In this document: positions 1 to 64,000 of the stretch, one piece after another
Numbering within the stretch: position 1 is the first letter of the stretch
How the letters are laid out: every line of letters begins with the position of its first letter
DNA from: an uncultured Christensenella sp.
GTDB taxonomy: Bacteria > Bacillota > Clostridia > Christensenellales > UBA1242
DNA length: 64,000 bases
Direction: 5' to 3'
Assembly: GCA_964434265.1 (NCBI GenBank)
Contig: CAYSUK010000005.1
Location: 12,914-76,913 of the forward strand
Notes under the pieces: model-generated
Told to the model about the DNA's origin: nothing
The model's database searches: none
Seen by the model: the letters and a program-made list of their open reading frames with translations, nothing else
Program-made: the position numbers and the translations under genes

Positions 1-2328
1 GTCAGTAATCATTATGACGTCATTTTCGTCACTAATTTGTTTTAAGTTTACAAGATTACCTGTTTGTTCGTTAAATATGCCGGCTTTTACACCTTTTCCG
101 TTACGATTTTGAACACGATACTCGTCTTGACTAGTACGTTTACCAAAACCATACTCAGAAACTGTAAGCATATCACAATCATTTTTGACTACCGTCATAT
201 CGACAATATATTCGTCTTCATCTAGTCTTATCGATCTAACACCCATACTTCCACGTCCAGATATACGTACATCTGATTCATTAAAGCGGATACATTTGCC
301 GTTGTTGCTTGCCATAAGCACTTCATTTTCGCCATTTGTAAAGTATGTGTTTATAAGTTCGTCGCCATCATTTAGGCTGATAGCAATCTTACCATTTCTA
401 CGGATATTGTCAAACTCTTCGATGCGAGTACGTTTGATAAGACCTTCTTTTGTGGCCATAAGCAGATATTTTGCATCAGCGCGGTCGCTTGTAGATAGTA
501 GTGTAGTAATACGTTCGTCTTGGTCGATAGGTAGTAGATTTACAAATGCACGACCTTTGCCCGCTTTTTGTGCTTCTGGTATTTCATAACCTTTAAGTGT
601 GTATACTTTACCTTTATTACTGAAACACATTATTTCTTCGTGTGTATTACTTACAAATATGCTCTCGACAAAGTCTTCTTCTTTTGTTTTGTGTCCTACT
701 ACGCCTTTTCCGCCACGGTGTTGGCTTCTATACTCGTCGACAGGCATACGTTTGATATATCCGCCATGAGTAAGCGATATTACTACATCTTCTTTCTCAA
801 TAAGGTCTTCAATATCAATATCGCCATAATCAATACTAATTTGACTCTTACGTGGCACACCATAATTGTTTTTGATGTCGCTAAGGTCACGTTTGATAAT
901 AGCATAAACTTTGTTTTCGTCTGCCAAAATCTCTTTGTACTCTTTGATTGCAAGTTCGACAGATGAAAGTTCTTGTTTTAATTTCTCAACTTCTAGCCCA
1001 GTAAGACGTTGGAGTCTCATATCAAGGATAGCTGCTGCTTGTTTTTCTGTGAGTTCAAATAATTTTATAAGTTTTGCAATAGCATCGTTTTTGTCGTCTG
1101 AAAGTTTGATTACTCTGATGACTTCGTCGATGTTTGCTTGTGCAATAACCAAACCTTGTAGTATGTGAGCACGTTGTTCGGCTTTATCAAGGTCAAACTT
1201 TGTACGACGAACTATGATTTCTTTTTGGAAATCAAGATATGCCGACAATATTTCTTTAAGGTTTAGAATTTTAGGAACACCATTTATAAGTGCCAAGTTT
1301 ATCGCACCAAAAGACACTTGCAACATAGTGTGTTTGTACAATGTATTTAACACAACTTGCGCATTTGCATCACGTTTGACTTCGATAACAATACGCATTC
1401 CTTCACGGTCACTTTCTTCTTTGATATCAGATATGCCTTCTATCTTTTTGTTTTTAACCATGTCGGCGATTTGCATAATGAGTTTTGCTTTGTTTACTTG
1501 ATATGGTATCTCGGTCACAACAATACGTGTACGAGTGCCATTTGCATATTCTTCAATCTCAGCTTTAGAACGGATAAGAAAACTACCTTTACCAGTATGA
1601 TACATTTGTCTGATACCATTTCTACCCATAATAATACCGCGAGTAGGGAAATCTGGGCCTGGGATAATTTTGCAAAGTTCGTCAATATCAATGTCGCGGT
1701 TTTCTATAAGCGCAATTACACCATCACAAACTTCACTTAGGTTGTGTGGTGGAATATTTGTCGCCATACCAACAGCGATACCATCACTACCATTTACAAG
1801 CAAGTTTGGAAAACGTGCAGGAAGAACAGTAGGTTGCATTTCTGTATCGTCAAAGTTTGGATAAAAGTCAACCACTTCTTTATCGATATCAGCGAGCATC
1901 TCTTTACTTATCTTGCTAAGACGTGCTTCGGTATAACGCATAGCAGCTGGAGAGTCGCCATCGACACTACCAAAGTTTCCGTGGCCGTCTACAAGTGGGC
2001 AGTTTATGGAGAAGTCTTGTGCAAGACGCACCAATGCATCATAGATGGCAGAGTCGCCGTGTGGGTGATATTTACCCATGGTATCACCGACGATACGTGC
2101 ACACTTTTTATATGGACTACCGCTAAACAAGTTCATCTCACCCATACTGTAAAGTATACGGCGGTGTACTGGTTTTAATCCATCTCGTACGTCTGGAATA
2201 GCACGACTAACGTTTACCGCCATAGCATAGGCAATAAAACTTTTTTCCATTTCTTCTTTAAGTTTGACATCAACCACTTTACTAGGGTCAAGTTCTTTCA
2301 TAATATCTTTTATTTCATTATTATCCAT
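1..2328 (-). CDS. gyrA: DNA gyrase subunit A (3' end runs off the window)
   Basis: The minus frame is open from base 1 to the ATG at 2328-2326. My reverse-complement translation starts MDNNEIKDIMKELDPSKVVDVKLKEEMEKSFIAYAMAVNVSRAIPDVRDGLKPVHR, the conserved GyrA N-terminus. It is absent from the ORF track because no stop lies inside the window. Plus-strand ORFs 185-2178 are antisense shadows. Confidence 0.93.
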   Translation of the reverse strand, partial: MDNNEIKDIMKELDPSKVVDVKLKEEMEKSFIAYAMAVNVSRAIPDVRDGLKPVHRRILYSMGEMNLFSGSPYKKCARIVGDTMGKYHPHGDSAIYDALVRLAQDFSINCPLVDGHGNFGSVDGDSPAAMRYTEARLSKISKEMLADIDKEVVDFYPNFDDTEMQPTVLPARFPNLLVNGSDGIAVGMATNIPPHNLSEVCDGVIALIENRDIDIDELCKIIPGPDFPTRGIIMGRNGIRQMYHTGKGSFLIRSKAEIEEYANGTRTRIVVTEIPYQVNKAKLIMQIADMVKNKKIEGISDIKEESDREGMRIVIEVKRDANAQVVLNTLYKHTMLQVSFGAINLALINGVPKILNLKEILSAYLDFQKEIIVRRTKFDLDKAEQRAHILQGLVIAQANIDEVIRVIKLSDDKNDAIAKLIKLFELTEKQAAAILDMRLQRLTGLEVEKLKQELSSVELAIKEYKEILADENKVYAIIKRDLSDIKNNYGVPRKSQISIDYGDIDIEDLIEKEDVVISLTHGGYIKRMPVDEYRSQHRGGKGVVGHKTKEEDFVESIFVSNTHEEIMCFSNKGKVYTLKGYEIPEAQKAGKGRAFVNLLPIDQDERITTLLSTSDRADAKYLLMATKEGLIKRTRIEEFDNIRRNGKIAISLNDGDELINTYFTNGENEVLMASNNGKCIRFNESDVRISGRGSMGVRSIRLDEDEYIVDMTVVKNDCDMLTVSEYGFGKRTSQDEYRVQNRNGKGVKAGIFNEQTGNLVNLKQISDENDVIMITD

Positions 2329-2334
2329 AATTTA

Positions 2335-2622
2335 TCACCTATCTTCCAATCTTTTTAGAGTACGCAACAACTTTTCGTCTCTGATTTTTTCTATCTCTTC
2401 TTCACCAAAAATCAGTTTGAGTTGGTCAGTCATATTAAGTACATCGGCAAGTTCTTCTCTGATATTATTTAGTACTTCTTCAGTCTTGTATTTTGAAATA
2501 CTTACTCGTTTTAACTTGCAAAGTTCTTTTGTGAGTTCTGCCATCTCTTCAATACACATGTTGCATTGTGCTTCATTGCCCCATGCGTCCAAAAATTTTT
2601 GATAACACTCTTTTCTATTCAT
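2335..2622 (-). CDS. small MazG-like nucleotide pyrophosphohydrolase domain protein (95 aa)
   Basis: The all-helical 95-aa ORF has paired acidic motifs (CIEEMAELTKEL ... EELADVLNMTDQL) typical of single-domain MazG/YpjD-type proteins. Its ATG overlaps the gyrB stop as TAATG, and its stop lies 6 nt before the gyrA ATG. Confidence 0.6.
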   Translation of the reverse strand: MNRKECYQKFLDAWGNEAQCNMCIEEMAELTKELCKLKRVSISKYKTEEVLNNIREELADVLNMTDQLKLIFGEEEIEKIRDEKLLRTLKRLEDR

Positions 2623-4544
2623 TATACATCAAGGTCCTTTACAAGATTTGCATTTTGTTCGATAAACGAACGTCTAATGTCTGGGTCTTCTCCCATAAGT
2701 TTTGCAATTATCTCGTCAGCTTCTATTGCATCTTCCATAGTTACACGTAGTAGTATGCGGTGCGCTGGGTCCATTGTTGTGTCCCAAAGTTGGTCACTAG
2801 TCATCTCACCAAGACCTTTATAACGTTGTTGGGTTACTTTTGGTCGTCCCCATGCGTCCATATGACTGTTTAGTTCTTCGTCAGAATAGAAATAGTATGT
2901 CTTTTTATTGTAGTCTACTTTGTATAGTGGTGGTTGGGCAATATATACGTGACCCTTCTCAATAAGCGGTTGCATAAAACGGAACATGAATGTAAGAAGA
3001 AGTATTCTTATATGGCTTCCGTCGACATCGGCATCGGTCATAATAATGATTTTGTCATAACGAAGTTTGTCTTCATTATATTCGCTATTTACACCACAAC
3101 CAAAGGCTGTAATCATGTCTTTTATTGTACCACTCTCAAGTATGCGGTGTAGGCTCGCTTTCTCAACGTTTAGTATTTTACCCCTTAGTGGCAAAATCGC
3201 TTGAAAACGACGGTCTCTGCCTTGTTTTGCAGTACCACCCGCACTATCTCCCTCGACAATATATATCTCGCTGTCTTCGCGGTTTTTGTTTGTACAATCG
3301 GCAAGTTTGCCAGGAAGTGTTGTGCTTTCCAAAATTCCTTTACGACGTGTATTGTCTCGAGCAAGTCGTGCAGCATCACGAGCACGTTTGGCTGTGATAC
3401 ATTTTAATACAAGTTCGCGACCAATCGCTGGATTTTCTTCTAGATACTCACCAAACTTCTCTTGCATCGCATCTTCAACTATCTTACGCATCTCACTATT
3501 GCCAAGTTTGGTCTTTGTTTGACCTTCAAATTGTGGCTCTTTAAGCTTGACACTAACAATAGCGGTAAGTCCTTCTCTTACGTCGTCACCGCTAAGTTTT
3601 TCACTGTCTTTCAAAATACGATTGTTTTTGCCATAGTCGTTTATTATCTTTGTAAGTGCATTTTTAAAACCGTTTAGGTGTGTACCACCTTCTTCGGTGT
3701 TTATGTTGTTGGCATAGCTATTTATAATCTCGTTGTAGCCATTGTTGTATTGGAATGCAACTTCGACTTCATTGTCTTTGTTTACAACGTCGACATAAAC
3801 AGGTTCTGGGAAAAGTTTGTCTTTGTTTTTGTTTAGATAATCGACAAACTCAACTATTCCACCTTCAAAACAGAATACTTCTTTTACAGGTTCTTCACCA
3901 CGAAGGTCTTCAAGAGTAATACTGATACCTTTATTCAAAAACGCCATCTCTCTAAAACGTGCTTTTAGAGTGTTGTAGTCAAATTCGAGTGTTTCAAATA
4001 TCTCGTCGTCCGGCATAAATGTAACTGTTGTACCAGTAGTCTCAGTGTCACCAGTCACTTTTAGTGAATATTGTGGAATACCACGACGGAAAAGTTGTTC
4101 GTGAATCTTACCCGATTGGTGTACAACTACTTCTAGCCACTCACTAAGCGCATTTACACAACTAAGACCTACACCATGTAGTCCGCCTGAGATTTTGTAG
4201 CCTTCGCCACCAAATTTGCCGCCAGCATGAAGTTTTGTCAAAACGACTTCGACAGCACTCTTTTTCTCGGTCTTATGAATACCGCAAGGAATACCACGGC
4301 CATTGTCGATTACTGTACAACTGCCATCTCTATTTAGTCGCACTACTATCTTGGTACAATATCCCGCAAGCGCTTCATCGACAGAGTTGTCGACTATCTC
4401 ATACACACAGTGGTGCAAACCACGCTCGTCGGTACTACCAATATACATACCTGGTCTTTTGCGGACGGGTTCGAGCCCTTCTAGGACTTGTATGTCCGCT
4501 TCGTCATATTTTACTGATTTTGTTAAAACGTGTTCTTCTGCCAT
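2622..4544 (-). CDS. gyrB: DNA gyrase subunit B
   Basis: Contains GLEPVRKRPGMYIGST, HHCVYEIVDNSVDEA, GGLHGVGLSCVNALS, EGDSAGG and PLRGKILNVE. The start is moved to the ATG at 4544 (MAEEHVL) because the track's GTG at 4553 lies inside the AAGGTGA ribosome-binding site. Confidence 0.95.
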   Translation of the reverse strand: MAEEHVLTKSVKYDEADIQVLEGLEPVRKRPGMYIGSTDERGLHHCVYEIVDNSVDEALAGYCTKIVVRLNRDGSCTVIDNGRGIPCGIHKTEKKSAVEVVLTKLHAGGKFGGEGYKISGGLHGVGLSCVNALSEWLEVVVHQSGKIHEQLFRRGIPQYSLKVTGDTETTGTTVTFMPDDEIFETLEFDYNTLKARFREMAFLNKGISITLEDLRGEEPVKEVFCFEGGIVEFVDYLNKNKDKLFPEPVYVDVVNKDNEVEVAFQYNNGYNEIINSYANNINTEEGGTHLNGFKNALTKIINDYGKNNRILKDSEKLSGDDVREGLTAIVSVKLKEPQFEGQTKTKLGNSEMRKIVEDAMQEKFGEYLEENPAIGRELVLKCITAKRARDAARLARDNTRRKGILESTTLPGKLADCTNKNREDSEIYIVEGDSAGGTAKQGRDRRFQAILPLRGKILNVEKASLHRILESGTIKDMITAFGCGVNSEYNEDKLRYDKIIIMTDADVDGSHIRILLLTFMFRFMQPLIEKGHVYIAQPPLYKVDYNKKTYYFYSDEELNSHMDAWGRPKVTQQRYKGLGEMTSDQLWDTTMDPAHRILLRVTMEDAIEADEIIAKLMGEDPDIRRSFIEQNANLVKDLDV

Positions 4545-4717
4545 AAATTTCACCTTTATATTATGGGTTTAGCCCCATTTTGATAGCATAATTATAACAC
4601 ATTTATTTAATATAACAAACTAATTTATATAAAATAATTAAATTTATATAATAAATATATATATTATATAATATACAATAATATAATTTGCATCACTTCT
4701 CGACAAAAAAAATGATG

Positions 4718-5257
4718 TCATCTTACGACATCATTTTCTGTTTTTTGTTTGGCATTATGTTTTTTGATATAATCATTAAACAAATCTTTTGAAACTTTTT
4801 GTTTTCTTTGTCTTTGATTGTCGCGATTTTTGATATAATCTACGACTGGACACGTGTCTTTTGTAACGTGTGTAACTTCGTATCTATCGCCTAAAAATGT
4901 AGACGAAACTTTTTCAAACATATATTTATTATTGTAAATATTAAGTTTGCTAAAATTTTTTAGCGACATATATTTTACAGGTTTTGTTTGTTCTTCAATA
5001 TTCCAAGTTTTTGTAAACTTATTGTAGCTATGGCATTTGCCATTACAAACAATATGCACGCCTATATATCCTAGTGCCATATACAAAAATTGGTTCTCCG
5101 AACCACTCCAGAATTGAGTTTTGCCGGTGTGTGATAATTCTTCCATTTTATCGACGATTGTTTTGGAATATTTGCCACCGTTTTGGCTATCTCTAAATAT
5201 GTCGTCAAAGAGTAATTTCTCGTTTGGCTTACTGATTAAAACATAACTATTTTTCAT
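4718..5257 (-). CDS. hypothetical protein (179 aa), basic C-terminal tail
   Basis: Long ORF with no motif I recognise. A hairpin (AATGATGTC ... GACATCATT) overlaps its 3' end. Confidence 0.55.
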   Translation of the reverse strand: MKNSYVLISKPNEKLLFDDIFRDSQNGGKYSKTIVDKMEELSHTGKTQFWSGSENQFLYMALGYIGVHIVCNGKCHSYNKFTKTWNIEEQTKPVKYMSLKNFSKLNIYNNKYMFEKVSSTFLGDRYEVTHVTKDTCPVVDYIKNRDNQRQRKQKVSKDLFNDYIKKHNAKQKTENDVVR

Positions 5258-5374
5258 ATTTTCAGTTTAGCACAAAAAACACTTAAGGTCAAGGGCTAAA
5301 TATTTTTATAGTGTAGCAAAAATGATTTATATTTAGCAAAAAAATATGTTATAATATAATCACGAAGGTAAAAT

Positions 5375-6463
5375 ATGAAAATACGCAGTCTCGAACTTAA
5401 CAATTATCGCAACTATCAAAACCAACAAATATACTTCGGCGACCATGTGAATGTGCTTGTGGGTAAAAATGCACAAGGCAAGACTAATATGCTTGAAGGG
5501 GTTTTTTTGTGCGCAATAGGTCGTAGTCCACGTACATCAAAAGATAAAGAACTCATAAAATGGAATGCATCATTTAGTAAAATTACACTCGAACTCACAA
5601 AATGTACTGGCGACAAAAAAATAGAAGTATATCTATTCAATAATCAAAACAAGGCCATCAAGATAAATGGTTTTCCTATAAAACGTATGGGCGAACTTAT
5701 GGGTGAACTCAATGCGGTGTATTTTTCACCAGACGAGATGAAACTTGTAAAAGAGAGTCCTGATGAGAGACGACGTTTTATGGATATAGATTTGTCGCAA
5801 TTTGACAAAAATTATTTTTACAATCTAAACAAATACAATCTTATTCTAAACCAACGTAACAAACTACTCAAATCGTCATATAGTAATCCAAAAGTGATAT
5901 CAGACACCATAAGCATCTGGAATGAACAACTTGCAAGTGTGGGTTGTAAAATAATCAAATCTAGACTCGGGCTTATAGAGAGTCTGAAAAAATACGCATC
6001 GGCATGTCAAGAGTATCTGACTGACAGTCGCGAATCACTCGAACTTACCTATACTGGTTTTGTCGGAGAAAGTGAAGACCAATTAAAACAAATGCTTTTG
6101 GACGGATATGTAAGTTCGTTTGAAAAGGATTTGAGCCTTGGATATACGACGGTTGGGCCACACAGAGACGACATTAAGATACTACTAAACGGCATAGATG
6201 TGCGACATTTTGGCTCGCAAGGCCAACAACGTACCGTTGCACTCGCACTCAAACTTGCCGAGCTTGAAGTATTTAACGACAATTTTGGCGAGTATCCTGT
6301 ACTTCTGCTTGACGATGTACTTAGCGAACTTGATGAGCGACGTCAATTAAAGCTTCTAAACAAAATTCAAAATATCCAAACAATAATTACTTGTACGGCA
6401 TTTCCATTTGATGTCAAAGCAAACAAATTTGAAGTGGAAAATGGCAACATAAAAGTGCTGTAG
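5375..6463 (+). CDS. recF: DNA replication/repair protein RecF
   Basis: Contains LELNNYRNY, Walker A GKNAQGKTNMLEG, the signature GSQGQQRT and Walker B LLLDDVLSELD. A GAAGG ribosome-binding site lies upstream. Confidence 0.93.
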   Translation: MKIRSLELNNYRNYQNQQIYFGDHVNVLVGKNAQGKTNMLEGVFLCAIGRSPRTSKDKELIKWNASFSKITLELTKCTGDKKIEVYLFNNQNKAIKINGFPIKRMGELMGELNAVYFSPDEMKLVKESPDERRRFMDIDLSQFDKNYFYNLNKYNLILNQRNKLLKSSYSNPKVISDTISIWNEQLASVGCKIIKSRLGLIESLKKYASACQEYLTDSRESLELTYTGFVGESEDQLKQMLLDGYVSSFEKDLSLGYTTVGPHRDDIKILLNGIDVRHFGSQGQQRTVALALKLAELEVFNDNFGEYPVLLLDDVLSELDERRQLKLLNKIQNIQTIITCTAFPFDVKANKFEVENGNIKVL

Positions 6464-6512
6464 GGGTAGACAAACAAATTATTTTTTGATAACATAATGA
6501 AAAGGAGAAATT

Positions 6513-7865
6513 ATGATACGATTAGACGAAACTTGGAACAAAGCCTTAGGCATACTAGAAAAAGAAGTGACTGCAGTGTCCTTTGACCTTTGGATAAACT
6601 CGCTTGCACCTGTCGACTTTAAAAATGGTGTATTTTATCTAAGCACAACAAGCGAGACTGCCAAGACACGTATTATAAAACTACACAGCACTCAAATACT
6701 TACAGCACTTAAAAGCATAAGTGATGAGATAAAAGATTTTGTAGTGTTTGCCCCTGACGAACGTGAAAAATACGAGACACAAAAACTTGAAGGCAACACT
6801 CAAAGTGAAGTAATCGATGAAAACAACGAACTTTGCAAGTTTAATCCAAAATACACTTTTGACTCGTTTGTTGTGGGAAACAGCAACAAATATGTTTATG
6901 CAGCATGTCGCGGAGTCGCTGAAAATCCGTTTAGCAAGATAAACCCACTATTTATCTATGGTGGTGTTGGACTTGGAAAAACACACCTACTACAATCAAT
7001 CGGAAATTATATCCGTCAAAACCGTCCCGAACTTAAAGTATTGTATGTTACTTGCAACAACTTTACAAACGACTATATAGGTTCGCTTCGCTCGGGTAAA
7101 GATTATACAAATAGTCAATTTAGAGAAAAGTATCGCAATCTTGATGTGCTCATTATTGACGATATACAATTTATTTCAAATCGCACAAGCACACAAGAAC
7201 AGTTTTTTGATACATTTAATGACCTTTATCAAAACAACAAGCAAATTATAATTGCAAGTGACCGACCACCAAAAGAGATTGCAACACTTGAAGAGAGACT
7301 TAGAAGCCGCTTTAGTATGGGGCTTATCCAAGACATACAATCGCCAGACTTTGAAACAAGGCTTGCAATATTACAAAAGAAAGCCCAACAAGATAATCAC
7401 AACGTCGACGACGAAGTTCTTACATATATTGCTGAAAATTGTGACACAAACATAAGAGAGATGGAAGGTGTACTATCAAAAGTATGTTTTTACTCCGAAC
7501 TACTTGGCAAGGAAAAAGCAACACTTGAAGATGTAGAAGAAGCACTTAAAGACCATGTTGACCACAACAAAGCCGACCTTACAGCCGAACGCATAATAGA
7601 TTGTGTTTGCAAATACTTCTCAATATCTAAAGACGACCTTGTAGGCAAAAAGAAAAACAAAGAAATAGTTGAGCCACGTCAAATATGTATGTATATCATT
7701 TGTGAAATGCTTGACCTACCACTTACATCTATTGGCGAACTATTTGGTGGCCGTGACCACACAACAGTTATACACGCTCGTGAGAAAATAACCCAAGGTA
7801 TAAAAGAAAACAACCGCATAAAAATAATAGTAAGCGACATCAAAAACATGGCAAATCGCTTATAA
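6513..7865 (+). CDS. dnaA: chromosomal replication initiator DnaA
   Basis: Contains the AAA+ Walker A GGVGLGKTHLLQSIGN, LIIDDIQF, the sensor NIREMEG, and the C-terminal DNA-binding helix GGRDHTTVIHA. An AGGAG ribosome-binding site lies upstream. Confidence 0.96.
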   Translation: MIRLDETWNKALGILEKEVTAVSFDLWINSLAPVDFKNGVFYLSTTSETAKTRIIKLHSTQILTALKSISDEIKDFVVFAPDEREKYETQKLEGNTQSEVIDENNELCKFNPKYTFDSFVVGNSNKYVYAACRGVAENPFSKINPLFIYGGVGLGKTHLLQSIGNYIRQNRPELKVLYVTCNNFTNDYIGSLRSGKDYTNSQFREKYRNLDVLIIDDIQFISNRTSTQEQFFDTFNDLYQNNKQIIIASDRPPKEIATLEERLRSRFSMGLIQDIQSPDFETRLAILQKKAQQDNHNVDDEVLTYIAENCDTNIREMEGVLSKVCFYSELLGKEKATLEDVEEALKDHVDHNKADLTAERIIDCVCKYFSISKDDLVGKKKNKEIVEPRQICMYIICEMLDLPLTSIGELFGGRDHTTVIHAREKITQGIKENNRIKIIVSDIKNMANRL

Positions 7866-8072
7866 TTGGGGATATGTGCAAAACTTTTTCGATTTATACA
7901 CAGACTTGTCCACAAATCAAAAAACAATATATTGATTAAATTTGACAAGTTTAGGCAAAATATGACACAATATATAGTGTCTAAAGAAAGTTATGCACAT
8001 TTGCACAGCACATAATAATTATAATAACTATTTAATAATATAAAATTAAAATTGAAATTAGGGGAAGAAAAT
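7866..8072. promoter_or_regulatory. candidate oriC segment: DnaA-box cluster plus AT-rich unwinding stretch
   Basis: Three 8/9 matches to TTATCCACA: TTATACACA at 7894-7902, TTGTCCACA at 7906-7914 and TTATGCACA at 7991-7999. They are followed by an almost pure A/T run at about 8011-8060. The dnaA-dnaN spacer is the classic Firmicute oriC location. Confidence 0.6.
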
Positions 8073-9173
8073 ATGAAACTCGTATGTGAAGGATTAGAAC
8101 TTAGTGATGCACTACTTAAAGTAAGTAAAGGAACTAGCAATCGTACTACAAATCCTATTTTGGAAGGAATAAAACTTACAGCTGATGAAGATCATCTTAC
8201 ACTAAGTGCAACTGACCTTGAATTATCTATTGAAAAGACCATCAGAGCCGAAGTAAAAATCGAAGGCCAAACTGTAGTTCCGGGCAAGCTATTTGCTGAG
8301 TATGTGAAAAAACTAAGCAACGAACAAATCGAACTTAACTTATCAGATAAAAACCTTTTAAATATAAAATACACCGATAGTGTGGGTAAAATTCAATGTC
8401 TAAATCCACTTGAATTTCCTACTATCAAACAACCTGACTTTAACGACTATTTTGAAATAAGTCAAAAAGACTTTAAAGCACTTATATCAAAGAGTATATT
8501 TGCTGTTGCTGTCGAAGATAGCCGACCAATACTTAAAGGTGTCAAACTTGAAGTATCTGGCAATGAGATAAGAGCGGTTGCACTTGACGGATACAGACTT
8601 GCACTTTCAAAAAAGAATATTGTAAATACTACTAGCGACTTCAATATAATTGTTCCTGCACGTAGTCTTAGCGAAATATCAAAATTACTTGAAGACAGCG
8701 ACGAACTTGTAAGAGTATTTGTTCAAAAGAATCACCTTATGATAGACCTAAACGCCACAAAAATTACTACTCGCCTACTCGATGGTGACTATCTAAACTA
8801 TCGTCAAATTATTCCACAAAACTTTAATACTACACTTATCCTAAACAAAGAACAACTTGAAGATGCGATTGAGCGTGCTTCACTTCTATCAAGGATAGAT
8901 AAAAACAACATGATAAAGTTTGACATAACAGATAAAGTTATGGTTTTGTCAAGTAAGAGTGACCTAGGAGACATTAAAGAGAATATTACTATATCACTTA
9001 CAGGTAACGACCTTACAATCGCATTTAATGCACGTTATTTTAGCGAAGCGTTGCGTTCGGTAAACGATGAGTTTTTAAAACTAAGTTTTGTATCGTCAGT
9101 TGGCCCATGTATTATCACATCAAATGAAAGCGACGAGTTTTTGTTCTTAATACTTCCAGTACGTATTGTATAA
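8073..9173 (+). CDS. dnaN: DNA polymerase III beta sliding clamp
   Basis: N-terminus KLVCEGLELSDALLKVSK..NPILEGIKL, plus LLDGDYLNYRQIIP and a C-terminal LILPVRI. The start is set at ATG 8073, downstream of a GGGGAAG ribosome-binding site; the track's TTG at 8052 is less likely. Confidence 0.93.
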   Translation: MKLVCEGLELSDALLKVSKGTSNRTTNPILEGIKLTADEDHLTLSATDLELSIEKTIRAEVKIEGQTVVPGKLFAEYVKKLSNEQIELNLSDKNLLNIKYTDSVGKIQCLNPLEFPTIKQPDFNDYFEISQKDFKALISKSIFAVAVEDSRPILKGVKLEVSGNEIRAVALDGYRLALSKKNIVNTTSDFNIIVPARSLSEISKLLEDSDELVRVFVQKNHLMIDLNATKITTRLLDGDYLNYRQIIPQNFNTTLILNKEQLEDAIERASLLSRIDKNNMIKFDITDKVMVLSSKSDLGDIKENITISLTGNDLTIAFNARYFSEALRSVNDEFLKLSFVSSVGPCIITSNESDEFLFLILPVRIV

Positions 9174-9187
9174 TACAAAACTATTAG

Positions 9188-9219
9188 AAAAGAAGATATG
9201 AAAAATATCTTCTTTTTTT
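9188..9219 (+). terminator. intrinsic terminator after dnaN
   Basis: Hairpin AAAAGAAGATAT / ATATCTTCTTTT followed by a T-run. Confidence 0.7.
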
Positions 9220-9276
9220 GCTTGCAAGGCGGTATTTACATTGTAAAAATTATGTGTTATACTATTTATATAGGAG

Positions 9277-10317
9277 ATGGATATGAATAAAAACAACCTT
9301 GATTTGTATGTTTGTAATACTTATGACGACTATATAAATTTACGTGATAATTTTGAGCAAGATAAAGCGATGGAAGATGCTGACAAATCAGCACGTTTTT
9401 ATTTTCACTTTTCAGATAAAATAGATAATGCTAAATTATTTCTACTTGTGGACAAACAACAAAACAAACTGTTAAATTATGCATTTATAGAAAGTGATCA
9501 TGAAAGTAATTCAAATATAGTAAAGAAAGATTGTCTTTATATTGACTTTATCCAAACACCACTTGCAAAAAATATGGCAAAGGGTTATGCAAGCCGTATG
9601 TTGGATTATATTAGTGACTACGCAAGAAGAGAAGGTTATCGCAAAATTCACCTTATGGCATTGGGTAGCAATCCACGTTATTTATACTACAAGAAAGGTT
9701 TTGTAAATGTTTCGCACCCAAATAAAATGTCGGTCATGATGTACAAATATCTCGATGAAAACGACTGGGCATGTAGTGTGCTTATAAATGAAGCATTAAA
9801 CAATTCAAATCAATATATAAGTCCAAGTCAAGCCATGAAAAACATAATTAAATTAAAACAATATGATAATATGTTTGAATATGGTGTAATAAAAGAAAAT
9901 GAGTATGGCGACAAAAAAACAAATCCAGTAGAAGTTTTTGTTAAATGGGATAAGTTTGCAAATCGTCTTTACAAAACAAATTCAACAATCAAAGCATTTT
10001 GCAAAGTATTTGATAAGCCTATAGTAAAGAAAAGTGATTACAAAGAAAAGATGGCTTTATTTGAGACATTCTTTCCAGAAAGAACAAAAGAAAAAGCTCA
10101 TTTAAACAATGTTTTGGAAGGTGTAAATTTATTAAAAACATCTAAAAAATTTGATGATGAGATAAAAAGAATGCAAAAACAAAACCGACTACAAAAACAA
10201 CGTCAACTACAAAGACAAAAATGTATCAACAACCAAACACGATTGACCCAACAAATCAATCTTAACCCAACAAATAATATCAAACAGGAGAAAGTATATG
10301 AAAAGTCTCAATTCTAA
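9277..10317 (+). CDS. GNAT-like acetyltransferase domain protein with ~170-aa uncharacterised C-terminal extension (paralog A)
   Basis: GNAT motif-A-like block KGYASRMLDYISDYARREGYRKIHLMALGSNPRYLYYKKGF. The C-terminal half is unrecognised and ends in a Q/K/R-rich tail. The true start may be the second ATG at 9283. Confidence 0.6.
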   Translation: MDMNKNNLDLYVCNTYDDYINLRDNFEQDKAMEDADKSARFYFHFSDKIDNAKLFLLVDKQQNKLLNYAFIESDHESNSNIVKKDCLYIDFIQTPLAKNMAKGYASRMLDYISDYARREGYRKIHLMALGSNPRYLYYKKGFVNVSHPNKMSVMMYKYLDENDWACSVLINEALNNSNQYISPSQAMKNIIKLKQYDNMFEYGVIKENEYGDKKTNPVEVFVKWDKFANRLYKTNSTIKAFCKVFDKPIVKKSDYKEKMALFETFFPERTKEKAHLNNVLEGVNLLKTSKKFDDEIKRMQKQNRLQKQRQLQRQKCINNQTRLTQQINLNPTNNIKQEKVYEKSQF

Positions 10318-11248
10318 TAAAGAGCAAAATCTACAAATATTTGTAATTAAAAACTACGAACATTTAAAACAACTTAGAAGTTATATATCTATCGCCGAAT
10401 ACAACCAACTTATTATGGAGCGAGAAGGTTTTTTAGAAGATGGTGACAAAATAAATCCTACAGAGTATGTTTTGGTGGATACGGCTAGACACAAATTGCT
10501 TAGTCTTGCATCTGTCGAAGATTGTGAAAATGGTGTGCGACACATAAGTAGTCTTTATACTCCTGACCACACAGAACGCAAAAAAGGTTTTGCAAGTCGT
10601 GTGCTTGATGAAATATTTGAGATTTCTAAAAACGAAGGATTTAGATACATACATCTAAATGCAATGGGTGAATCTGGGAAAAGAATATATCGCAAGAAAG
10701 GTTTTGTCCCTGTAAGTCGTGATGTCGAATTTGAAACAATAGATTTTGTGTCATCGTACAAAATGCTAAACGAGAAAAACTGGCAATATAGTAAAGTGTT
10801 TTACAATGTTTTGAGAAATATTGACGGTACAAAAAAGACAGTAGCAGAAGGATTTGATGATTTAAAACCTTTAATAAGTAATGCTTATGGTGAAAATTGG
10901 GAAGGATACAACGACCCTATCTTAAATGTGATGTCAAACATTATTGAGTATTCTCGAAGCATGGAAGATAATGATTTTAAAAAGACGCTTATAAAATTAA
11001 ATCTTGATCGCAATGATGACAGTGTATCCACTCATGAATTTTTAAACAAACGTTATGATGATATAAAAGACATTTTAAATGGTGTAAGACTACTAAATGC
11101 ATCTGAAAAGTATATTGCGTCGAGAAAAGTTGATACAAAAATTGTTACTGAGACCAAAACCCAATTATCTTCTAAAAGAGCAAAAATATTAAATGTAGTA
11201 AAGAAAGATAATAAAGATGCCGTCATGGAAAGAACTTATAAGGGCTAA
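10298..11248 (+). CDS. GNAT-like acetyltransferase domain protein with uncharacterised C-terminal extension (paralog B)
   Basis: Contains KKGFASRVLDEIFEISKNEGFRYIHLNAMGESGKRIYRKKGF, which parallels paralog A. An AGGAG ribosome-binding site lies upstream, and the ORF overlaps the 3' end of paralog A by 20 nt. Confidence 0.6.
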   Translation: MKSLNSNKEQNLQIFVIKNYEHLKQLRSYISIAEYNQLIMEREGFLEDGDKINPTEYVLVDTARHKLLSLASVEDCENGVRHISSLYTPDHTERKKGFASRVLDEIFEISKNEGFRYIHLNAMGESGKRIYRKKGFVPVSRDVEFETIDFVSSYKMLNEKNWQYSKVFYNVLRNIDGTKKTVAEGFDDLKPLISNAYGENWEGYNDPILNVMSNIIEYSRSMEDNDFKKTLIKLNLDRNDDSVSTHEFLNKRYDDIKDILNGVRLLNASEKYIASRKVDTKIVTETKTQLSSKRAKILNVVKKDNKDAVMERTYKG

Positions 11249-11272
11249 TAAAAATTATTTTCTTAAAAAATG

Positions 11273-11301
11273 TTGACTTGTTGGCAAGTTTTATATATAA
11301 T
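11273..11301 (+). promoter_or_regulatory. sigma-A-type promoter for rpmH operon
   Basis: TTGACT (11273-11278), a 17-bp spacer, then TATAAT (11296-11301). Confidence 0.55.
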
Positions 11302-11376
11302 TAAATCGCTAATGTAGTAATTGGCGATTTTTTCTATGGAAAAATCGTTTAATAATAAAAAGGAAGGGCAAAATAT

Positions 11377-11526
11377 ATGAAAAGAACTTATCAACCTAAA
11401 AAAAGACACAGAATAAAAGTTCATGGTTTTAGAAAGAGAATGCAAACCAAAGGTGGCAGAAACGTTCTTGCTCGTAGAAGAAATCGTGGCAGAAAATCTC
11501 TTACACCTACAAACAATTCAAAATAG
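11377..11526 (+). CDS. rpmH: 50S ribosomal protein L34
   Basis: Not in the ORF track because it is under 60 aa. My translation is [49 protein letters not shown]. An AGGAAGG ribosome-binding site lies upstream, and the gene sits directly before rnpA. Confidence 0.93.
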
Positions 11527-11533
11527 TAACACT

Positions 11534-11560
11534 TTAAGTGCCTAAAACCTAGGCACTTAA
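11534..11560 (+). terminator. hairpin between rpmH and rnpA (terminator/attenuator)
   Basis: Perfect 10-bp stem TTAAGTGCCT / AGGCACTTAA with a 7-nt loop, followed by TTTGT. Confidence 0.5.
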
Positions 11561-11584
11561 TTTGTATACAAACAAGGTATTTAT

Positions 11585-11932
11585 ATGTTAAACAAATCAA
11601 ACAGGCTTTCAAAACGAAAAGAATATGGGTATATTTACAAAAAAGGTGTTGTGACATACAGCAACTTTTTAGTGTTGTATGCAGTTCCTACCGCTCGAAA
11701 TCATATGCGAATAGGTTTTTCGATAAGTAAAAAAGTGGGCAAGGCATACAAGCGTAATTTACTCAAGCGTCGTCTAAGCGAAATTATACGCACAAACATT
11801 AATTATATCGACCAAAAACATAATTATGTGTTAGTTGCGAAAGAAGGTATTTGCGAACTTGACTTCAATACTCTTACTGAGCAAGTGATGTACATACTCA
11901 AAAAATCAAAGTCTTGGATTGAGAATGAATAA
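11585..11932 (+). CDS. rnpA: ribonuclease P protein component
   Basis: Contains [39 protein letters not shown] (the RNR-like basic motif), and follows rpmH as in conserved synteny. Confidence 0.9.
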
Positions 11933-12200
11933 AGTCTTATACATACTTTTCTATCCGTTAAGGCTTGTCTGTTATGCTTTAATATATTTATATAAATTTT
12001 TAATATCACCACTTATCCCAAAATCCTGTATATACTACCCTACTTGTTCGACTTATATGCTAGATGCTATAAAAGAATGGGGCATAATAAAGGGTATATA
12101 TCTAGGTAGTCGACGAATATGTCGTTGTACTCCTTTCCATAAAGGTGGTGTGGACTTTGTCCCAATAAACATAAAAGGAGGAAATAAATGGGTGTTTTAA
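11919..12200 (+). CDS. yidD: membrane protein insertion efficiency factor YidD
   Basis: Contains [19 protein letters not shown] ... [15 protein letters not shown]. It overlaps the rnpA 3' end and the yidC 5' end. Confidence 0.88.
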
Positions 12201-13228
12201 ATTTTTTACTTGAAGTAAAAGCACCAACAGGGCTTTGGGCTAGTATAATAAACTGGCTTGAAGGTGGCATCGGAAATTATGCAGTTGCGATTATTGTGCT
12301 TACAATACTTATAAAACTTGTCATTTTACCGTTTGACCTACTAAACAAAAGTTTGAGTTCACGCAATGCTAGAAAACAAGCAGAAATGAAACCCGAACTC
12401 GACAAAATAAACAAACGTTATGCAAACAACAAACAACTCCTAAATCAAAAAACTATGGAGTTATACAAAAGAGAAAACTTTAATTTGTATGGAACATGTT
12501 TTGGCATGCTTGCCTACCTTGTACTTACACTTGTTATCTTTATGACGCTATTTAGTGCACTTAGAAACATGAGTAATTACAAAATATATAAAGAGTTTAC
12601 CCAACTCCAAACTACTTACAACACCACATACAGTACAGCAATAGAAGAGTATGTGGGAGACGATGAACAAAAAGAAGAGTATTGTGTAAGTCTTGCTGAA
12701 AAAGCTGTTGTAAAAGAATACGGCGAGATAAAAACAGGCTTTTTATGGATAAAAAGCATTTGGCGTGCCGACAACTGGTCAAGTGTTGTGCTTGATTATG
12801 ACACATACATTTCCCAAACAAAAACCGACAAAGAAGAACTTACAAAAGAAGACTACAACAAAATTATCGACCCTATCCAATCTGAATATGATGGTTGGAA
12901 TGGTTATTTGATACTTGCAGTGCTTACAGTGCTTGCAAATATCGGTACAACTTATCTAACACGTCTTGTTACAAGACTTAGAAACAAGAAAAAGGGCATA
13001 CCATATATTAAAAACAGTGGCGACCCTAGCCAATCTATGAATATTATTATGCCAATCATTATGGGTGTATTTACATTATTCTACACAGCATCATTTGGTA
13101 TATATATCTTAGCGGGTGCATTGTTTACTATGCTTACTACCCCACTAACTACACTTTTGTTAGATGTTATAAACGACAAAAAATCAAAAAACAAAAAAGA
13201 CAAAAACAAAGTTTCGTACAGTAGATAA
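12188..13228 (+). CDS. yidC: membrane protein insertase YidC/SpoIIIJ family
   Basis: Strong AGGAGG ribosome-binding site. Multiple TM segments, a [17 protein letters not shown] coiled region, a basic C-terminal tail, and synteny between yidD and jag. Confidence 0.88.
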
Positions 13229-13238
13229 GGAGAATATT

Positions 13239-13949
13239 ATGAGAAAGATAGAAGTTGTGTCCACATCGGTGGAAAAAGCCATTGAGAAAGGACTTATAAT
13301 GCTAGGCACTAGCAAAGAAAACGTAGACGTAAAAGTTTTGGAAGAAAACAGCATGCTTAAGAAAGTTAAGATTGAAATGACTGTTTATGCTGACGGCGAA
13401 GAACATGTTCCGACCGAACTCCCTACTTCACGTCCTAAGAAAGAAAAGAAAGTTGTAAAACAACGTAAAGAGCCAGCATATGATGCTGAGCAAAACAAAC
13501 TTACACTTGAAGTTGCGCGCAAATATATGGAAGGACTACTAAATGCGGCAGGACTTGAATACAATCTTAGTGTAGAAGAAGTAGACAAATACGTTCATGT
13601 AGTTGTGTCTGGTGCAAAAATGGGTAGCCTTATAGGTTATCACGGTGAAGGCATGGACGCTATCCAAATGCTTCTAAACCAATATGTAAAAGACCAAATA
13701 GACGGCTACGAACGTAAGGTATATCTTGATATCGAAGAGTATCGTTCTAAACGTGAAAATACTTTGAAGGACATGGCTACTCGCCTTGCTGAAAAAGTAA
13801 TTAAAAATCGTCGTAGTCTCAAACTCGAACCTATGACAAGTTATGACCGTCGCATTATACACACTCACCTTGCTGAAATGCCACATATCGACACTCACAG
13901 TGAAGGAACAGAGCCTCACAGATATCTTGTAATAGATTATGTAGATTAA
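13239..13949 (+). CDS. jag: Jag/KhpB RNA-binding protein (KH + R3H domains)
   Basis: Contains the KH-like LIGYHGEGMDAIQMLLNQ and the R3H region LEPMTSYDRRIIHTHL, and follows yidC as in conserved synteny. Confidence 0.88.
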   Translation: MRKIEVVSTSVEKAIEKGLIMLGTSKENVDVKVLEENSMLKKVKIEMTVYADGEEHVPTELPTSRPKKEKKVVKQRKEPAYDAEQNKLTLEVARKYMEGLLNAAGLEYNLSVEEVDKYVHVVVSGAKMGSLIGYHGEGMDAIQMLLNQYVKDQIDGYERKVYLDIEEYRSKRENTLKDMATRLAEKVIKNRRSLKLEPMTSYDRRIIHTHLAEMPHIDTHSEGTEPHRYLVIDYVD

Positions 13950-13952
13950 TAT

Positions 13953-13980
13953 AAAGACCCTATAAGGGGTCTTTTTCTTT
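13953..13980 (+). terminator. intrinsic terminator after jag
   Basis: AAAGACCC / GGGTCTTT stem followed by a T-run. Confidence 0.7.
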
Positions 13981-14049
13981 TGAAAGCTATTTTGAAAAAT
14001 AATATAAAAAGATATTCCAATTTTGTTTTGTTGTGATATAATATATCGT

Positions 14050-15399
14050 ATGGAAGACACAATAGTAGCAATATCGACACCTATTGGTGTTGGCGGAATC
14101 TCAATAGTACGTATGAGCGGTGTTGATGCACTTAAAATTGCATCGCAAGTTTTTTCGTGTAAAACCAATGTGATGGAATTTACTCCTAGATATATGTATT
14201 TTGGTTCTTTCAAACTTAAAGATTATACTGAAAAATGTCTATGTGTATATTTTAAAGCACCATATTCGTATACAGGTGAAGATTTGGTTGAGTTTCAATG
14301 CCACGGCGGTGTTGCTATTACCAAAGAGATACTTACTACTCTACTCTCTCATGGCTGTCGACTTGCTGATGGTGGTGAATTTACAAAACGAGCATTTTTA
14401 AATGGTAAAATTTCTCTTGACGAAGCAGAAGGTGTGATGGACGTAATATCTGCTGAGAGTGATTCCGAACTTAAAGCGGGATACAACCTAATGGAAGGAA
14501 ATCTTCATACAGTTGTTTCCAGAATTCAAAAAGAACTTACGGATACTATCGCGTTTCTTGAAGTTGTGTTTGATTATCCCGAACATGATATCGAAGAGAT
14601 TACTACTAAAAAAGTTCGTGGTCAAGTCGAAGATATACTAAATCAAATTACTACACTTATAGATACTCACAGCACGGGTATGCAAATCAAAAACGGTTGT
14701 CGCGTGGTTATACTTGGTAGGCCCAATGTCGGCAAGAGTTCGCTGATGAATGCCCTACTAAATTATGACCGTGCAATAGTCACTGATATTCAGGGTACAA
14801 CACGTGACACCCTTGAAGAGACTTATGTGTATAATGGTGTTAAGTTTGTTTTGACTGACACTGCCGGGGTTAGAGAGAGTGATGACAAGGTAGAAAAAAT
14901 AGGAATTGAAAAAGCAAAAAGTAGTATCAAATCTGCCGACCTTATATTATTAGTACTTGACGGAAGTCAAAAATTGTCGTCAGAAGATGAAGAAATAATT
15001 AAACTTGTAAAAAATAAAAAAGTGTTAGTTGTTGTCAATAAAATAGACCTTTCTGACAATATCGTATTAGATAATTACAAATTCACCGATGTTTTGCGTG
15101 TAAGTGCTACAAACAAAACTAATATAGATAATGTGAAAAAAACTATATACGATAAGATAGTTGATGAAAATATTATTAATAGCAATGTTGTTATTACATC
15201 GACTCGACACTACTCTATTTTGTGTCGTGCTCAAAAGATTTGCAAAGATATTTTAAGTGGAATAGATAATGGAAATAGTGTAGAACTCATCTCTATTGAC
15301 TTAAACAATTTGTGGTTGACTTTAGGTGAAATAACTGGTGAAACCAATAATGAAGAAATAATAAATTCGATATTTAAAAACTTTTGTGTAGGGAAATAA
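14050..15399 (+). CDS. mnmE: tRNA modification GTPase MnmE
   Basis: N-terminus DTIVAISTP.G.GGISIVR, G1 GRPNVGKSSLMN, DTAG, NKIDL, and the C-terminal FCVGK. The start is set at ATG 14050 (MEDTIVA). Confidence 0.94.
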   Translation: MEDTIVAISTPIGVGGISIVRMSGVDALKIASQVFSCKTNVMEFTPRYMYFGSFKLKDYTEKCLCVYFKAPYSYTGEDLVEFQCHGGVAITKEILTTLLSHGCRLADGGEFTKRAFLNGKISLDEAEGVMDVISAESDSELKAGYNLMEGNLHTVVSRIQKELTDTIAFLEVVFDYPEHDIEEITTKKVRGQVEDILNQITTLIDTHSTGMQIKNGCRVVILGRPNVGKSSLMNALLNYDRAIVTDIQGTTRDTLEETYVYNGVKFVLTDTAGVRESDDKVEKIGIEKAKSSIKSADLILLVLDGSQKLSSEDEEIIKLVKNKKVLVVVNKIDLSDNIVLDNYKFTDVLRVSATNKTNIDNVKKTIYDKIVDENIINSNVVITSTRHYSILCRAQKICKDILSGIDNGNSVELISIDLNNLWLTLGEITGETNNEEIINSIFKNFCVGK

Positions 15400-15401
15400 C
15401 T

Positions 15402-15851
15402 ATGGATAAATGGGATAAAAGATTTATGGATATGACACGACTTGTTGGTTCGTGGAGTTCGTGTATAAAGGACGATAGACATGTAGGGGCGATTATTGTT
15501 AAAAACAAACGTATTCTTACGACTGGTTATAATGGTGCTCCAAGCGGAATAAAAAGTTGTGCCGAACGTGGCGAGTGTATTCGTATGCGTGATGGTGTAC
15601 AATCTGGTACTCGTGCTGAGTATTGTTATGCTGTGCATGCCGAACAAAATGCTCTCATACAAGCTGCAAAACTTGGAATTAGTGTAGATGGGGCCACACT
15701 TTATTGTACCCACCAACCTTGTTCGATGTGTACTCGCCTTATAATCAATGCGGGAATCAGTCGTGTTGTGTATGGCGAAGGTTATCCTGACGAATTCTCT
15801 TTAAAACTATTTAATGAGTCGAATGTAATACTTGATAAATACGAGGAATAA
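15402..15851 (+). CDS. dCMP deaminase (ComEB-type cytidine/deoxycytidylate deaminase)
   Basis: Zinc motifs HAEQNAL and PCSMCTRLIINAG. The start is set at ATG 15402 (MDKWDKRF), 2 nt after the mnmE stop. Confidence 0.88.
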   Translation: MDKWDKRFMDMTRLVGSWSSCIKDDRHVGAIIVKNKRILTTGYNGAPSGIKSCAERGECIRMRDGVQSGTRAEYCYAVHAEQNALIQAAKLGISVDGATLYCTHQPCSMCTRLIINAGISRVVYGEGYPDEFSLKLFNESNVILDKYEE

Positions 15852-15852
15852 A

Positions 15853-17715
15853 ATGAAATTTACTAATTATGATGCAATAGTGGTGGGTAGTGGGCATGCT
15901 GGTTGTGAGGCATGCCTTGCTCTTGCTAGAAAAGGAATAAAAACATTACTACTCACGTTAAATTTGGATAGCATTGCTTTTTTGGCGTGCAACCCATCTA
16001 TTGGTGGCACAGCAAAAGGCCAACTTGTAAGCGAAATTGATGCGCTTGGTGGTGAAATGGGTATTATTGCTGATAAAGCAACCATTCAAAGACGTATGTT
16101 AAACTCGTCTAAAGGTGCTGCTGTTCAAAGTTTGCGTGCTCAAACTGACAAAATTAAGTATCATTCGTATATGAAAGAAGTACTTGAGAAACAAAAAAAC
16201 CTTGATATAAAACAAGGCGAAGCAAGTGAAATATTAGTCGAAAATGGCTACGTTGTGGGATTAAAGACGACTCGTGGAGAAGAATATACTTGTAAAGCAG
16301 TTGTTGTTTGTACCGGTGTTTATCTTAATAGTCGTGTTATTGTGGGTACTCATATCAAAGATGAAGGTCCAAATGGCTTTGCAAATGCTACTGAACTTAC
16401 AAAATCACTTATCAAACTTGGTTTTAAAATAAATCGTTTTAAGACAGGGACTCCAGTACGTATTCATAGCGACAGTGTAGATTATAGTAAAATTGAAGTG
16501 CAAAAAGGTGAAGACAATATTCAAACTTTTTCCTTTGTTACAAAGAAAAAACCACGTAATGTAGCCGATTGTTGGCTTACATACACAACACCTAAGACAC
16601 ATAAAATCATACTCGACAATCTTGACAAAGCGCCTATGTATTCGGGTATTATAAATTCTGAAGGTCCAAGATATTGCCCGAGTATCGAAACTAAAGTTGT
16701 GCGATTTGCTGATAAAGATAGACATCAATTGTTTTTAGAACCGGAAGCCCTTAGTACAAAAGAAATGTATGTACAAGGTTTTAGTACTAGTATGCCAGTC
16801 GATATTCAATATGATATGGTTCATTCGGTTATTGGACTTGAGAACGCTCACATAATGCGTGATGCTTATGCTATAGAGTATGACTGTATCGATAGTACCC
16901 AACTTTATCCTTCTCTTGAATATAAAAATGTGCATGGAATTTTTACTGCTGGTCAAATAAACGGAACAAGCGGATATGAAGAAGCAGGAGCTCAAGGTCT
17001 TATCGCTGGTATAAATGCAGGGCAATATATATTGGGTCTCCAACCACTTATTTTAAAACGTAGCGACGCATATATTGGCGTACTTATTGATGACCTTGTA
17101 ACAAAAGGAACAAACGAACCATACCGAATGATGACGTCGCGTGCAGAGTATCGACTTTGGCTTAGACAAGACAATGCTGACATTAGACTTACAGATATTG
17201 GCAGAAAGTATGGACATATTGACAAAAAACGTTATTTAATATATAAAAGCAAGATTGATAAAATAACATCATTACTAAACGAAAGTAAAATAATACAAGG
17301 TGAAAAGTCGCCACTTGCCAAACTATTTAAAGAAGTAGGTGAAACCTTTGTACAAAACGGATTGACTATATTTGATGCATTAAAGCGTCACAATATAAAC
17401 TTTACTAATATTATTAAGTATTATCCTGATTTTGCAAAATATCCAAGTGATGTATTAAATCAAGTTGAGATTATGTCTAAATATGAAGGGTATTTGGCTC
17501 GTCAAGAAAAACAAATCGAACAAAGCCTTAAAAATGAGAATGTAAAGCTTGATGTAGATATTGATTATAGTAAAATTAAAGGGCTTAGAATAGAAGCTCA
17601 ACAAAAACTAAACCAAATCAAACCACTTAGTATTGGACAAGCTAGTCGTATTTCTGGTGTAAGTCCTGCTGATATTGCAGTGCTATTAGTGTATGTTAAA
17701 AGTAAAAATAACTAA
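15853..17715 (+). CDS. mnmG: tRNA uridine 5-carboxymethylaminomethyl modification enzyme MnmG (GidA)
   Basis: FAD motif YDAIVVGSGHAGCEA, plus GPRYCPSIE and SRAEYRLWLRQDNAD. A GAGGA ribosome-binding site precedes ATG 15853. Confidence 0.95.
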   Translation: MKFTNYDAIVVGSGHAGCEACLALARKGIKTLLLTLNLDSIAFLACNPSIGGTAKGQLVSEIDALGGEMGIIADKATIQRRMLNSSKGAAVQSLRAQTDKIKYHSYMKEVLEKQKNLDIKQGEASEILVENGYVVGLKTTRGEEYTCKAVVVCTGVYLNSRVIVGTHIKDEGPNGFANATELTKSLIKLGFKINRFKTGTPVRIHSDSVDYSKIEVQKGEDNIQTFSFVTKKKPRNVADCWLTYTTPKTHKIILDNLDKAPMYSGIINSEGPRYCPSIETKVVRFADKDRHQLFLEPEALSTKEMYVQGFSTSMPVDIQYDMVHSVIGLENAHIMRDAYAIEYDCIDSTQLYPSLEYKNVHGIFTAGQINGTSGYEEAGAQGLIAGINAGQYILGLQPLILKRSDAYIGVLIDDLVTKGTNEPYRMMTSRAEYRLWLRQDNADIRLTDIGRKYGHIDKKRYLIYKSKIDKITSLLNESKIIQGEKSPLAKLFKEVGETFVQNGLTIFDALKRHNINFTNIIKYYPDFAKYPSDVLNQVEIMSKYEGYLARQEKQIEQSLKNENVKLDVDIDYSKIKGLRIEAQQKLNQIKPLSIGQASRISGVSPADIAVLLVYVKSKNN

Positions 17716-17716
17716 C

Positions 17717-17746
17717 AAAAAATGGCTTTATAAAGCCATTTTTTGT
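17717..17746 (+). terminator. intrinsic terminator after mnmG
   Basis: Perfect palindrome AAAAAATGGCTTTA / TAAAGCCATTTTTT. Confidence 0.75.
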
Positions 17747-17772
17747 ATTTTAATAATTAATATAAGCATAAT

Positions 17773-17788
17773 TGTTTCACGTGAAACA
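17773..17788. promoter_or_regulatory. parS site 1 (16/16 TGTTTCACGTGAAACA)
   Basis: Exact symmetric parS 16-mer, embedded in a 24-bp perfect palindrome at 17769-17792. Confidence 0.85.
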
Positions 17789-17834
17789 ATTAATTATTGT
17801 TATTAATTTTAAATGCTGTATTTTTTGTTCTTAA

Positions 17835-17850
17835 AGTTTCACGTGAAACA
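17835..17850. promoter_or_regulatory. parS site 2 (15/16, AGTTTCACGTGAAACA)
   Basis: One outer-position mismatch. Confidence 0.7.
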
Positions 17851-17894
17851 AAAAGGATATGTAATCTTATAAAATATATGTAGTGTATTTCAAA

Positions 17895-17910
17895 TGTTTC
17901 ACGTGAAACA
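17895..17910. promoter_or_regulatory. parS site 3 (16/16)
   Basis: Exact 16-mer inside a 32-bp perfect palindrome at 17887-17918. Confidence 0.85.
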
Positions 17911-17987
17911 TTTGAAATGTTATTTGATAGGTATTGTATTTCTACATATAAATGATTTTTATAATAATTAGCTTAATCGCAACAGAT

Positions 17988-18003
17988 TGTTTCGCGTGAA
18001 ACA
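17988..18003. promoter_or_regulatory. parS site 4 (15/16, TGTTTCGCGTGAAACA)
   Basis: One core mismatch (A to G at position 7). Confidence 0.65.
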
Positions 18004-18087
18004 AACTATTTTGTTTTTTTATACTTGTTTTAATGGTATCTTTTAAATTGCCAAGTATTCTTAATTGTGTATTATTTAAATTCCTAA

Positions 18088-18103
18088 TGTTTCACGTGAA
18101 ACA
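18088..18103. promoter_or_regulatory. parS site 5 (16/16)
   Basis: Exact 16-mer. Confidence 0.85.
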
Positions 18104-18200
18104 GTATTATTATAATGATTTGCGTGAGTTGTCTTTTAATTGTGTTTGATATTAATTGTAAAATATGTCTATTAGGTGTCTTTGTGTTTTTAGAGTTAAA

Positions 18201-18216
18201 TGTTTCACGTGAAACA
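18201..18216. promoter_or_regulatory. parS site 6 (16/16)
   Basis: Exact 16-mer inside a 22-bp palindrome at 18198-18219. Confidence 0.85.
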
Positions 18217-18285
18217 TTTTTAAGGTTGTTTTGATTAAGGATTATTATCAAGTCTATTCTTTAGTAGTGTTGTGTATAATTACAT

Positions 18286-18301
18286 TGTTTCACGTGAAAC
18301 A
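18286..18301. promoter_or_regulatory. parS site 7 (16/16)
   Basis: Exact 16-mer inside a 30-bp perfect palindrome at 18279-18308. Confidence 0.85.
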
Positions 18302-18363
18302 ATGTAATACTAAATTGTTTTGTTTCGGTGATGGTTTGTGATATACTATGCATATAGGAGATA

Positions 18364-19068
18364 ATGATGAATTTTTTAGAACTTTTTAATAAATATGACA
18401 TTCATTTAAGCGAAGAACAATATTTAATGTTTGATACATATTATAATATTTTAATTGAAGAAAATGAAAAGTATAATCTTACAGCGATAACAGATAAAGA
18501 AGGAGTTTGGTTAAAACATTTTTTAGATAGTGTTTTACCATATAAACAATTTAAACCTAATAGTACGGTACTTGATATTGGTGGTGGGGCTGGATTTCCG
18601 TCAATTGCATTAAAGATTATTAGACCTGATTTAAAATTTGTAGTAATTGATAGCGTAGAAAAGAAGACTAGATTTATGCAAATGGTAATCAATAAACTAG
18701 GATTAAAAGAAATTGAAATATTACATGCTAGATGCGAAGATTTGGCAAAAGGACCTAAATATAGGGAAAATTTTGACTATGTAATAGCACGTGCTGTTGC
18801 TCCGCTTACTACATTGCTTGAGTATTGTGTGCCATTTTGTAAGATTAGTGGTCAATTAGTGTTGTATAAAGGTGATAGATATTTAGAAGAAATTAATAAT
18901 ACGACAAACACTTGTAGATTGCTTGATTGTAGCTTGATTAAAACAGATAAGATTTATGTGGCTGAAGGTGATTATACTAGATATTTTCTTGTTTATGGGA
19001 AGAATAGTTCTACATTATTAAAGTATCCACGTGGACAAAACAAACCTAGAAATAACCCATTAAACTAA
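18364..19068 (+). CDS. rsmG: 16S rRNA (guanine527-N7)-methyltransferase RsmG (GidB)
   Basis: Contains NLTAITDKEGVWLKHFLDS, the SAM motif VLDIGGGAGFPSIALKI, and VIARAVAP. It sits between mnmG and parA as in conserved synteny. Confidence 0.92.
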   Translation: MMNFLELFNKYDIHLSEEQYLMFDTYYNILIEENEKYNLTAITDKEGVWLKHFLDSVLPYKQFKPNSTVLDIGGGAGFPSIALKIIRPDLKFVVIDSVEKKTRFMQMVINKLGLKEIEILHARCEDLAKGPKYRENFDYVIARAVAPLTTLLEYCVPFCKISGQLVLYKGDRYLEEINNTTNTCRLLDCSLIKTDKIYVAEGDYTRYFLVYGKNSSTLLKYPRGQNKPRNNPLN

Positions 19069-19084
19069 TGTTTCACGTGAAACA
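19069..19084. promoter_or_regulatory. parS site 8 (16/16), immediately after rsmG stop
   Basis: Exact 16-mer. The 22-bp palindrome at 19066-19087 includes the rsmG TAA stop codon. Confidence 0.85.
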
Positions 19085-19269
19085 TTATAAGTGTGTAAGT
19101 AAAGTTATACTTAATATCTCATAATGAGTGTGATATCGTATGTTTTTAATCTGATTTAAAAGATATTTTAAAAACATATCAAAATAGATTTTGAGATTTT
19201 TTTATTATAATATATAATAAAAATACAACTAAATAACAACTTTTAATAAAATACAAGAATGGAGGGCTT

Positions 19270-20043
19270 ATGAATAAAGTTATATCATTTATAAATCAAA
19301 AAGGCGGGGTAGGGAAAACAACTACGTGTGTTAATCTATCTGCATATCTTGCTGAAATGGGCAAAAAGGTTTTAGTAATTGATATGGATCCACAAGGTAA
19401 TGCTAGTAGTAGCTTTGGAATAAACAAAGAAGACAAACATAAAACAATATACAGTGTAATTGTAAATGAAGATGATATTAAAGATGTAATATTAAAAACA
19501 CAGTTTAAAAATCTTGATATTATTCCTTCAGATGTTGATTTGGCAGGTGCTGAAATTGATTTGGTTGAGATTCCAAATCGCGAAAAAGTCCTACGTAAAG
19601 CCATATCTAAAATAAAAGATAACTATGATTATATATGTTTGGATTGTCCGCCATCGCTTGGACTTATTACAGTAAATGCTCTTACTGCTAGTGATAGTGT
19701 GATTATTCCTATCCAATGTCATTATTTTGCACTAGAAGGATTAAGTGTATTGATGTATACTTTAAAACTTGTTAAAAAGCATTTAAATCCTGATGTTGAT
19801 GTAGAAGGTGTAGTACTTACAATGAAAGACGGTCGTAGTAATCTTGACCAATCAGTAGCTGACGATATAAATAAATACTTTAAAGAGAAAGTGTATAAGA
19901 CAATTATTCCACGTAATGTTAGACTTGCTGAAGCTCCAAGCTTTGGAATGCCAATTTCTAGTTATGACCCAAAAAGCACAGGTGGAATAGCATATAAAAA
20001 TCTAACAGAAGAATTTTTAAAAAGGAATATAAAGGGGGAATAA
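19270..20043 (+). CDS. parA: chromosome partitioning ATPase ParA/Soj
   Basis: Deviant Walker A NQKGGVGKTTT, plus VIDMDPQGNAS and DCPPSLG. A GGAGGG ribosome-binding site lies upstream. Confidence 0.94.
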   Translation: MNKVISFINQKGGVGKTTTCVNLSAYLAEMGKKVLVIDMDPQGNASSSFGINKEDKHKTIYSVIVNEDDIKDVILKTQFKNLDIIPSDVDLAGAEIDLVEIPNREKVLRKAISKIKDNYDYICLDCPPSLGLITVNALTASDSVIIPIQCHYFALEGLSVLMYTLKLVKKHLNPDVDVEGVVLTMKDGRSNLDQSVADDINKYFKEKVYKTIIPRNVRLAEAPSFGMPISSYDPKSTGGIAYKNLTEEFLKRNIKGE

Positions 20044-20044
20044 T

Positions 20045-20968
20045 ATGGCAGCAAATAAAGGTTTGGGCCGTGGGCTCGGCTCATTATTGGGTATTTTTGA
20101 TAATGATGAAGAAAATGTATTAATTAATAAAAAAGGTGAACTTATTGACAAAAAAGCAGAAGTTTCTGACAAAAAGTCAGATAATATTAACAATAACGTA
20201 ACGGAAATAGCGATTTCGCTTATTGACAACAATCCTGACCAACCACGTAAAAATTTTGACCCTACTGCAATAAAGGAACTTGCAACATCTATAAAAGAAT
20301 ATGGAGTAATCCAACCTATTATTCTTAAAAAGAACGGTGATAGATACATAATTGTTGCGGGCGAACGTCGTTTTAGAGCAAGTAAACTAGCTGGGCTTAA
20401 AGTAATACCTGCGATTGTTCGTGATTATACTGACAACCAAGTAAAGGAAATTGCACTCCTTGAAAATATTCAAAGAGAAGACTTAAATCCTATTGAGACT
20501 GCACGTGCAATGAAAGAACTTCTTACTCTTTATGGCTGGACTCAAGAGGTTTTGGCTGACAAACTAGGTAAAAGCCGTCCAGTGGTTGCAAACTATGTAA
20601 GATTATTGTCGCTTCAACCCGAAGTAATAAAGATGATAGAAAGCGGAAAACTTAGTGCTGGACATGCAAGAAGTCTGGTTGTTATTGATGACCCACGTGT
20701 CCAAGTTAAACTTGCCGAACAAGCGGTAAATCGTAAAATTACGGTCAGAGATATGGAAAAGGCTGTAAGAGATGTTACAAATCCAAAGTTGAAAAAGTCA
20801 CAAAAAACTTCTATGACTGATGAGATGCAAGAATTTTTGGAAATTATGCAACATAAATTCAGAACAAAAGTTAGCCTTCTAGGCAATGAGAAAAAAGGTC
20901 GTATTATTATTGATTATTATAATAGTGATGATTTAGATCGCATTTATGATATGATAAATCGTATTTAA
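20045..20968 (+). CDS. parB: chromosome partitioning protein ParB/Spo0J
   Basis: Contains GLGRGLGSLL, the ParB box IQPIILKK...YIIVAGERRFRASKLAG, and an HTH at QEVLADKLGKSRPVVANYVRLL. The start lies 1 nt after the parA stop. Confidence 0.94.
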   Translation: MAANKGLGRGLGSLLGIFDNDEENVLINKKGELIDKKAEVSDKKSDNINNNVTEIAISLIDNNPDQPRKNFDPTAIKELATSIKEYGVIQPIILKKNGDRYIIVAGERRFRASKLAGLKVIPAIVRDYTDNQVKEIALLENIQREDLNPIETARAMKELLTLYGWTQEVLADKLGKSRPVVANYVRLLSLQPEVIKMIESGKLSAGHARSLVVIDDPRVQVKLAEQAVNRKITVRDMEKAVRDVTNPKLKKSQKTSMTDEMQEFLEIMQHKFRTKVSLLGNEKKGRIIIDYYNSDDLDRIYDMINRI

Positions 20969-20971
20969 GGT

Positions 20972-21007
20972 AAAAAAATAAAGCAACTTAAGGTTGCTTT
21001 ATTTTTT
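20972..21007. terminator. bidirectional intrinsic terminator (parB / cvpA)
   Basis: AATAAAGCAAC / GTTGCTTTATT stem flanked by an A-run and a T-run, between convergent genes. Confidence 0.75.
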
Positions 21008-21024
21008 CTTCAAAACATATTAAT

Positions 21025-21705
21025 TTATTCGGTTGTAGTCTTTGTTTGAGTGCTTGGAGTAGTATTTGTATCGTCTGGAATTTCTTTATTTACGTCAGAT
21101 TTTTTAATAACATCTTGTATAATTTCTTGAATGTCTATGTCTTTAAGTTGGTTTTCTGTAAAGTCATCAACATAGTTGTAGACCCAGTTTGTAACAGTCG
21201 ATTGTTTGATGTAAGTTTCAACATTTGTAAAACGAGCAAATACTGTGCAGATTGCTAGTGTCACGATTACTATTATTCCGCCTTTAATTATTCCAAACAA
21301 CATTCCAAGAACACGATTTAGTCCGTTTAGAACAGTGTTTCCGTTTGTGATACTGTCAAATATTTTTGCAAGTAAGTAGATTGCAAGTTTGAGTAAGATA
21401 AACACAACAATTCCTGCAAAAATCATTGATAAAAATCCGGCAATTTCACTTCGCTTAAAGGTCATATTAAACAACGAAAATTGTTGTTCTTCAGTAAATT
21501 TACCAATAAGACCATCAAACATTTTTGGAGTATCCAATCCGATTGTGTTGTTTATAAACGAAGCACAAGGCTTGGCGAGATATATAGAAATAGCCACACA
21601 TACCGCTGTCGAAATAAGTGAAATCAGCGACTCAAAAAGCCCTTTCCAAAGTCCAATCAGCGCGAATATGATAATGATTGCAAAAAATATAATATCAACC
21701 CACAT
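21025..21705 (-). CDS. cvpA: CvpA-family membrane protein
   Basis: N-terminus WVDIIFFAIIIIFALIGLWKGLFESLISLIS is typical of CvpA. It has four to five TM segments and a T/P-rich tail. Confidence 0.75.
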   Translation of the reverse strand: MWVDIIFFAIIIIFALIGLWKGLFESLISLISTAVCVAISIYLAKPCASFINNTIGLDTPKMFDGLIGKFTEEQQFSLFNMTFKRSEIAGFLSMIFAGIVVFILLKLAIYLLAKIFDSITNGNTVLNGLNRVLGMLFGIIKGGIIVIVTLAICTVFARFTNVETYIKQSTVTNWVYNYVDDFTENQLKDIDIQEIIQDVIKKSDVNKEIPDDTNTTPSTQTKTTTE

Positions 21706-21852
21706 AATAGCCTCCGTGCGTATTATTTATAATAATATATCACAATCAATAAAATTTGTCATTTATTAAAAGCAACATTTTAATAATATTTAACCATAAA
21801 AGTATGAGTTTATTCGGTAATGTCAAATATAAAAAACAATAAGGTGGTGGTT

Positions 21853-22371
21853 ATGTCTGACAAAAATATCATTAAAAATCTCGCTCTCAAAATTGCAAAC
21901 ATGCATCTAAACTCAACTTCGCCAATAATTGTTATGTGTATAGGTAGCGACAAAATTGTGGGAGATATGCTGGGAGTAATTGTGGGTGAGCGATTAAAAC
22001 GACTTAACATTACAAACACATATGTTTGTGGTGAACTCAATAATCCAATCACTCAAAAAAATATTAAGGAAGAATATCTAAAAATACGAACCTTGCACCC
22101 AAATTCAAAAGTCCTTGTCATCGACTCGCTTCTTGGGGAAATCGAAGAAGTTGGGCAAATAAAAATGACCAAAAAGGGAGTATATGCGGGGGCGGAATTT
22201 GGTGACGGAACATATGTCGGAGATTGTAGTATGCTAGGTGTGGTTTGTCCAAAGGGTGTAAATGCACTGACTTTTTTGTCGAGTGTACGACTTGGACTTA
22301 TAACCAAAATGAGTGACATTATTGTGGGTGCATTTGTGCTTGCTGAAAAATATAAAATGGCGCTTTGTTAG
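21853..22371 (+). CDS. yyaC: YyaC-like (GPR-type endopeptidase-like) putative sporulation protein
   Basis: Contains VMCIGSDKIVGDMLGVIVGERL, which resembles the YyaC signature CIGTDRSTGDSLGPL. Its position next to parB matches B. subtilis. The start is set at ATG 21853, after an AAGGTGG ribosome-binding site. Confidence 0.65.
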   Translation: MSDKNIIKNLALKIANMHLNSTSPIIVMCIGSDKIVGDMLGVIVGERLKRLNITNTYVCGELNNPITQKNIKEEYLKIRTLHPNSKVLVIDSLLGEIEEVGQIKMTKKGVYAGAEFGDGTYVGDCSMLGVVCPKGVNALTFLSSVRLGLITKMSDIIVGAFVLAEKYKMALC

Positions 22372-22528
22372 TTTTATCTTCTAATTTGCGACATTTTTTG
22401 GGGTTGTGACTAATTTTAAAGTTTATTTTTACTATAAAATAAATATATTATATAACAAAGTCACTAAAAAAGTTGTAACCCAACTTTATTTGTGATAGAA
22501 TACCCTTAGTATTTATTGGAGGTAGAAA

Positions 22529-24715
22529 TTGGACAATAAAAAGAAAAATACAGCAAAACATTATGGAGTATGGCTTGCTATACTTGCTATACTTATACTT
22601 ATATTTTATCTTGCAAGCACAGGTGTTAGTGCTGAGAAAATCTCATATACGACAGCTAAAGATTATGTCGAGAGTGGTCGCGTAACAAATATCTATGCAG
22701 AAGGTGGCAAGGCATATATGCTTATGAAAGACACCGAAATAGATAAAGACGATTTTCCTAGTGAAGCAGATTATTATTTTGAGTACACTGCATGGAGCCA
22801 ACTTGAGTTTATAAACGACTACAATGCCGCTCCCACAACTACAGTAAAAGTTGTGCTCGAATATAAAAATCCTACCGCTTCGTTTATCGAAACTATTGCG
22901 CCATATGTAAGCATAGTTATAATGATAATTATAGGCATTTTGATTTACAAAATGTTTTCTTCAAAAGGAAACGGCGTCGGAGCATTTAATAAGAGCAAAG
23001 CGCGCTTGGTCGAGAAGAGCAATATCCGTTTTAACAATATTGCTGGTGCTGACGAAGAAAAAGAAGAAGTTCAAGAAATAGTGGAGTTTTTGAAAAACCC
23101 AGGCAAATTTAAAGCGCTTGGTGCACGTATCCCTAAGGGCATACTACTTGTTGGCCCACCAGGAACAGGTAAAACATTGCTTGCAAAAGCAGTTGCTGGC
23201 GAAAGCAACGTGCCTTTCCTATCTATCACCGGTAGTGACTTTGTCGAACTATACGTTGGTGTAGGTGCTGGCAGAGTAAGAGACTTGTTTGAGACAGCAA
23301 AACGTAACGCACCATGTATTGTGTTTATCGACGAGATAGATGCTGTCGGACGTCAACGTGGTGCAGGCCTTGGTGGCGGAAATGACGAACGTGAACAAAC
23401 ACTAAACCAACTTTTGGTTGAGATGGACGGATTTGAAGCAAACGAAGGCGTAATTGTACTTGCGGCAACAAATAGAGCAGACGTACTAGACCCAGCGCTA
23501 CTTCGTCCGGGCAGATTTGATAGACAAATATATGTAAACATTCCAGATGTTAGGGGACGTGAAGGCATACTAAAAATACATGCCAAAAACAAACCTATTG
23601 ACCCTAGCGTAGACTTTAAAGATATCGCTAGACTTACAAGCGGATTTACTGGTGCAGATATTGAAAACGTGCTAAACGAAGCTGCAATACTATCAGCTCG
23701 AAACGGCAAGTCTACAATCGGCATGACAGAGATTACTGAAGGCATAAATAAAGTATTGATGGGGCCACAAAAGAAGAGCCGACTAGTTACTGAAAACGAC
23801 AAAAAACTCACAGCATATCACGAAGCAGGACATGCTATTATCGCTAAGAAACTTGATTGTGGTGAAAATGTACACGAAGTTTCTATTATTCCACGTGGAA
23901 TGGCTGGTGGATACACAAGCACACGTCCAAGTGATGACGACGAGCATTATTCACTTTCAAAACTAAACAATCGCATATCCATGATGATGGGCGGACGTAT
24001 AGCCGAACAAATTGCGTTTGGGGATATTACTGCAGGAGCAAGTAGTGATATTAGTAAAGCTACAGAAATCGCTCGCAAAATGGTAACCGAATGGGGTATG
24101 AGCGAAAAACTAGGATTTTTGAGTTTTGGTAGTAAAAACGAAGTATTTATCGGTCGTGATTATCAAACACAAAACAATTATAGCGAAGCAACAGCATCGC
24201 TTATAGATAGCGAAATCAAACGTATTGTCGACGAAAACTATGCACGAGCATACAAAATATTGAGTGACAATAAAGACGCTCTAGACAATCTTGCAAACTT
24301 GCTTTTGGAAAAAGAAACTATATACACAAAAGAAGTAGATGAGGTTCTTGCAGGTATCGACTATAAAGAAATTGTCAAACGTATCGACAAAGAAGAAAAG
24401 AGTCGTAAAAAACAAGAAGACAAGAAAAAACGTGAGCAAGAAGAAGTAAATGCACTTAAGATTCAACAACTTAAAGAGCAAGCAGCTGAAGCACTCAATA
24501 ATGCTGGTGTTATATCCAAAAACGAATATGACAAAATAAAAGAGCAAGGTCAAAAACTTAGAGAAGAATTTGATGCAAAAGCTGAGAACAAAACTAAAAA
24601 GAAAAAAGTAGAGACTGAAAAAAAGGCTGAGACAGATACCAAGACAGAAAGTATCGAAAATAAGGCCGATTTAGAAGAAACTAAAAAAGAAGATAAGACA
24701 GACGACCAAAAATAG
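22529..24715 (+). CDS. ftsH: ATP-dependent zinc metalloprotease FtsH with long K/E-rich C-terminal tail
   Basis: Contains [28 protein letters not shown], the SRH region, and the zinc site HEAGHAI. The start is TTG, after a GGAGG ribosome-binding site. Confidence 0.95.
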
Positions 24716-24768
24716 TTTGACAAAGACAAATATATTGGTTATTATGAGTAAGTAAAAAGAGGAAAAAT

Positions 24769-25365
24769 ATGAAAAAAGTAATATCAATCATTTCTATTGT
24801 ATTGGTTGCACTTCTAGTGGGTGCGACAATCACACTTGCATGTGTAAAAACACATACTTTTGATGCCGTAGATGCACTTGGAGACTATGATAAAATTGAG
24901 TCTGTTGAGATTTTCAAAAACGGCAGTTCGTACAATACTTTTAGTAGTTATAGTGACAAAACAACAATTGACAAAATTGTTTCCCTTCACAAAGATTCGT
25001 TGAAAGACAATGTACTAAGTGCATTGTTCCAAGGAGCAACTGGTTTTGATGAGAGTTTTGACAAATTGTCTACATCTAAAAGTGTAAGCGATATTTATGC
25101 TGAAAATATTTGTATTTCATTTAAATTTAGCGAGAAGCAAACTTTAAAATGGAATGGCGAAAATGTTTTGACAGCGAAAGAAAAAACAGTAGAGTACAAC
25201 AAAATTATTATGCAACTAAATAATAGTAAAAACTTTGCTGATGTAGCTGTTTATGTACTAAACGATTCGACATCAAGCCTTTACAGAGTAAACACTCTTG
25301 CTCACCAAGCTGATCTTTATGATTATATCAATAAAATGGATTTTGCAGGTAGCTCGGCAAATTAA
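24769..25365 (+). CDS. putative lipoprotein, function unknown
   Basis: Signal peptide MKKVISIISIVLVALLVGATITLAC with a lipobox-like TLAC. A GAGGA ribosome-binding site lies upstream. Confidence 0.65.
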   Translation: MKKVISIISIVLVALLVGATITLACVKTHTFDAVDALGDYDKIESVEIFKNGSSYNTFSSYSDKTTIDKIVSLHKDSLKDNVLSALFQGATGFDESFDKLSTSKSVSDIYAENICISFKFSEKQTLKWNGENVLTAKEKTVEYNKIIMQLNNSKNFADVAVYVLNDSTSSLYRVNTLAHQADLYDYINKMDFAGSSAN

Positions 25366-25450
25366 TATTGTATAAAAGTCAAGACATTGTCTTGGCTTTT
25401 TATATGTCAAAATATAAAAAACAAGTCTCTACTTTCATAGAGACTTGTTT

Positions 25451-26581
25451 TTATTTGTCATGAGATTTGCAATAAAGTGCGAAGAAATCTCCAAGATTTA
25501 CTTTGCGATATTTACGTAACAAATCCATAGGACTGGTCGCCCAGCCATTTTGTATTATAAGTTCGGTCGCAATTCCGCCTAGCACATAACTTTCTATTGT
25601 GCCTATTTTTTGTGTAAGGTAGAGTAGATTGTTGAAGGCTTGTTCTTTTGGCATTTTTGTAAGCATGTAAATATAACATTGTTCGATAGCGGTGTTATAA
25701 TTTTTTATTGTAAGTAGTGGTTTTAATATGTTTGCAGAAAGTATCTTGGCATTTTTAGTATAAATACTTTTTCGTGCGTGAAGACTACTAAACATCGCCC
25801 AACCATTTAGTACCCATCGTGACCCAGTGTCAAAATTTCGTGTTTGGTTTTGAAAAACACTATTGAAAAAATGTGCTTTGCCAGGATAAGCATTGCGATA
25901 ATATTGGTATTCGATATTGTCGCCTAGTGTATGTAGAGTAACAAAGTCTACAGGTGTGCCATTAAAATGGTGCGAACTAAGTCGTCCAAATCCACTTGTT
26001 TTTTCATATGACACAATATATTTTGTGTCGTCTTTTTCACCCCATATTCCTTGCAATAATCGGTCATTTTGAATATTGTTTTCAAGTCGATTTATTGTGT
26101 CTTCGGCATTTTTATTACTTGAAAGTGAGATATTTTCAAAACTGCGTTTGGAGTATTTTATTATTTCGCGTTTGACCGCACTATAATATTTGCCGAGAAT
26201 GGTTTTGTATAGTGGGATAGTGACGTTTTGGCATTTTTTAGTAGTTGCTGTCGTCAATAAATACATGAAAAATTCTTTATCGTCGGCATATTTTGTGTTT
26301 ATAATATCGACAAAATATTGTTTGAGTGGCGTCGGACAAAACAAAACACCATTTATGCGTTTGGTCACAACATCTTTAAAGTGAGATTTGTCATTCTCTG
26401 ACAAATTGTCAAAAGTCTCCATTACTTGCAAGATAGAAAAATTGTGACGATAAAACTCGATTTCTTTGTCGAGTATTTTTTTACTGTCTTCGTCAAGATG
26501 AAAACCATATCTCTTAATTTCTTTGTAAACATTGTTGTCAAATGCAACTTTATTTTTCCATTTTTTATCTTCGTATATCAT
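25451..26581 (-). CDS. hypothetical protein, weak DUF885-like C-terminal resemblance without a zinc motif
   Basis: A 376-aa ORF flanked by terminators. Blocks such as NGWAMFSSLHARKS and YLTQKIGTIESYVLGG resemble DUF885 order, but I see no HExxH. Confidence 0.5.
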   Translation of the reverse strand: MIYEDKKWKNKVAFDNNVYKEIKRYGFHLDEDSKKILDKEIEFYRHNFSILQVMETFDNLSENDKSHFKDVVTKRINGVLFCPTPLKQYFVDIINTKYADDKEFFMYLLTTATTKKCQNVTIPLYKTILGKYYSAVKREIIKYSKRSFENISLSSNKNAEDTINRLENNIQNDRLLQGIWGEKDDTKYIVSYEKTSGFGRLSSHHFNGTPVDFVTLHTLGDNIEYQYYRNAYPGKAHFFNSVFQNQTRNFDTGSRWVLNGWAMFSSLHARKSIYTKNAKILSANILKPLLTIKNYNTAIEQCYIYMLTKMPKEQAFNNLLYLTQKIGTIESYVLGGIATELIIQNGWATSPMDLLRKYRKVNLGDFFALYCKSHDK

Positions 26582-26637
26582 GTCTTTATTATATTAAATA
26601 AATTTAAGTTAGACAATTAAATATTGATGTTTTTTAA

Positions 26638-27465
26638 TTACTTTTTAAAATAACCTAAGTCATTTAGTTTTTTATTTACAATATCCTTTGTCTGATTTTG
26701 ACCGAGTGCAAAACTTAGATTGCTCATCACATAACCTAGCGGAGTTCCTAGGTCATATCGCTCACCTTTGATTTTTACGGCAAACATATAATTGTTTTTA
26801 ACATACATTTCGACAGCATCGGTTATGGGCATGTCGTGAGATTGACGAATATAATTAAAGATGCTGGGTTCTAGAAGAAATACACCAAGACTGGCAAGAT
26901 TGCTTGGTGCTTGCTCTGGTCTTGGCTTCTCAATTATCGACATTATGCGACAATTTTCTCCAATTTCTACTATTCCATACTTATTTACTTCATTTTTTTC
27001 TACTTCTTTGACGGCAAGTAGTGTTGAATGAAATTTGTAAAATGCTTTTAACATCTGTGTAATTAATGATGGGTTGTTGTTTATTATTTCGTCACCGTTT
27101 AACATTAAAAATTTTTCATCGCCGACCCACTGCCTGGCATAACTAATTGCATCGCCAGTTCCACGTGATGAGTTTTGTGATATAAAGCAAAAATTTGCTT
27201 TTTTGTAGTTTTGAAGTTTTGCTAGTTGTAAGTCGTCGGCGACACTTTCAAAAGCAATATTTTTTGTAAAGTATTTTATTATATCTGTTTTGTCGGGACG
27301 TATTACAAATGCTATTTCCGTAATCCCATTTTTGATTAGGTCGTCGACCAATATTTGAAGTATAGGTGTATCGTAAAGTGGTAAAAGTTCTTTAGAGATG
27401 GCTTTGGTTGTTGGTAAAAATCTCGTCCCCCACCCACCACATAATATAACAGCTTTTCGTATCAT
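26638..27465 (-). CDS. galU: UTP-glucose-1-phosphate uridylyltransferase-like sugar nucleotidyltransferase
   Basis: Contains KAVILCGGWGTRFLPTTKAISKELLPLYDTPILQ. The start is set at MIRKAVI (27465), after a GGAGG ribosome-binding site. Confidence 0.8.
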   Translation of the reverse strand: MIRKAVILCGGWGTRFLPTTKAISKELLPLYDTPILQILVDDLIKNGITEIAFVIRPDKTDIIKYFTKNIAFESVADDLQLAKLQNYKKANFCFISQNSSRGTGDAISYARQWVGDEKFLMLNGDEIINNNPSLITQMLKAFYKFHSTLLAVKEVEKNEVNKYGIVEIGENCRIMSIIEKPRPEQAPSNLASLGVFLLEPSIFNYIRQSHDMPITDAVEMYVKNNYMFAVKIKGERYDLGTPLGYVMSNLSFALGQNQTKDIVNKKLNDLGYFKK

Positions 27466-27559
27466 GTTTACCTCCAATATTATATATGTGCAGTCTTGTA
27501 TGTTTGACACTTATCGTCATATTTTGCACAACACTTAAATAGGTATAAATAAAGGGACG

Positions 27560-27606
27560 GTTGCAAAAGGGACACGTATATAAAAAATATTGTTGCAAAA
27601 GGGACA
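27560..27606 (+). repeat. two 15-bp direct repeats GTTGCAAAAGGGACA (candidate operator)
   Basis: Copies lie at 27560-27574 and 27592-27606, 32 bp start to start. A third AAAGGGAC core lies at 27551-27558. All sit just upstream of the promoter of the 27688 gene. Confidence 0.6.
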
Positions 27607-27622
27607 TATTTAAAAATATGTG

Positions 27623-27651
27623 TTGACTAGATATCATTATTGGTGTAAAAT
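27623..27651 (+). promoter_or_regulatory. sigma-A-type promoter of the 27688-37475 module
   Basis: TTGACT (27623-27628), a 17-bp spacer, then TAAAAT (27646-27651). Confidence 0.55.
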
Positions 27652-27687
27652 ATACAATGTAAAAATATGTTTTGGAAAAGGAGAGAC

Positions 27688-28473
27688 ATGGCAAGACAAG
27701 CACGTAAAATTAGTTCACTTGGCACATATACTGTTGTGTTACGTGGCAAAACTGATTGTTTTGAAGATGCTGATTTACGGCATACTTTTTTGTGTTGTTT
27801 GTTTAAGTACACAAGTGCCGACATGTGTAGTGTGCTAGCTTATGCTTTTTCAAACAAAGACTGTTATATGGTTGTGCAAGAAAAGGACGGGACGTTGTCT
27901 GATTTTATGCGACGTAGCACGGGACTATTTGCAAGGCTGTATAATAAAAAGACATTGCATATGGGGAAGGTGTTTTTTGATAGATATCTAAGCGAACCTA
28001 TAAACACAAATGACGACACAATCACTGCTATTAAGCAAGTATTCAAACTAGAAAATATGGAAGGTTATACTTCGTGCAAAGCAAATTACTTTAAGGATAT
28101 GTTTGTGGATAGTAGTTTTGTAAAAGAACGTTTTACTCGTCTCCAATGGCGACAAGAACTTAAAAAACCAATTGAGAAAGCAAACTACAAAATAAGTGTT
28201 GGAAAACTTACTGACGAACAAGTCAGTGCGTACATACTTCAAAAACACAATATAAAAGTCACACAGATAAACAAGCTTAATCCAAACAAACTTGAAAGTG
28301 TAATAAAAGAAGTGGTCGATGTTACAAAAGTGAGTGCACGCCAACTTGCCCGTATTACATCACTTCCGCTAAGGTTGCTTTGGAAATTGTGCTCGAAAAA
28401 GGAAAAACAAGAAAAGAATGGAATTGTGTCCCAAGCGACCATTTCTAAGGACCAAAACAAAATACAAAAATAA
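27688..28473 (+). CDS. IS200/REP-type (HUH, Y1) transposase-like domain with lost catalytic residues, fused to a C-terminal DnaA-C-like HTH
   Basis: MARQARKISSLGTYTVVLRG...FED...LAYAFSNKDCYMVV...GKVFFDRYLSEP follows the family order (ARK..G.YH...RG, AYCLM.NH.HLL, GHLFQDRYKSE). KDC replaces HxH, and QVFKLEN replaces YIHQNP. The C-terminus VSARQLARITSLPLRLLWKL is HTH-like. The start is set at ATG 27688, after an AAGGAG ribosome-binding site. Confidence 0.65.
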   Translation: MARQARKISSLGTYTVVLRGKTDCFEDADLRHTFLCCLFKYTSADMCSVLAYAFSNKDCYMVVQEKDGTLSDFMRRSTGLFARLYNKKTLHMGKVFFDRYLSEPINTNDDTITAIKQVFKLENMEGYTSCKANYFKDMFVDSSFVKERFTRLQWRQELKKPIEKANYKISVGKLTDEQVSAYILQKHNIKVTQINKLNPNKLESVIKEVVDVTKVSARQLARITSLPLRLLWKLCSKKEKQEKNGIVSQATISKDQNKIQK

Positions 28474-28484
28474 AAGGAGTAGTT

Positions 28485-29360
28485 ATGAGCAAAAAGAGAT
28501 ATTTTATAAATCTTGCAATCATCGTGATATTTGCATCACTGACTGGTTTTTTTGCGGGCAACTACTATGTTAAAAACTACACAGGGGCTGTACTTGCGGT
28601 GACTGAGACTGAAGAACAAGTTCGTGGCAATGATGTGTCGGCCACTTTGAAAAAAGCAAAAGGCAAGACCCCTGCAAATCTTACAAGTGTCGAAAACTTT
28701 ATTTTGGCCGAGTATTATCTAAATCAAAAAGACTATATCTACAAAGAAGTAACGGGTAAAATTACAGCAGCGGGAGTTACACAAGGATTACATAGTTTTA
28801 AAGTATTAAAAGACGGCTATGTAATGAGTGAAAAAGTAAGTAGTAGTAAGTTTGTAAAAGTCGCTGACCGCACATTATATAAAGTAGGCGATGAGTCTGT
28901 AAATTATTATAAGGGAAGCAATATTACATCGTCTTACTCTGCGACATGGAAGACCGAACCAAGCAAGGTATGGACGCTTGACGAATATAAAGAGAAATAT
29001 GGCTCAAATCCGACCGCATTTATAGGTTATGTTATAGGAACAAAATCCACACTCGGTGCAAAGTCATCGACACCTAAAAAACTTGCAAATGGAAACTATG
29101 AATGCACTATTGTGACTGATACATATTTTTCGGTTATGAATTATATGTACGAGATTCGTACAACCAGTGGTAGCGACAATTTTCCACGTATGGATAGTTC
29201 GACTATCACATTTGAGATTACACCTGATTGGAATTTTGTACGTATAGACTACAAAGAATCGTACTCGGTGTCTATTGCAGTGCTAGGATACACAAAATGT
29301 TCAGGTGCACTTACTGAGACATTTAGTTATGACGGGACATGGAAAAACCCACTTATCTAA
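28485..29360 (+). CDS. N-terminally membrane-anchored extracytoplasmic protein (291 aa), function unknown
   Basis: An AAGGAG ribosome-binding site lies upstream. There is a single TM segment (FINLAIIVIFASLTGFFAG) and a beta-rich remainder. The ORF is tightly packed between the HTH gene and the giant gene. Confidence 0.7.
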   Translation: MSKKRYFINLAIIVIFASLTGFFAGNYYVKNYTGAVLAVTETEEQVRGNDVSATLKKAKGKTPANLTSVENFILAEYYLNQKDYIYKEVTGKITAAGVTQGLHSFKVLKDGYVMSEKVSSSKFVKVADRTLYKVGDESVNYYKGSNITSSYSATWKTEPSKVWTLDEYKEKYGSNPTAFIGYVIGTKSTLGAKSSTPKKLANGNYECTIVTDTYFSVMNYMYEIRTTSGSDNFPRMDSSTITFEITPDWNFVRIDYKESYSVSIAVLGYTKCSGALTETFSYDGTWKNPLI

Positions 29361-29378
29361 TAATATAAAGGAGCAACT

Positions 29379-32300
29379 ATGAAAAAGGAGAAAGTCAAAA
29401 AGACCAAACCTAAGAAAAAGTTTTCGCTATGGCGAATGCTTAGTTATGTAGGCTGTTATGTGTTTGTCACATTTGCAGTGGCTTTTGTTGTGGTGTCGGT
29501 AAATAGCTCGACATATTCTTTCACGCCTCCTTCACTTGACGACAATGAGACTGTGCAAAGTTCGCTTCTTGGAAATATGGTATCAAATATCATGACCGTC
29601 GAAGACATGACGACTTCGCTCGGACTTACTATTCAAAACGGCGACACAAACATAAATATCACAGGCGATGTCCAATTAAAAATATACGAAGAATTTTCCG
29701 GAGTCGAAGCAAAAGCAAATCTTTCTGTAGGTTATAATGGGACAGTTGTTGATGTGCAAGTAATGTATACTGACAAGTTGTACTTGACACTTGATAATCG
29801 TACATTTGTGCTTGATTTAAATGATGGATTTGAGGGTATTTTTGGAATACTAAATGTATTAGGTGTCGAATTAGACCTAAATCTTGACGACTTAATGGGC
29901 AGTCTTGATATGAGTATACTTGATACACTTGGCGACTATATTACTGAGTCAACTTTGGAAAATGGTTATGCACTTTCTATTGACTATAATGGGCTGTCAG
30001 CGACAGTTGTGCTTGATAGCGAATACAATATAGTTTCGGTGTCAGCACCATCGCTTAGTTTTGATGGCTGGGATATCTCACTAAATCTTGGAGTAGAGTC
30101 GCAAAACCAAGGGCTTGTATTTGACGAAGTAGTGGGTGACACAAGCCTTAGCCCAATTTTCAGACTTGTCGAGTGTGGGCTAAACACATTTAAAGGCATA
30201 AATTATACAATAAACACAAATATAAATTATGACAAATACAACTTCGGTTTTGACGCTGTTGTAGATGGCAGTGATGCAAAACTTCTTACAAATATCAGCG
30301 GACAAAACTTAGCATTCTATCTAAAAGATGGCATAGGATATGGTGATTTTGGTGCTATTAAAATCAAAGGCGGCATGGACGATATAAACAAAGTAATTGA
30401 TATCGTGACCGACCTTGTTCCTGATGATATGATTCCGGATTTTGATATTGATATGGACATGGATACTATTCTTGGTCTTGTGCAAAAGGCAATTTCGCAA
30501 AACTGGAACATAGTAGGTGATGAAGATGGTCTCGCATTTGAGTTTGATGGCAATATCCTAAACATAACTTATCAAAACGACAAAATATCTAATATAGAAT
30601 TTGATATATGTGGTGTTACGGGTAGTATTAGCCTTGCAGAAAATACAAACAGTATTGTTGTGCCTGAGCAAAAATATATGCAAGTGGGCGACCTTGCCGA
30701 CTTTATCCGTCCTGTATATAATATAGTTTGCCTTGACCGAATAAATGCAACAGCAGATATCATGCTTGATGGCAAAACTTACGACTTAAATATTATGTTT
30801 GATAAAGCAACAAATAGGGTAAGTGCTAATACAAACGTATATAATAAGGTTGTCAAATTTGATTATTTTGACCACACTTTGTATCTTCAAATCGACGACG
30901 TAAGAGTATGCACTCCTACAAGCGATGTGATGGGGCTAGTGGTTTATGTATTGCAAAACTACTGTGGTGATATTAGTGTTGATGACCTAAAATCAGCATT
31001 TGAAAACGAACTTACACTTGATGTAGAAGCAAATAAATATAGCTTTGCATTTGGTGGTGTAAACTTAGATTTTGAAATCACAAACGATGAGATAAGTGGT
31101 CTTTCAGTTGTTGTTGGGGATATATGTGCAGAGATGACTTTGACTTACAATGACATGACTCCACTTGTTGATATTGATGTAGATGCATATACTACACTTG
31201 ACGTAACAATGGAAAATCTCCAATATATATTTGGTCTTGTGAAAGAATATATTGAAGGTGGCGAATATAATTTTGATATTGACTTTGAGTACGGCGAGTA
31301 TGCACTTAGCGGATATATCGGTCTAAACAATAATGATTTGGCATGCGACCTTAATATATCGGCATTTGGATATGATGTTCGCATAATTGTGAGTGACAAA
31401 ATCGGTCGAGTATATATAAAAGACCTTGCAATATCTTGCGAGTATGACACTTTGGCTGGTTTGGTCGCATATGTATTTAAAACTTTGGATATAAACATAG
31501 ATGTTGATAAATATCTTGCAAATTTGCCAGAATTTGATGCACAAGCAATTGAAGACTTACTAAACAATGTGACTTTGTCATATACAAACAGTACTTTTGT
31601 AATCGGTTATGAAGATATCACACTAAATGTTAGACTTGGACTAAACACAATTAAAAATATCTTTATGACATATAAAGATTTTAGTGTAAATATCAAACCC
31701 ACATATGCAAAAAATGTTATTATTCCAAATGTAGAGTATATCTATATTGAAGATATTGTAGACATTTTAAATAGCGTAAAACCTATCATTCAAAACAAAT
31801 ATTTGACAGCAAATTTTGAAATAAATATAAATAATATTGAAGTGTCGGGTGTAATCAAGTTTGATTATACTGACATGCGATTGGAAGCTACAATACATGT
31901 ACTTGACCAAACAATAAATATCGATTATATCGACGGAAAAATATATATCGCATATGACGGAGTTAAACTGGCTTGCAAGACAGAAGATATACTTGACCTT
32001 ATTAAAGGATATATTGATATTGAAGACAAAATATCTGATTTAAAATCAGAAGATATTACTGCCGATGATATTCTTGACAAACTTGCACTACTAAGTATTA
32101 TCAAAACACAAAATGGTTTTGATATTACATACGACACTTATACATTCAAACTCACTCTTGCTGATGGTATACTAAGTGGTCTTACATATGGCGAAGATGT
32201 AAATATTACATTCGACCATAGTACTCCAGTATTTGAAAATATCGACACTAATGCATATCAATATGTAGACCTTACATACGCAAATGTAAGTAGTCTTGTC

Positions 32301-35300
32301 GAAAAAGTAAAAACATATATTGAAAGTGATGAGTACTATATCGACCTAAGCGCTTCGTACGGCGAGTATGGAGTAAATGGTTGGATAGGGCTAAAGAAAG
32401 GTCACATCGTGGGTCGACTTGAAAGCACAATCCTAAACAAACTACTTCAAATCGATATTGTAAAAGACGTCGTGTATATCGACTATGACGGACTAAAACT
32501 ACAATGTGCTTTGGCTGATTATTCAAAAATTGCTGAACTACTACAAAGCGAGTGGAATATCACAATCCCAGACTTAGACCTTGTAACTCCACTCACAATG
32601 TTATACACAGATACAAACATTACATTTGACGACATACAAAGTATCTTAAACAAACTTACTATATCGAATACAGGCATGACACTACATATCGAGTATGAAA
32701 GAGTAAGTGCAAGTATCGACCTTGCTAATTACAAAGTAAATAGCGTGGTTGTGCAATATGACGACCTTAGAGCTATATTAAAACCAACTACCGCTCACAC
32801 GAACAATATCTCTGGCGAGTATATTAAATTAGTTGATGTAATAGATTTAGTAGAAGTTGTGCTTCCTATTATTGAGAACAAACACCTCACAATGACAGTG
32901 TCGACAAACATAAAAGGTGTTGAGATTGGTGCAGTAGTTTCGCTTGATCATGCAAGCAAACAAGTAAATGTTGTACTTAATGTTTTGAATGAAACAATAA
33001 ATATTAGATATCAAAATGGCAATATATATATTGATTTTGATGGTGTCAAACTTGCTTGTTCGACAAGTGATATACTTGACCTTATCAAAGGATACATGCC
33101 TGATGCAGATATCGACGAAATGTTGTCGGGTAAAACAATTGAAGAGACAGTGAATGATGTTTTGGATATATTGAGAGAAATATCTCTTTCGGGTACATCA
33201 AATGGTTTTGAAATCGGTTATGCCGAACACTTATTTAATCTTGAAATAACAAACAATATTTTAACTAGCCTTACATATGGCGAAGATGTAAACATTACAT
33301 TTGATCATAGCGCTCCAGTGTTTGAAGAAATCGATACTAATGCATATCAATATGTAGACCTTACATATACAAATGTAAGTAGCCTTGTCGACCAAGTAAA
33401 AACATATATTGAGAGTGATGAGTACTATATCGACCTAAGTGCTTCGTACGGCGAGTATGGAGTAAATGGTTGGATAGGGCTAGAGAAAGGTCACATCGTG
33501 GGTCGACTTGAAAGCACAATCCTAAACAAACTACTTCAAATCGATATTGTAAAAGACGTCGTTTATATCGACTATGACGGACTAAAACTACAATGTGCTT
33601 TGGCAGATTATTCAAAAATTGCTGAACTACTACAAAGTGAATGGAATATCACAATCCCAGATTTAGACCTTGTAACTCCGCTCACAATGTTAGACACAGA
33701 TACAAACATCACACTTGACGATGTGCAAAGTATCTTAAACAAACTTACTATATCAAATACAGGTATGACACTACATGTTGAGTATGAAAGAGTGAGTGCA
33801 AGTATTGACCTTGCTAATTACAAAGTAAATAGCATAGTTGTACAATATGATGACCTTAGAGCGACACTAAAACCAACCACCGCACACACAAACAATATCT
33901 CTGGCGAGTATATTGACATTGGAAGTTTGACAAACGTGGCTAGAGCCATTAATAAATCAATGGCAAATATGACTATGAGTGGTGTGCTTACAGTGGATAT
34001 TGTGTTTGCAAATGAAGTAAATACTTTGAATATAAACTATGGCATTACATACAAAGACAAAGATTTGAGAGTGTATGGAAACTTCACATTCAAAGGACTA
34101 AATGTAAATTTGTATTATTTTGACCGCACAATATATCTTGACGTTGTAGGCATGAAAATTTATGCAAGCATTGACGACTATGAAGATATTATTGCATGGC
34201 TAAATAAGACATTCGAACTAAATATAGATATTGAAAAAATAAAAGACAGCACTGACCTATCGTTTGACGATATCAAACTTGATTTTGTCAAAGATTGGAC
34301 TATTACAGACGAATATATAAGTGCTGATGTGTTTGAAAATATTCACCTTGACGTGTACTATGGCGACACAATCGAGAAAGTTGTGTTTGAAGCGGGCGAT
34401 AAAGGTGCAACTATTGTTTGCACATCATTTGATGCACTTACATTTGATAGTATTGATAAGACACAATACAGCAAATATACTATTGTAACAAATACTATTG
34501 ATGATATCCTAAATACAATTAAGAAAAAGTCATTTGATATATCGGCGGTTGCAAGAGTATTTGAAAATGACCAAACTACATACAATGCGGCCGTGACTCT
34601 TGCATTTGACTTTGAAAATCACTTCAAAGCATATGGCGAAGCAAATGTAGTAGACTTACTCGATGAAAATGGCTCAGTTAACTTTGTCGCATCTTGGGAC
34701 AAATACAGCCTAGACGACAATCGCGACTATATATTCGTAAATTACAATGGCATGAAACTTCGCATGAATAGCGATGCGCTCAAAGAAGTGTTGGTACTTG
34801 GATTGCAAATACTAGGAGTTGACCCAAGCATACTAGGATTTTTGGAAGATGTCAGTGACGACTTTAAGGTTGATTCGTCAAATCTAAACAATATTATGCC
34901 AAATCTCGATATGGGAAATCCGCTTAATATGTTGAGATACATAAAATCGCTAAACCTTACAAACAGCCAATTTACACTTGTGCTTGATGGTTCGTTCTTT
35001 GGCGATGGTGTGGCCGATATGGAAATTGTGCTTCATACAAACAATGGCACAATCGTAGGGCTTGACCTAAACAATATATTTGTAGGCGGAACAGAAACAT
35101 TTAATCTTGCAATTTCGCTAAATCCATTTGAATCAGTGCCAGAAATACAAGACAAAGTAAACTACATGGATCTTAGCGGTGCAAGCCAACTTCTAAAAGC
35201 GGTTATAAACACATCTAGCAAAAAGAGTTATCACATCACAGGTGCGGTAAAACTAAATGCGGCAAATCTTATTAAAAAGACTGTCGGAGTAGACATGGGT

Positions 35301-37475
35301 GTGGTGATAGGTGACGACGGCAAAACAATTATAGATGTTACACTATCAAATTATCCACTTTATGTCGGTGTAAACACCGAGTACTCAAATTATAGTGCAC
35401 CTATAAATCGTATGCGAACTATCAATATGCGATTTAAAGATGGTTATGCATATCTAAGAATGTATGATGCAAAATATTTGAGTGCTGGGACATACGAACG
35501 TATAAGTAAAGTCCCTGTGAGTTATTTGATACAAAACCTAAGTTATTACATGCAATACATTTTGGGCTTTACAGACAATATTCAAGCCGCAATAGACGAA
35601 GCCATAACAGCAAGCCAAAACTACACTGGGGCTACTGATTATAGCAATATACTTCTTGACTACAATCAAACAGACAATAAGCATTCGCTCACACTAAATT
35701 TGCAAGAACTTGCACACAATGACCAACTTGATACTATGGAAGTTGGACTAACGACAGTAAATAGTAGAGAGACGGGCAGAAAAGACATGTTGTATCGACT
35801 TGACATGAATGTTATTATGCTTGGCGACTTGATTAAAATCACAACAGATGACGAAGCTAATCTCAAACTTGTCGACCTAAATTCTACATACGACATGACA
35901 GAAGCAAATGCGTTTATCCAAAACTATGAAAATAGCGGATACGTGACCTTTGGCGAGTATGTAAGCGAAGGTGGCAAAACATTTAGTAAGTCAAACGACA
36001 AAGATGTTACCATTACATTCTACGACCAAGACAACACGGCGACTACTGTAAGTGGCAAAGTCGGAAGTCTAATAAATTATCCAAGTGTGACTGAGACACT
36101 TGCAGATGGCAGAAAGTTTAAGGGTTGGTATTATTATGCAAATAGTGATAAGACCAAACTCAAAGAGTGGACGCATAGAAACATGCCATTAAATAGCATG
36201 GAACTATATGGCATATGGGAAAACACATATACAGTGACACTTATCGACAATGACCAAACATATATGACATACAATCTATTTAAAGGTGAAAAACTAAATT
36301 TACCAGATATAGAAAACCAATTTGTCGAGACTGACGGAGTGCGAAGCGGTAAAGAATTTGCCGGTTGGTACGACGGAATACTAAAACGTGATGAGTTGTC
36401 TATCAAAACCGACGTTACACTTAAAGCACATTGGGCTGATGCAACATATTATCAAATCACATATATCGACGGCGACCAAACCACATATAAGTGGGTAAAA
36501 GAAGGTAGCCAAGTCGAAGTAGGTTCGAAGTCAAACTATATCGGCACATACGATGACGCACAAGTTGTGTTTGACTGGCGTGGTTGGTATAATGGTGACA
36601 CACAAATTACAAGTTTTGTAGCAGAAGCACCTATGACCCTTGTCGGGAAGTGGGAGATATGCAGTATGGATATGGCTCGCACACTCACTATAAAAGACGG
36701 CGACCAAGTTCTAAGTAGCACACCACAACTTATCGATTACAATATTGTTGTGCCAGAAAATGATAAAATTACATATGACACATGGTATTATCTTGATGCT
36801 GACCTTACTGAAAGATACTATATCGAAACTATGCCAGACTATGACTTAACTTTGTATATCGCAAATGTTTATACTGTTAGTATCAAATATGTCGATAGTA
36901 TCACAAACGGCGAAATCCGAACAAAGACTGAGACTTATCAAGTAAGACAAGGAACAGTTCTTGCAGATGTTTTGCCAGACCCAAGCAGATTTAATACACA
37001 CGGCACAGACGGTCAAATTATAAATATCTACGACGACAATATCCATCAAATATCAAACACATTTGAAGAATACACAACAATGTATGACAAAATGCCAAAC
37101 TGTGATTTTGATACAGAAGAATTGTGGATACATACTGACAGATATTATTATGACATCGTATTTGATACAAATTGGAATTATGAGCCAAGAATAATTTGGC
37201 CAAGTAATGCAAGCAATTATGTGGATTATCCTTCATTTACTCCTGAAACTATGAGAATACTTGAAGGTGAGACATTAGATTTGTCAGGTAGTGAGTACAA
37301 ACCTTCATGTACAATGAAAGGATCGTTTAAAACATATGATTACTCATGTTCGGGCTGGTCAACCACTATTCCTGATGATGGTAGTAATGGTGGCGGAAGT
37401 ACTAGTTATACAGTAAATGCTAATGATGCTACAAATGGTGTAATTACACTTTATGTATGTTGGGAAAAACAATAA
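29379..37475 (+). CDS. giant (2698 aa) N-terminally membrane-anchored repeat protein with C-terminal Listeria-Bacteroides-type (Flg_new-like) repeats
   Basis: An uninterrupted 8.1-kb ORF with an AAGGAG ribosome-binding site. The N-terminus is basic and followed by a TM segment (YVGCYVFVTFAVAFVVVSV). About 2100 aa consist of degenerate ~180-aa modules with the recurring block xIYIDYDGxKLxC..D...L. The last ~500 aa carry roughly six repeats with GWY/W..W signatures (FKGWYYY...LYGIWE, FAGWYDG...LKAHW, WRGWYNG...LVGKWE, CSGWST...LYVCWE). Confidence 0.85.
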   Translation: MKKEKVKKTKPKKKFSLWRMLSYVGCYVFVTFAVAFVVVSVNSSTYSFTPPSLDDNETVQSSLLGNMVSNIMTVEDMTTSLGLTIQNGDTNINITGDVQLKIYEEFSGVEAKANLSVGYNGTVVDVQVMYTDKLYLTLDNRTFVLDLNDGFEGIFGILNVLGVELDLNLDDLMGSLDMSILDTLGDYITESTLENGYALSIDYNGLSATVVLDSEYNIVSVSAPSLSFDGWDISLNLGVESQNQGLVFDEVVGDTSLSPIFRLVECGLNTFKGINYTINTNINYDKYNFGFDAVVDGSDAKLLTNISGQNLAFYLKDGIGYGDFGAIKIKGGMDDINKVIDIVTDLVPDDMIPDFDIDMDMDTILGLVQKAISQNWNIVGDEDGLAFEFDGNILNITYQNDKISNIEFDICGVTGSISLAENTNSIVVPEQKYMQVGDLADFIRPVYNIVCLDRINATADIMLDGKTYDLNIMFDKATNRVSANTNVYNKVVKFDYFDHTLYLQIDDVRVCTPTSDVMGLVVYVLQNYCGDISVDDLKSAFENELTLDVEANKYSFAFGGVNLDFEITNDEISGLSVVVGDICAEMTLTYNDMTPLVDIDVDAYTTLDVTMENLQYIFGLVKEYIEGGEYNFDIDFEYGEYALSGYIGLNNNDLACDLNISAFGYDVRIIVSDKIGRVYIKDLAISCEYDTLAGLVAYVFKTLDINIDVDKYLANLPEFDAQAIEDLLNNVTLSYTNSTFVIGYEDITLNVRLGLNTIKNIFMTYKDFSVNIKPTYAKNVIIPNVEYIYIEDIVDILNSVKPIIQNKYLTANFEININNIEVSGVIKFDYTDMRLEATIHVLDQTINIDYIDGKIYIAYDGVKLACKTEDILDLIKGYIDIEDKISDLKSEDITADDILDKLALLSIIKTQNGFDITYDTYTFKLTLADGILSGLTYGEDVNITFDHSTPVFENIDTNAYQYVDLTYANVSSLVEKVKTYIESDEYYIDLSASYGEYGVNGWIGLKKGHIVGRLESTILNKLLQIDIVKDVVYIDYDGLKLQCALADYSKIAELLQSEWNITIPDLDLVTPLTMLYTDTNITFDDIQSILNKLTISNTGMTLHIEYERVSASIDLANYKVNSVVVQYDDLRAILKPTTAHTNNISGEYIKLVDVIDLVEVVLPIIENKHLTMTVSTNIKGVEIGAVVSLDHASKQVNVVLNVLNETINIRYQNGNIYIDFDGVKLACSTSDILDLIKGYMPDADIDEMLSGKTIEETVNDVLDILREISLSGTSNGFEIGYAEHLFNLEITNNILTSLTYGEDVNITFDHSAPVFEEIDTNAYQYVDLTYTNVSSLVDQVKTYIESDEYYIDLSASYGEYGVNGWIGLEKGHIVGRLESTILNKLLQIDIVKDVVYIDYDGLKLQCALADYSKIAELLQSEWNITIPDLDLVTPLTMLDTDTNITLDDVQSILNKLTISNTGMTLHVEYERVSASIDLANYKVNSIVVQYDDLRATLKPTTAHTNNISGEYIDIGSLTNVARAINKSMANMTMSGVLTVDIVFANEVNTLNINYGITYKDKDLRVYGNFTFKGLNVNLYYFDRTIYLDVVGMKIYASIDDYEDIIAWLNKTFELNIDIEKIKDSTDLSFDDIKLDFVKDWTITDEYISADVFENIHLDVYYGDTIEKVVFEAGDKGATIVCTSFDALTFDSIDKTQYSKYTIVTNTIDDILNTIKKKSFDISAVARVFENDQTTYNAAVTLAFDFENHFKAYGEANVVDLLDENGSVNFVASWDKYSLDDNRDYIFVNYNGMKLRMNSDALKEVLVLGLQILGVDPSILGFLEDVSDDFKVDSSNLNNIMPNLDMGNPLNMLRYIKSLNLTNSQFTLVLDGSFFGDGVADMEIVLHTNNGTIVGLDLNNIFVGGTETFNLAISLNPFESVPEIQDKVNYMDLSGASQLLKAVINTSSKKSYHITGAVKLNAANLIKKTVGVDMGVVIGDDGKTIIDVTLSNYPLYVGVNTEYSNYSAPINRMRTINMRFKDGYAYLRMYDAKYLSAGTYERISKVPVSYLIQNLSYYMQYILGFTDNIQAAIDEAITASQNYTGATDYSNILLDYNQTDNKHSLTLNLQELAHNDQLDTMEVGLTTVNSRETGRKDMLYRLDMNVIMLGDLIKITTDDEANLKLVDLNSTYDMTEANAFIQNYENSGYVTFGEYVSEGGKTFSKSNDKDVTITFYDQDNTATTVSGKVGSLINYPSVTETLADGRKFKGWYYYANSDKTKLKEWTHRNMPLNSMELYGIWENTYTVTLIDNDQTYMTYNLFKGEKLNLPDIENQFVETDGVRSGKEFAGWYDGILKRDELSIKTDVTLKAHWADATYYQITYIDGDQTTYKWVKEGSQVEVGSKSNYIGTYDDAQVVFDWRGWYNGDTQITSFVAEAPMTLVGKWEICSMDMARTLTIKDGDQVLSSTPQLIDYNIVVPENDKITYDTWYYLDADLTERYYIETMPDYDLTLYIANVYTVSIKYVDSITNGEIRTKTETYQVRQGTVLADVLPDPSRFNTHGTDGQIINIYDDNIHQISNTFEEYTTMYDKMPNCDFDTEELWIHTDRYYYDIVFDTNWNYEPRIIWPSNASNYVDYPSFTPETMRILEGETLDLSGSEYKPSCTMKGSFKTYDYSCSGWSTTIPDDGSNGGGSTSYTVNANDATNGVITLYVCWEKQ
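32181..33914 (+). repeat. 1089-bp-period tandem duplication inside the giant gene
   Basis: Segments 32181-32825 and 33270-33914 are near-identical, with about a dozen amino-acid differences over 215 residues. An older, diverged unit lies at about 31100-32180. The track's antisense ORFs 32272-32526 and 33361-33615 mirror each other at the same offset. Confidence 0.9.
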
Positions 37476-37543
37476 AATCTTGACTCTACACAAGTAACAC
37501 GCTTGTGTAGGGGACAAGAAATTATACAAAAGGAGAGAATATT

Positions 37544-38080
37544 ATGAAAGCAGAATATCGAAATGCACAAAGGTCGAAAGAACTCATAAAAGGTGCACTT
37601 ATCACGCTTATCGAGAAAAAGCAAAACGTATCTGATATTACAATTACCGAAATTGTAAATTTAGCAAACATAAATCGTGGGACATTTTATAATCATTACA
37701 ACAATATTATGGAAGTTTTTGACGAGATGAAAGCCGAAGTGATAGGACGTATGTCCGAAGCCCTGATGTCGTGCCATGTTGAAGAAGATATCGAGTCTTT
37801 TATGGATATTCTTGTCGAGCACTTTAAGAAAAACGAGAAAACTTACAAAAAGATAATCAAAGGTATCCCACGTGAAATTTTTGCCGACCTAAAACTTCAA
37901 TTTGTAAAACAAATTCAGCTCATAAACAACAATATTGACCCTGTTATGTTAAATTTTGCTGTAAATGGTCTTGCTGGATTGTATCTTGACTATCTAGATG
38001 GTCGAACAGAATTTTCCTTAGATAGGATAGGTCGCCGAACTACTGAGATTTTGAAAAAACTACTTTACACAAAAGAGTAG
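37544..38080 (+). CDS. TetR/AcrR-family transcriptional regulator
   Basis: N-terminal HTH ITITEIVNLANINRGTFYNHY. Size is ~178 aa, and an AAGGAG ribosome-binding site lies upstream. Confidence 0.85.
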   Translation: MKAEYRNAQRSKELIKGALITLIEKKQNVSDITITEIVNLANINRGTFYNHYNNIMEVFDEMKAEVIGRMSEALMSCHVEEDIESFMDILVEHFKKNEKTYKKIIKGIPREIFADLKLQFVKQIQLINNNIDPVMLNFAVNGLAGLYLDYLDGRTEFSLDRIGRRTTEILKKLLYTKE

Positions 38081-38105
38081 AAATTACTTAATAAGTATCA
38101 AACGA

Positions 38106-38141
38106 CAAAAAAAGATGTATCAAAATTGATACATCTTTTTT
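38106..38141. terminator. bidirectional terminator (TetR gene / cls)
   Basis: AAAAAAAGATGTATC / GATACATCTTTTTT. Confidence 0.75.
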
Positions 38142-38149
38142 AATTTGTA

Positions 38150-39667
38150 TTAGAAAAATGGTGAGACAAATCGTAAAATTGCTGAGCAGAATTTTTCAGT
38201 GAGTTTACGTTTTTTCATGTCTTTTAAAGTGATAAGGTGACTACTGCCAAGTACTTGTGTAGCATCTTTTTTGATGTCGTTTAGTGTAGGGCTATCATAA
38301 AGCATAACACCATTTTCAAAGTGTAGATATAGACTTCTAAAATCCATATTGACTGTACCTATCGATGCAATGTGGTCGTCTATCATGACAGTTTTTGCAT
38401 GTACAAACCCGTCAAATTCGTATATCTTTATGCCCGATTTTATAAGGTCGGTAAATCGTCCACGTGCAAGATAGAATGCACTTTTCTTATCTGGGTTTTT
38501 AGGGAAAACAATGTTTACTTCGACACCGCTTTTTGTTGCAAGTTTGAGTGCGGTAACCATTTCTTCGTCAAGTATAAGATATGGTGTTGTGATATAGATA
38601 CTTTTTTGTGCTGAGTTTATGAGATTTAGATAGATGTTTCGAGCGACTGGCTCATATGTAAGGGGAGATGTTCCGTATGGTTGGATACACTCTTTGCCTT
38701 TGATTTTTTCTTCGCTCTTGTATTTTTCATATTCGAGTCTAGCGCTAGTCGAGAAGTGCCAACTGTTTATAAACATAACGACCATGCTCCATACAGCATC
38801 ACCAGAAATCTTTATTCCACAATCTTTCCATGTGCCGTATTTGTCTACGATATTTGCATATTCGTCGGCTATGTTTATTCCGCCAGTAAGTGCATGTATT
38901 CCGTCGACTACTAGTATTTTGCGGTGGTCGCGAAAATTGATAAATGAATTGTATCTGCCAGTTACCTTGTTAAATGGCAAAGCTTCGATATTGTAGTTTG
39001 CAAGTTTTTTGAAAGTATTTTTGTCACTAAATTTATCAAGACAACCCATGTCGTCATAGAGTATTTTTATCTCTACACCTTCACGTGCTTTTTCTTTAAG
39101 TAAATTAAACAATTCGTCCCAAATTTGACCTTCTTTAAAGATAAAGTATTCCATGAAAATATATTTTTTGGCTTTCTTTATCATGTCAAACATTTCTTTA
39201 AAGTATGTCTCGCCATCATGAAGATATTTTGTGGTACAATTTTCATATATTGGCATGTTTATTGTGTTTGCGATATATTGCGATTGCTTAAATGCAGTCA
39301 TGTCCGATTTTTTCAAATTGCTAAATTGCTCAGTGTTTGATGGCAAATAACTGCTAGATAGAAAAGCCATGTTTTGCCAGTCTTTACGTTTTTTGCGAGT
39401 ACCGTGCGAGCAGTTTGCTCTGAGATATAACACACAGCCAAACACCGGTGCTATAAATATAAACAGTCCCCACATGAGTTTGTATAGTGGCTGTGACTTG
39501 CTCTTTATTAGAAATATACTAGCAAACAACAATACGATAAATGCTGCTATCCCATAAAAAACAGAGTTTAAAAAATACGATATAAGCACGAAAATTGCTA
39601 TATTTATAACAAGTGAAAATATTAAGATAAATCGCGATGACGCGAAAAAGTTTAGAATTTTTTTCAT
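38150..39667 (-). CDS. cls: cardiolipin synthase (two PLD HKD motifs)
   Basis: Two N-terminal TM segments, then HRKILVVDG...GGINIADEY and HAKTVMIDD...GTVNMDFRS. The start is set at ATG 39667. Confidence 0.92.
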   Translation of the reverse strand: MKKILNFFASSRFILIFSLVINIAIFVLISYFLNSVFYGIAAFIVLLFASIFLIKSKSQPLYKLMWGLFIFIAPVFGCVLYLRANCSHGTRKKRKDWQNMAFLSSSYLPSNTEQFSNLKKSDMTAFKQSQYIANTINMPIYENCTTKYLHDGETYFKEMFDMIKKAKKYIFMEYFIFKEGQIWDELFNLLKEKAREGVEIKILYDDMGCLDKFSDKNTFKKLANYNIEALPFNKVTGRYNSFINFRDHRKILVVDGIHALTGGINIADEYANIVDKYGTWKDCGIKISGDAVWSMVVMFINSWHFSTSARLEYEKYKSEEKIKGKECIQPYGTSPLTYEPVARNIYLNLINSAQKSIYITTPYLILDEEMVTALKLATKSGVEVNIVFPKNPDKKSAFYLARGRFTDLIKSGIKIYEFDGFVHAKTVMIDDHIASIGTVNMDFRSLYLHFENGVMLYDSPTLNDIKKDATQVLGSSHLITLKDMKKRKLTEKFCSAILRFVSPFF

Positions 39668-39756
39668 ACTCAAATTTCTCTATATATAGTATAACACATC
39701 TTTTTTATTCAATCAAAGATTTAGAGACAAATCCATCGTACTTGCGACAATATTTT

Positions 39757-40905
39757 TTAGTTTTTTTGCGATTGCTCAACATTTTCGTTTATGGTCATTT
39801 CAATTTGTTTGAAATTTTGTGCTTTCTCTAATTCTTTTTGAGCACGATTAAGTTCGCGTCTAACATCAGCTGTCGATTTGTAGAATGCACCACCGTCGTG
39901 GGATTGGAAGTATACGCCAACAATTCGACGACTGCTGGTGTTTAGAAGTGTGTAAGCTGCACGAATACGCGCACCGCCCACAACGTGTTGTACAACCTTA
40001 GAATTTGACTCTATAAATACATTATATGCTCTAATGCGACCTTGGTTGTCAATAATAGTAATTCCGTCGTAGTTTAACATGGTCATAAATACATCGGCAA
40101 AGGCACGGAGTTTGCTTTCGTTAAAACTTTTTGTCTGTAAAAATAGTTTTCCAAACTCTATTGGCTCGGGCAACCATGTCCCGTCACTGAATATCCCTTT
40201 GGTGTCTTTAAAGTCTTTGTCCACAACAAGACAAATTGTTCCGCTTAGTGATTTAAAGCAGTTGTTGAAGATATTTTCAAGTATGTTTTTAATACTTTCA
40301 AGTTTGCGTGGAGTGGTCTTTAGTTTTGATACACTATCATTAACAAAACGTTTGATTGTGTCGTCCCACTTGGACTCCTTTTTGTCTTCGACAGAAAAAT
40401 TTATATCAAGGTGAGTACCTCTGACACCTTTGATACTTACTACTCCGTTTGATAAAACATTTAGATACACAAGTTTTGATTTTTGCTTTAATGATTCTAC
40501 TGTGTGTTCGTCAAATATTTGTGCTTCGAGCGAGCGGTCTTTAAGCGAATTGATACATTTTACAAGTCCGTATTCTACGTTTTCGCTTCCATAATTTATA
40601 TACACAGTCCAACCGCTTTTGCAAAAACACATTAGCGCTTTTAGACGTTGGTTGAAGTTTACACTTTGTTCGTCGATATAAAATGGGATTTTGACACTAT
40701 CAGGCACGTTTTTGACAATAGCACCTATGTTGTTGGTCATAAGAAGCATTGGCCTTATCTTTTCGCCTTCTTCTTCCCAACGCACAAGTCGGTAAAAAAT
40801 ATTTAAAAGCCTGTCGACATCGCCAGACGATAAGGTCTTAAATTCGTTTGCGAATAGTTCGCGAATAGATTTTGTTGCGTCATCGAAAAAAATGTTTGTT
40901 TCCAT
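39757..40905 (-). CDS. diadenylate-cyclase-fold (DisA_N/DAC-like) protein with degenerate catalytic motifs and a ~220-aa N-terminal region
   Basis: The C-terminal half GTICLVVDKD...LNYDGITIIDNQGRIRAYNVFIE...VGGARIRAAYTLL...IVGVYFQSHDGGAFY follows the DAC order (GALIV..., HDGAVII..G.I.AA, GTRHRAA, VVSEETG). DGI replaces DGA, and RIR replaces RHR. Confidence 0.6.
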   Translation of the reverse strand: METNIFFDDATKSIRELFANEFKTLSSGDVDRLLNIFYRLVRWEEEGEKIRPMLLMTNNIGAIVKNVPDSVKIPFYIDEQSVNFNQRLKALMCFCKSGWTVYINYGSENVEYGLVKCINSLKDRSLEAQIFDEHTVESLKQKSKLVYLNVLSNGVVSIKGVRGTHLDINFSVEDKKESKWDDTIKRFVNDSVSKLKTTPRKLESIKNILENIFNNCFKSLSGTICLVVDKDFKDTKGIFSDGTWLPEPIEFGKLFLQTKSFNESKLRAFADVFMTMLNYDGITIIDNQGRIRAYNVFIESNSKVVQHVVGGARIRAAYTLLNTSSRRIVGVYFQSHDGGAFYKSTADVRRELNRAQKELEKAQNFKQIEMTINENVEQSQKN

Positions 40906-41036
40906 ACCTTCGTCCCTCGTATTTTAATTATAACATAATAACTATTTTTTTTACAATAACAAAATCACAATTTTTCGACATTTTTTAGACTAGTTTTTCA
41001 AAAATAAATTTTATAATGGAAAAATATAAAGATAAG

Positions 41037-41102
41037 GTGTAAAGTGATTGAAAAAAAGTGGAAAAATGTATTATAATAATCAAAATATTAGGAGACAATA
41101 TG
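41037..41102 (+). repeat. copy A of a duplicated ~66-bp promoter/5'-leader (TTGAAA ... TATAAT ... AGGAGA ... ATG)
   Basis: GTGTAAAGTGATTGAAAAAAAGTGGAAAAATGTATTATAATAATCAAAATATTAGGAGACAATATG. It differs from copy B at about 6 positions. Confidence 0.85.
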
Positions 41103-41729
41103 AATATTGAAAGATTGAATGAACAATTTAAAAACGACTTTCTTGCAAATAAAAATTATCATTCGCTTGAAAAGTATGTTATGTCTGAATTATTGACACC
41201 GATTTCGGATTACTATAATGCGGTTGAAATAGTTTGCAAAAACCTTAATTTAATTAAAGGATTAGATCTTTTGTTTGTGGCCACATATCTAAATTCAGAA
41301 TATTCTATGGGTTATGATAATTTGTTGGAAATACTTAATTCTAAAATAAATGAGACAGATGATTTAAATAAAGCTATTATTTATTATCTAAATGCTCATA
41401 ATATTATTTGCAATAACAAAAAATGGAAAAACGACAAGGAGTGCTTGTTAAATTTAAAAAAGTCGGTTGATTTATCAAAAGGTTTTAATTTTGCGAACAA
41501 TAGGTTTTATTTGGCACAATGTGTGGACACGCAAACCGCGAAAATATTTACTAAAGAGTACATAAGTAATGTGACTGAAAGGCATACAGAAACTTCGTTA
41601 AAAAACTTACCTGAAGAGTACTGGTTTTCATCGCTTAGTTTTGTGGAAGAATTTATCTTGGGTACATCAATATCAGAAATTGTTTACAAAAATAAAATAG
41701 AAAATTTGACCAAACAGGGTTTGATTTAA
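41100..41729 (+). CDS. hypothetical helical protein (210 aa)
   Basis: The start is set at ATG 41100 (MNIERLNEQF), after an AGGAGA ribosome-binding site. The track's GTG at 41058 lies inside the promoter. No motif recognised. Confidence 0.6.
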   Translation: MNIERLNEQFKNDFLANKNYHSLEKYVMSELLTPISDYYNAVEIVCKNLNLIKGLDLLFVATYLNSEYSMGYDNLLEILNSKINETDDLNKAIIYYLNAHNIICNNKKWKNDKECLLNLKKSVDLSKGFNFANNRFYLAQCVDTQTAKIFTKEYISNVTERHTETSLKNLPEEYWFSSLSFVEEFILGTSISEIVYKNKIENLTKQGLI

Positions 41730-41835
41730 AAGGTAATGAAATGAAAAAGCAAATAAAACAACTGTTATATGAAAATATTAAAATAAAATGTACATTATAG
41801 TGTGCATTTTATTTTTCATATAAAAAATTAAACAT

Positions 41836-41901
41836 GTGTAAAGTGATTGAAAAAAGTGAAAAAATGTATTATAATATTCAAAATGTTAGGAGATAAATAT
41901 G
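41836..41901 (+). repeat. copy B of the duplicated promoter/5'-leader, driving serS
   Basis: GTGTAAAGTGATTGAAAAAAGTGAAAAAATGTATTATAATATTCAAAATGTTAGGAGATAAATATG. Confidence 0.85.
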
Positions 41902-43194
41902 ATAGACATAAATTTGATAAGAACAAATCCCGAGCTTGTAAAGGAAAATATTAGAAAGAAATTTCAAGACCAAAAAGTTGGCCTTGTAGATAAGGTACTC
42001 GAACTTGACACCAAAAACCGCAATCTCAAACAAGAAGGCGACGGACTACGTGCTAGCAGGAACAAACTTTCTAGCGAGATAGGTGCCCTTATGCGTGAGA
42101 AAAAAGTCGACGAAGCAAACAAGATAAAAGCACAAGTAGTCAAAAACAACGAACGCATTGCTGAGATAGAAAAAGAAGAAGAAGCATGTGTTGCTGAAAT
42201 CAAAAGCATCATGATGACTATTCCAAACATTATTGATAGTAGTGTTCCTATCGGTAGAGATGATAGCGAGAATGTCGAAGTACAAAAATTTGGCGAGCCA
42301 AAAGTGCCAAGTTATGAAATCCCATATCATGCCGATATCTTAAATGCACTTAGTGGACTAGATAAAGATAGTGCAGGACGTACTAGCGGAAATGGTTTTT
42401 ACTATCTTATGGGCGACCCTGCTAGGCTTGTTACTGCGATGATAAACTATGCACGTGACTACATGATTTCAAAAGGTTTTATATATTGCATTCCGCCTTT
42501 CATGATCAGAAGTGATGTTGTGAATGGAGTTATGAGTTTTGCTGAGATGGACGCTATGATGTACAAAATCGAAGGCGAAGACTTGTTCCTTATTGGCACA
42601 AGCGAACACTCTATGATAGGTCGTTTTAAAGATCAAATTATAAAAGAAGACACTCTTCCTATCACTATGACATCATATAGCCCATGTTTTAGAAAAGAAG
42701 TGGGCGCACACGGAATTGAAGAACGTGGCATTTATCGTGTTCACCAATTTGAAAAACAAGAGATGATTGTGCTTTGCCGACCAGAAGAAAGTATGGATTG
42801 GTATAACAAAATGTGGAAATACACTGTTGAGATATTTAATAATCTTGATATTCCTGTACGCCAACTTGAATGTTGTAGTGGGGATCTTGCCGACCTTAAA
42901 GTTAAGTCGTGTGATATCGAAGCATGGAGCCCAAGACAAAAGAAGTATTTTGAAGTAGGTTCGTGTTCGACACTAGGCGATGCACAAGCACGAAGACTTA
43001 ATATCCGTGCAAAAGGCAAGGACCAAAACTATTTTGTTCATACGTTAAACAACACTGTACTTGCATCGACCCGTGCACTTATTGCACTTTTAGAAAACAA
43101 TTACAATGAAGACGGCACAATAAATGTTCCAGAAGCGCTTAGACCATACATGGGTGGACAAAAAATAATAGGAACCCCACGTAATAATAAATAA
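41899..43194 (+). CDS. serS: seryl-tRNA synthetase
   Basis: N-terminal coiled coil MIDINLIRTNPELV, class II motifs (FRKEVGAHG..RGIYRVHQFEK, GSCSTLGDAQARR), and C-terminal VPEALRPYMGG. Confidence 0.94.
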   Translation: MIDINLIRTNPELVKENIRKKFQDQKVGLVDKVLELDTKNRNLKQEGDGLRASRNKLSSEIGALMREKKVDEANKIKAQVVKNNERIAEIEKEEEACVAEIKSIMMTIPNIIDSSVPIGRDDSENVEVQKFGEPKVPSYEIPYHADILNALSGLDKDSAGRTSGNGFYYLMGDPARLVTAMINYARDYMISKGFIYCIPPFMIRSDVVNGVMSFAEMDAMMYKIEGEDLFLIGTSEHSMIGRFKDQIIKEDTLPITMTSYSPCFRKEVGAHGIEERGIYRVHQFEKQEMIVLCRPEESMDWYNKMWKYTVEIFNNLDIPVRQLECCSGDLADLKVKSCDIEAWSPRQKKYFEVGSCSTLGDAQARRLNIRAKGKDQNYFVHTLNNTVLASTRALIALLENNYNEDGTINVPEALRPYMGGQKIIGTPRNNK

Positions 43195-43212
43195 TATAAA
43201 TCATATAATAAT

Positions 43213-43238
43213 AAAAACTACTTTTAAAGTAGTTTTTT
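43213..43238 (+). terminator. intrinsic terminator after serS
   Basis: AAAAACTACTTT / AAAGTAGTTTTT plus a T-run. Confidence 0.7.
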
Positions 43239-43313
43239 ATTTTTTTATTCTTAATCATTTTACGTGGATAAATTTTTGTAGTAAAATAAATAAAAATAAA
43301 GGAGATAAAAACT

Positions 43314-43898
43314 ATGAATTATTTGTTGGGACTTAGCGGCTGGGGAATTGCAGGTATAGTTATAGGCGGTGTAGTACTACTAGCTGTTCTATGGATTTGG
43401 TCGACCTATAATAACCTTATCAGAAAAAGAAATCAAGTCGAAGAAGGTTTTTCGACAATGGACGTATATCTTAAAAAGAGATACGACCTTATTCCAAACC
43501 TTGTTGAGACAGTAAAAGGTTATGCAAAACACGAAAAAGACACTTTGGCAGAAGTAATCAAACTTCGCAATAGTGCCGTAAGTGCTACTTCTATCGATGA
43601 AAAGGTAAAAGCCGAAAACAATTTTGCAAATGGCCTTCGCCAAATTTTTGCACTTGCCGAAAATTATCCAAACCTAAAAGCAGATGCAAACTTTGCAGAT
43701 CTACAAAACCAATTAAAGGCAGTAGAAGTTGATATCGCAAACGCAAGAAAATACTACAATGCTGTTGTTAAAGATTTTAATAATAGTATTCAAGTTTTCC
43801 CAAATAGCATAATTGCAAAAAATCACAAATTTACCAAATATGAGATGTTTGCAGTAGCAGATAACACTGAAAGAGAAAATGTCAAAGTTAAGTTTTAA
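43314..43898 (+). CDS. lemA: LemA family protein
   Basis: An N-terminal TM segment followed by YNNLIRKRNQVEEGFSTMDVYLKKRYDLIPNLVETVKGYAKHE and ENYPNLKAD, which are typical LemA blocks. Confidence 0.9.
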   Translation: MNYLLGLSGWGIAGIVIGGVVLLAVLWIWSTYNNLIRKRNQVEEGFSTMDVYLKKRYDLIPNLVETVKGYAKHEKDTLAEVIKLRNSAVSATSIDEKVKAENNFANGLRQIFALAENYPNLKADANFADLQNQLKAVEVDIANARKYYNAVVKDFNNSIQVFPNSIIAKNHKFTKYEMFAVADNTERENVKVKF

Positions 43899-45837
43899 GA
43901 CTAAAAGTCTACTAATCTTAATAGTTGCACTAATACTAGGGGCAATGATTTGTCCTAGTATTTTTGTGTCTCATGGTAGTGCTTATGCTGACGGAGTTGA
44001 GTACAACAACTATTATTTTTCCGATTATCATATCGATTTAGAGTATGATTATGAAAACAATGTTAAAGTGACCGAACGCATGACTGTTGTGTATGGCAAG
44101 CCTGTAGACGGAACACATAAAGGAATTGTGCGAGCAATCCCTAGCACTACATATATATCTCGTGGGGCGGTCAGTGACGACTACAAACGTAAACTTGGAG
44201 TAAAAATCACAAATGTTGCGTCAAATAAACTCTATGATTTTTATGAAGAAGATGGTGTGTATTGTATCGAACTCGGTGGCGATAAAGATATAAATGAGCA
44301 CGGAAGTGTCGCAGAAGACTATGTGATTACATATACTGTCAAAATCGGCGACGACTTTACTCGCGACTTTGACTATGTATACTATAATGTTTTTGGCACT
44401 GACTATCCTGTAGCTATTAAGAATGCTACGTTTAGTATAACAATGCCAGAAGATATCCCAAATGACATGGTGTATTATGTGGGGAAAAAGGGTAGTGGTG
44501 ATGCTATCACCCTTGCAAAACAAAGTTTGTCAAATGGCAAGGTTAAATTTGAAATTGCTACCCCTATTGACCTAGAAGCATATGAAGGTGTGTCGGTAAA
44601 GACAATCTTAAATGAAGGATATTTTAAAGGATTGTCAGAAGTCATAACAAAATTGAGTGGAGTAAACACAATCATTATTGTGGTTTCGGTAGTCGCCGTA
44701 TTTGTTCTTATAATAGTGTATGTTATGTTTGGACAAAAACGCAAAAAGTGTGTCGAGACTGTTGAGTTTTATCCACCAGATGGACTAAACCCAGCTGAGT
44801 GCTGTTATCTATACAACGGTCAGTCAAATAAGATGTCGTCGATGTTTGTTTATTGGGCAAGTAAAGGCTATTTAAAAATAGAACTTGATGACGACAAAAA
44901 ACCAAAGGGAGTGAGAAAACTCCAAAACATACCCGAGCATCTTAGTGAAAGTGAAAAACTCGCATTTAACAAACTATTTGAAAATACCGATTATGTCGAT
45001 ATTACAAAACAAAATGATGAGATTGCAAAAACTTTTTCTGCATCTGAACTAATGATAAAAACTAGCATAGGTAAAAGAAATTCGGAACGAAGTACCAATT
45101 TTAAATGGTGGACAATACTTTTAAGCATAGCAATTTTGGTGATTGCTGCCGTTGTCGAATGTATATTTAACAATATAGAAACGTTGTACATTATGGAAAT
45201 GTGGTTCTTAGCATTTGGAATTGGCTTGATAGTTGTTGGTCTTGGTGAAATGGTTTTAAATTATCTTGCCGGCACAAAACTATTGGGTTTTTCATTGGAT
45301 ATGAAAATATCAAAACAAACAAAATTGACTGTTTTGATATTCTATGTCTTGGGTGTAGGGGCTGTTGTTGTTGTAAATATTGTTTTGAGCCATATGATGG
45401 CTTTGAGTATTTGGACACGACTTTTGGCATCTGTACCGCTCATTGTATCGCTGATATGTAGGCCTTTAGCAACCGAGTACAACGATAAGTGGCGTGATAC
45501 CATAGGACGAATTAAAGGATTTAGAAATAATTTGCTTTTGGTCGAAGCCGACAAACTTCAAAAACTTGTCGATGATGACCCTGAATATTTCTACAATATT
45601 TTGCCATATGCTTATGCTTTTGGTATCACTGAAAAGTTTATTGAAAAATTTGAACACTTGACCATTCCGTATAATGACAACTTTGGCACAATGATCGATA
45701 TCGCATATTTTAGCATGCTTCGAAACACTCTTTCAACATTCTCGCATGTTCCATCATCATATAGCGGTGGTGGCATCGGCGGTGGTGTAAGTGGTTCTGG
45801 TGGCGGTATCGGTGGCGGTGGCTCATTTGGCCGATAA
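43879..45837 (+). CDS. DUF2207-type membrane protein with Gly-rich C-terminus
   Basis: Signal/TM segment, an extracytoplasmic beta domain, several TM segments and the tail GGGIGGGVSGSGGGIGGGGSFGR. It overlaps the lemA 3' end by 20 nt, and the LemA-DUF2207 pairing is common. Confidence 0.75.
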   Translation: MSKLSFKTKSLLILIVALILGAMICPSIFVSHGSAYADGVEYNNYYFSDYHIDLEYDYENNVKVTERMTVVYGKPVDGTHKGIVRAIPSTTYISRGAVSDDYKRKLGVKITNVASNKLYDFYEEDGVYCIELGGDKDINEHGSVAEDYVITYTVKIGDDFTRDFDYVYYNVFGTDYPVAIKNATFSITMPEDIPNDMVYYVGKKGSGDAITLAKQSLSNGKVKFEIATPIDLEAYEGVSVKTILNEGYFKGLSEVITKLSGVNTIIIVVSVVAVFVLIIVYVMFGQKRKKCVETVEFYPPDGLNPAECCYLYNGQSNKMSSMFVYWASKGYLKIELDDDKKPKGVRKLQNIPEHLSESEKLAFNKLFENTDYVDITKQNDEIAKTFSASELMIKTSIGKRNSERSTNFKWWTILLSIAILVIAAVVECIFNNIETLYIMEMWFLAFGIGLIVVGLGEMVLNYLAGTKLLGFSLDMKISKQTKLTVLIFYVLGVGAVVVVNIVLSHMMALSIWTRLLASVPLIVSLICRPLATEYNDKWRDTIGRIKGFRNNLLLVEADKLQKLVDDDPEYFYNILPYAYAFGITEKFIEKFEHLTIPYNDNFGTMIDIAYFSMLRNTLSTFSHVPSSYSGGGIGGGVSGSGGGIGGGGSFGR

Positions 45838-45849
45838 TTAATATAAACA

Positions 45850-45879
45850 AAAATACACTCCATCTGGAGTGTATTTTTT
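45850..45879. terminator. bidirectional terminator (DUF2207 gene / collagen-like gene)
   Basis: AAAATACACTCCA / TGGAGTGTATTTT. Confidence 0.75.
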
Positions 45880-46981
45880 ATACGGCGATAATTATTATAC
45901 TTAGTGTCGCACTTGGAGTCGAATTGGCTGATAAAGTACGTGCTTCGTTTACTACCGATTTTAAAGATATGATATCGTTTTTATTTAGCCTTTTAGTAAA
46001 CATCGCAGTCGATTGTGATGTCTGAGAAATTGGACGTTTTGAAGACTCGACAATTTGGTCGTTTATTGCTACTCCAACATATTCGTTTGCTTTCGCATTG
46101 TCAGTTGTGTTTATCGAATATGATATCATATATGTGCCGGTAAGCGGTGCGATAAGGCCGTTGTTTTGGGTAGTTACTCCCCTTAATTCTTCGCTTGAAG
46201 CAAGAACTAATGTGCCATTATTGGTGAGAGTTTGGGTGGCGGAATTGTATATAGTTCCGCTGTAATCGGGAGTAAGTCCTGATGGCCCAAATCCGCCCGT
46301 TTCGCCTTTTTCTCCACGTTCGCCTTGCGCACCAGTAGCGCCCCTTGGTAGCCTAAAAAGTAGGTGGTGGATTACACCTTCGACATCTTCGTGGACTTCT
46401 GCTTCTTCGTCGGGTTCGAGTGTTTCTGTTCCGTCAATAACAATTACGGGACTTATGCCAATCTCACCTGGAAAACCACGTTCGCCTTGTTCGCCTTTTT
46501 CACCTTGCTCACCCTTTTCTCCACGTTCGCCTTGCTCACCTTTGTCACCTTTTTCACCGCGTTCACCTTGTTCGCCTTGTGTACCCGTAACTCCGCGTGG
46601 TATACGGAAGTCAAAATAGTGGACTGATTCGTTTTTTCTGTCTATGACTTCGGCGGGTAGGTCGGGGTCGATAGATTCGACATTGCCAGCACTGATTACT
46701 TCCGCGACACCATCAAAACCGCGCGGGATATAAAAATCTAAATAGTTTGTATTGTCCACTTTTGTAAGTAAGACTTGAGCATTGTCGCTAGGGTCAATTG
46801 TCTTTGTGCTACGGACTTCTATTAATTCTGCAGCGGGACCCGTTGCGCCTGTGGGCCCGGTTGGTCCAGTTGGGCCTGTGGCTCCAGTAACACCCCTAAG
46901 TCCCATTGGACCATGCACAATTTTCTCAACACATATAATACTTTCTTCGCATTTGTTTTGACATTTACACTTGTTTTTCAT
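45878..46981 (-). CDS. collagen-like triple-helix repeat protein with interspersed beta modules and a C-terminal globular (BclA/C1q-like?) domain
   Basis: Three G-X-Y blocks: aa 24-49 (nt 46835-46912), aa 130-175 (nt 46457-46594) and aa 214-235 (nt 46277-46342). Each of the last two is preceded by a ~45-aa module ending in F.IPRG ([29 protein letters not shown]). The N-terminus is Cys-rich ([14 protein letters not shown]). Confidence 0.85.
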
Positions 46982-47128
46982 AACAACTCCTATATTATAG
47001 CCTTTACTACTATCATATAAAATCTTTTTTAAAAGTGTGATTGATTTGAGTTTCTAAACGATAATTTTATTTAAATGTTTAGACATTTAAGGTAAATATG
47101 ATATACTATACAAAATTGGAGATTTAAT

Positions 47129-48310
47129 ATGGCAAAATTGTATTTTAAATATGGTGTTATGGGAAGCTCGAAGACGGCTCAAGCACTTATGTGTCGTTTT
47201 AATTACATGGAAAAAGGTTATGAAGTTTTGCTTTTGAAGTCGGCAATAGATACTCGTGATAAGGACGACGAAAATATTGTAGTAAAAAGCCGTATTGGGC
47301 TTATGGCAAAATGCGAGACGGTTACGCGTGAAGACGACCTTTTTGAATTTGTAAAATCACGTAATTTTCTTAGACCAAACTGTGTTGTTATTGTCGATGA
47401 AGTCCAATTTTTAAGCACAAAACAAATCGAACAACTAAAAGCAGTGTCGGTCTATGTCCCAGTACTTTGTTATGGACTGCTCACAAATTTCAAAACCCAA
47501 CTATTTGAAGGAAGCAAACGTCTTGTCGAAATTGCTGACTCACTGCACGAACTTAAATCTGTCTGTCGTTGTGGCAAAAAGGCAAACGTAAATGCACGTT
47601 TTGTCGATGGCAAAATTGTGACCGATGGTGATGAAATTATGATAGGCGGAAATGAATCATATGAAGCATTATGTTATTGTTGTTATGAAAAACTAAAAAA
47701 ACAAAATACTAAGCCAAAACTAGTAGTTGCATCAAACAACAAACATAAAATAAAAGAGTATGGAGAAATACTTTGTGAGTATGATATTGTCCCTATGAGC
47801 GAAGTTGGATTTTGTGACGACATAGTAGAAGACGGAACAACTTTTTTAGAAAACTCGCTTATTAAAGCACGTGCGGTGTCAAAATACTTAAAAGAAAAGG
47901 GTGTCAAAGCATCGGTTTTGGCAGACGATAGCGGGCTTTGTGTAAATGCGCTTGGTGGTGCTCCGGGGATATATAGTGCCCGTTATGCTGGTAATCATGG
48001 CGACAACGAAGCCAATCGTCAAAAACTCCTTGCTGACCTAAACGGAGTCGATGATCGCTCGGCATATTTTAATTGTTCGATTGCTTTTTTGGACGAAGAT
48101 GGCAAAGAATATTGCTGTGACGGCAAAACATACGGTCACATTACTACTGAGTATGAAGGAGATACCAGTTTTGGATATGATTGTTTGTTTTATTCGGACG
48201 ACCTTGGCAAAACTTTCGGCATGTCGACTGACGATGAAAAAAACTCTGTTTCACATCGTGGCAGAGCGGTTGCCGAACTTAAAAAACAACTTCATAGTAT
48301 TGTTAAATAA
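47129..48310 (+). CDS. tdk: fusion protein: thymidine kinase (N) + RdgB/Ham1 non-canonical purine NTP pyrophosphatase (C)
   Basis: Residues 1-190 have the P-loop GVMGSSKTAQAL, VIVDEVQF, and the zinc ribbon CRCGKKA...CYCCY. Residues ~197-393 have KLVVASNNKHKIKEY, DGTTFLENSLIKA, ADDSGLCVNALGGAPGIYSARYAG, FGYDCLF and SHRGRA. Confidence 0.88.
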   Translation: MAKLYFKYGVMGSSKTAQALMCRFNYMEKGYEVLLLKSAIDTRDKDDENIVVKSRIGLMAKCETVTREDDLFEFVKSRNFLRPNCVVIVDEVQFLSTKQIEQLKAVSVYVPVLCYGLLTNFKTQLFEGSKRLVEIADSLHELKSVCRCGKKANVNARFVDGKIVTDGDEIMIGGNESYEALCYCCYEKLKKQNTKPKLVVASNNKHKIKEYGEILCEYDIVPMSEVGFCDDIVEDGTTFLENSLIKARAVSKYLKEKGVKASVLADDSGLCVNALGGAPGIYSARYAGNHGDNEANRQKLLADLNGVDDRSAYFNCSIAFLDEDGKEYCCDGKTYGHITTEYEGDTSFGYDCLFYSDDLGKTFGMSTDDEKNSVSHRGRAVAELKKQLHSIVK

Positions 48311-48363
48311 AATATATTTTGATGTGAAAACACAAAAAATCGCCACTATAAAGTGACGATTTT

Positions 48364-49215
48364 TTATTTTGTATTTCCATCATTAAAGTATAGTATTCCG
48401 AGAGTGTTTTTTCCACAGTGTGATGTAACAGTCGAACCTGCATGAGTTTCGATTATTTTCTTAAATATATTTTTGCTTTTTAAGTGTTCCATTGCACTCT
48501 CGACCACTTCAGGGTCGCAGTTTGTGTGGGTCAAAAAACAATATGATGTATCGGGAGTGTTGTATTCGGCAAGTGTGTCATCAATATAATATTTTACAAG
48601 GTCTTTCATTTTGCCACGATACTTTTTGTTCATGCCCATTACGCCGTCTTTAAGTTGGATTTGTGGGTGAAGTTTTAGTAGATTTGCACCTAGCATTTTG
48701 AGTGCACTACATCTGCCACCTTTATGTAAGTAGTCAAGTTTGTCAATAGTAAAACTTGCTTGAACATATTGTTTGCGCGCTTCAAGTTTTTCATATATTT
48801 CTTTTGCACTTAATCCTTGACGGGATAGTTCGGACGCGTACATTACAAGTAGTCCACCACCAGTCGACAAACTCATTGAGTCAACTACATACACATTTTC
48901 AAAACTTTTTGATGCCAACAATGCATTATTGTAGGCGCTGCTTATTTTACTTGAAATAGTGATAAAAACAATGCCGTCAGGGTTTTGGTGTTGTTTGAAA
49001 AACTCTTCACATTGATAGGTGTTTATTGCACTAGTTTTTGGTAGGTTCTTCGTACGTGAGACATAATCATATATCATTTCGTTTGTGATATCAATACCAT
49101 CGCGAAAACTCTCTTCACCAAGACTTATAGTAAATGGCAAAACATCTACGTTGTTTTGTAAATACAATTCTTTTGTAAGGTCGGTCGAACTGTCACTTGC
49201 TACTATTACTGCCAT
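48364..49215 (-). CDS. degV: DegV family fatty-acid-binding protein
   Basis: Contains VASDSSTDL, ...TSAINT..., GGLLVMYA and LHKGGR, with a size of ~283 aa. Confidence 0.85.
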   Translation of the reverse strand: MAVIVASDSSTDLTKELYLQNNVDVLPFTISLGEESFRDGIDITNEMIYDYVSRTKNLPKTSAINTYQCEEFFKQHQNPDGIVFITISSKISSAYNNALLASKSFENVYVVDSMSLSTGGGLLVMYASELSRQGLSAKEIYEKLEARKQYVQASFTIDKLDYLHKGGRCSALKMLGANLLKLHPQIQLKDGVMGMNKKYRGKMKDLVKYYIDDTLAEYNTPDTSYCFLTHTNCDPEVVESAMEHLKSKNIFKKIIETHAGSTVTSHCGKNTLGILYFNDGNTK

Positions 49216-49361
49216 CTTCTTCTCCTAATAATATTTTATGTTACTTTTTTGTAAGTTAGACATTATACTTAGACAAGTATAACTATATTTTTCGATATTG
49301 TCAAATCAATAAATGCAAAGTTATGTTTGGAAATAATTAAAATATGTTGTAAAATATAGTC

Positions 49362-50150
49362 GTGGAAAATTTTGTAGAACTAATTGAAGAAAAAGACGAC
49401 AACAAAAACGTTCATGAAGGACATCGCAAGCGAATGCGGGACGTTGTTAATAAACGTGGACTTGATGGCATGCCCCAACACCAAGTTTTGGAGTACATGC
49501 TTTCTTTTGTCGTGCCCCAACGAGATACAAATATTATTGCTCACAATCTAATAAATAAATATGGCAGTATAAGTGCAGTGCTTGAAGCCAGTCAAACTTC
49601 ACTTGCCGACACAAAGGGTGTAGGCGAAGTAGTCGCTCACTATTTGGCAAATTTTCGAAATATGTTTGCTTATTACCAACACATGAAGGCGGATAATGTT
49701 TCTACTATATCAAACTCGCGTGAAGCTTGCGAATATGCAAAGTATTTGCTTGGCGACAAACTCATAGAAGAACTTTATATTACTGGACTCGACAGCAAAA
49801 ACCAAATTATATTCACGGAGAAAATAAGCACAGGAACTTTAAATAAAAACAATGTTTCTATCCGCACTATTACCGAACTTATTGTGCATTATAAAGTCGG
49901 GAATATTATTGTCGCGCACAATCACCCAAGGGGCAGAACAGTGCCATCACCAGAAGACGACCGCTTTACGCGAGCACTTGCTTGTGCTATGGAAATTATT
50001 GATGTAAAAGTATTAGACCATATTATAGTCGGAACAAATGAATTTTATAGTTATTTTACAAATGATAGATTTGAAGAATTTAAAGAAGATTTTGCGTCGT
50101 TTATAGACTCACACGCAGTCGCACAAAACCACGCACATTATGAGGCGTAG
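49362..50150 (+). CDS. radC: RadC-like JAB-domain protein (UPF0758)
   Basis: Contains HEGHRKRMR, an HhH-like LADTKGVGEVVAHYL, and the JAMM motif VAHNHPRG...PSPED. The start is GTG. Confidence 0.85.
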   Translation: MENFVELIEEKDDNKNVHEGHRKRMRDVVNKRGLDGMPQHQVLEYMLSFVVPQRDTNIIAHNLINKYGSISAVLEASQTSLADTKGVGEVVAHYLANFRNMFAYYQHMKADNVSTISNSREACEYAKYLLGDKLIEELYITGLDSKNQIIFTEKISTGTLNKNNVSIRTITELIVHYKVGNIIVAHNHPRGRTVPSPEDDRFTRALACAMEIIDVKVLDHIIVGTNEFYSYFTNDRFEEFKEDFASFIDSHAVAQNHAHYEA

Positions 50151-50469
50151 TATGAGAAATTTTACCAAAAATGACCAAGGATTTGTTTGTGAAAATTGTG
50201 GAAGAGAAGTGTCGCCACTTGGATATACATCACGAAATCACTGCCCATATTGTCTGTATTCACTACATGTTGATGTTATGCCGGGCGATAGGCAAAACTC
50301 CTGTCGTGGACTTATGAGACCAGTATATGTCGAAGAAACATCTAAAAAGGGTCGAGTTATTCATTATAAGTGTACACGTTGTGGGGTAGAATCGACAAAT
50401 ATTAGTGCAAATGACGACGATTTTGATACCATACTCCAAATAAACCGTGAAAATGCATTTAGAAACTGA
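50140..50469 (+). CDS. RNHCP domain zinc-ribbon protein
   Basis: Contains FVCENCG...SRNHCPYCLYSLHVD...PGDR...C.GLM and KCTRCG. It overlaps the radC 3' end. Confidence 0.8.
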   Translation: MRRSMRNFTKNDQGFVCENCGREVSPLGYTSRNHCPYCLYSLHVDVMPGDRQNSCRGLMRPVYVEETSKKGRVIHYKCTRCGVESTNISANDDDFDTILQINRENAFRN

Positions 50470-50522
50470 TATTTTCTTTTACAAAAATTGTAAAACTGAT
50501 ATAATATAATTGTATTGGGGAG

Positions 50523-51074
50523 ATGATTATGAGAAACAATCGAAACACTTTACTACTTATAAGTGGGATTATAAATATTGTTAAGAGTTTTGTGTATTGC
50601 ATCGCTCTGCTTTTAATAGCACTTAGTTTTGATATTGTGTACCTATGGCTAAAAATCCAAATTATAGCGACAGATGTCTATCGTTATTCGTCGGCAGAAC
50701 AAGGTGACAAAATTATTACTCTTGCAGTAATCGGACTATTTGTGTTTATGTCTATCGCTATAGCACTAAATTTTGTCGCAGGGATAGTTAATGTCGAAGC
50801 ATCAAGAAGTGGGAAAGAACCACTTACTCACAAATTGCTTATGACAATAGTATCCACTATAAATATCTTAACACTTGTTTCTATTGTGCCAAGTATTTTG
50901 ACATATGTCGCAATGCTTGTCGATAGAAGCCAAGAAAATGGATTTGTAGTCGAAAACAAAATTGACAAAGAAACAATGAAAATAAAAATCGAACAGATAA
51001 AAGAACTTAAAAAGGAAAAAGCTATAACACAAGAAGAGTATATTACACTTTTAAATAAGCTTATTGTGGGATAA
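50523..51074 (+). CDS. membrane protein with C-terminal SHOCT-like motif (paralog 1)
   Basis: Four TM segments, then IKELKKEKAITQEEYITLLNKLI. Confidence 0.7.
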   Translation: MIMRNNRNTLLLISGIINIVKSFVYCIALLLIALSFDIVYLWLKIQIIATDVYRYSSAEQGDKIITLAVIGLFVFMSIAIALNFVAGIVNVEASRSGKEPLTHKLLMTIVSTINILTLVSIVPSILTYVAMLVDRSQENGFVVENKIDKETMKIKIEQIKELKKEKAITQEEYITLLNKLIVG

Positions 51075-51076
51075 CT

Positions 51077-51631
51077 ATGAAAAAATCATATAAAGTTTGG
51101 CTCAAAACGGCAGGAATAGTTAGTTTTTGTTTTGCGGGCTTGGTGGTGTTTGGTTGTGTCTGTATGTCGTTTAATTTTTTCGATGCAAGAGATGTGTTTG
51201 AAAAAGTAATAAGAGACACGTTGCAAAAAAATGCAACCAAAAGTGATGTCGACTTTGTGCGATTTGTCACTATAGGCGAGATGCTCCTTGGCTGTGTTGT
51301 AAATATATATTCGGGCATTGTCCAAATATCACTTTCCAAAAAAGAATACATTGTGGTTGGAAGTACAAGGGTGCTTGTAAATATAGCTATTTGTCAGTTA
51401 ATGTTTACTGTTAATATTTTTTCTGCAATTATAGGTTGTGTGATAGGCATCAAACTTAATAAAAGTGTATGGCAAAATAGGGGAAACAATTCTATCGAGT
51501 CTGTCGCTCATGAAGTGGAAAAACTTCGCATTCTTAGAGATAAAGGTATAATCACTGAAGAACAATGGAGCGTTGAGTTTAACAAACTACTTGAAGAATA
51601 TTCTAAGTCGAACAACAACAAATTTAGATAA
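51077..51631 (+). CDS. membrane protein with C-terminal SHOCT-like motif (paralog 2)
   Basis: Four TM segments, then LRILRDKGIITEEQWSVEFNKLL. It starts 2 nt after paralog 1. Confidence 0.7.
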   Translation: MKKSYKVWLKTAGIVSFCFAGLVVFGCVCMSFNFFDARDVFEKVIRDTLQKNATKSDVDFVRFVTIGEMLLGCVVNIYSGIVQISLSKKEYIVVGSTRVLVNIAICQLMFTVNIFSAIIGCVIGIKLNKSVWQNRGNNSIESVAHEVEKLRILRDKGIITEEQWSVEFNKLLEEYSKSNNNKFR

Positions 51632-51754
51632 TATGTTCAAAATATCTCATTTTTTGAGATATTTTTTATTGATTTAAAAATTTTTTAGAGTATTCGTTTT
51701 TGATTTGGGCGATATTTGTTGTATAATTAAGTATATTGAAAATGAGAGGATAAT

Positions 51755-52696
51755 ATGTTTGGAAAAAGAAGTGACGGATACAAAGTAAAAGGACTTGACC
51801 CTATCGACCAAATAGGTGCTCAAATTATGCACACTCGCAATGATGCAATGAACTTTAATACTATGCCTGTGCGAGTAGAAAATATAGACAAATGGATACA
51901 TGAAAAGAGCGATAAAGAAGGTATCCGCTTTAATTATATGCACGTTGTTGTGGCAAGTATGGTACGTACTTATGCACTCAGACAAAGACTAAACCGCTTT
52001 GTTGTGAATGGCCGCATATATCAACGTAACGGACTATACATGTCGATATCGACAAAGGTTAGTCTTAGCGACGAATCGCCCGAACTCACTACAAAAATAC
52101 GTTTTACCGGGCAAGAAAACATCTATGATGTAAAAGAAAAAATCGACAATGCAATACGAGAGTCTACCGAAGCCGACCGCGAAAATGGTTCGACAAAGAC
52201 GGCAGGCAAAATCACAGCAATCCCATCGTGCCTTATAGGGCTTGGTGTGGGCTTTTTGAAGTTGCTTGATAGATATGGTTGTCTTGGTAAAAAACTTATC
52301 GATATTAGCCCATTCCACACAAGCTTTTATTTTACAAACCTAAAGTCGATAAAGGGCGACTGGATTTTTCACCACCTATACAACTTTGGCACAACAGGCA
52401 TGTTTGTTAGTATGGGCAAAGAAAAACTCGAAGCATGTGTAAATGCCGATGAAGAACTTGAAGTGGGCAAAGTACTTACTTTAGGTATCACAACAGATGA
52501 ACGTTATGCAGACGGATTTTATATGTTAAAATCACAAAGGCTATGGAAATCTCTGCTGGCTGACCCAAGTCTTATGGAAGAGCGACTTGATATCGAACCT
52601 ATCGAGAGTCCAAAAGAACGCAAAAAACGTCTTAAAAAAGAAGCAAAAGCACTCAAACTTGCTGAAAAACAAGCGAAAAAATCTCAAAAGAAGTAG
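51755..52696 (+). CDS. CAT-superfamily acyltransferase-like protein (2-oxoacid dehydrogenase E2 catalytic-domain-like, no lipoyl domain)
   Basis: The N-terminus MFGKRSDGYKVKGLDPIDQIGAQIMHTRNDA and the C-terminal TTDERYADGFY resemble stand-alone E2-catalytic-like proteins, but E sits where I expect the DHRxxDG histidine. The tail is K-rich. Confidence 0.5.
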   Translation: MFGKRSDGYKVKGLDPIDQIGAQIMHTRNDAMNFNTMPVRVENIDKWIHEKSDKEGIRFNYMHVVVASMVRTYALRQRLNRFVVNGRIYQRNGLYMSISTKVSLSDESPELTTKIRFTGQENIYDVKEKIDNAIRESTEADRENGSTKTAGKITAIPSCLIGLGVGFLKLLDRYGCLGKKLIDISPFHTSFYFTNLKSIKGDWIFHHLYNFGTTGMFVSMGKEKLEACVNADEELEVGKVLTLGITTDERYADGFYMLKSQRLWKSLLADPSLMEERLDIEPIESPKERKKRLKKEAKALKLAEKQAKKSQKK

Positions 52697-52741
52697 TAAA
52701 AATATTCTCACCTAGTTGTGAGAATATTTGTGTATATAGAT

Positions 52742-53617
52742 ATGGAAAGAAAATGCAAAAATTGTCCGCGAAAATGCGGAAGTCTTAGAGGTCAGGGACA
52801 AGGATATTGTGGAATAGGTGACGACGTCGTGGTTGCACTTGCTAGTGTTCATCGTGGCGAAGAACCTATTATCAGTGGCACGAATGGCAGTGGTACAATC
52901 TTTTTTAGCGGTTGTAATATGCGATGTGTTTTTTGTCAAAACTATGGTATAAGCCATGGAAATTGGGGAAAGCACATTACACCGCAAAGGCTTAGTGAAA
53001 TCTTTAGAGAACTTGAAGAGAAGGGCGTGCACAACATAAACCTTGTAAGTCCGTCCATATATGTCGATGAGATTATAAAAGCACTTGATATATATCGACC
53101 AAATATTCCTATTGTCTACAATACAAATGGTTATGATAGTATTGATAGTATAATTCGACTTAAAGACTATGTTGATATATATCTTACCGATTTAAAATAT
53201 ACTGATGACAATTTGGCACGCGAGTACTCAGATACACCTGACTATTTTGAGCGGGCGAGCGAAGCTATACTCCAAATGCGAAAAAATGTGCCCGATGATA
53301 TCATCGAAAACGGAATTATGAAAAAGGGCATGATAGTGCGACACCTTGTTTTGCCAAATCATACCGACGACTCACTAAAAGTACTTGATTGGATAAAAGA
53401 CAACCTTGGGGCAAATACAATTGTGTCTATTATGGGTCAATACACACCACTGTTTGATGCGACAAAATTCGACAAAATCTCTCGCAGACTTAGACCGATT
53501 GAGTACAAACGCGTCCTTACACACTTTCAGTCGCTAGGCTTTACTGACGGCTATATGCAGTCGTTAGAGTCGTCTGGCACGGCAGAAATTCCACATTTCG
53601 ATGGCAGTGGAGTGTGA
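52742..53617 (+). CDS. radical SAM protein, PflX (COG1313)-like activase
   Basis: N-terminal Cys cluster CKNCPRKCG...GYCG, then GCNMRCVFCQNYGIS (CxxxCxxC). The start is set at ATG 52742; the track's start at 52718 lies inside the upstream terminator hairpin. Confidence 0.82.
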   Translation: MERKCKNCPRKCGSLRGQGQGYCGIGDDVVVALASVHRGEEPIISGTNGSGTIFFSGCNMRCVFCQNYGISHGNWGKHITPQRLSEIFRELEEKGVHNINLVSPSIYVDEIIKALDIYRPNIPIVYNTNGYDSIDSIIRLKDYVDIYLTDLKYTDDNLAREYSDTPDYFERASEAILQMRKNVPDDIIENGIMKKGMIVRHLVLPNHTDDSLKVLDWIKDNLGANTIVSIMGQYTPLFDATKFDKISRRLRPIEYKRVLTHFQSLGFTDGYMQSLESSGTAEIPHFDGSGV

Positions 53618-53767
53618 CTCTACTCTAAGTAGAGTGATGTATAATTTCTCTACTTGTGGTGATTTTCATTGTAGTGATGATATATAGTCTATTAGATTTA
53701 CAAAGATATGGATTTGTAATAAAGTAGAAAAAAAGACACAAAACATGTAGTGATATATAGGAGTAAT

Positions 53768-55042
53768 ATGAAAAGAACTTGGTATCCACTTGATAATGCA
53801 GCAAAAATTTATCCACCAGTCAGCAATAGTCGACGTGGTGGTATGTTTTCGTTGTCGGCAAGGCTTGATCATGAGATAGAACCAAATATATTGGAAGAAA
53901 GTGTAAATATTTTGCTTGAAAGATTTCCGATGTTTAAGGTCAAACTAAAACGCGGTGTGTTTTGGTATTATCTCGAAGAAAACAACAAGCAATTTAAGGT
54001 CGAACCAGAAGAAGCGTATTTTATGCGATTTATAGGAGATGTAAAGTCAAACGATTATTTGTTTAGAGTGATGTATCGCGAAAACAAAATCATTGTTTGT
54101 TTTTTCCATTGTCTTTGTGACGGGACTGGCGGACTAAATTTTTTCAAGTCGCTACTTGCCGAATATCTCACACTAAAAGGTTTTGATATTAGAACTGAAA
54201 ATATGGTTATTAGTGAAAATTCACCGTATACAATGGGCGAAGTGGAAGATACTTTTTTGCGAGAATTCCACCGACCAAAAATCAAATCAAAAAAAGAAGT
54301 AAATGCTTTTAAGGCTGATGGGACACCATTTGAAAGTGATGGTTGTGGAATTATTACTGGCAAAGTAAATATAAATCAAATAAAAGCACTTGCAAAAAAA
54401 TACGACGCTACTATTAGCGAATATATTTCGGCACTTTATATGTATTGTATATATAAAGAATGCATCAAAAACAAAAAAGTAAAAAACAAAAACGTCACCA
54501 TACTTGTGCCTATAAACATGCGTAAAGTATATCCTAGCGAGACTATGCGAAACTTTGCTTTGTTTGCACGTCTTACACACAATTGGGAAAAGGAAATGGG
54601 TTTTGACGAATGTGTGTCACTTTGCAAGACCCAACTACATGAAGGCATGGAAAAGGATAAACTTGATGCTATTATATATAGCAATGTTAAGGCTGAGAAA
54701 AATGTTGTGTTAAAGATAATGCCACTATTTGTAAAAGATATTGCAATGCGAATAGCATATAATCACGTCGGCGACAATCTTCATACGGCAAATATGAGCA
54801 ATCTTGGACTTGTAAATTTGCCCGAGAGCATGTCGCGACACATAGAAGATATTGTCTTTAATTTAGGCACAAGTTTTTCGACAAAAATACATGTGGCTGT
54901 TGTGGGATATAAAGACAACTTATACATTACTTTTAGTAGGGCATTTGTCGAAAACAAAATCGAGCGTGAGTTTTTCCGTACATTGTCATCACAAGATGTT
55001 GCGGTCACCCTTATGAGCAATTTTTGGGAGGAGAAGCTATGA
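53768..55042 (+). CDS. condensation/alcohol-acetyltransferase-like acyltransferase (HxxxD)
   Basis: Contains WYPLDNAAKIYPP and the HxxxDG motif FFHCLCDGTGGLNF. The start is set at ATG 53768, after an AGGAG ribosome-binding site. Confidence 0.7.
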   Translation: MKRTWYPLDNAAKIYPPVSNSRRGGMFSLSARLDHEIEPNILEESVNILLERFPMFKVKLKRGVFWYYLEENNKQFKVEPEEAYFMRFIGDVKSNDYLFRVMYRENKIIVCFFHCLCDGTGGLNFFKSLLAEYLTLKGFDIRTENMVISENSPYTMGEVEDTFLREFHRPKIKSKKEVNAFKADGTPFESDGCGIITGKVNINQIKALAKKYDATISEYISALYMYCIYKECIKNKKVKNKNVTILVPINMRKVYPSETMRNFALFARLTHNWEKEMGFDECVSLCKTQLHEGMEKDKLDAIIYSNVKAEKNVVLKIMPLFVKDIAMRIAYNHVGDNLHTANMSNLGLVNLPESMSRHIEDIVFNLGTSFSTKIHVAVVGYKDNLYITFSRAFVENKIEREFFRTLSSQDVAVTLMSNFWEEKL

Positions 55043-55716
55043 AACATTGTCACATATGTAAAGTCGATGTAGAAGACGGAAAATATTGTCCGCTTTGTTA
55101 TAACCAACTTGAAAACGTAGCAAATTCAAAACCCGTTGTGCCATATTATAAGCATAAAGACAAAAACGAAACCTTTGAGAAAAAATCATACTTTTTTGCA
55201 AGAGTGTTGTTGTTTTTAAGTTTGGCAAGTGTGGGGACATGTGTATTTGTAAATATTCTTACTAAGGGCAGTGCATGGAGTGTGCTTGTTGCGCTTTGTG
55301 TGTTGTATGTATGGGTTCTTGTCGGCCACACAATTATGAGTCGTCGTAGTGTTTTTGAGAAGATATTGTTTCAGGTGCTAAATATTGTGGGCATTCTTAT
55401 TTCAACCAATTCGCTGGCAGGCGGCGGCAAGTGGCTCATAAACTATGTTTTGCCATCGGTCGCCTTTGTTACGACAAGCGTGCTTATTATGATATCGCTT
55501 ATTAGTCGCAAACATCGTGGTCAGTTTTTGCTTTCGTTTTTGGTTATTTACTTGCTCTCAATGATTATGTCTATTGTATTTCTTGCTTGCAAATACGACA
55601 CTTTTAAAATATTAAATCAAATAAATATGTTCTATTCTATTTTAACAATCGTGGGGACATTGCTGCTCGGTTATCGCATAATTAAAAATGAAGGTCGTAA
55701 AAAATTACACTTATAA
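55039..55716 (+). CDS. zinc-ribbon plus polytopic membrane protein (DUF6320-like)
   Basis: Contains CHICKVDVEDGKYCPLC followed by about five TM segments. Its ATG overlaps the upstream stop as ATGA, and a GGGAGGAG ribosome-binding site lies upstream. Confidence 0.7.
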   Translation: MKHCHICKVDVEDGKYCPLCYNQLENVANSKPVVPYYKHKDKNETFEKKSYFFARVLLFLSLASVGTCVFVNILTKGSAWSVLVALCVLYVWVLVGHTIMSRRSVFEKILFQVLNIVGILISTNSLAGGGKWLINYVLPSVAFVTTSVLIMISLISRKHRGQFLLSFLVIYLLSMIMSIVFLACKYDTFKILNQINMFYSILTIVGTLLLGYRIIKNEGRKKLHL

Positions 55717-55725
55717 GGAGAATAT

Positions 55726-57489
55726 ATGAAAAATCGAAACGCTATTGATAAAAAATACAAATGGGATTTGACACACATCTATGCGACGGTTGAGGATTTA
55801 AGAGCAGATATGAAAAAAGTCGAAGACATGCTATTAGATGCACCCAAATATAAAGGCAAACTCTCTAAAAGAAATATACTACTAGACTTTTTCAAATATC
55901 AAGACGATATGGGAATGCGACTTGAAAAAATATGTGGTTATGCATATTTGCTTCGCTCGGAAGACATGAGTAAGTCAAACAGCATAAGTCTATATAACGA
56001 TGTCGAATATTTAAGCGAGTGCGTAAACAAAACGTTTGCATGGGTAGACTCCGAACTTGCGACAATTTCCGACAAAAACCTTGAAAAACTTATAGCCGAC
56101 AAGGATTTTGCTGACCACCGTCTTGACCTAATGGAAGTCAAACGTCATCGCAAACACACTCTCAGTGAGAGTGAAGAACTCATTATGTCCAAAGTTAGTA
56201 GTTTTGCTGGCGGGTTTAGTAAGATATTTGACAATATTGACGTCGTGAATATACGATTTGATGATATTGTAATAGACGATAAACATTTGCCACTAAATAC
56301 GGCAAACTTTATTGGTTATTTGCAAAATTCCAATCGAGAAATACGTCGCCAAGCCTTTTTAAATGTGTATAAAGGATACAATTCGCTAGGCGAAACTATT
56401 ACGGCTACACTTACTAGTAGTATCAAAGCTGACGAAACGTATAGCAATATTTTCCATTATGAAGACACTTTGTCCCAAGCTTTGTATGGTGACAATCTTC
56501 CACGTGAAATATTTACAAATCTTATCGACAATGTAAATAAAAATCTCAAGTATTTACACAAATACAATTCCATTAAGAAAAAGATTTTGGGTTTTGATAA
56601 AATGTACACATACGACCTAAATGCACCTATCGGCAAGTGGACGCGTAAACTTGATTATGAAACAATGAAGGAGACGGTGTTGCTTGCTCTTGCACCTATG
56701 GGAGATGAGTATGTTAAAAATATTCGCACGGCACTCGACAACAATTGGATTGACGTCTATCCTACACCAAATAAAGACACTGGTGGATACAACTTGGGTG
56801 TATATGGTGTGCACTCGTATATTATGCTAAATAATGTCGGCACAATCGACTGCATGTTTACACTTGCGCACGAACTTGGCCATGCCATGCACCACTTGTA
56901 CAGCATGCAAAACCAACCATATCCTACTAGCGACAATGATATATTTACAGCGGAGATTGCGAGCACGGTAAACGAAGTTTTGCTTATGAAATACTTGTAT
57001 TCGACATGCACTAAAAAAGATGAAAAATTATTTATACTAGACAGATTTGTAAATACCATTGTCGGCACGCTATACAATCAAACAATGTACAGCGAGTGGG
57101 AATATTGGCTCCACACCAAGATAGCCAAAGGCGAGAGCGTGACAAAAGACATGCTAAACGATAAGTGGTTTGAGTTAAATAAAAAATATTCGGGTTCTGC
57201 CATAACTTTCATTAAAGAAAATGGTTATAAATGGTATCGAATAAGCCACTTTTATCGTGCATACTACGTGTTTAAATATGCTACTGGCATTACTAGTGCA
57301 TGTAGTATTGCAAACGATGTTTTGGCTGGCAAAACTGAGAAGTATTTAGCATTTTTAAAAAGTGGCGATAGCGACTATCCAAACGAAATACTTAGACGTA
57401 CGGGAGTTGATTTATTAAAATCGACGCCATATGACACAATATTTGCCGAACTTAACTGGGCACTTAAAGAAATGGAGAAACTAATATAG
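55726..57489 (+). CDS. pepF: oligoendopeptidase F (M3B family)
   Basis: Contains KWDLTHIY, the zinc motif TLAHELGHAMHH, and EIASTVNE. Confidence 0.92.
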   Translation: MKNRNAIDKKYKWDLTHIYATVEDLRADMKKVEDMLLDAPKYKGKLSKRNILLDFFKYQDDMGMRLEKICGYAYLLRSEDMSKSNSISLYNDVEYLSECVNKTFAWVDSELATISDKNLEKLIADKDFADHRLDLMEVKRHRKHTLSESEELIMSKVSSFAGGFSKIFDNIDVVNIRFDDIVIDDKHLPLNTANFIGYLQNSNREIRRQAFLNVYKGYNSLGETITATLTSSIKADETYSNIFHYEDTLSQALYGDNLPREIFTNLIDNVNKNLKYLHKYNSIKKKILGFDKMYTYDLNAPIGKWTRKLDYETMKETVLLALAPMGDEYVKNIRTALDNNWIDVYPTPNKDTGGYNLGVYGVHSYIMLNNVGTIDCMFTLAHELGHAMHHLYSMQNQPYPTSDNDIFTAEIASTVNEVLLMKYLYSTCTKKDEKLFILDRFVNTIVGTLYNQTMYSEWEYWLHTKIAKGESVTKDMLNDKWFELNKKYSGSAITFIKENGYKWYRISHFYRAYYVFKYATGITSACSIANDVLAGKTEKYLAFLKSGDSDYPNEILRRTGVDLLKSTPYDTIFAELNWALKEMEKLI

Positions 57490-57579
57490 GGCGAAAGTCC
57501 TATATTTTTTTTAAAACATTGTTCTTTGGTTTGAATAAATCAAATATTTGTTATATAATAAATACAGAAGGGGGAGAAT

Positions 57580-58251
57580 ATGCACGGAAAACTAATTGTT
57601 ATTGAAGGGACAGATTGTAGCGGGAAAGAGACACAAAGTAATTTGCTACTTAAAAAACTTACTGATGAAAACATAACTGTTTATAAATCGCAATGCCCGT
57701 TTTATGATAGTCCTACTGGCAAGATAATTGCTGGACCATATTTGGGCAAGGAAAACTACTGTGAGTCGTATTTTGAAGAAGGTGCATCTAAGGTAGACCC
57801 TAAAGTTGCAGGGCTATATTATTCAGCTGATAGAAAGTACAACATACATAAAGTCGAAGAGCATTTAAAAACAGGCCATGTGCTACTTGATAGATATGTC
57901 GATTCAAATATGGCGCATCAGGGCGGAAGCATAAACAACAAGAAAGAACGTCACAAAATGTATAAGTTTTTTGAAAAACTCGAATACGGACTACTTGGAC
58001 TTCCACGAGCTGATATTAGGGTGTTACTTTATATGCCAGTCGAGTATTCAAGGATTCTTAGACAAAACCGCAAAGAGAAAATGGACGGGATTGAGAGTGA
58101 CGAAAATAGTTTACTAAATGCTGAACGTGCATATTTGGAGATTGCAAAACGTAACCGATATAAGATTATAAACTGTGTTAAAGACGGCAAAATCCGCTCT
58201 ATTGAAGAAATAAACGAAGATTTGTATAAATACGTAAAGGAAAAATTGTAA
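57580..58251 (+). CDS. tmk: thymidylate kinase-like
   Basis: Contains the P-loop LIVIEGTDCSGKETQ, ADRKY, LLDRYVDSNMAHQGG, and a lid region. Confidence 0.8.
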   Translation: MHGKLIVIEGTDCSGKETQSNLLLKKLTDENITVYKSQCPFYDSPTGKIIAGPYLGKENYCESYFEEGASKVDPKVAGLYYSADRKYNIHKVEEHLKTGHVLLDRYVDSNMAHQGGSINNKKERHKMYKFFEKLEYGLLGLPRADIRVLLYMPVEYSRILRQNRKEKMDGIESDENSLLNAERAYLEIAKRNRYKIINCVKDGKIRSIEEINEDLYKYVKEKL

Positions 58252-59300
58252 TGTCAGAGAATGAAAGAAAATTAAAAATTGGTGTCGTTGGATCAGGTTC
58301 GATGGGTCGAACATTATCACTATGCTTGACAAATGCTGGTTATGATGTTGAGATGACGACAAAACTTATTGACGACATGGTCATTGATAATATGGTGAAT
58401 GTCGAGATTTGTGGTGCATTTGGTGAGAAAAGTGTGCTTGTTCCGTATGTGCTTTCAAATAAGTTTACATCACAAAAAGATATTATTTTTATAATGACAA
58501 AATCGTTTAAGGTCAAGGACGCACTTACTGACACTCTCCAATATTTGAAAGAAGACGGAATAGTTGTTGGAATACAAAACGTGTTAAATCTCGAAGAGTT
58601 TTTCTCGGTTATTCCAAGTAGTAGATACGTAAGTCTAGTAGCCGATTGGAGTGCATTTAGATATGTTGACCGCAAACTTGTTATTATAAATCATGACGGA
58701 CTAAATCATATTGGGGTGCTAAATCCAAAAGCCAAAGTATTCTTGCCGATTGTTAAAAAACTTATGGATACAGTGGCTGAGACAGTGGTAGAAGACGACA
58801 TGCTTGACTTTATATGGAGCAAATTTATTTTGACATCTATGACATCAAGTTTAGGCGCTCTTACTGGTTATAACTTGGCACATATTCTAAATACAAAAGA
58901 AGGGAAAAAACTTTATCTAAATCTTATAAAAGAAGAGATTATTGTGGCCGAAGCCATGCTCAAACACAGAGTTAGTGGCTACAACTTTGCTTTTGACTAT
59001 TACAAATTTGTCGAAGAAAGTGTGTCAGGACTTTTGTATCGTTCGACGATGTTTAGAAGACTCATAAATCAAAACCACAACACTGTATCATCAGTGCTTC
59101 GTCATCTTGAAAACAATCGTCCGACCGAACTTGATTGCATTATCAAACGCGTTGTGAAGATTGCGAAAGAAAACAATCTTGTAGTGCCATATTGTACCCA
59201 ACTTGCTATTGTTCTTGACGAGATAGCATGTGGAGAGCGAAGTATTATTATGGACAATATAAATGACGACAGACTTAAAAACCCAATGAAATATATGTAG
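58251..59300 (+). CDS. ketopantoate reductase (ApbA/PanE) family oxidoreductase
   Basis: Rossmann motif KIGVVGSGSMGRTLS and a size of ~349 aa. It is TAATG-coupled to tmk. Confidence 0.6.
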   Translation: MSENERKLKIGVVGSGSMGRTLSLCLTNAGYDVEMTTKLIDDMVIDNMVNVEICGAFGEKSVLVPYVLSNKFTSQKDIIFIMTKSFKVKDALTDTLQYLKEDGIVVGIQNVLNLEEFFSVIPSSRYVSLVADWSAFRYVDRKLVIINHDGLNHIGVLNPKAKVFLPIVKKLMDTVAETVVEDDMLDFIWSKFILTSMTSSLGALTGYNLAHILNTKEGKKLYLNLIKEEIIVAEAMLKHRVSGYNFAFDYYKFVEESVSGLLYRSTMFRRLINQNHNTVSSVLRHLENNRPTELDCIIKRVVKIAKENNLVVPYCTQLAIVLDEIACGERSIIMDNINDDRLKNPMKYM

Positions 59301-59309
59301 GAGTAAATT

Positions 59310-59732
59310 ATGATAATTGAAGAAATAAAAAAGGCAAACATACAAGCATTAAAAGACCGCGACCAAAACTTGCGTTCGGTGTATAGCGTGCTTATAAACA
59401 AACATATGCAAGCGGTAGTAAATGCACGTGCAAACGGCAGTGAAGTAACCGATGTCGATATGGTTAAAATCATTCAAAAAACAATAAAAGAACTTGACGA
59501 AGAAGCCGAAAACTACAAAAAGGTCGGCAATATGACCGAGTATGAAAATATTGGACTTCAAAAACAAGCGATAGAAAAATACTTGCCAAAGATGTTGAGC
59601 GAAGACGAAATAAGAGCGATAATAATGACTCTTGACGACAAAACAGTGCCTAGTGTTATGCGTCACTTCAAGACAAACTACAATGGCAAATGCGAAATGA
59701 AAACAGTGAGTGATGTATTAAAATCATTATAA
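59310..59732 (+). CDS. yqeY: GatB/YqeY domain protein
   Basis: Contains IKKANIQALKDRDQNLRSVYSVL and EYENIGLQKQAIEKYLPKMLSEDEI. Confidence 0.82.
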   Translation: MIIEEIKKANIQALKDRDQNLRSVYSVLINKHMQAVVNARANGSEVTDVDMVKIIQKTIKELDEEAENYKKVGNMTEYENIGLQKQAIEKYLPKMLSEDEIRAIIMTLDDKTVPSVMRHFKTNYNGKCEMKTVSDVLKSL

Positions 59733-59741
59733 AGGACGTAT

Positions 59742-60575
59742 ATGAAAACAAAAGAAAACAAATTTGTTAAGTGGATAAAATCCATTTCGTATGCGATATT
59801 GCCGTTTTTGATTTGGGTGGTGCTTCAAGCACTTGCATGGGGCGGAAACCAACTTATCTACACTCCCGGAGTAAATCATCCTTGGCTGTCCATAGATAAA
59901 GTTATTCCGACAGTGAGTTGGTTTGTGTACTTTTATTATCTCACTTTCCCAGTAGGGCTTCTTGCATATTTTTATAGCGCAAGCGTAAATAGAAAACGTA
60001 CATATGAAATAGCAGTCACACTTTGGATTATGACATTTATAAGTGGACTATTTTACTATTTTTATCCTACTGAAATGATAAAACCAATAGATACATACGA
60101 AGTAAAGACGCTTGCTGATCGTCTTTTGGTTATGACATGGAAAACGGGTAACCCAAACTGTTGTCTTCCATCTGGTCACTGCATGATGGCACTAGGCTCG
60201 TTTTTATGTGTGTATGACCAAAAAGATGTCAAATGGTGGGTAAGAGTATTTATATCGTTTAGTGCAATTATGACTTTTCTAGCAACTCTTTTCTGTCGCC
60301 AACATTATATTCTTGACTGTATTACGACACTTGTTATTATGCTTACTGCATATATTATTGTTAGGCTTTGTAAGGTCGGCGAAAAGATGGAAAATCGATA
60401 TTGCAAAAAGGTATTTGCTGGTGCAGAAAAACCATCTTCAGATTCTGACATCAAAACCGAACTTATAGACTATATCCAAAATAAAAACAAATCTGACAAT
60501 ACACTTAGTCAAGAAGACCAAAACAATATAGTACAAAATATAGATATTACAAATGAAGACAAATCCGAGTCATAA
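59742..60575 (+). CDS. PAP2-superfamily membrane protein of the PAP2_C / sphingomyelin-synthase-like type
   Basis: About six TM segments, with CCLPSGHCMMALGS and RQHYILDC (SGH ... HYxxD). Confidence 0.6.
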   Translation: MKTKENKFVKWIKSISYAILPFLIWVVLQALAWGGNQLIYTPGVNHPWLSIDKVIPTVSWFVYFYYLTFPVGLLAYFYSASVNRKRTYEIAVTLWIMTFISGLFYYFYPTEMIKPIDTYEVKTLADRLLVMTWKTGNPNCCLPSGHCMMALGSFLCVYDQKDVKWWVRVFISFSAIMTFLATLFCRQHYILDCITTLVIMLTAYIIVRLCKVGEKMENRYCKKVFAGAEKPSSDSDIKTELIDYIQNKNKSDNTLSQEDQNNIVQNIDITNEDKSES

Positions 60576-60714
60576 CTGGCACGGATTTGTTTGTTTTGTA
60601 AATGATAAATATATTTACAATTTTGAACATATGTCTAAAAAGTTGTGGTTGTTTGTAATTGCAATTATATATATAATGTGATAGAATTTGTTAGTAAAAA
60701 TAAGGGGGATAAAA

Positions 60715-63423
60715 ATGCTCGAACTTAAAAATATATGTAAAGATTATGTAATGCAAGACGAGACGGTAAATGCTCTTATTGATGTCAGCATTGCATTTAG
60801 GGAAAAAGAATTTGTTTCTATCCTTGGTCATAGTGGTTGTGGCAAGACGACGCTTTTAAATATTGTGGGCGGGCTTGACAAATACACTTCTGGCGACCTT
60901 GTTATAAATGGTATAAGCACAAAGGATTATAAGGATAAAGACTGGGATATATATCGAAATCATCGCATAGGATTTGTTTTTCAAAGTTATAATCTTATTC
61001 CGCACCTAAATATTCTTGAAAATGTCGAACTTGCATTGACGCTATCGGGTATTGGTAAGGACGAACGACGACGTCGTGCGACCGAAGTGCTAGAAAAGGT
61101 TGGGCTATCAGGCAAACTCAAAAATAAGCCAAATCAACTTTCTGGTGGGCAAATGCAACGTGTTGCGATAGCGCGTGCGCTTGTAAATGACCCTGACATA
61201 ATTCTTGCCGATGAGCCGACGGGTGCGCTTGACAGCAAAACTAGTGTGCAAATAATGGAGATACTAAAAGAAGTATCCAAAGACAAACTTATTATCATGG
61301 TTACACACAATCCCGAACTTGCTGAAAAGTACTCGTCACGTATTATTCGTCTTAAGGACGGAAGGCTGCTTGATGATAGCGACCCATATACAGTAGAGAA
61401 AGTCGAGACTGAGCCAGTGGAAACTACTATCGAAAAGTCTGTGGACACAAAGCATAAGAAAAAGTCTAAAAAACAAGCCGACCGCACAAAGATGTCGTTT
61501 TTCACAGCACTGTCGCTTAGTTTTAAAAACCTACTTACTAAAAAAGCACGTACATTTTTGGTCTCGTTTGCTGGTAGTATTGGCATTATCGGAATTGCAC
61601 TTATTTTGTCGCTGTCGAGCGGTTTTCAAGCATACATAAATAAGACGCAAGAAGATACACTTAGCAATTATCCTATCACTATCAGTCGTACAAACTCAGA
61701 TGCTCTTTCTATTATGCAGTCGATGTTTGATGTCAAGAACAAGGCCGAACACGACGACGATGCTGTTTATGCCGGCGATACTATGTCGGGCATATTTGAG
61801 AAAGCTGCCAATCAAATGGCGAGTGCAAATGACCTTGATTCGTTTAAGGAGTACATTGAGTCAAACAAAGACAAAATCGAACCATATATCACTGCAATTC
61901 AATACACATATGACCTAAGCCTTGGCACAAACAGCGGGTTTATGAGCAGTATGATGGGCAGTGGAAGCCAAACAAGCGAAACACCACTACTCGAAGTCAA
62001 ACTTAGCAATGGTACAGCTGTCAAACCTGATTCGAGTGCACTATTTGATATGATACTTATGTATGCGGGACGTTATCTTGAAAATGAATTTAAGATAGAC
62101 ACTGTGTACAATGCTGATAGCTTTACACTTATCAAAACTGAACAAATGACCGAAGCGACTGTTCCATTTTTGAGTAAATACATTCCAGTAGATAAAATGC
62201 AACAACTTGATACAGAAGGTCAAACATCAGTTACGATTGATGAGTTTGTAAATATTATTCAAGGAGAGTTAAAATTCCCTATAAATAGTTATCGTAGTTT
62301 TGACTTTGGCTTGTTTACTGAGATGATAGACAATCAAAAACTAATTGAGAGCCAATATGACTTATTAGGTGGCAGTCGTTGGGCGACAGAGTCAGACGAA
62401 GTTGTGCTTGTGCTTGATGACCAAAACGAACTTGACGACTACATACTTTATGCGCTTGGACTTATAAATGGCGATGAGATGTACGAACATATGGATAGTT
62501 TGTTTAGTGAAAATAAGACTACTATCAAAATCGACTATGACAAGGTGTTAGGCAAGGAGTATAAGGTACTACTAAACACTGACTATTTTGTTGATATCGA
62601 CGGAATACTTACTGACATACGCACACTTAAAGAGAGTGACCCTGCTACTTACAATGAAAAATACAATGCATTGCTTAGCGACCCAAATATCGGTAAAACA
62701 CTCAAAATTGTGGGTATTGCTAGACTAAACAACGACTCGACTTCGGGTCCACTTTCAAATGGTCTAAATTATACAAGCAAACTTACTTCCGAACTGCTTA
62801 CTTATTACAATTCGTCTAGAGCAGTAACTGAAGGCAAAACAAGTGCTATTAGTCTTACTCCTGCAAGTATTAATTTCTATGCTAGTAGTTTTGATGCGAA
62901 AGATGGAATAGAAAAATTTATATCAGACTACAATGCACAAGTTGATGACGAAAGTAAAGAGATAGAATATACAGACTATATCGGACTTATTATGAGTAGT
63001 GTAGGTACTATTATTACTGCTATCACATATGTACTTATTGCATTTGTATCTATCTCGCTTATAGTATCAAGCATTATGATAGGTATTATTACTTATATTT
63101 CTGTGCTTGAACGTATTAAGGAGATTGGAGTACTTCGCAGTATTGGTGCATCAAAACGCGATATCAAGCGTGTATTCGTCTCCGAGTCGGCTATGATAGG
63201 ACTTGTGTCTGGCATACTTGGAATACTGGTTACACTTATACTAAATATCCCTATAAACTTGATAATTAAGCACTTTGCCGGGCTTTCTGGTGTTGCTAGT
63301 TTGCCAGTAGTTGGCGGAATAGTGCTTGTACTTATAAGCGTACTACTTACATTTATCGCAGGTCTTATTCCTGCACGTATCGCAAGTAAAAAAGACCCAG
63401 TGGTTGCACTAAGGTCAGAATAA
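60715..63423 (+). CDS. fused ABC transporter ATPase + FtsX-type permease (MacB-like) with large extracytoplasmic domain
   Basis: Contains [27 protein letters not shown] and [11 protein letters not shown], then one TM segment, a ~480-aa loop, and a C-terminal FtsX module ([19 protein letters not shown]). The start is set at ATG 60715, after an AGGGGG ribosome-binding site. Confidence 0.9.
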
Positions 63424-63462
63424 TACTTGTATAAACTAGTTTACTGTCGTTTGATTAGTGAA

Positions 63463-63494
63463 AAACAACCCTACAATACTGTAGGGTTGTTTTG
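63463..63494. terminator. bidirectional terminator (ABC gene / YhhN-like gene)
   Basis: AACAACCCTACA / TGTAGGGTTGTT plus a T-run. Confidence 0.75.
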
Positions 63495-63497
63495 ATA

Positions 63498-64000
63498 TTA
63501 TATTAGGAATATAAACAATACAATAAAAATTTGTGCCAGATAATATGTACCCCAATTTAGAGCACGTATTGTTTTTGACTTGCGGTCGGCAAAGTAAATC
63601 AAAGACAACAATATGTCGCTTATAAAGAATAGTGTCATAGCTACTGCAAATATCCAGCGAGTATGATCAAGCACGGCGATGACAATAGAATAAGCAAACA
63701 TGACAGATAGTACTAGCGAATATTCAAAGCTTTGCCATTTAAAATCGCCCCATTTAATGCCAAAACTGTTTGAATTTGTGAATATGATTAGCGTAATAAT
63801 TATGCCCAATACAACAGCGATTGCGATAGGGATAAGGATATTGCATCTTATGCTTGTGCAAAGTGTAAGGCCTGCGAAGTACATAAAGTGGCCGATGCCA
63901 AAACTGAGCATGCCAGTGTTTAGATACAAATCTTTATCAGAAAGGTTTTGCTCCTTCAAGTCCATAAATATATCGCCAATAAGTCCGAGTATGAGCCCTG
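63498..64000 (-). CDS. YhhN-family (lysoplasmalogenase-like) membrane protein, 5' end outside window
   Basis: The frame stays open upstream of the track's ATG to the window edge (GLILGLIGDIFMDL...). The protein is polytopic, with SFGIGHFMYFAG and FISDILLS blocks. Confidence 0.6.
   Translation of the reverse strand, partial: GLILGLIGDIFMDLKEQNLSDKDLYLNTGMLSFGIGHFMYFAGLTLCTSIRCNILIPIAIAVVLGIIITLIIFTNSNSFGIKWGDFKWQSFEYSLVLSVMFAYSIVIAVLDHTRWIFAVAMTLFFISDILLSLIYFADRKSKTIRALNWGTYYLAQIFIVLFIFLI

Follow-up and report, generated by a model that had tools for sequence, protein, structure and literature searches.

Eight near-identical palindromes bracket rsmG directly upstream of parA and parB in the stretch of DNA analysed here (the window, 64 kb from a MAG of an uncultured gut Clostridia-like lineage), and they raise the question of whether they form a chromosomal centromere and whether their dense packing, and the longer palindromes around several of them, are exceptional. 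From the evidence below, the eight palindromes are very probably the chromosomal centromere (parS), predicted to offer the ParB protein encoded 1–2 kb downstream a compact region in which to load. A motif scan of the window for TGTTTCACGTGAAACA gave the following sites:

parS 1, 17773..17788, exact, inside a 24-bp perfect palindrome at 17769-17792 (4 bp extension per side)
parS 2, 17835..17850, 15/16 (AGTTTCACGTGAAACA, A at position 1), without palindromic extension
parS 3, 17895..17910, exact, inside a 32-bp perfect palindrome at 17887-17918 (8 bp extension per side)
parS 4, 17988..18003, 15/16 (TGTTTCGCGTGAAACA, G at position 7)
parS 5, 18088..18103, exact, without extension
parS 6, 18201..18216, exact, inside a 22-bp palindrome at 18198-18219
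parS 7, 18286..18301, exact, inside a 30-bp perfect palindrome at 18279-18308 (7 bp extension per side)
parS 8, 19069..19084, exact, right after the rsmG stop codon, inside a 22-bp palindrome at 19066-19087

These are the same eight sites, six exact and two at 15/16, with the same start coordinates, that an initial annotation had read from the letters alone, and its three long palindromes of 24, 32 and 30 bp are confirmed as well. Its description of the eighth site as overlapping the rsmG stop needs a small correction, since the 16-mer itself starts one base after the stop codon, while the surrounding 22-bp palindrome does include the TAA. The sites match the fully symmetric form of the parS consensus TGTTNCACGTGAAACA (PMC7022226). 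There were no further matches with up to two mismatches in the 64-kb window, where 0.09 would be expected by chance, and none of 100 shuffled windows reached eight matches; with three mismatches allowed, only one extra and unrelated match appeared, at 56496. The GTTTCAC half-site occurs 18 times in the window, and 15 of these occurrences fall within 17700-19100. The centre-to-centre spacings are, in order, 62, 60, 93, 100, 113, 85 and 783 bp, so that all eight sites lie within 1.3 kb. Seven of them occupy the AT-rich, non-coding mnmG-rsmG spacer (17716-18363, 648 bp, 24% G+C), and every detected site is intergenic; none lies in parB, as had been noted at the outset. Tandem duplication can be ruled out as the origin of the array, since Tandem Repeats Finder found no periodic unit in it and the DNA between the irregularly spaced sites (60–113 bp) is unique.

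The genes and signals around the array are arranged in the order mnmG-[7 parS]-rsmG-[parS]-parA-parB, as listed here:

dnaA-dnaN, 6513..9173, + strand, with DnaA-box-like 9-mers at 7894, 7906 and 7991 in their 186-bp spacer
mnmG (gidA), 15832..17715, + strand, upstream of the array (NCBIfam TIGR00136, 826 bits)
perfect 32-bp hairpin, 17715..17746, with a 14-bp stem, a 4-nt loop and A and T tracts (terminator scan, both strands)
putative rsmG promoter, 18320..18347, + strand, TTGTTT, 16 bp, TG-n-TATACT (extended -10), proposed from the sequence
rsmG (gidB), 16S rRNA m7G527 methyltransferase, 18364..19068, + strand (TIGR00138, 170 bits)
promoter-like site upstream of parA, 19191..19218, + strand, TTGAGA, 16 bp, TATAAT (11/12 matches)
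parA (soj), Walker-type partition ATPase, 19270..20043, + strand (Pfam AAA_31/CbiA/MipZ and NCBIfam ParA-family matches)
parB (spo0J), 20045..20968, + strand (TIGR00180, 189 bits; Pfam ParB_N and HTH_ParB)

The array is origin-proximal, with dnaA and dnaN 9–11 kb away. The dnaA-dnaN region, about 10 kb from the array, is the probable oriC, and the cumulative GC skew of the window has its minimum at about 4–8 kb. The mnmG-rsmG spacer can be ruled out as an oriC segment, since it holds only one DnaA box, with one mismatch, at 18271. Nor did an Rfam scan of 17000-20000 reveal any known RNA family, since its matches at E ≤ 1 were chance-level and far below the gathering scores. Among the public sequencing runs searched, only one DNA run carried a trace of the locus (6% of sampled words), and no RNA run with its sequence was found.

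The perfect hairpin right after mnmG (DNA fold −13.8 kcal/mol, z = −6.3) is likely a bidirectional intrinsic terminator that would end mnmG transcription before the array. Since the seven spacer sites sit between this terminator and the putative rsmG promoter, whose −35 element lies about 20 bp downstream of parS 7, passing RNA polymerase would not be expected to clear ParB from them.

The window encodes a single ParA and a single ParB, and tblastn found no second ParB or Noc paralogue in it. The best solved-structure matches of the ParB are the ParB-CTP structures 7BNK and 6SDK (about 195 residues aligned, E about 1e-50), its C-terminal dimerisation domain matches structure 5NOC, and its sequence carries the CTPase motifs GERRFRA and ENIQRE. 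The N-terminus, MAANKGLGRGLGSLLG, includes an LGRGLG peptide of the ParA-stimulating type. The HTH carries GKSR...GHAR with spacing identical to that of the Q162/G170/N178/R204 landmarks, and counting from Q162/G170-K171-S172 in Caulobacter numbering places R173 and G201, as well as N178 and R204, in this protein. R173 and G201 are the parS-type specificity residues of Jalal et al. 2020 (PMC7383237); in Noc, these positions carry Q and R. A reading of the sites as Noc-binding sites (NBS) was thus rejected: the sites match parS, the ParB has R, Y, S and G against the Q173/K179/K184/R201 of Noc, and its score with the Noc model (233 bits) is under the 315-bit cut-off. These features support the protein as a cognate parS-type binder with CTP-binding motifs.

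The identity of the palindromes as ParB sites next to parAB, as first proposed, is well supported by their sequence context, by what the cognate ParB looks like and by what the relatives have conserved. One could still argue that they are a generic dispersed REP-like repeat, or that an unrelated regulator of rsmG-parAB binds CACGTG at these sites as its operators, since CACGTG is a common palindromic core and the intergenic region that holds the array also carries a promoter. Such explanations are highly improbable: counting the 16-mer, a check first proposed for the whole genome, found no copy outside 17773-19084 within the 64 kb, the full 16 bp fit the ParB consensus, the cognate ParB has the parS-type specificity residues, and arrays of this kind co-occur with parAB in many phyla.

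Comparison of the spacer with relatives, also proposed initially, bears this out. The relative loci encode ParBs 65–90% identical to that of the window, and the full-length ones span 10.9–12.9 kb; a metagenome scan for further close relatives gave only distant ParBs (≤43% identity). Each of the 16 relative loci covering the mnmG-rsmG region retains parS cores there, while the remainder of the spacer has diverged. The loci hold 1–5 cores at up to two mismatches (2–5 where mnmG and rsmG are still adjacent), and several have extra sites at the rsmG stop, within rsmG or in the rsmG-parA spacer. One relative (L001) has a parS placed directly after the rsmG stop codon, like parS 8 of the window. Outside the cores the spacer does not align between the window and its relatives; against L001, the only conserved segments are the parS cores and the TTTGTGATATACTAT block with the AGGAG ribosome-binding site. 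Positions of parS turn over fast among the relatives, and the spacer is too diverged beyond the cores and the rsmG promoter/RBS block for gain or loss of individual sites to be traced by alignment. Retention of the cores while the flanking non-coding DNA diverges suggests that they are kept under selection.

The way in which the array would work (binding, CTP-dependent loading, spreading and promoter effects) we infer from the established ParABS pathway. ParB dimers would recognise each 16-bp parS through the HTH, bind CTP through the GERRxRA box, close to a clamp and slide onto neighbouring DNA; as the clamp slides off, the site would become free for another dimer. With at least 60 bp between them, the eight sites in 1.3 kb could be jointly occupied, so that loading would be both fast and redundant. 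The domain of ParB formed in this way probably spans the origin-proximal region, since dnaA and dnaN are only about 10 kb away. ParA would move this domain, its ATPase being stimulated by the N-terminal LGRGL peptide of ParB, and the domain would probably recruit SMC as well. At parS 7 and parS 8, bound ParB may in addition influence the promoters of rsmG and parA. Since one parS is enough for segregation in a number of model species (PMC7022226, PMC7333895), we can only infer an advantage of having eight.

Clustered chromosomal parS sites near parAB are found in Caulobacter crescentus, Pseudomonas aeruginosa (parS1-4) and Streptomyces coelicolor (20–23 sites). Corynebacterium glutamicum and Myxococcus xanthus also have them. 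The window resembles these ParABS centromeres in its 16-bp consensus, its origin-proximal position adjoining parAB, its multiple redundant sites and its CTP-dependent ParB clamp, as predicted from motifs. It differs in packing, with seven sites in about 530 bp where the clusters of the models extend over several kb to about 200 kb. In Bacillus subtilis the parS sites are scattered over an origin-proximal domain, with one inside spo0J. The window shares with B. subtilis the Spo0J-homologous ParB (6SDK, E = 1e-49), the consensus and the neighbourhood yidC-jag-mnmE-mnmG-rsmG-(noc)-soj-spo0J, but its sites are all intergenic with none in parB, it has no noc gene, and the entire block of genes follows dnaN on the same strand. 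The sopC centromere of the F plasmid consists of 12 tandem repeats of 43 bp. Like centromeres of this type, the window has many ParB-type binding palindromes within a few hundred bp beside a partition operon; unlike them, it has no fixed-length head-to-tail unit. B. subtilis has 10 parS sites (PMC7022226), and reviews have noted the wide variation in parS number and asked why the sites cluster (PMC7333895, PMC7022226).

Tight packing is nevertheless common in unstudied genomes. A scan that took one genome from each species yielded at least 119 species, spread over many phyla, with three core parS sites at 84–114 bp spacing; among them are Bacillota, Actinomycetota, Patescibacteria, Bdellovibrionales, spirochaetes, Alphaproteobacteria and planctomycetes. 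Many of the listed arrays are as dense as that of the window or denser, with 7–13 sites within 600 bp, which contradicts the initial view that the density and perfection of the copies are unusual. These arrays often adjoin parAB, rsmG, mnmG or dnaA. Positions like that of the window recur in many phyla, whether ahead of parA, next to dnaA, or in the spacers mnmG-rsmG and rsmG-parA, and some arrays in other phyla are regular tandem repeats, with a period of 43 bp (L094) or 55 bp (L017). Since similarly dense arrays occur in more than 100 species of many phyla, the window array is a real but ordinary centromere.

The extended palindromes, likewise regarded at first as an oddity of this locus, are real and non-random but widespread among array parS sites. 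Flank symmetry of at least 6 bp per side is present at 11.7% of 745 parS sites against about 1% expected, an excess of about 12-fold; the extension is shorter than 4 bp at about 79% of the sites overall, and its lengths tail off gradually. Extended palindromes as marks of array edges only can be ruled out, since edge (11.7%) and inner sites (10.4%) carry them at similar rates. This extra symmetry is not needed for ParB binding, and ParB recognition leaves the palindromes of parS 3 and parS 7 unaccounted for, so that the extended palindromes of the window are only partly explained. Most likely, the symmetry reflects RNA hairpins that terminate or insulate transcription, fold-back template switching that copies one flank to the other, or both.

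The long palindromes might instead, as was suggested at first, extrude cruciforms under negative supercoiling and so have a structural or topological part in the centromere. Their AT-rich arms of 15–16 bp have no spacer, and the single-strand hairpins of parS 3 and parS 7 are stable (−11.9 and −10.7 kcal/mol, compared with −3.5 kcal/mol for the unextended parS 5). Extrusion would, however, destroy the duplex parS that the ParB dimer recognises, only 3/8 window sites are extended by at least 4 bp, and no paper linking parS or ParB to cruciforms or extended palindromes was found in the literature searched. We therefore consider cruciforms very unlikely; the evidence points more towards terminator-like RNA hairpins or an origin by template switching.

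An RNA role is suggested foremost by the relatives. Those designated L002, L148/L149, L004, L151, L152, L006, L007 and L008 have no separate mnmG terminator; in them the first parS forms a hairpin with a 12- to 13-bp stem, preceded by an A-run and followed by a T-tract (the L148 hairpin being weakened by one mismatch), and no other intrinsic-terminator-like element was found between mnmG and this first parS. The arrangement, in which the first parS tops a hairpin directly after mnmG, resembles a bidirectional intrinsic terminator (A-tract, hairpin, T-tract). Two pairs of lineages also differ in the flank stem by compensatory changes from A-T to G-C; 98% of the cells in the stem are paired and 12 are changed on both sides, which none of 500 shuffles reached. 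Across phyla, among low-GC loci, T-runs accompany 29% of the sites extended by at least 6 bp and 13% of the unextended ones (p about 1e-6). In the window, the terminator scan flagged parS 3 as terminator-like on the + strand and none of the remaining sites.

One may go further and regard the palindromes as primarily RNA elements, the tops of hairpins that terminate or insulate transcription, with ParB loading secondary or absent. There is little likelihood of this, since the invariant part is the 16-bp core and not the stem flanks, the core stem on its own is weak and AT-rich, and most sites are hardly extended. Seven serial terminators would also make no sense in an untranscribed spacer, the window already has a canonical mnmG terminator at 17715-17746, and most of its sites lack a T-tract (parS 1, 6, 7 and 8 have none right after the palindrome), even though parS 3 meets the terminator-scan criteria. 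In addition, the compensatory stem changes come without G-U intermediates, and template switching at the DNA level therefore fits them equally well. A probable RNA-hairpin role has good support for the first site in the relatives, whereas the case for the window's own sites is weak.

The flank symmetry, as distinct from the identity of the array, could also be a neutral and functionless by-product of mutation, if the 16-bp palindrome nucleates fold-back template switching or if new sites arise when a half-site and its flank are duplicated in inverted orientation. This is a serious contender, although we would stop somewhat short of calling it probable. The arms vary greatly, some containing G+C, and are yet perfectly Watson-Crick symmetric; extensions occur at inner and edge sites alike and in many phyla; and their gradual fall in length is as expected for decay after each event. 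The double changes without G-U intermediates and the fast turnover of site positions fit as well, as does the pair L148 and L149, where the encoded ParB is identical and a single-base difference breaks the palindrome. On the other hand, the association with T-runs suggests selection in at least a subset of sites, and so does the complementarity between separate terminators and extended first sites.

A more speculative reading, which we hold to be less likely than not, is that the parS sites of dense arrays often have two roles: the palindrome on which ParB loads would be set in a longer hairpin, and this hairpin would terminate or insulate transcription and so keep RNA polymerase from the loading zone. 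Selection would then maintain the flank symmetry in many phyla, with the compensatory changes as its trace; otherwise, the symmetry may be a record of how new sites were born, through fold-back template switching. Within the literature searched, both the excess of flank symmetry and the presence of parS in terminator hairpins with compensatory changes appear to be undescribed.

Taken together, these results allow a confident annotation of a centromere and partition locus in an uncultured gut Clostridia-like lineage. Very tight arrays, with 5–13 sites in ≤600 bp beside parAB, rsmG, mnmG or dnaA, are widespread and are poorly represented by the model organisms studied so far, which bears on the questions of why parS sites vary in number and why they cluster (PMC7333895).

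A 16-mer search of the whole 64 kb window, allowing up to two mismatches, returned eight matches to the parS palindrome TGTTTCACGTGAAACA and none elsewhere, and dinucleotide-preserving shuffles gave a mean of 0.09 matches and a maximum of one. Relaxing the search to three mismatches added a single unrelated match at 56496, and 15 of the window's 18 GTTTCAC half-sites fall within 17700-19100. The six exact and two 15/16 copies of the initial annotation are thereby confirmed, as are the placement of seven of them in the mnmG-rsmG spacer (648 bp, 24% G+C) and the perfect palindromes of 24 bp (17769-17792), 32 bp (17887-17918) and 30 bp (18279-18308). Site 8 was also said to overlap the rsmG stop; this holds for its 22-bp extended palindrome, which alone reaches the TAA, and not for the 16-mer, which starts one base past the stop codon.

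parS sites of the window (start; match; perfect symmetry beyond the 16-mer, per side)
17773; site 1, exact; 4 bp
17835; site 2, one mismatch; 0 bp
17895; site 3, exact; 8 bp
17988; site 4, one mismatch; 1 bp
18088; site 5, exact; 0 bp
18201; site 6, exact; 3 bp
18286; site 7, exact; 7 bp
19069; site 8, exact; 3 bp

Genes around the array (identities assigned by NCBIfam)
2622-4553, minus strand, gyrB
5375-9173, plus strand, recF, dnaA, dnaN
between dnaN and mnmG, yidC, jag, mnmE, then a deaminase-domain gene
15832-17715, mnmG
18364-19068, rsmG
19270-20043, ParA-family ATPase
20045-20968, ParB/Spo0J protein
after parB in the listed gene order, CvpA-like gene, yyaC, ftsH

Since the minimum of the cumulative GC skew lies at about 4-8 kb and the 186-bp dnaA-dnaN spacer carries three DnaA-box-like 9-mers, the array is placed about 10 kb from the probable origin. 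The origin region (2622-20968) departs from the B. subtilis arrangement: gyrB is encoded on the minus strand, recF immediately precedes dnaA-dnaN, and yidC-jag-mnmE-mnmG-rsmG-parA-parB follows dnaN on the same strand instead of lying on the other replichore, upstream of dnaA. The window has one ParA, one ParB and, unlike B. subtilis, no noc gene. No NCBIfam or Pfam family was assigned to the ORFs 9277-10317 and 10298-11248 (dnaN-yidC interval) or 4718-5257 (minus strand), and a 2,698-aa ORF (29379-37475, plus strand) had no Pfam match at E≤1e-5. The 155-aa cytidine/deoxycytidylate-deaminase-domain gene (15384-15851, plus strand; Pfam dCMP_cyt_deam_1, MafB19-deam) overlaps both mnmE and mnmG; it is also found in the close relatives L001, L002, L004, L148, L149, L151, L152 and L154 (comparison loci from other genomes), is absent from the more distant L006-L009, and may encode a tRNA deaminase of the TadA type that has joined the tRNA-modification operon.

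Among solved structures, ParB is closest to Myxococcus 7BNK and B. subtilis 6SDK (E about 1e-50), which show the N-terminal and DNA-binding domains of ParB bound to CTP; 5NOC (B. subtilis Spo0J) matches the C-terminal domain. Its motifs include an N-terminal LGRGLG peptide, ENIQRE and the GERRFRA box. As Jalal et al. 2020 (PMC7383237) showed, parS specificity lies with R173 and G201 (Caulobacter numbering), where Noc has Q and R. With the conserved residues Q162 and G170-K171-S172 as fixed points for the numbering, ParB reads GKSR...N....GHAR, that is R173, Y179, S184 and G201, and so is parS-type by its residues; against the NCBIfam Noc model it scored 233 bits, below the cut-off of 315 bits. 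The centromere interpretation is supported. Going by the sequence and by what is established for ParABS, ParB dimers would nucleate at each site, bind CTP, close and slide off, eight independently occupiable sites would raise and buffer the ParB loading rate near the origin, and ParA and probably SMC would act on the resulting complex. Because it is flanked by a terminator and a putative rsmG promoter, the array should be free of transcription. ParB may also tune rsmG and parAB expression, since the putative rsmG −35 element follows site 7 at about 20 bp and a strong parA promoter-like site (19191-19218) follows site 8 at about 110 bp.

By ParB homology, the nearest company of the window is uncultured Clostridia/Clostridiales MAGs, mostly gut-derived. 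We compared 16 relative loci spanning the mnmG-rsmG region, with ParBs 65-90% identical to that of the window; five more (L003, L005, L146, L147 and L153) end short of mnmG. All 16 have a long non-coding mnmG-rsmG interval and retain parS cores (≤2 mismatches): two to five where mnmG and rsmG are still adjacent, and one in L010 and L011, where a Band_7 gene is inserted. Several have additional parS at the rsmG stop, within rsmG or in the rsmG-parA spacer. The spacers are otherwise unalignable, the sole other conserved stretch being a TG-n-TATACT plus AGGAG block just 5' of rsmG, common to the window and L001. Such retention of cores in diverged spacers is what purifying selection on the sites leaves behind, combined with a quick gain and loss of single copies. 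In a sub-lineage with ParB 77% identical, most spacer parS (L004 3935-4219; L151, L152 and L154 2935-3219; L153 283-567) have lost the central CpG to a transition (C to T or G to A) and read CACATG or CATGTG, whereas the first site of L151 still reads CACGTG; the recurrence of CpG-to-TpG change suggests 5-methylcytosine deamination, or a ParB tolerant of changes at the central position.

The window's 7+1 sites form the largest array among close relatives, and the density and perfection of the copies had been thought unusual. This was not borne out by a scan of 185,579 species, each represented by one genome, for sets of three core sites (GTTTCACGTGAAAC) 70-100 bp apart, which gave at least 119 dense stretches. 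Among the matches listed are Lachnospiraceae, Oscillospiraceae, Erysipelotrichaceae, Selenomonadaceae, uncultured 'Bacilli', Streptomyces, Arthrobacter, Microbacterium, Bifidobacterium, Gordonibacter, Enteroscipio, Patescibacteria, Bdellovibrionales, Treponema/Spirochaetales, Bradyrhizobium, Hyphomicrobiales, Rickettsiales, Planctomycetes (Aeoliella, Pirellulaceae), Acidobacteria, Chloroflexi and Margulisbacteria. Many listed loci equal or exceed the window's 7 sites per 600 bp (≤1 mismatch): 13 in L094, 10 in L017 and L103, 9 in L033, L072, L078 and L128, and 8 in L015, L016, L029, L050 and L125. By tblastn with window proteins, common positions are directly upstream of parA, the mnmG-rsmG or rsmG-parA spacers, and beside dnaA; L021 (Lachnospiraceae MAG) repeats the window layout as mnmG-[6 parS]-rsmG, and L129 (Clostridia MAG, ParB 67% identical) carries eight in the rsmG-parA spacer. 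Dense, perfect parS arrays are therefore common, although they are not seen in the studied model organisms. Reviews have noted that parS number varies widely (1 to 20-23) and raise the question of site clustering (PMC7333895, PMC7022226).

Tandem repetition was rejected as the structure of the window's array: Tandem Repeats Finder found no periodic unit, the spacing is irregular, and similarity between copies fades within a few flanking bases. Strict tandem arrays do exist in other phyla, namely L094 34-909 (Deltaproteobacteria MAG; 18 sites, 43-bp period), L017 5384-5894 ('Bacilli' MAG; 10 sites, 55 bp) and L043 4279-4516 ('Bacilli' MAG; 7 sites, 37 bp); in this they are like plasmid centromeres of the sopC type and unlike the window's array. 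A 3.50 Mb Hyphomicrobiales MAG chromosome (OZ245032.1) carries two dense arrays about 1.75 Mb apart, near 0.41 and 2.16 Mb (L033 402-816 and L044 4386-4744; 9 and 8 sites, 49-50 bp period). No parA, parB, rsmG, mnmG, mnmE, dnaA, dnaN, yidC or jag was detected in either 8-kb stretch, and two distant centromere-like arrays per replicon would be unusual.

The extended palindromes were checked on 745 non-redundant parS from 129 sequences (window plus loci), the null pairing every left flank with right flanks of other sites of the same locus. Extensions of ≥4, ≥6 and ≥8 bp per side occurred at 21%, 11.7% and 6.3% of sites, against 4.8%, 0.95% and 0.3% in the null. This null already absorbs the A-rich pair next to the core (A 0.58 and 0.63 at −2 and −1 of each half-site; window and L001-L130), which gives the cross-phyla 20-bp consensus AA-TGTTTCACGTGAAACA-TT. 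The arms of long extensions are highly varied, some with G+C, and long extensions are as frequent at inner as at edge sites, so sequence-specific ParB recognition is an unlikely cause. Nothing was found to support the proposed extrusion of cruciforms, which would destroy the duplex site needed by ParB, and no paper tying parS to cruciforms or extended palindromes was found in the literature searched.

RNA hairpins insulating the array are a live explanation, for which the relatives provide the evidence. Directly after mnmG, a canonical hairpin terminator stands apart from the parS sites in the window (17715-17746), L001 and L009, whose first parS, the one nearest mnmG, has little or no extension. 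No such hairpin is found in L002, L148/L149, L004, L151, L152, L006, L007 or L008; there the first parS tops a hairpin with a 12- to 13-bp stem, an A-run before and a T-tract after (for example AAAGGAT-parS-ATCCTTTTTTG), the layout of an intrinsic terminator. Two lineage pairs (L002 vs L149; L004/L151 vs L152) show compensatory A-T to G-C changes in the flank stem, and in a nine-sequence alignment 98% of cells are paired, with both-side changes in 12 cells, a pairing reached by no shuffle and far lower in every slid register. The stem of L148 is weakened by one mismatch: a single base in the right arm (L148 2422 vs L149 2427; tcGcttt vs tcTcttt) shortens the perfect extension from 7 to 2 bp. 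The two contigs encode an identical ParB (P0008), and the difference is a within-population polymorphism in a terminator-like stem. T-runs are also commoner at sites extended ≥6 bp than at unextended ones (29% vs 13%; low-GC loci across phyla). In the window, however, only site 3 passed the terminator scan, and the palindromes of sites 1 and 7 are not followed directly by a T-tract. Moreover, the stem changes show no G-U intermediates, and fold-back template switching, the other live explanation of the extra symmetry, would yield the same double changes without selection. The aligned sequences are also related. With these limits, the window palindromes are regarded as partly explained.

As by-products, the analysis shows very tightly packed parS arrays to be widespread among phyla, a strong excess of flank symmetry at array parS and, in the window's relatives, a terminator-like hairpin that is formed by this symmetry and carries compensatory changes.

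Follow-up and report, generated by a model that had tools for sequence, protein, structure and literature searches.

A conserved, probable three-gene operon of a gut Clostridia bacterium with a giant, predicted LolA-fold envelope protein

The locus and its layout

The window, that is the whole 64-kb stretch of DNA analysed here, derives from a monoderm gut Clostridia bacterium and carries a tightly packed trio of genes on the plus strand, which we refer to as gene 1, gene 2 and the giant gene. The features of the locus are as follows.

27560 to 27574, plus strand: distal 15-mer GTTGCAAAAGGGACA, a candidate site for the gene 1 protein, centred at about -91 from the inferred transcription start
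27592 to 27606, plus strand: proximal 15-mer GTTGCAAAAGGGACA, 16 nt 5' of the -35 hexamer, centred at about -60
27623 to 27651, plus strand: sigma-70-like promoter TTGACT-17-TAAAAT, with 10 of 12 consensus matches; relatives conserve the spacing between TTGAC and the 15-mer
27688 to 28473, plus strand: gene 1, encoding 261 aa with MARQ as its start; an in-frame upstream ATG at 27667 would make 268 aa
28485 to 29360, plus strand: gene 2, 291 aa; predicted signal-anchor helix (residues ~3-32) and then, outside the cytoplasm, a LolA/LprG/RseB-like open beta-barrel
29379 to 37475, plus strand: giant gene, 2698 aa, an open reading frame without interruption
37478 to 37519, plus strand: strong hairpin (-22.4 kcal/mol, z = -7.5), 3 nt past the stop codon of the giant gene

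A previous sequence-only reading of this DNA had described a three-gene module at 27551-37475 with proteins of 291 and 2698 aa, with gaps of 11 and 18 nt and a ribosome-binding site for each gene. This layout was borne out, the reading frames being at 27667/27688-28473, 28485-29360 (291 aa) and 29379-37475 (2698 aa). Gene 1 and gene 2 are separated by 11 nt and gene 2 and the giant gene by 18 nt, and an AAGGAG/AAAGGAG ribosome-binding site is located close 5' of all three starts. Because the homologues of gene 1 begin with MARQ or MARK, its start is most likely 27688. Neighbours of the trio within the window include galU and a gene for cardiolipin synthase.

The same reading let the module end at the hairpin, before an independent TetR gene. 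The hairpin is real, but it is not a canonical terminator: a U-tract is absent after 37478-37519 and the terminator scan made no call there. It could serve to stabilise the 3' end or to stop part of the transcription. Since the first canonical terminator (38108-38141) follows the TetR-like gene, read-through into this gene is possible.

Gene 1 and the promoter-proximal repeats

Both the promoter and the direct repeats claimed to precede it were found. The hexamers by themselves are weak evidence, because a consensus scan of this AT-rich stretch yielded 65 promoter-like sites against 49 expected. The two copies of GTTGCAAAAGGGACA are exact direct repeats, 32 bp apart and 5' of the promoter, and the window contains exactly these two copies compared with 0.19 expected by chance. 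A 15-mer with at most two changes is located 16-18 nt 5' of TTGAC in all ten gene-1-bearing lineages examined; its GGGACA core shows no variation across these lineages, and the fixed spacing holds even at 31% identity of gene 1. An extra 15-mer 30-32 bp upstream of the proximal copy is also present in four relatives (L001, L016, L020 and L049). The loci lacking gene 1 contain no exact 15-mer, and those among them that were re-scanned with up to two mismatches allowed showed none upstream of gene 2 and the giant gene.

The gene 1 protein is basic (pI 9.6). Nine of 17 family members match NF047646, the REP-associated transposase model, with a best E value of 1.5e-5; the protein of the window reaches 15 bits, with the curated cut-off at 80. 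This weak but repeated similarity concerns the N-terminal ~110 residues, and a Y1_Tnp match was found neither in PDB nor in Pfam. The HxH motif is absent from all 17 aligned members and from the distant homologue in L028, and none of the three histidines of the window protein (His32, His91 and His187) is part of such a motif. Likewise, a conserved tyrosine was not found in the family at the helix where, as we presume, Y1 transposases carry it. Gene 1 thus appears to be distantly related to Y1 (REP/TIR-associated) transposases, from which it would descend with loss of the HUH histidines. Its C-terminal segment VTKxSARQLxRITSLPLRxLW is nearly invariant and is the putative DNA-binding region; it is the co-occurrence of gene 1 with the 15-mer that points to DNA binding. 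Neither the C-terminal profile, nor the whole protein, nor a comparison with DnaA domain IV gave a helix-turn-helix match in the Pfam and PDB profile searches. Of the earlier description as a dead HUH-transposase-like HTH protein, the distant Y1/HUH relationship and the HUH loss therefore hold, whereas the HTH is matched by no profile.

Within the RAYT/TnpA_REP transposases, members of TIRYT subclass 2.1 are extended C-terminally by an HTH (PMC6006769, PMC3733652), and the terminal repeats of TIRYT elements carry the motif GGGGWSAS (PMC3733652), which the GGGACA core resembles. Gene 1 is similar in combining a Y1-like domain with a conserved C-terminal extension beside a specific short repeat. 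It differs in that its members are devoid of the HUH motif, its repeats are direct, located upstream only and phased to a promoter, and the gene itself, present once and always at the same place in the chromosome, is the first of an operon. No REP hairpins, terminal inverted repeats or inverted 15-mer copies flank gene 1, and no further 15-mer copies are present in the 64-kb window.

Gene 2 and the giant protein

The AF2 model of the gene 2 protein (pLDDT 87, pTM 0.81) retrieved LprG (2e-5) and then RseB, LolB and SAOUHSC_02783 in a Foldseek search against PDB. According to this model, gene 2 encodes a membrane-anchored single-domain LolA/LprG/RseB-like protein. In six of 83 giant representatives (83 clusters from 1.84 billion proteins) a gene-2-like domain is fused N-terminally to the giant, at residues ~85-340 between its anchor and its first module. 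A sequence relationship between the gene 2 profile and the profile of the giant units was not found.

The giant protein comprises the following parts.

29436 to 29504, plus strand: predicted transmembrane anchor, residues ~20-42 (model helix 17-46, composition, N-terminus conserved in all homologues)
29541 to 35153, plus strand: ten tandem ~180-aa units, residues 55-1925 (HMM unit boundaries; the tenth divergent)
32168 to 33556, plus strand: two-unit block duplicated in frame, period 1089 bp = 363 aa, most strongly conserved cores 32168-32467 and 33257-33556
35160 to 35945, plus strand: divergent region, residues ~1928-2189, with a weak partial unit-profile match (E = 1e-4) at residues 1928-1992
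35946 to 37472, plus strand: at least three Flg_new-like repeats of ~75 aa each, residues 2190-2698 (internal repeat)

The proposed membrane anchoring of both proteins was upheld, as each has an N-terminal anchor. The 19-residue tail in front of the giant's anchor consists to 53% of Lys and Arg, and by the positive-inside rule the N-terminus should be located inside and the remainder outside the cell. Repeats had been ascribed only to the terminal ~500 aa, and this is not correct: the Flg_new-like repeats are preceded by the ten units, nine of them clear and one divergent by the unit profile.

An AF2 model of residues 1-790, covering units 1-4, was obtained with pLDDT 77 and pTM 0.47. Each modelled unit consists of a helix, ~6 strands, helices and ~5 strands, and loops connect the units, which are separate domains and do not form a continuous groove. 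Foldseek matched them with RseB, LolA, LprG, LprF and MucB at probability 1.00 and TM values of 0.45-0.55 per domain, normalised to target. In the model, units 1-4 share the LolA-like fold with gene 2, for which Foldseek gave the same probability and TM range. Structure prediction and Foldseek hence led to LolA/LprG/RseB-like matches for both proteins, and Pfam, NCBIfam and PDB sequence searches gave a fitting family for none of the three genes. In particular, neither single sequences nor profiles matched LolA, LppX_LprAFG, MucB_RseB, LolA_like or DUF4367 in these databases. The statement that the genes have no assignable function is accordingly right as far as curated families are concerned, but not with respect to the predicted fold of gene 2 and the modelled units.

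The unit region is acidic (pI 4.1), and most units are just 15-25% identical to each other. The duplication of the two-unit block is recent: its copies are 93% identical in DNA across 300 nt, and at the protein level residues 902-1100 and 1265-1463 are 85% identical. There are collinear homologues of 1655-2493 aa; the closest relatives (L016 and L020) contain six units versus nine, and among species-level relatives the number ranges from 5 to 13. A Pfam search with the divergent region ~1928-2189 gave nothing, and its start may be part of an eleventh unit. The C-terminus shows the F/WxGW...LY/VxxW signature of Flg_new (Listeria-Bacteroides repeat). PF09479 matches the giant of the window with E = 3e-4 and 21.2 bits, under the 27-bit cut-off, and homologous giants have confident precomputed Flg_new matches (E <= 1e-5). 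The giant contains no LPXTG motif, and residues 2190-2698 contain no toxin or enzyme domain.

Conservation and possible function of the operon

That the three genes form one unit is supported by their conservation. The triad occurs in at least nine lineages (the window, L001, L013, L014, L016, L018, L028, L049 and L051) with order and strand kept and with tiny or overlapping junctions. The gene order is kept at identities as low as 24% for the giant, 24% for gene 2 and 31% for gene 1. Only the pair of gene 2 and the giant gene is invariant, gene 2 being located directly upstream of the giant gene in every locus examined. In one clade (L003-L009, L022 and L023) a divergent XRE regulator takes the place of gene 1, which is missing from L010, L024/L027 and L050. 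At the examined loci the giant gene thus occurs next to gene 2 throughout, but not always with gene 1. Overall, the three-gene interpretation stands for the conserved unit and needs amending for the invariance of gene 1, the terminator and the lack of any assignable function, and no profile match supported the HTH. The arrangement with a giant LolA-fold protein was not found described in the searches made for this analysis; the operon is a new arrangement made of already known folds.

With the LolA superfamily (LolA/LolB, LprG-LppX, RseB-MucB) gene 2 and units 1-4 share the predicted open antiparallel beta-barrel of ~11 strands with helices in its concave face, and gene 2 and the giant share the extracytoplasmic location. 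In contrast to this family, with its cleaved signal or lipobox, both are anchored by an N-terminal transmembrane helix, and the giant chains ~10 copies in one polypeptide in a monoderm host. We rejected the Lol lipoprotein-sorting pathway, because the proteins have transmembrane helices and no lipobox and there is no LolCDE-type ABC transporter beside the pair. The giant also resembles AsmA/TamB/YhdP proteins in its N-terminal transmembrane anchor followed by very long beta-rich extracytoplasmic repeats. It differs from them in the discrete helix-plus-barrel domains of the model, where they have a continuous beta-groove, and in its monoderm host; an identity as an AsmA/TamB bridge-like protein was discarded, since neither occurred among the top 50 Foldseek matches listed and no DUF490/AsmA Pfam match was obtained.

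A parallel in architecture is given by fibrillar adhesins and Periscope proteins of Gram-positive bacteria (PMC8201768, PMC9210967), which likewise have an anchor, a tandem same-fold stalk and a different distal domain. Near-identical DNA repeats that vary in number between strains belong to that class; the giant shows one 1089-bp duplication at up to 93% identity and a unit number that varies between species-level relatives. They are anchored by a C-terminal LPXTG wall anchor, whereas the giant has an N-terminal membrane anchor. Their stalk domains are small Ig-like or SHIRT-type domains and not 180-aa LolA folds, and the low mutual identity of most units in the giant is a further difference. 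An obligatory small partner such as gene 2 is not typical of that class.

We tentatively favor the reading that, under the control of gene 1, the operon builds a LolA-fold fibre of variable length that spans the envelope and has gene 2 at its base. The giant is held in the membrane by its N-terminal signal-anchor; its N-terminus would be cytoplasmic and the remainder extracellular, and the LolA-fold modules would form an acidic stalk that crosses the cell wall, plausibly tens of nanometres long by a rough estimate, and exposes the Flg_new repeats on the surface of the cell. The length of the stalk would be tuned as modules are gained or lost, gene 2 would touch the membrane-proximal part of the giant, and the pockets of the LolA folds may in addition hold hydrophobic ligands. 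The gene 1 protein would bind the GTTGCAAAAGGGACA repeats and probably activate the sigma-70-type promoter driving all three genes. Typical sites of class I activators are located near -60 and -91, and the positions of the two repeats therefore suggest an activator. The acidic ectodomain, the Lys/Arg-rich N-terminal tail, the distal Flg_new repeats, the absence of LPXTG, the variable number of units and the 1089-bp duplication support a stalk at the surface. The fibre reading is weakened by the pTM of 0.47, which leaves the arrangement between the units, and hence the rod shape, at the level of a model. Also speaking against it are the below-cut-off Flg_new score of the window's own repeats, a variation in unit number that was seen between species and not between strains, and the missing sequence relationship between the gene 2 and unit profiles. 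Such a fibre may serve as an adhesion stalk or may carry lipids.

In a somewhat unlikely alternative, the two proteins would form a relay for hydrophobic ligands: gene 2 would extract a membrane lipid, a glycolipid or a lipoprotein acyl chain and pass it to the first LolA-fold module of the giant, whose chained modules would hand it outward across the wall like a bucket brigade, by analogy to the LolA-to-LolB hand-off, to mycobacterial LprG/LppX glycolipid export and to the Lpt bridge. Characterised members with the LolA/LprG/RseB fold bind acyl chains or glycolipids, and we know of no LolA-fold domains acting as stalk domains; that they are normally ligand carriers favors the relay, as does the predicted presence of this fold in both proteins. 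The single-domain, membrane-anchored gene 2 is also strictly conserved and sometimes fused membrane-proximally, where a loader is expected, and galU and the cardiolipin synthase gene adjoin in the window. However, the conserved module includes neither an ABC transporter nor another source of energy at the examined loci, distant loci (L028, L049, L051 and L003) no longer share the galU neighbourhood, the loop-joined units lack a continuous groove, and the rapid turnover in unit number (5-13) is more in keeping with a spacer than with a tuned relay. As to regulation, we consider it unlikely that gene 1 is a decaying or otherwise employed transposase relic, co-inherited by position, with the 15-mer being the site of another factor or an UP-like promoter element. 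The missing HTH family match and the clades that possess the pair without gene 1 speak for it, and the resemblance of GGGACA to the TIRYT motif GGGGWSAS (PMC3733652) would allow the repeats to be relics of transposon ends. On the other hand, gene 1 remains intact and shows clear purifying selection across lineages that are 31-93% identical, its C-terminal segment hardly varying, it is present as a single copy at a conserved site adjoining the replication-origin gene cluster, the 15-mer occurs exactly where gene 1 does and at a fixed distance to the -35 hexamer, and inverted copies are absent.

That the three genes are mere syntenic neighbours in one clade without a functional link is strongly disfavoured and, in our estimate, very improbable. 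Close relatives also conserve the flanking ftsH, a 198-aa gene, a 376-aa gene and galU, so that conserved order is weak evidence within this clade. Yet the triad is kept in L028, L049 and L051 although all flanking genes differ, the pair of gene 2 and the giant gene was present in every context examined, and the domain fusion in six representatives links the two directly.

Beyond the fibre reading that we favor, a more far-reaching and distinctly improbable proposal combines these elements: gene 2 would load at least ten LolA-fold modules that carry lipids or lipid-anchored molecules to the surface, with gene 1, exapted from a Y1 transposase, as the transcriptional switch, whose operator (core GGGACA) originates from the terminal repeat of that transposon (GGGGWSAS in TIRYT elements). 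If this were true, monoderm gut Clostridia would possess a previously unrecognised trans-wall conduit.

Organization of the module and its chromosomal position

The module is a conserved operon-like triad in which two genes encode extracytoplasmic LolA-fold proteins with an N-terminal anchor; the larger protein is a chain of ten LolA-fold units ending in Flg_new-like repeats. The partnership of these two proteins is supported by natural fusions, and a DNA motif specific for gene 1 is phased with the promoter. The observation made in the sequence-only reading was confirmed, and its interpretation as one three-gene unit with a dedicated regulator was partly supported. Three open reading frames fill the whole span of the module.

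Features of the module
27667-37475, plus strand: span of the three open reading frames
27623-27651, plus strand: promoter TTGACT-17-TAAAAT, from a consensus scan
27667/27688-28473, plus strand: gene 1, open reading frame call with two possible starts
28485-29360, plus strand: gene 2 (291 aa)
29379-37475, plus strand: giant gene (2698 aa)
37478-37519, after the stop codon of the giant gene: strong hairpin (-22.4 kcal/mol, z = -7.5)
38108-38141, separating the TetR-like gene (plus) from the cardiolipin synthase gene (minus): canonical, bidirectional terminator with a perfect 15-bp stem

The tight packing of the genes was verified, with intergenic gaps of 11 and 18 nt, and so were the ribosome-binding sites, as AAGGAG or AAAGGAG is located before every one of the three starts. 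Gene 1 most likely starts at 27688 and encodes 261 aa, because all 18 homologues start at MAR(Q/K)AR and the ribosome-binding site stands in front of this codon. The promoter, which had been described as good, is present, but the hexamers alone say little, since 65 consensus promoters were found in the window versus 49 expected in DNA of 35% GC. The hairpin, which had been taken as the end of the module, is real, but it lacks a U-tract and the first canonical terminator is downstream of the TetR-like gene. This TetR-like gene (37544-38080) was rejected as a member of the module, because no TetR-type gene follows the giant gene in any relative examined. It stands where the closest relatives (loci L016, L017 and L020) have a second large gene, whose product carries a lipoprotein-type signal (…LLAVGVFAGCGNK) at its start. 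The module does not differ from its surroundings in base composition, and an Rfam search of the window gave no match.

Features of the neighbourhood
2622-9173 and 14023-24715: replication-origin gene cluster in the order gyrB (minus strand), dnaA, dnaN, then trmE to ftsH
24769-25365, plus strand: 198-aa gene with a weak UPF0160/MYG1-like match
25451-26581, minus strand: 376-aa gene without family match
39757-40905, minus strand: 382-aa open reading frame adjoining the cardiolipin synthase gene, without Pfam match at E <= 1e-5

Since the window carries gyrB, dnaA, dnaN, trmE, gidA, gidB, parA, parB and ftsH, the module is chromosomal, about 21 kb from dnaA and outside any mobile element. The sign of the GC skew changes from minus to plus at about 6-8 kb of the window, which places oriC probably near 4.6-6.5 kb. 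In every close or mid-distance relative the 198-aa and 376-aa genes are conserved with galU and directly precede the module; they are not found upstream of it in L028, L049 and L051.

Architecture and predicted folds of gene 2 and the giant

The giant starts with a tail of 19 residues (53% Lys/Arg), and a hydrophobic helix comes next, so that the remainder should be extracytoplasmic according to the positive-inside rule. Recognisable repeats had been assigned only to the last ~500 aa. This proved to be too narrow: self-comparison and an iterated profile revealed nine tandem units of ~180 aa at residues 55-1697 and a divergent tenth unit at residues 1696-1925. Two unit types alternate, with a super-repeat of 363 aa as the result. 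Protein identity between the blocks 902-1100 and 1265-1463 is 85%, and their DNA, spaced 1089 bp apart, is up to 93% identical over 300 nt; they represent a recent in-frame duplication. This 1089-bp repeat is outside the range of Tandem Repeats Finder (period limit 500) and was found by a separate repeat search. The number of units is 6 in the closest relatives and ranges from 5 to 13 across the family. A divergent region (residues ~1928-2189) is followed by at least three recognisable Flg_new-like repeats at residues 2190-2698. The ectodomain is acidic, with a pI of 4.1 for the unit region (29541-35153). Two other identities were discarded, an LPXTG-anchored adhesin because the giant has no LPXTG motif, and a C-terminal polymorphic toxin or enzyme because the protein ends in the Flg_new-like repeats with no other domain.

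Searches against Pfam and NCBIfam gave nothing significant for gene 1, gene 2 or the giant, the giant also remained without a family match when it was split into pieces or repeat units, and PDB sequence searches with profiles of gene 1, gene 2 and the unit were empty. These searches thus placed none of the three proteins in a well-characterised family. Weak signals were limited to REP_Tyr_transpos in gene 1 and Flg_new in the last 509 residues of the giant (E = 3e-4, 21 bits at a cut-off of 27 bits). Looking up names in public sources for members of five clusters of the three families yielded none.

Structure prediction combined with Foldseek gave a LolA-like fold for the 291-aa protein as well as for modules of the giant. 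The AlphaFold2 model of the gene 2 protein, calculated with 16 sequences, reached a pLDDT of 87 and a pTM of 0.81 and consists of an N-terminal helix (residues 3-32) and an open beta-barrel with helices. Its best match in the PDB was LprG (2e-5), followed by RseB, LolB, SAOUHSC_02783 and other lipid-binding barrels. For the giant, residues 1-790 were modelled with 41 sequences, using proteins from an exhaustive HMMER search as homologues. This model (pLDDT 77) starts with the anchor helix at residues 17-46, after which come four units that each run from a helix through about six strands and further helices to about five strands; as its pTM is low (0.47), the relative arrangement of the units in it is tentative. 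The units matched RseB, LolA, LprG, LprF and MucB with a probability of 1.00 and a TM of 0.45-0.55 per target domain. According to these models the gene 2 protein and units 1-4 have a LolA-like fold, and units 5-10 were assigned to it through their match to the unit profile. A continuous groove of the AsmA/TamB type was ruled out by the model of residues 1-790 and the Foldseek matches. At the profile level gene 2 shows no sequence similarity to the giant units (hhalign probability 0.1%), and the predicted resemblance is one of fold only. In contrast to the acidic unit region of the giant, the ectodomain of the gene 2 protein (28590-29357) is mildly basic (pI 8.3), and this hints weakly at an electrostatic complementarity of the two proteins.

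Conservation of the triad and properties of gene 1

Among 5.8 billion proteins the gene 2 family comprises 15 clusters and the gene 1 family 18. Giant homologues were collected from the DNA flanking gene 1 and gene 2 homologues and by the exhaustive HMMER search; they form 83 representative clusters at 50% identity among 1.84 billion proteins, nearly all with a length of 1,600-4,900 aa. The named carriers are metagenome-assembled genomes of uncultured gut Clostridia from human and chicken samples. In triads gene 1, gene 2 and the giant follow each other in this order on the same strand, and their junctions are tiny or overlapping.

Homologous loci
L001/L002/L021, L013, L014/L015, L016/L017/L020, L018/L019: full triad with shared flanking synteny (gidB-parAB-cvpA-DUF1256-ftsH, 198-aa gene, 376-aa gene, galU)
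L028, L049, L051: full triad, every flanking gene different
L003-L009, L022, L023, L025, L026: sister clade, gene 2 and giant kept together
L003 6630-7496, minus strand: example of an XRE/HTH_3 gene
L050 6001-20655: 4884-aa giant P0088, itself matched by the gene 2 profile
L016 18466-20798, L017 16196-18528, L020 from 10739: second large gene (at least 838 aa) after the giant

In L028, L049 and L051 the identity of the giant is just 23-24% (24% in L028), and the upstream genes are relatives of gene 1 and gene 2 (hhalign 2e-43 and 2e-19; profile HMM E = 1e-41 to 1e-66). Gene 1 is replaced by a divergently transcribed XRE/HTH_3 protein of 285-288 aa in L003-L009, the loci of the sister clade with genes listed, and the module seems to have exchanged its regulator here. 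Gene 2 and the giant occur without an adjacent regulator in L010-L012, with a Fic protein upstream, and in L024/L027, with dnaD/dnaI-like genes upstream. L050 has no separate gene 2; an ABC transporter pair lies upstream of P0088, which shows a regular super-repeat of ~382 aa. Six of the 83 giant representatives (P0048, P0053, P0057, P0071, P0088 and P0109; 2,954-4,884 aa) contain a fused gene 2-like domain, which follows the anchor and precedes the first repeat unit (residues ~85-340). Taken together, the adjacency of gene 2 and the giant in all contexts and their natural fusions argue strongly, on comparative grounds, for a physical cooperation of the two. The idea of a single unit is supported by triads in divergent contexts (L028, L049, L051), but gene 1 is swapped or absent in some clades: giants that routinely lack the upstream genes were not found with respect to gene 2, and were found in part with respect to gene 1.

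The NCBIfam model NF047646 (REP-associated tyrosine transposase) was matched by nine of 17 gene 1 family members (best E = 1.5e-5) and by gene 1 of the window at residues 14-114 with E = 0.013. The family alignment contains no His-x-His motif anywhere, and the only histidines of the window protein are at positions 32, 91 and 187. The segment which we take to correspond to 'AY..M.NHxHLL' of the family reads 'AYAFSNKDCYMVV', and the catalytic Tyr is presumably lost. That gene 1 is a dead relative of HUH transposases is thus reasonably supported. The protein is basic (pI 9.6), and its C-terminal 'VTKxSARQLxRITSLPLRxLW' is nearly invariant in the family alignment. C-terminal HTH-like extensions are described for TnpA_REP subclass 2.1 (TIRYT; PMC6006769). 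Comparison of the gene 1 C-terminus with Pfam/HTH profiles, PDB chains and DnaA domain IV gave no support for an HTH. The description as a dead HUH-transposase-like HTH protein therefore holds reasonably well for the transposase part, but the HTH, unsupported by any profile, remains putative.

Copies of the direct repeat upstream of gene 1
27560-27574: first copy of GTTGCAAAAGGGACA
27592-27606: second copy of GTTGCAAAAGGGACA

The direct repeats noticed before the promoter turned out to be an exact 15-mer, with exactly two copies in the 64 kb window (0.19 expected), spaced 32 bp apart, and no further copies elsewhere in it. With up to two changes and an invariant GGGACA, the 15-mer is found upstream of gene 1 in 10 of 10 gene 1-bearing lineages examined; L028 has the exact sequence despite identities of 31% for gene 1 and 24% for the giant. 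The promoter-proximal copy is always located 16-18 nt 5' of a TTGAC, and in several lineages a second copy lies 30-32 bp farther upstream. No copy was found in the gene 1-less loci scanned, and the motif is absent in the sister clade with the XRE/HTH_3 protein. A search for the 15-mer plus TTGAC in JGI metagenome contigs was uninformative: it gave 20 matches, about a rough chance estimate, and none of them encodes gene 1, gene 2 or a giant. Counted from the start that the -10 element (27646-27651) implies, the copies have their centres near -60 and -91, on one helix face. Since such positions are typical of class I activators, we infer that gene 1 may bind the 15-mer sites and activate the operon, gene 1 itself included. 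The core GGGACA is similar to the motif GGGGWSAS, which TIRYT elements (TIR-associated Y1 transposase) have in common in their terminal inverted repeats; the match is short and perhaps due to chance (PMC3733652). A transposon end may survive in the operator as a relic, which we record as a lead only.

Possible function of the module

We suggest that the giant makes up an acidic stalk of considerable length (plausibly tens of nanometres, roughly estimated), which would cross the wall and display the Flg_new repeats. Gene 2 would dock at the stalk base, and gene 1 would switch on transcription of the triad. The stalk length would shift by duplication and loss of units, comparable to Gram-positive Periscope and fibrillar adhesins, in which length changes through repeat units (PMC8201768, PMC9210967). 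The main alternative, though a rather unlikely one, is that the LolA-fold modules carry hydrophobic cargo, with gene 2 as loader and the chain of units as a relay across the wall. The LolA-like fold itself and the membrane-proximal partner argue for such a transport, but a conserved transporter or energy source is missing, the domains are discrete and the unit number changes fast. A stalk and a relay are not mutually exclusive.

To our knowledge the LolA-like fold has so far been known from single-domain lipid carriers, and no relevant work on giants with tandem LolA folds or on exapted Y1 regulators came up in a literature search. While the folds are known, the whole assembly appears to be undescribed: a giant membrane-anchored protein with 5-13 LolA-fold domains in tandem, found in monoderm bacteria, together with an obligatory single-domain partner and a putative Y1-transposase-derived regulator with a deeply conserved operator. 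If true, gene 1 and the promoter-phased 15-mer would be a clean candidate for the exaptation of a Y1 (TnpA-type) transposase as a transcription factor; TnpB-derived regulators, a parallel case, have reportedly been described recently. The giants would represent a family of envelope proteins (83 clusters) outside every current domain library, and the strictly conserved, sometimes fused LolA-fold partner would offer a concrete, testable two-protein interaction. The choice between stalk and lipid relay bears on how thick-walled bacteria span their own wall. All identified carriers are uncultured, host-associated Clostridia of the gut, and a role of the fibre in colonisation is therefore possible.

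What the first reader, a model, noticed from the sequence alone, without database searches (positions are those of the whole stretch)
39757..40905. DAC-fold protein with altered DGA and RHR motifs, possibly a tandem pseudo-dimer, upstream of cardiolipin synthase
The C-terminal ~130 aa match the order of diadenylate cyclase (DisA_N) blocks. However, the two signature motifs are changed: LNYDGITIID where HDGAVII is expected, and GGARIRAAY where GTRHRAA is expected. The N-terminal ~220 aa contain a second, weaker look-alike (LMCFCKSGWTVYINYGSENVEYGLV ... KLVYLNVLSNGVVSI), so the protein may be an internally duplicated DAC fold. It lies 83 bp upstream of cls on the same strand. Inference: it may be an inactive c-di-AMP-related sensor or regulator, or a cyclase with altered nucleotide chemistry, and it may be linked to membrane-lipid homeostasis.
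Basis: partly seen in the sequence, partly recalled or inferred. Interest (0 to 1): 0.65.

Follow-up and report, generated by a model that had tools for sequence, protein, structure and literature searches.

The report
Divergent solo DAC-fold cyclase gene
This gut Clostridia gene encodes a very divergent relative of the enzymes that make the bacterial messenger c-di-AMP. Its unnamed family normally travels as a two-gene cassette in mobile, defence-rich DNA, but here the gene sits alone in the core chromosome next to a cardiolipin synthase gene.

Summary
The ORF at 39757-40905 (-) is real: 382 aa, a good ribosome-binding site and a promoter-like site. It is conserved in 206 species-level genomes of uncultured gut and rumen Christensenellales-like Clostridia.

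**C-terminal half (about residues 199-345).** This is a genuine but Pfam-invisible DAC-superfamily domain.
- Foldseek's top 15 PDB hits are DisA, DacA and CdaA.
- A diverse family profile hits CdaS and DisA with block-for-block motif alignment.
- 9 of 46 relatives weakly hit PF02457.
- The motifs are DG-I (for DGA), GGA-R-x-R-A (for GT-RHR-A) and S-x-D-G. Their core residues are invariant across a family that averages 25% identity. This favours a working nucleotide site, not a dead one.

**N-terminal half.** It is a confidently modelled domain with no structural relative in the PDB and no detectable similarity to DAC. The "tandem pseudo-dimer" idea is not supported.

**Family context.** In all 11 distant relatives examined (Bacillus cereus group, Oribacterium, Vibrio and Agrobacterium plasmids, Armatimonadota), the gene is followed at once, mostly overlapping, by an unknown 410-440-aa partner. 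These cassettes often lie beside transposons, restriction-modification (RM), toxin-antitoxin (TA) or CBASS genes. The window's lineage has lost that partner.

**cls link.** cls lies directly downstream in 22 of 75 informative relatives, and one gene further in 3 more. This is ancestral synteny, not a proven functional link.

Whether the genome has a canonical cdaA could not be tested, because the genome search was shut.

The parts
39757..40905 (-). Gene X: 382-aa soluble two-domain protein (N-terminal unknown domain, then a divergent DAC-like domain and a charged C-terminal helix).
   Evidence: ORF. 627 homologues, 580 clusters at 50% identity, and 206 GTDB species. No transmembrane segment: the highest Kyte-Doolittle 19-residue mean is 0.93. 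GC is 37.4% against 35.3% for the window.
40372..40905 (-). N-terminal domain (residues 1-178): an alpha/beta domain with no known relative. E45, E46 (the YEEEG motif), K89 and G113 are invariant family-wide; P52 and W99 are nearly so.
   Evidence: AF2 pLDDT 88, pTM 0.85. Foldseek against the PDB gives nothing significant and no DAC hit. hhalign against the C-domain and against CdaA is not significant.
40765..40776 (-). E44-E45-E46-G47, the family-wide 'Y-E-E-E-G' motif of the N-domain.
   Evidence: E45 and E46 are invariant in 46 diverse members that average 25% identity.
39871..40311 (-). Divergent DAC (DisA_N-like) domain, residues about 199-345.
   Evidence: Foldseek top hits are DisA (9y4s, 3c1y, 4yxm), DacA (6gyw) and CdaA (9g0g). 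Weak PF02457 hits occur in 9 of 46 relatives. hhalign gives P = 0.0013. UniRef names the distant member WP_099684107 a 'DAC domain-containing protein'.
40060..40068 (-). D280-G281-I282, the counterpart of the DGA motif (Lmo CdaA D171-G172-A173).
   Evidence: Alignments. D280 and G281 are invariant. The third position is I, M, L, V or A across the family.
39955..39978 (-). G310-G311-A312-R313-I314-R315-A316-A317, the counterpart of G-T-R-H-R-A-A (Lmo CdaA T202-R203-H204-R205).
   Evidence: Position, alignment. G311, R313 and R315 are invariant, A312 is nearly invariant, and position 314 varies (I, L, K, R and others).
39892..39903 (-). S335-H336-D337-G338, the likely counterpart of the S-E-E-T-G strand end of DAC (Lmo S222 and E224, the metal ligand).
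   Evidence: S335 and G338 are invariant, and position 337 is D or E. The equivalence with SEETG is inferred from its position after the RHR helix. No tool alignment covers it.
39760..39870 (-). Charged C-terminal helix (residues 346-382). It is specific to the Christensenellales clade, longer and K/E-rich in the 431-aa variants, and absent from the cassette-type relatives, which are about 350 aa.
   Evidence: Helix 345-381 with low pLDDT. Alignments.
40927..40956 (-). Promoter-like site (TTGTAA, 18 nt, TG-n-TATAAT) upstream of X, followed by a GAGGGA/GAAGG ribosome-binding site.
   Evidence: This is a consensus match only.
38150..39673 (-). cls, cardiolipin synthase. It lies 83 bp downstream of X on the same strand.
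   Evidence: TIGR04265 at 337 bits (cut-off 290), plus PLDc_2 x2 and PLDc_N.
39688..39716 (-). Weak promoter-like site (TTGATT, 17 nt, TG-n-TATACT) in the X-cls spacer. There is no terminator-like hairpin between the genes.
38108..38141 (.). Bidirectional terminator-like hairpin (15-bp stem) after cls, between cls and the convergent TetR-like gene.

Best explanation
Gene X encodes a cytosolic two-domain protein. Its C-terminal half is a real but highly divergent member of the diadenylate-cyclase (DAC / DisA_N) superfamily. Its N-terminal half is an undescribed alpha/beta domain, probably a regulatory or sensor domain.

X belongs to a large unnamed family. Outside this gut lineage, X is always followed immediately, mostly with an overlap suggesting translational coupling, by an unknown 410-440-aa partner, Y. 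The pair sits sporadically on plasmids and genomic islands among transposons, RM, TA and CBASS genes. That pattern fits an accessory, probably anti-phage, nucleotide-signalling cassette.

In gut and rumen Christensenellales-like Clostridia the gene has become a stable chromosomal gene. In the window's sub-lineage Y has been lost, leaving X directly upstream of cls.

**Most likely mechanism (inferred).** Two DAC-like domains pair head-to-head. D280 and D337 hold the metal, and R313, R315 and S335 hold the phosphates. NTPs are then condensed into a cyclic or linear dinucleotide signal, under the control of the N-domain. The product is unknown. It could be c-di-AMP or, as in PanS, something else.

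**My odds for each step.**
- True DAC homologue: 0.9.
- Catalytically active: about 0.55.
- Cassette relatives act in phage defence or conflict: about 0.6.
- A specific functional tie to cardiolipin synthesis: about 0.15.
For: **Fold and homology.**
- Foldseek ranks 1-15 are DisA, DacA or CdaA, with probability 0.97-1.0.
- Profile A2's best PDB sequence hits are CdaS and DisA, with HGT/GAL, DGIT/DGAV and GGARxRA/GTRHRA aligned in order.
- 9 of 46 relatives weakly hit PF02457.
- hhalign of the C-domain against CdaA gives P = 0.0013.
- UniRef labels one member a DAC domain-containing protein.

**Active-site conservation.** In 46 members at 25% mean identity, the invariant C-domain residues are G222, D280, G281, G311, R313, R315, S335 and G338, which lie in the motifs aligned or inferred to the DAC blocks. 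They are equally invariant in the partner-less clade.

**Precedent.** PanS has DGF and GGR motifs, is active, and makes 3'3'-cUA or c-di-AMP (10.64898/2026.08.10.743927).

**Cassette.** Y follows X at once (overlapping in 9, gaps of 1 and 12 nt in the other 2) in 11 of 11 distant members examined and in 14 Christensenellales loci (overlap usually 4 nt). The Y proteins are mutually homologous.

**Cassette contexts.**
- Tn7-like element beside smpB.
- Integrase, IS21 and resolvase.
- Transposases and an AAA_15 ATPase.
- HipA, HicB and Zeta toxin genes.
- A BsuBI/PstI RM system and IS3 on a Vibrio plasmid.
- A PADLOC-confirmed CD-NTase plus patatin CBASS on an Agrobacterium plasmid.
- A patatin gene.

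**Domestication.**
- 206 species, all uncultured Clostridia or Christensenellales.
- Housekeeping synteny: serS-lemA-DUF2207, pheT, yqeY, rdgB.
- Native GC content.
- The X tree follows the synteny groups.
Against: - The window protein does not reach any Pfam or NCBIfam DAC model. Profile-to-sequence E-values are marginal (0.01).
- The His of RHR is not conserved. The Thr before it is Ala, and the Ala of DGA is a bulky Ile. All of these could impair or change catalysis.
- No activity, product, receptor or phenotype is known for any family member.
- The defence role of the cassette rests only on neighbourhoods: 11 sampled loci, and only 2 of 72,556 plasmids carry it. PADLOC has no model for X or Y.
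- Only one of the five full-length AF2 models was confident (pLDDT 80, against 57-67 for the rest). Foldseek's whole-chain TM-scores are low (0.21-0.23) because the match is local.
- I could not check whether the genome also has cdaA or disA, or a copy of Y elsewhere.

Confidence: 0.6

Rival explanations
1. X is a catalytically dead DAC-fold protein. It acts as a nucleotide-binding receptor or regulator, for example by sensing c-di-AMP made by a canonical CdaA, and possibly tunes envelope or lipid homeostasis.
For: The signature residues are altered: A173 becomes Ile, T202 becomes Ala, and H204 is variable. There is no Pfam hit. Degenerate DAC-like domains do exist: DACNH of CdaG is described as distantly DAC-related without catalytic residues (PMC13640721).
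Against: Degenerate domains lose their catalytic residues. Here the metal-binding and phosphate-binding positions (D280, R313, R315, S335, D/E337) are the most conserved residues of the whole family. Altered DGF and GGR motifs are active in PanS. No DAC domain is known to act as a receptor.
Confidence: 0.22
2. X is the housekeeping, possibly the only, DAC-superfamily cyclase of these small-genome gut Clostridia. It would replace CdaA and make the essential second messenger that controls osmotic and envelope functions, with cls as part of its regulon or operon.
For: X is present in 206 species with strong conservation, in core-genome synteny close to oriC (dnaA at 6513-7865). An X-Y-cls or X-cls order occurs on both sides of the X tree. 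No canonical DGA/RHR gene is present in the 64-kb window or in 1.1 Mb of relatives' loci.
Against: The absence of cdaA or disA from the genome was not tested, because the genome search was shut. The window and the loci cover only a small part of each genome. There is no ydaO or other c-di-AMP riboswitch in the window. cls adjacency is lost in two thirds of relatives, and cls has its own promoter-like site. The relatives in the Bacillus cereus group are sporadic, strain-level accessory genes.
Confidence: 0.15
3. The DAC resemblance is convergent or due to chance, and X is an unrelated alpha/beta protein of unknown function.
For: No single sequence-based test reaches a strong E-value (0.01 and 0.012, 5.5e-4, P = 0.0013). 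The Foldseek rmsd is high (about 11 A over 190 columns).
Against: Four independent tests (fold, profile-to-sequence, Pfam on relatives, profile-to-profile) all point to the same family. They align the same three motif blocks in the same order, and those blocks hold the family's invariant residues.
Confidence: 0.04

Closest known systems
Canonical diadenylate cyclases CdaA, DisA and CdaS (Pfam PF02457, DAC/DisA_N)
   Same: The alpha/beta fold is the same (Foldseek). The order of blocks is the same: helix, then the GALI strand, the DGA strand pair, the RHR helix and the SEETG strand. The Asp-Gly, the two Arg and the Ser are retained.
   Different: X falls below the Pfam threshold. It has DGI for DGA, GA-R-x-R for GT-RHR and SxDG for SEETG. 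The DAC domain is C-terminal to a novel 178-aa domain. X lacks the CdaA transmembrane helices and the cdaR-glmM operon, the DisA helical and HhH domains, and the CdaS N-terminal helices.
PanS of Panoptoo/PanDA (minimal DAC with a 2TM-beta effector; bioRxiv 10.64898/2026.08.10.743927 and PMC13640721)
   Same: Both are divergent DACs with altered signature motifs (DGF and GGR in PanS). Both are two-gene cassettes in defence islands, often beside CBASS. One X-Y cassette is adjacent to a patatin plus CD-NTase CBASS.
   Different: PanS is about 150 aa, DAC only, and is detected by Pfam. Its partner is a 2TM beta-barrel. X has an extra N-domain and is Pfam-invisible. Its partner Y is a 410-440-aa protein with no clear membrane helix (highest hydropathy means 1.3-1.9) and no known domain.
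CdaG / DS-2C of CBASS-DAC (DACNG-DACNH-DAC, about 550-575 aa; PMC13069673, PMC13640721; Galperin 2023, J Bacteriol 205:e00023-23, not readable here)
   Same: Both are multi-domain DACs with uncharacterised N-terminal modules, and both are associated with defence loci.
   Different: None of 46 X members hits DACNG or DACNH among the families listed. X is 340-380 aa. It is not embedded in a CBASS operon and has its own partner, Y.

Membership tests
DAC / DisA_N (PF02457) | Match to the Pfam model at or above the gathering score | tested here: not met
   The window protein gives no hit at E <= 1. 9 of 46 relatives give weak hits, best E 5.5e-4.
DAC / DisA_N (PF02457) | DAC alpha/beta fold | tested here: met
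   Foldseek ranks 1-15 are DisA, DacA or CdaA with probability 0.97-1.0. TM normalised to the 151-aa DacA target is 0.46.
DAC / DisA_N (PF02457) | DGA motif | tested here: inconclusive
   D280 and G281 are invariant. The third residue is Ile in the window and I, M, L, V or A across the family. PanS is active with DGF.
DAC / DisA_N (PF02457) | RHR motif | tested here: not met
   The motif is R313-I314-R315. Both Arg are invariant, the His position varies, and the preceding Thr is Ala.
DAC / DisA_N (PF02457) | Synthesis of c-di-AMP from two ATP by a head-to-head dimer | not testable with these tools
   This needs biochemistry or a multimer model.
CdaA | Three N-terminal transmembrane helices and a cdaA-cdaR-glmM operon | tested here: not met
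   The highest hydropathy mean is 0.93, so there is no transmembrane helix. The neighbours are cls, a 223-aa orphan and serS.
DisA | N-terminal DAC, helical spine and C-terminal HhH domain | tested here: not met
   The DAC-like domain is C-terminal, and there is no HhH or DisA-linker Pfam hit.
CdaG / DS-2C (CBASS-DAC) | DACNG and DACNH N-terminal domains; about 550 aa | tested here: not met
   No DACNG or DACNH hit appears for the window protein at E <= 1 or among the families listed for 46 members at E <= 10. X is 382 aa.
PanS (Panoptoo / PanDA) | Minimal DAC of about 150 aa, in an operon with a 2TM-beta effector | tested here: not met
   X has two domains. Neither cls nor Y is a 2TM beta-barrel.
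Unnamed X-Y cassette family (this report) | N-domain with YEEEG, K and W-YG motifs, plus a DAC-like domain with DG, GGARxRA and SxDG | tested here: met
   All these invariant residues are present in the window protein.
Unnamed X-Y cassette family (this report) | Partner gene Y (410-440 aa) immediately downstream, overlapping or within 12 nt | tested here: not met
   cls follows X, and tblastn finds no Y homologue anywhere in the 64-kb window. The rest of the genome was not searchable.

The most novel reading that the evidence does not exclude
X was domesticated from a mobile defence cassette and is now the only DAC-superfamily enzyme of these gut Christensenellales-like bacteria. On this reading it makes a housekeeping second messenger, perhaps not c-di-AMP, that governs envelope and membrane-lipid (cardiolipin) homeostasis. 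The cassette form, X-Y, would be a third, Pfam-invisible class of DAC-based anti-phage signalling, with a new type of effector or receptor.
Probability: 0.15. Interest if true: 0.85.

Novelty: new variant of a known kind. Interest (0 to 1): 0.6.

Why it matters
DAC enzymes were long thought to make only c-di-AMP, for osmotic and cell-wall control. In 2026 two classes of DAC (PanS and CdaG) were shown to act in anti-phage signalling and to make other dinucleotides. Both classes were found through their Pfam signature.

The family described here is invisible to Pfam. It has a new N-terminal domain and a new 410-440-aa partner. It spans Bacillota, Pseudomonadota and Armatimonadota, so it may be an overlooked third class.

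The partner-less chromosomal branch is fixed in more than 200 species of gut Christensenellales-like Clostridia. It offers a natural case of a conflict-system enzyme being recruited to, or retained for, a core cellular role. It raises a concrete, testable question: what nucleotide does this enzyme make, and what reads that signal?

Tried and rejected
**Direct family searches.**
- Pfam, NCBIfam and PADLOC scans of X gave nothing.
- A single-sequence search and a search with the close-clade profile A1 against PDB sequences gave nothing relevant. Only the diverse profile A2 reached CdaS and DisA.

**Internal duplication (N-domain as a second DAC).** Rejected.
- hhalign of N against C gives probability below 1%.
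- hhalign of N against CdaA gives P = 0.19.
- The separate N-domain model (pLDDT 88) has no DAC hit in Foldseek. Its weak hits to ferredoxin-like folds (sAC, GGDEF, ACT, PII) are not significant.

**Signs of c-di-AMP signalling nearby.**
- There is no Rfam hit in the window, and so no ydaO riboswitch.
- There is no canonical DGA/RHR ORF in the window or in 1.1 Mb of fetched loci.

**Searches that failed or found little.**
- The whole-genome search for cdaA, disA and Y was shut.
- The search for related loci with the diverse alignment failed because no conserved stretch was long enough. It was rerun with A1.
- Public sequencing runs gave only two low-share metagenome DNA runs and no RNA, so there is no expression evidence.
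- No family member was found in phages, and only two in plasmids.
- Sequence analysis of Y gave nothing: Pfam, PADLOC and a PDB profile search all failed, and there is no catalytic-looking invariant residue.
- Galperin's 2023 classification of DACs into 22 families could not be read. I cannot exclude that X corresponds to one of its families.

**Defence-type PLD reading of cls.** Rejected. The gene passes the cardiolipin synthase equivalog cut-off.
Full report
**1. The observation.** The ORF 39757-40905 (-) exists and encodes 382 aa.
- It has a promoter-like site (TTGTAA, 18 nt, TGnTATAAT) and a GAGGGA/GAAGG ribosome-binding site upstream.
- cls follows 83 bp downstream on the same strand. It passes the cardiolipin-synthase equivalog TIGR04265 at 337 bits against a cut-off of 290.
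- The spacer holds a weak promoter-like site and no terminator. A strong bidirectional hairpin follows cls.
- The window lies near the replication origin, with dnaA, dnaN, yidC, jag, mnmE and mnmG at 6.5-17.7 kb.

**2. Is it a DAC domain?** Direct searches fail.
- There is no Pfam, NCBIfam or PADLOC hit.
- There is no PDB sequence hit with the single sequence or with a close-clade profile.

The protein is nevertheless strongly conserved: 627 homologues and 580 clusters at 50% identity. Four independent tests then converge on DAC.
- (i) An AF2 model (best model pLDDT 80) has DisA from M. tuberculosis, T. maritima and M. smegmatis and DacA from S. aureus as ranks 1-15, with probability 0.97-1.0; B. 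subtilis CdaA is rank 17 (probability 0.85).
- (ii) A profile of 46 diverse members at 25% mean identity has B. cereus CdaS (2fb5, E 0.01) and T. maritima DisA (3c1y, E 0.012) as its two best PDB sequence hits. The alignment pairs HGTiilVV with GALIVV, DGItv with DGAvl and GGARkRA with GTRHRA.
- (iii) PF02457 is the only Pfam family hit by several members: 9 of 46, best E 5.5e-4.
- (iv) hhalign of the C-domain profile against L. monocytogenes and B. subtilis CdaA gives P = 0.0013 over 102 columns that span all blocks. I verified those two sequences against PDB 6hvl/4rv7 and 6huw.

UniRef already labels one distant member (Bacillus fungorum WP_099684107) a 'DAC domain-containing protein'.

In L. 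monocytogenes CdaA numbering, the residues map as follows:
- D280 = D171, G281 = G172, I282 = A173.
- A312 = T202, R313 = R203, I314 = H204, R315 = R205.
- By position only (my inference), S335 = S222 and D337 is roughly E224.

**3. Dead or alive?** Across the 46 diverse members, the invariant C-domain residues are G222, D280, G281, G311, R313, R315, S335 and G338; these lie in the motifs aligned or inferred to the DAC blocks. H221, G310 and A312 are nearly invariant, and position 337 is D or E.
- The same holds within the partner-less Christensenellales clade.
- Pseudo-enzymes usually lose such residues.
- Ragucci et al. (bioRxiv 10.64898/2026.08.10.743927) show that PanS carries DGF and GGR in place of DGA and GTR, yet is active and makes 3'3'-cUA or c-di-AMP. 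Mutating those motifs abolishes its activity.

I therefore favour an active nucleotide cyclase of unknown product (about 0.55) over a dead binder (about 0.22). This remains inference.

**4. The N-terminal half.** The proposed internal duplication is not supported.
- hhalign of N against C gives probability below 1%, and N against CdaA gives P = 0.19.
- A separate, confident model of residues 1-178 (pLDDT 88, pTM 0.85) finds nothing significant in the PDB. The best hit has E 0.12 and probability 0.08, and there is no DAC structure in the top 50. The weak hits are ferredoxin-like folds.
- The domain has its own family-wide invariant residues (E45, E46, K89, G113; P52 and W99 nearly invariant). 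It therefore has a function of its own, most simply regulation or sensing.
- The protein has no membrane segment.

**5. Family context.** In genome contigs the close clade occurs in 206 species. All are uncultured Clostridia, Christensenellales or 'Christensenella sp.' MAGs from gut and rumen. I called and clustered the genes of 83 non-redundant loci and built a tree of X.
- cls is directly downstream on the same strand in 22 loci, with gaps of 2-264 nt.
- An unknown 408-425-aa gene, Y, overlaps the stop of X (usually by 4 nt) in 14 loci. In three of these cls comes next, on the same strand in two and on the opposite strand in one.
- 39 loci have other neighbours, and 8 are truncated.
- The Y-bearing clades lie on one side of the tree. 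The X-cls clades lie on the other side and are paraphyletic to a clade that lost cls.
- This pattern fits an ancestral X-Y-cls order, with later loss of Y or of the cls adjacency.
- The upstream neighbours are housekeeping genes that differ between clades: serS-lemA-DUF2207, pheT, yqeY, and rdgB with a LysM-GH18 gene.

**6. Beyond this clade, Y is constant.** Y is homologous across lineages (blastp down to 4e-95 among distant cassettes, and 5e-34 against the Christensenellales Y). It follows X immediately (overlapping in 9, gaps of 1 and 12 nt in the other 2) in 11 of 11 distant members examined:

| Member | Neighbouring genes |
|---|---|
| Bacillus fungorum | smpB and a Tn7-like TniQ/TnsA/TniB element |
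| Gut-metagenome contigs | sugar-metabolism genes |
| Metagenome contig | SMC_N/AAA_15 and HATPase_c_3 genes upstream |
| Metagenome contig | integrase, IS21 helper and resolvase |
| L091 | miscellaneous genes |
| Vibrio sp. dhg plasmid | BsuBI/PstI-type RM system and IS3 |
| A. tumefaciens plasmid pAtCG920 | divergent to a CD-NTase (PADLOC Cyclase, 8.6e-120) plus patatin (1.1e-154) CBASS, near a polymorphic toxin |
| Bacillus sp. L27 | transposases, AAA_15 ATPase, integrase |
| Oribacterium-type contig | HipA, HicB and Zeta toxin genes |
| Armatimonadota MAG | a further unknown 416-aa gene |
| Large metagenome contig | divergent patatin gene |

- Members occur sporadically in single strains of the Bacillus cereus group.
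- Only 2 of 72,556 plasmids, and no phage, carry X.
- Y has no Pfam, PADLOC or PDB sequence match, no clear membrane helix, and few invariant residues.
- The sporadic, island-borne, tightly linked two-gene pattern is typical of accessory conflict or defence modules, but no experiment supports this.
- The 2026 papers on defence DACs found their two classes, PanS and CdaG/DS-2C, by Pfam signature. That approach would have missed this family.
- Galperin's 22-family DAC classification could not be read.

**7. The window copy.** X here is a 'solo' copy.
- There is no Y anywhere in the 64 kb.
- Its GC is native, at 37.4% against 35.3% for the window.
- It carries a clade-specific charged C-terminal helix.
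- Its nearest relative is 83% identical and also followed by cls.
- The cls link is real as synteny, found in about one third of relatives, but it is not shown to be functional.
- I could not test whether the genome also encodes cdaA, disA or Y elsewhere, because the genome search was shut. There is no canonical DAC motif in the window or in 1.1 Mb of relatives' loci, and no c-di-AMP riboswitch in the window. Neither result is informative for whole genomes.

**8. Earlier notes of this scan.** After I reached the above, a look-up showed two earlier follow-ups on other genomes with the same reading of this family. They are AI notes and not independent evidence. I re-derived the cassette, the island context and the cls adjacency here. 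Their 'only DAC-fold enzyme' idea remains untested.

**9. Verdict.**
- The finding is real, and the DAC-fold call is right.
- The pseudo-dimer idea is wrong.
- The lipid link is weak.
- The more interesting result is that X belongs to an undescribed, Pfam-invisible, two-gene DAC-like family, with a domesticated partner-less branch in gut Clostridia.
- Novelty: a new variant of a known kind.
- Interest: 0.6.

Noticed in passing
window 41058-41729 (+): A 223-aa orphan ORF lies between X and serS. Its GC is only 27.4% against 35.3% for the window. It has no Pfam, NCBIfam or PADLOC hit and no counterpart at this position in the closest relative (L007). It is probably a recent insertion.
   Followed up: partly
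window 29379-37475 (+): A giant 2,698-aa ORF with long internal repeats (two near-identical blocks of about 350 aa) and a signal-anchor-like N-terminus. It is probably a surface or adhesin-type protein.
   Followed up: no
window 6513-19068: The origin-region gene set is here: dnaA, dnaN, yidC, jag, mnmE, a ComEB/dCMP-deaminase-like gene overlapping the end of mnmE, mnmG and rsmG. GC skew changes sign near 6-8 kb, so X lies about 33 kb from oriC.
   Followed up: partly
L043, L045, L048, L051, L053, L057, L059, L062, L066, L071, L074, L077-L079; L087:9058-10353; L088:9049-10371; L091:1349-2665; L092:1900-3225; L093:7983-9314: Partner protein Y (408-443 aa) has no known domain and few invariant residues (L33, N220, P316, with G333 and D369 nearly invariant). 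It overlaps the stop of X. It is an uncharacterised family that deserves its own structure prediction.
   Followed up: partly
L093 4728-9314 (A. tumefaciens pAtCG920) and L097 6630-10400: The X-Y cassette lies divergently next to a patatin-like phospholipase gene in two unrelated replicons. In one case the patatin is part of a type I CBASS with a CD-NTase. Either patatin is shared as an effector, or X-Y guards CBASS in a Panoptes-like way.
   Followed up: partly
L055, L060, L065, L085 (gene directly downstream of X): In one Christensenellales sub-clade, X is followed by a conserved gene of about 103 aa with no Pfam hit.
   Followed up: no
L026 and L039: Two different contigs of one MAG (CAYSUG01) each carry an X-cls pair. 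This is either a true duplication or strain mixing in the bin.
   Followed up: no
L092 3225-3839 (Vibrio sp. dhg plasmid): A third gene of 204 aa with no PADLOC hit abuts the end of Y (its start codon shares one base with Y's stop). Some cassettes may have three genes. The Armatimonadota locus L096 also has an extra unknown 416-aa gene after Y.
   Followed up: no
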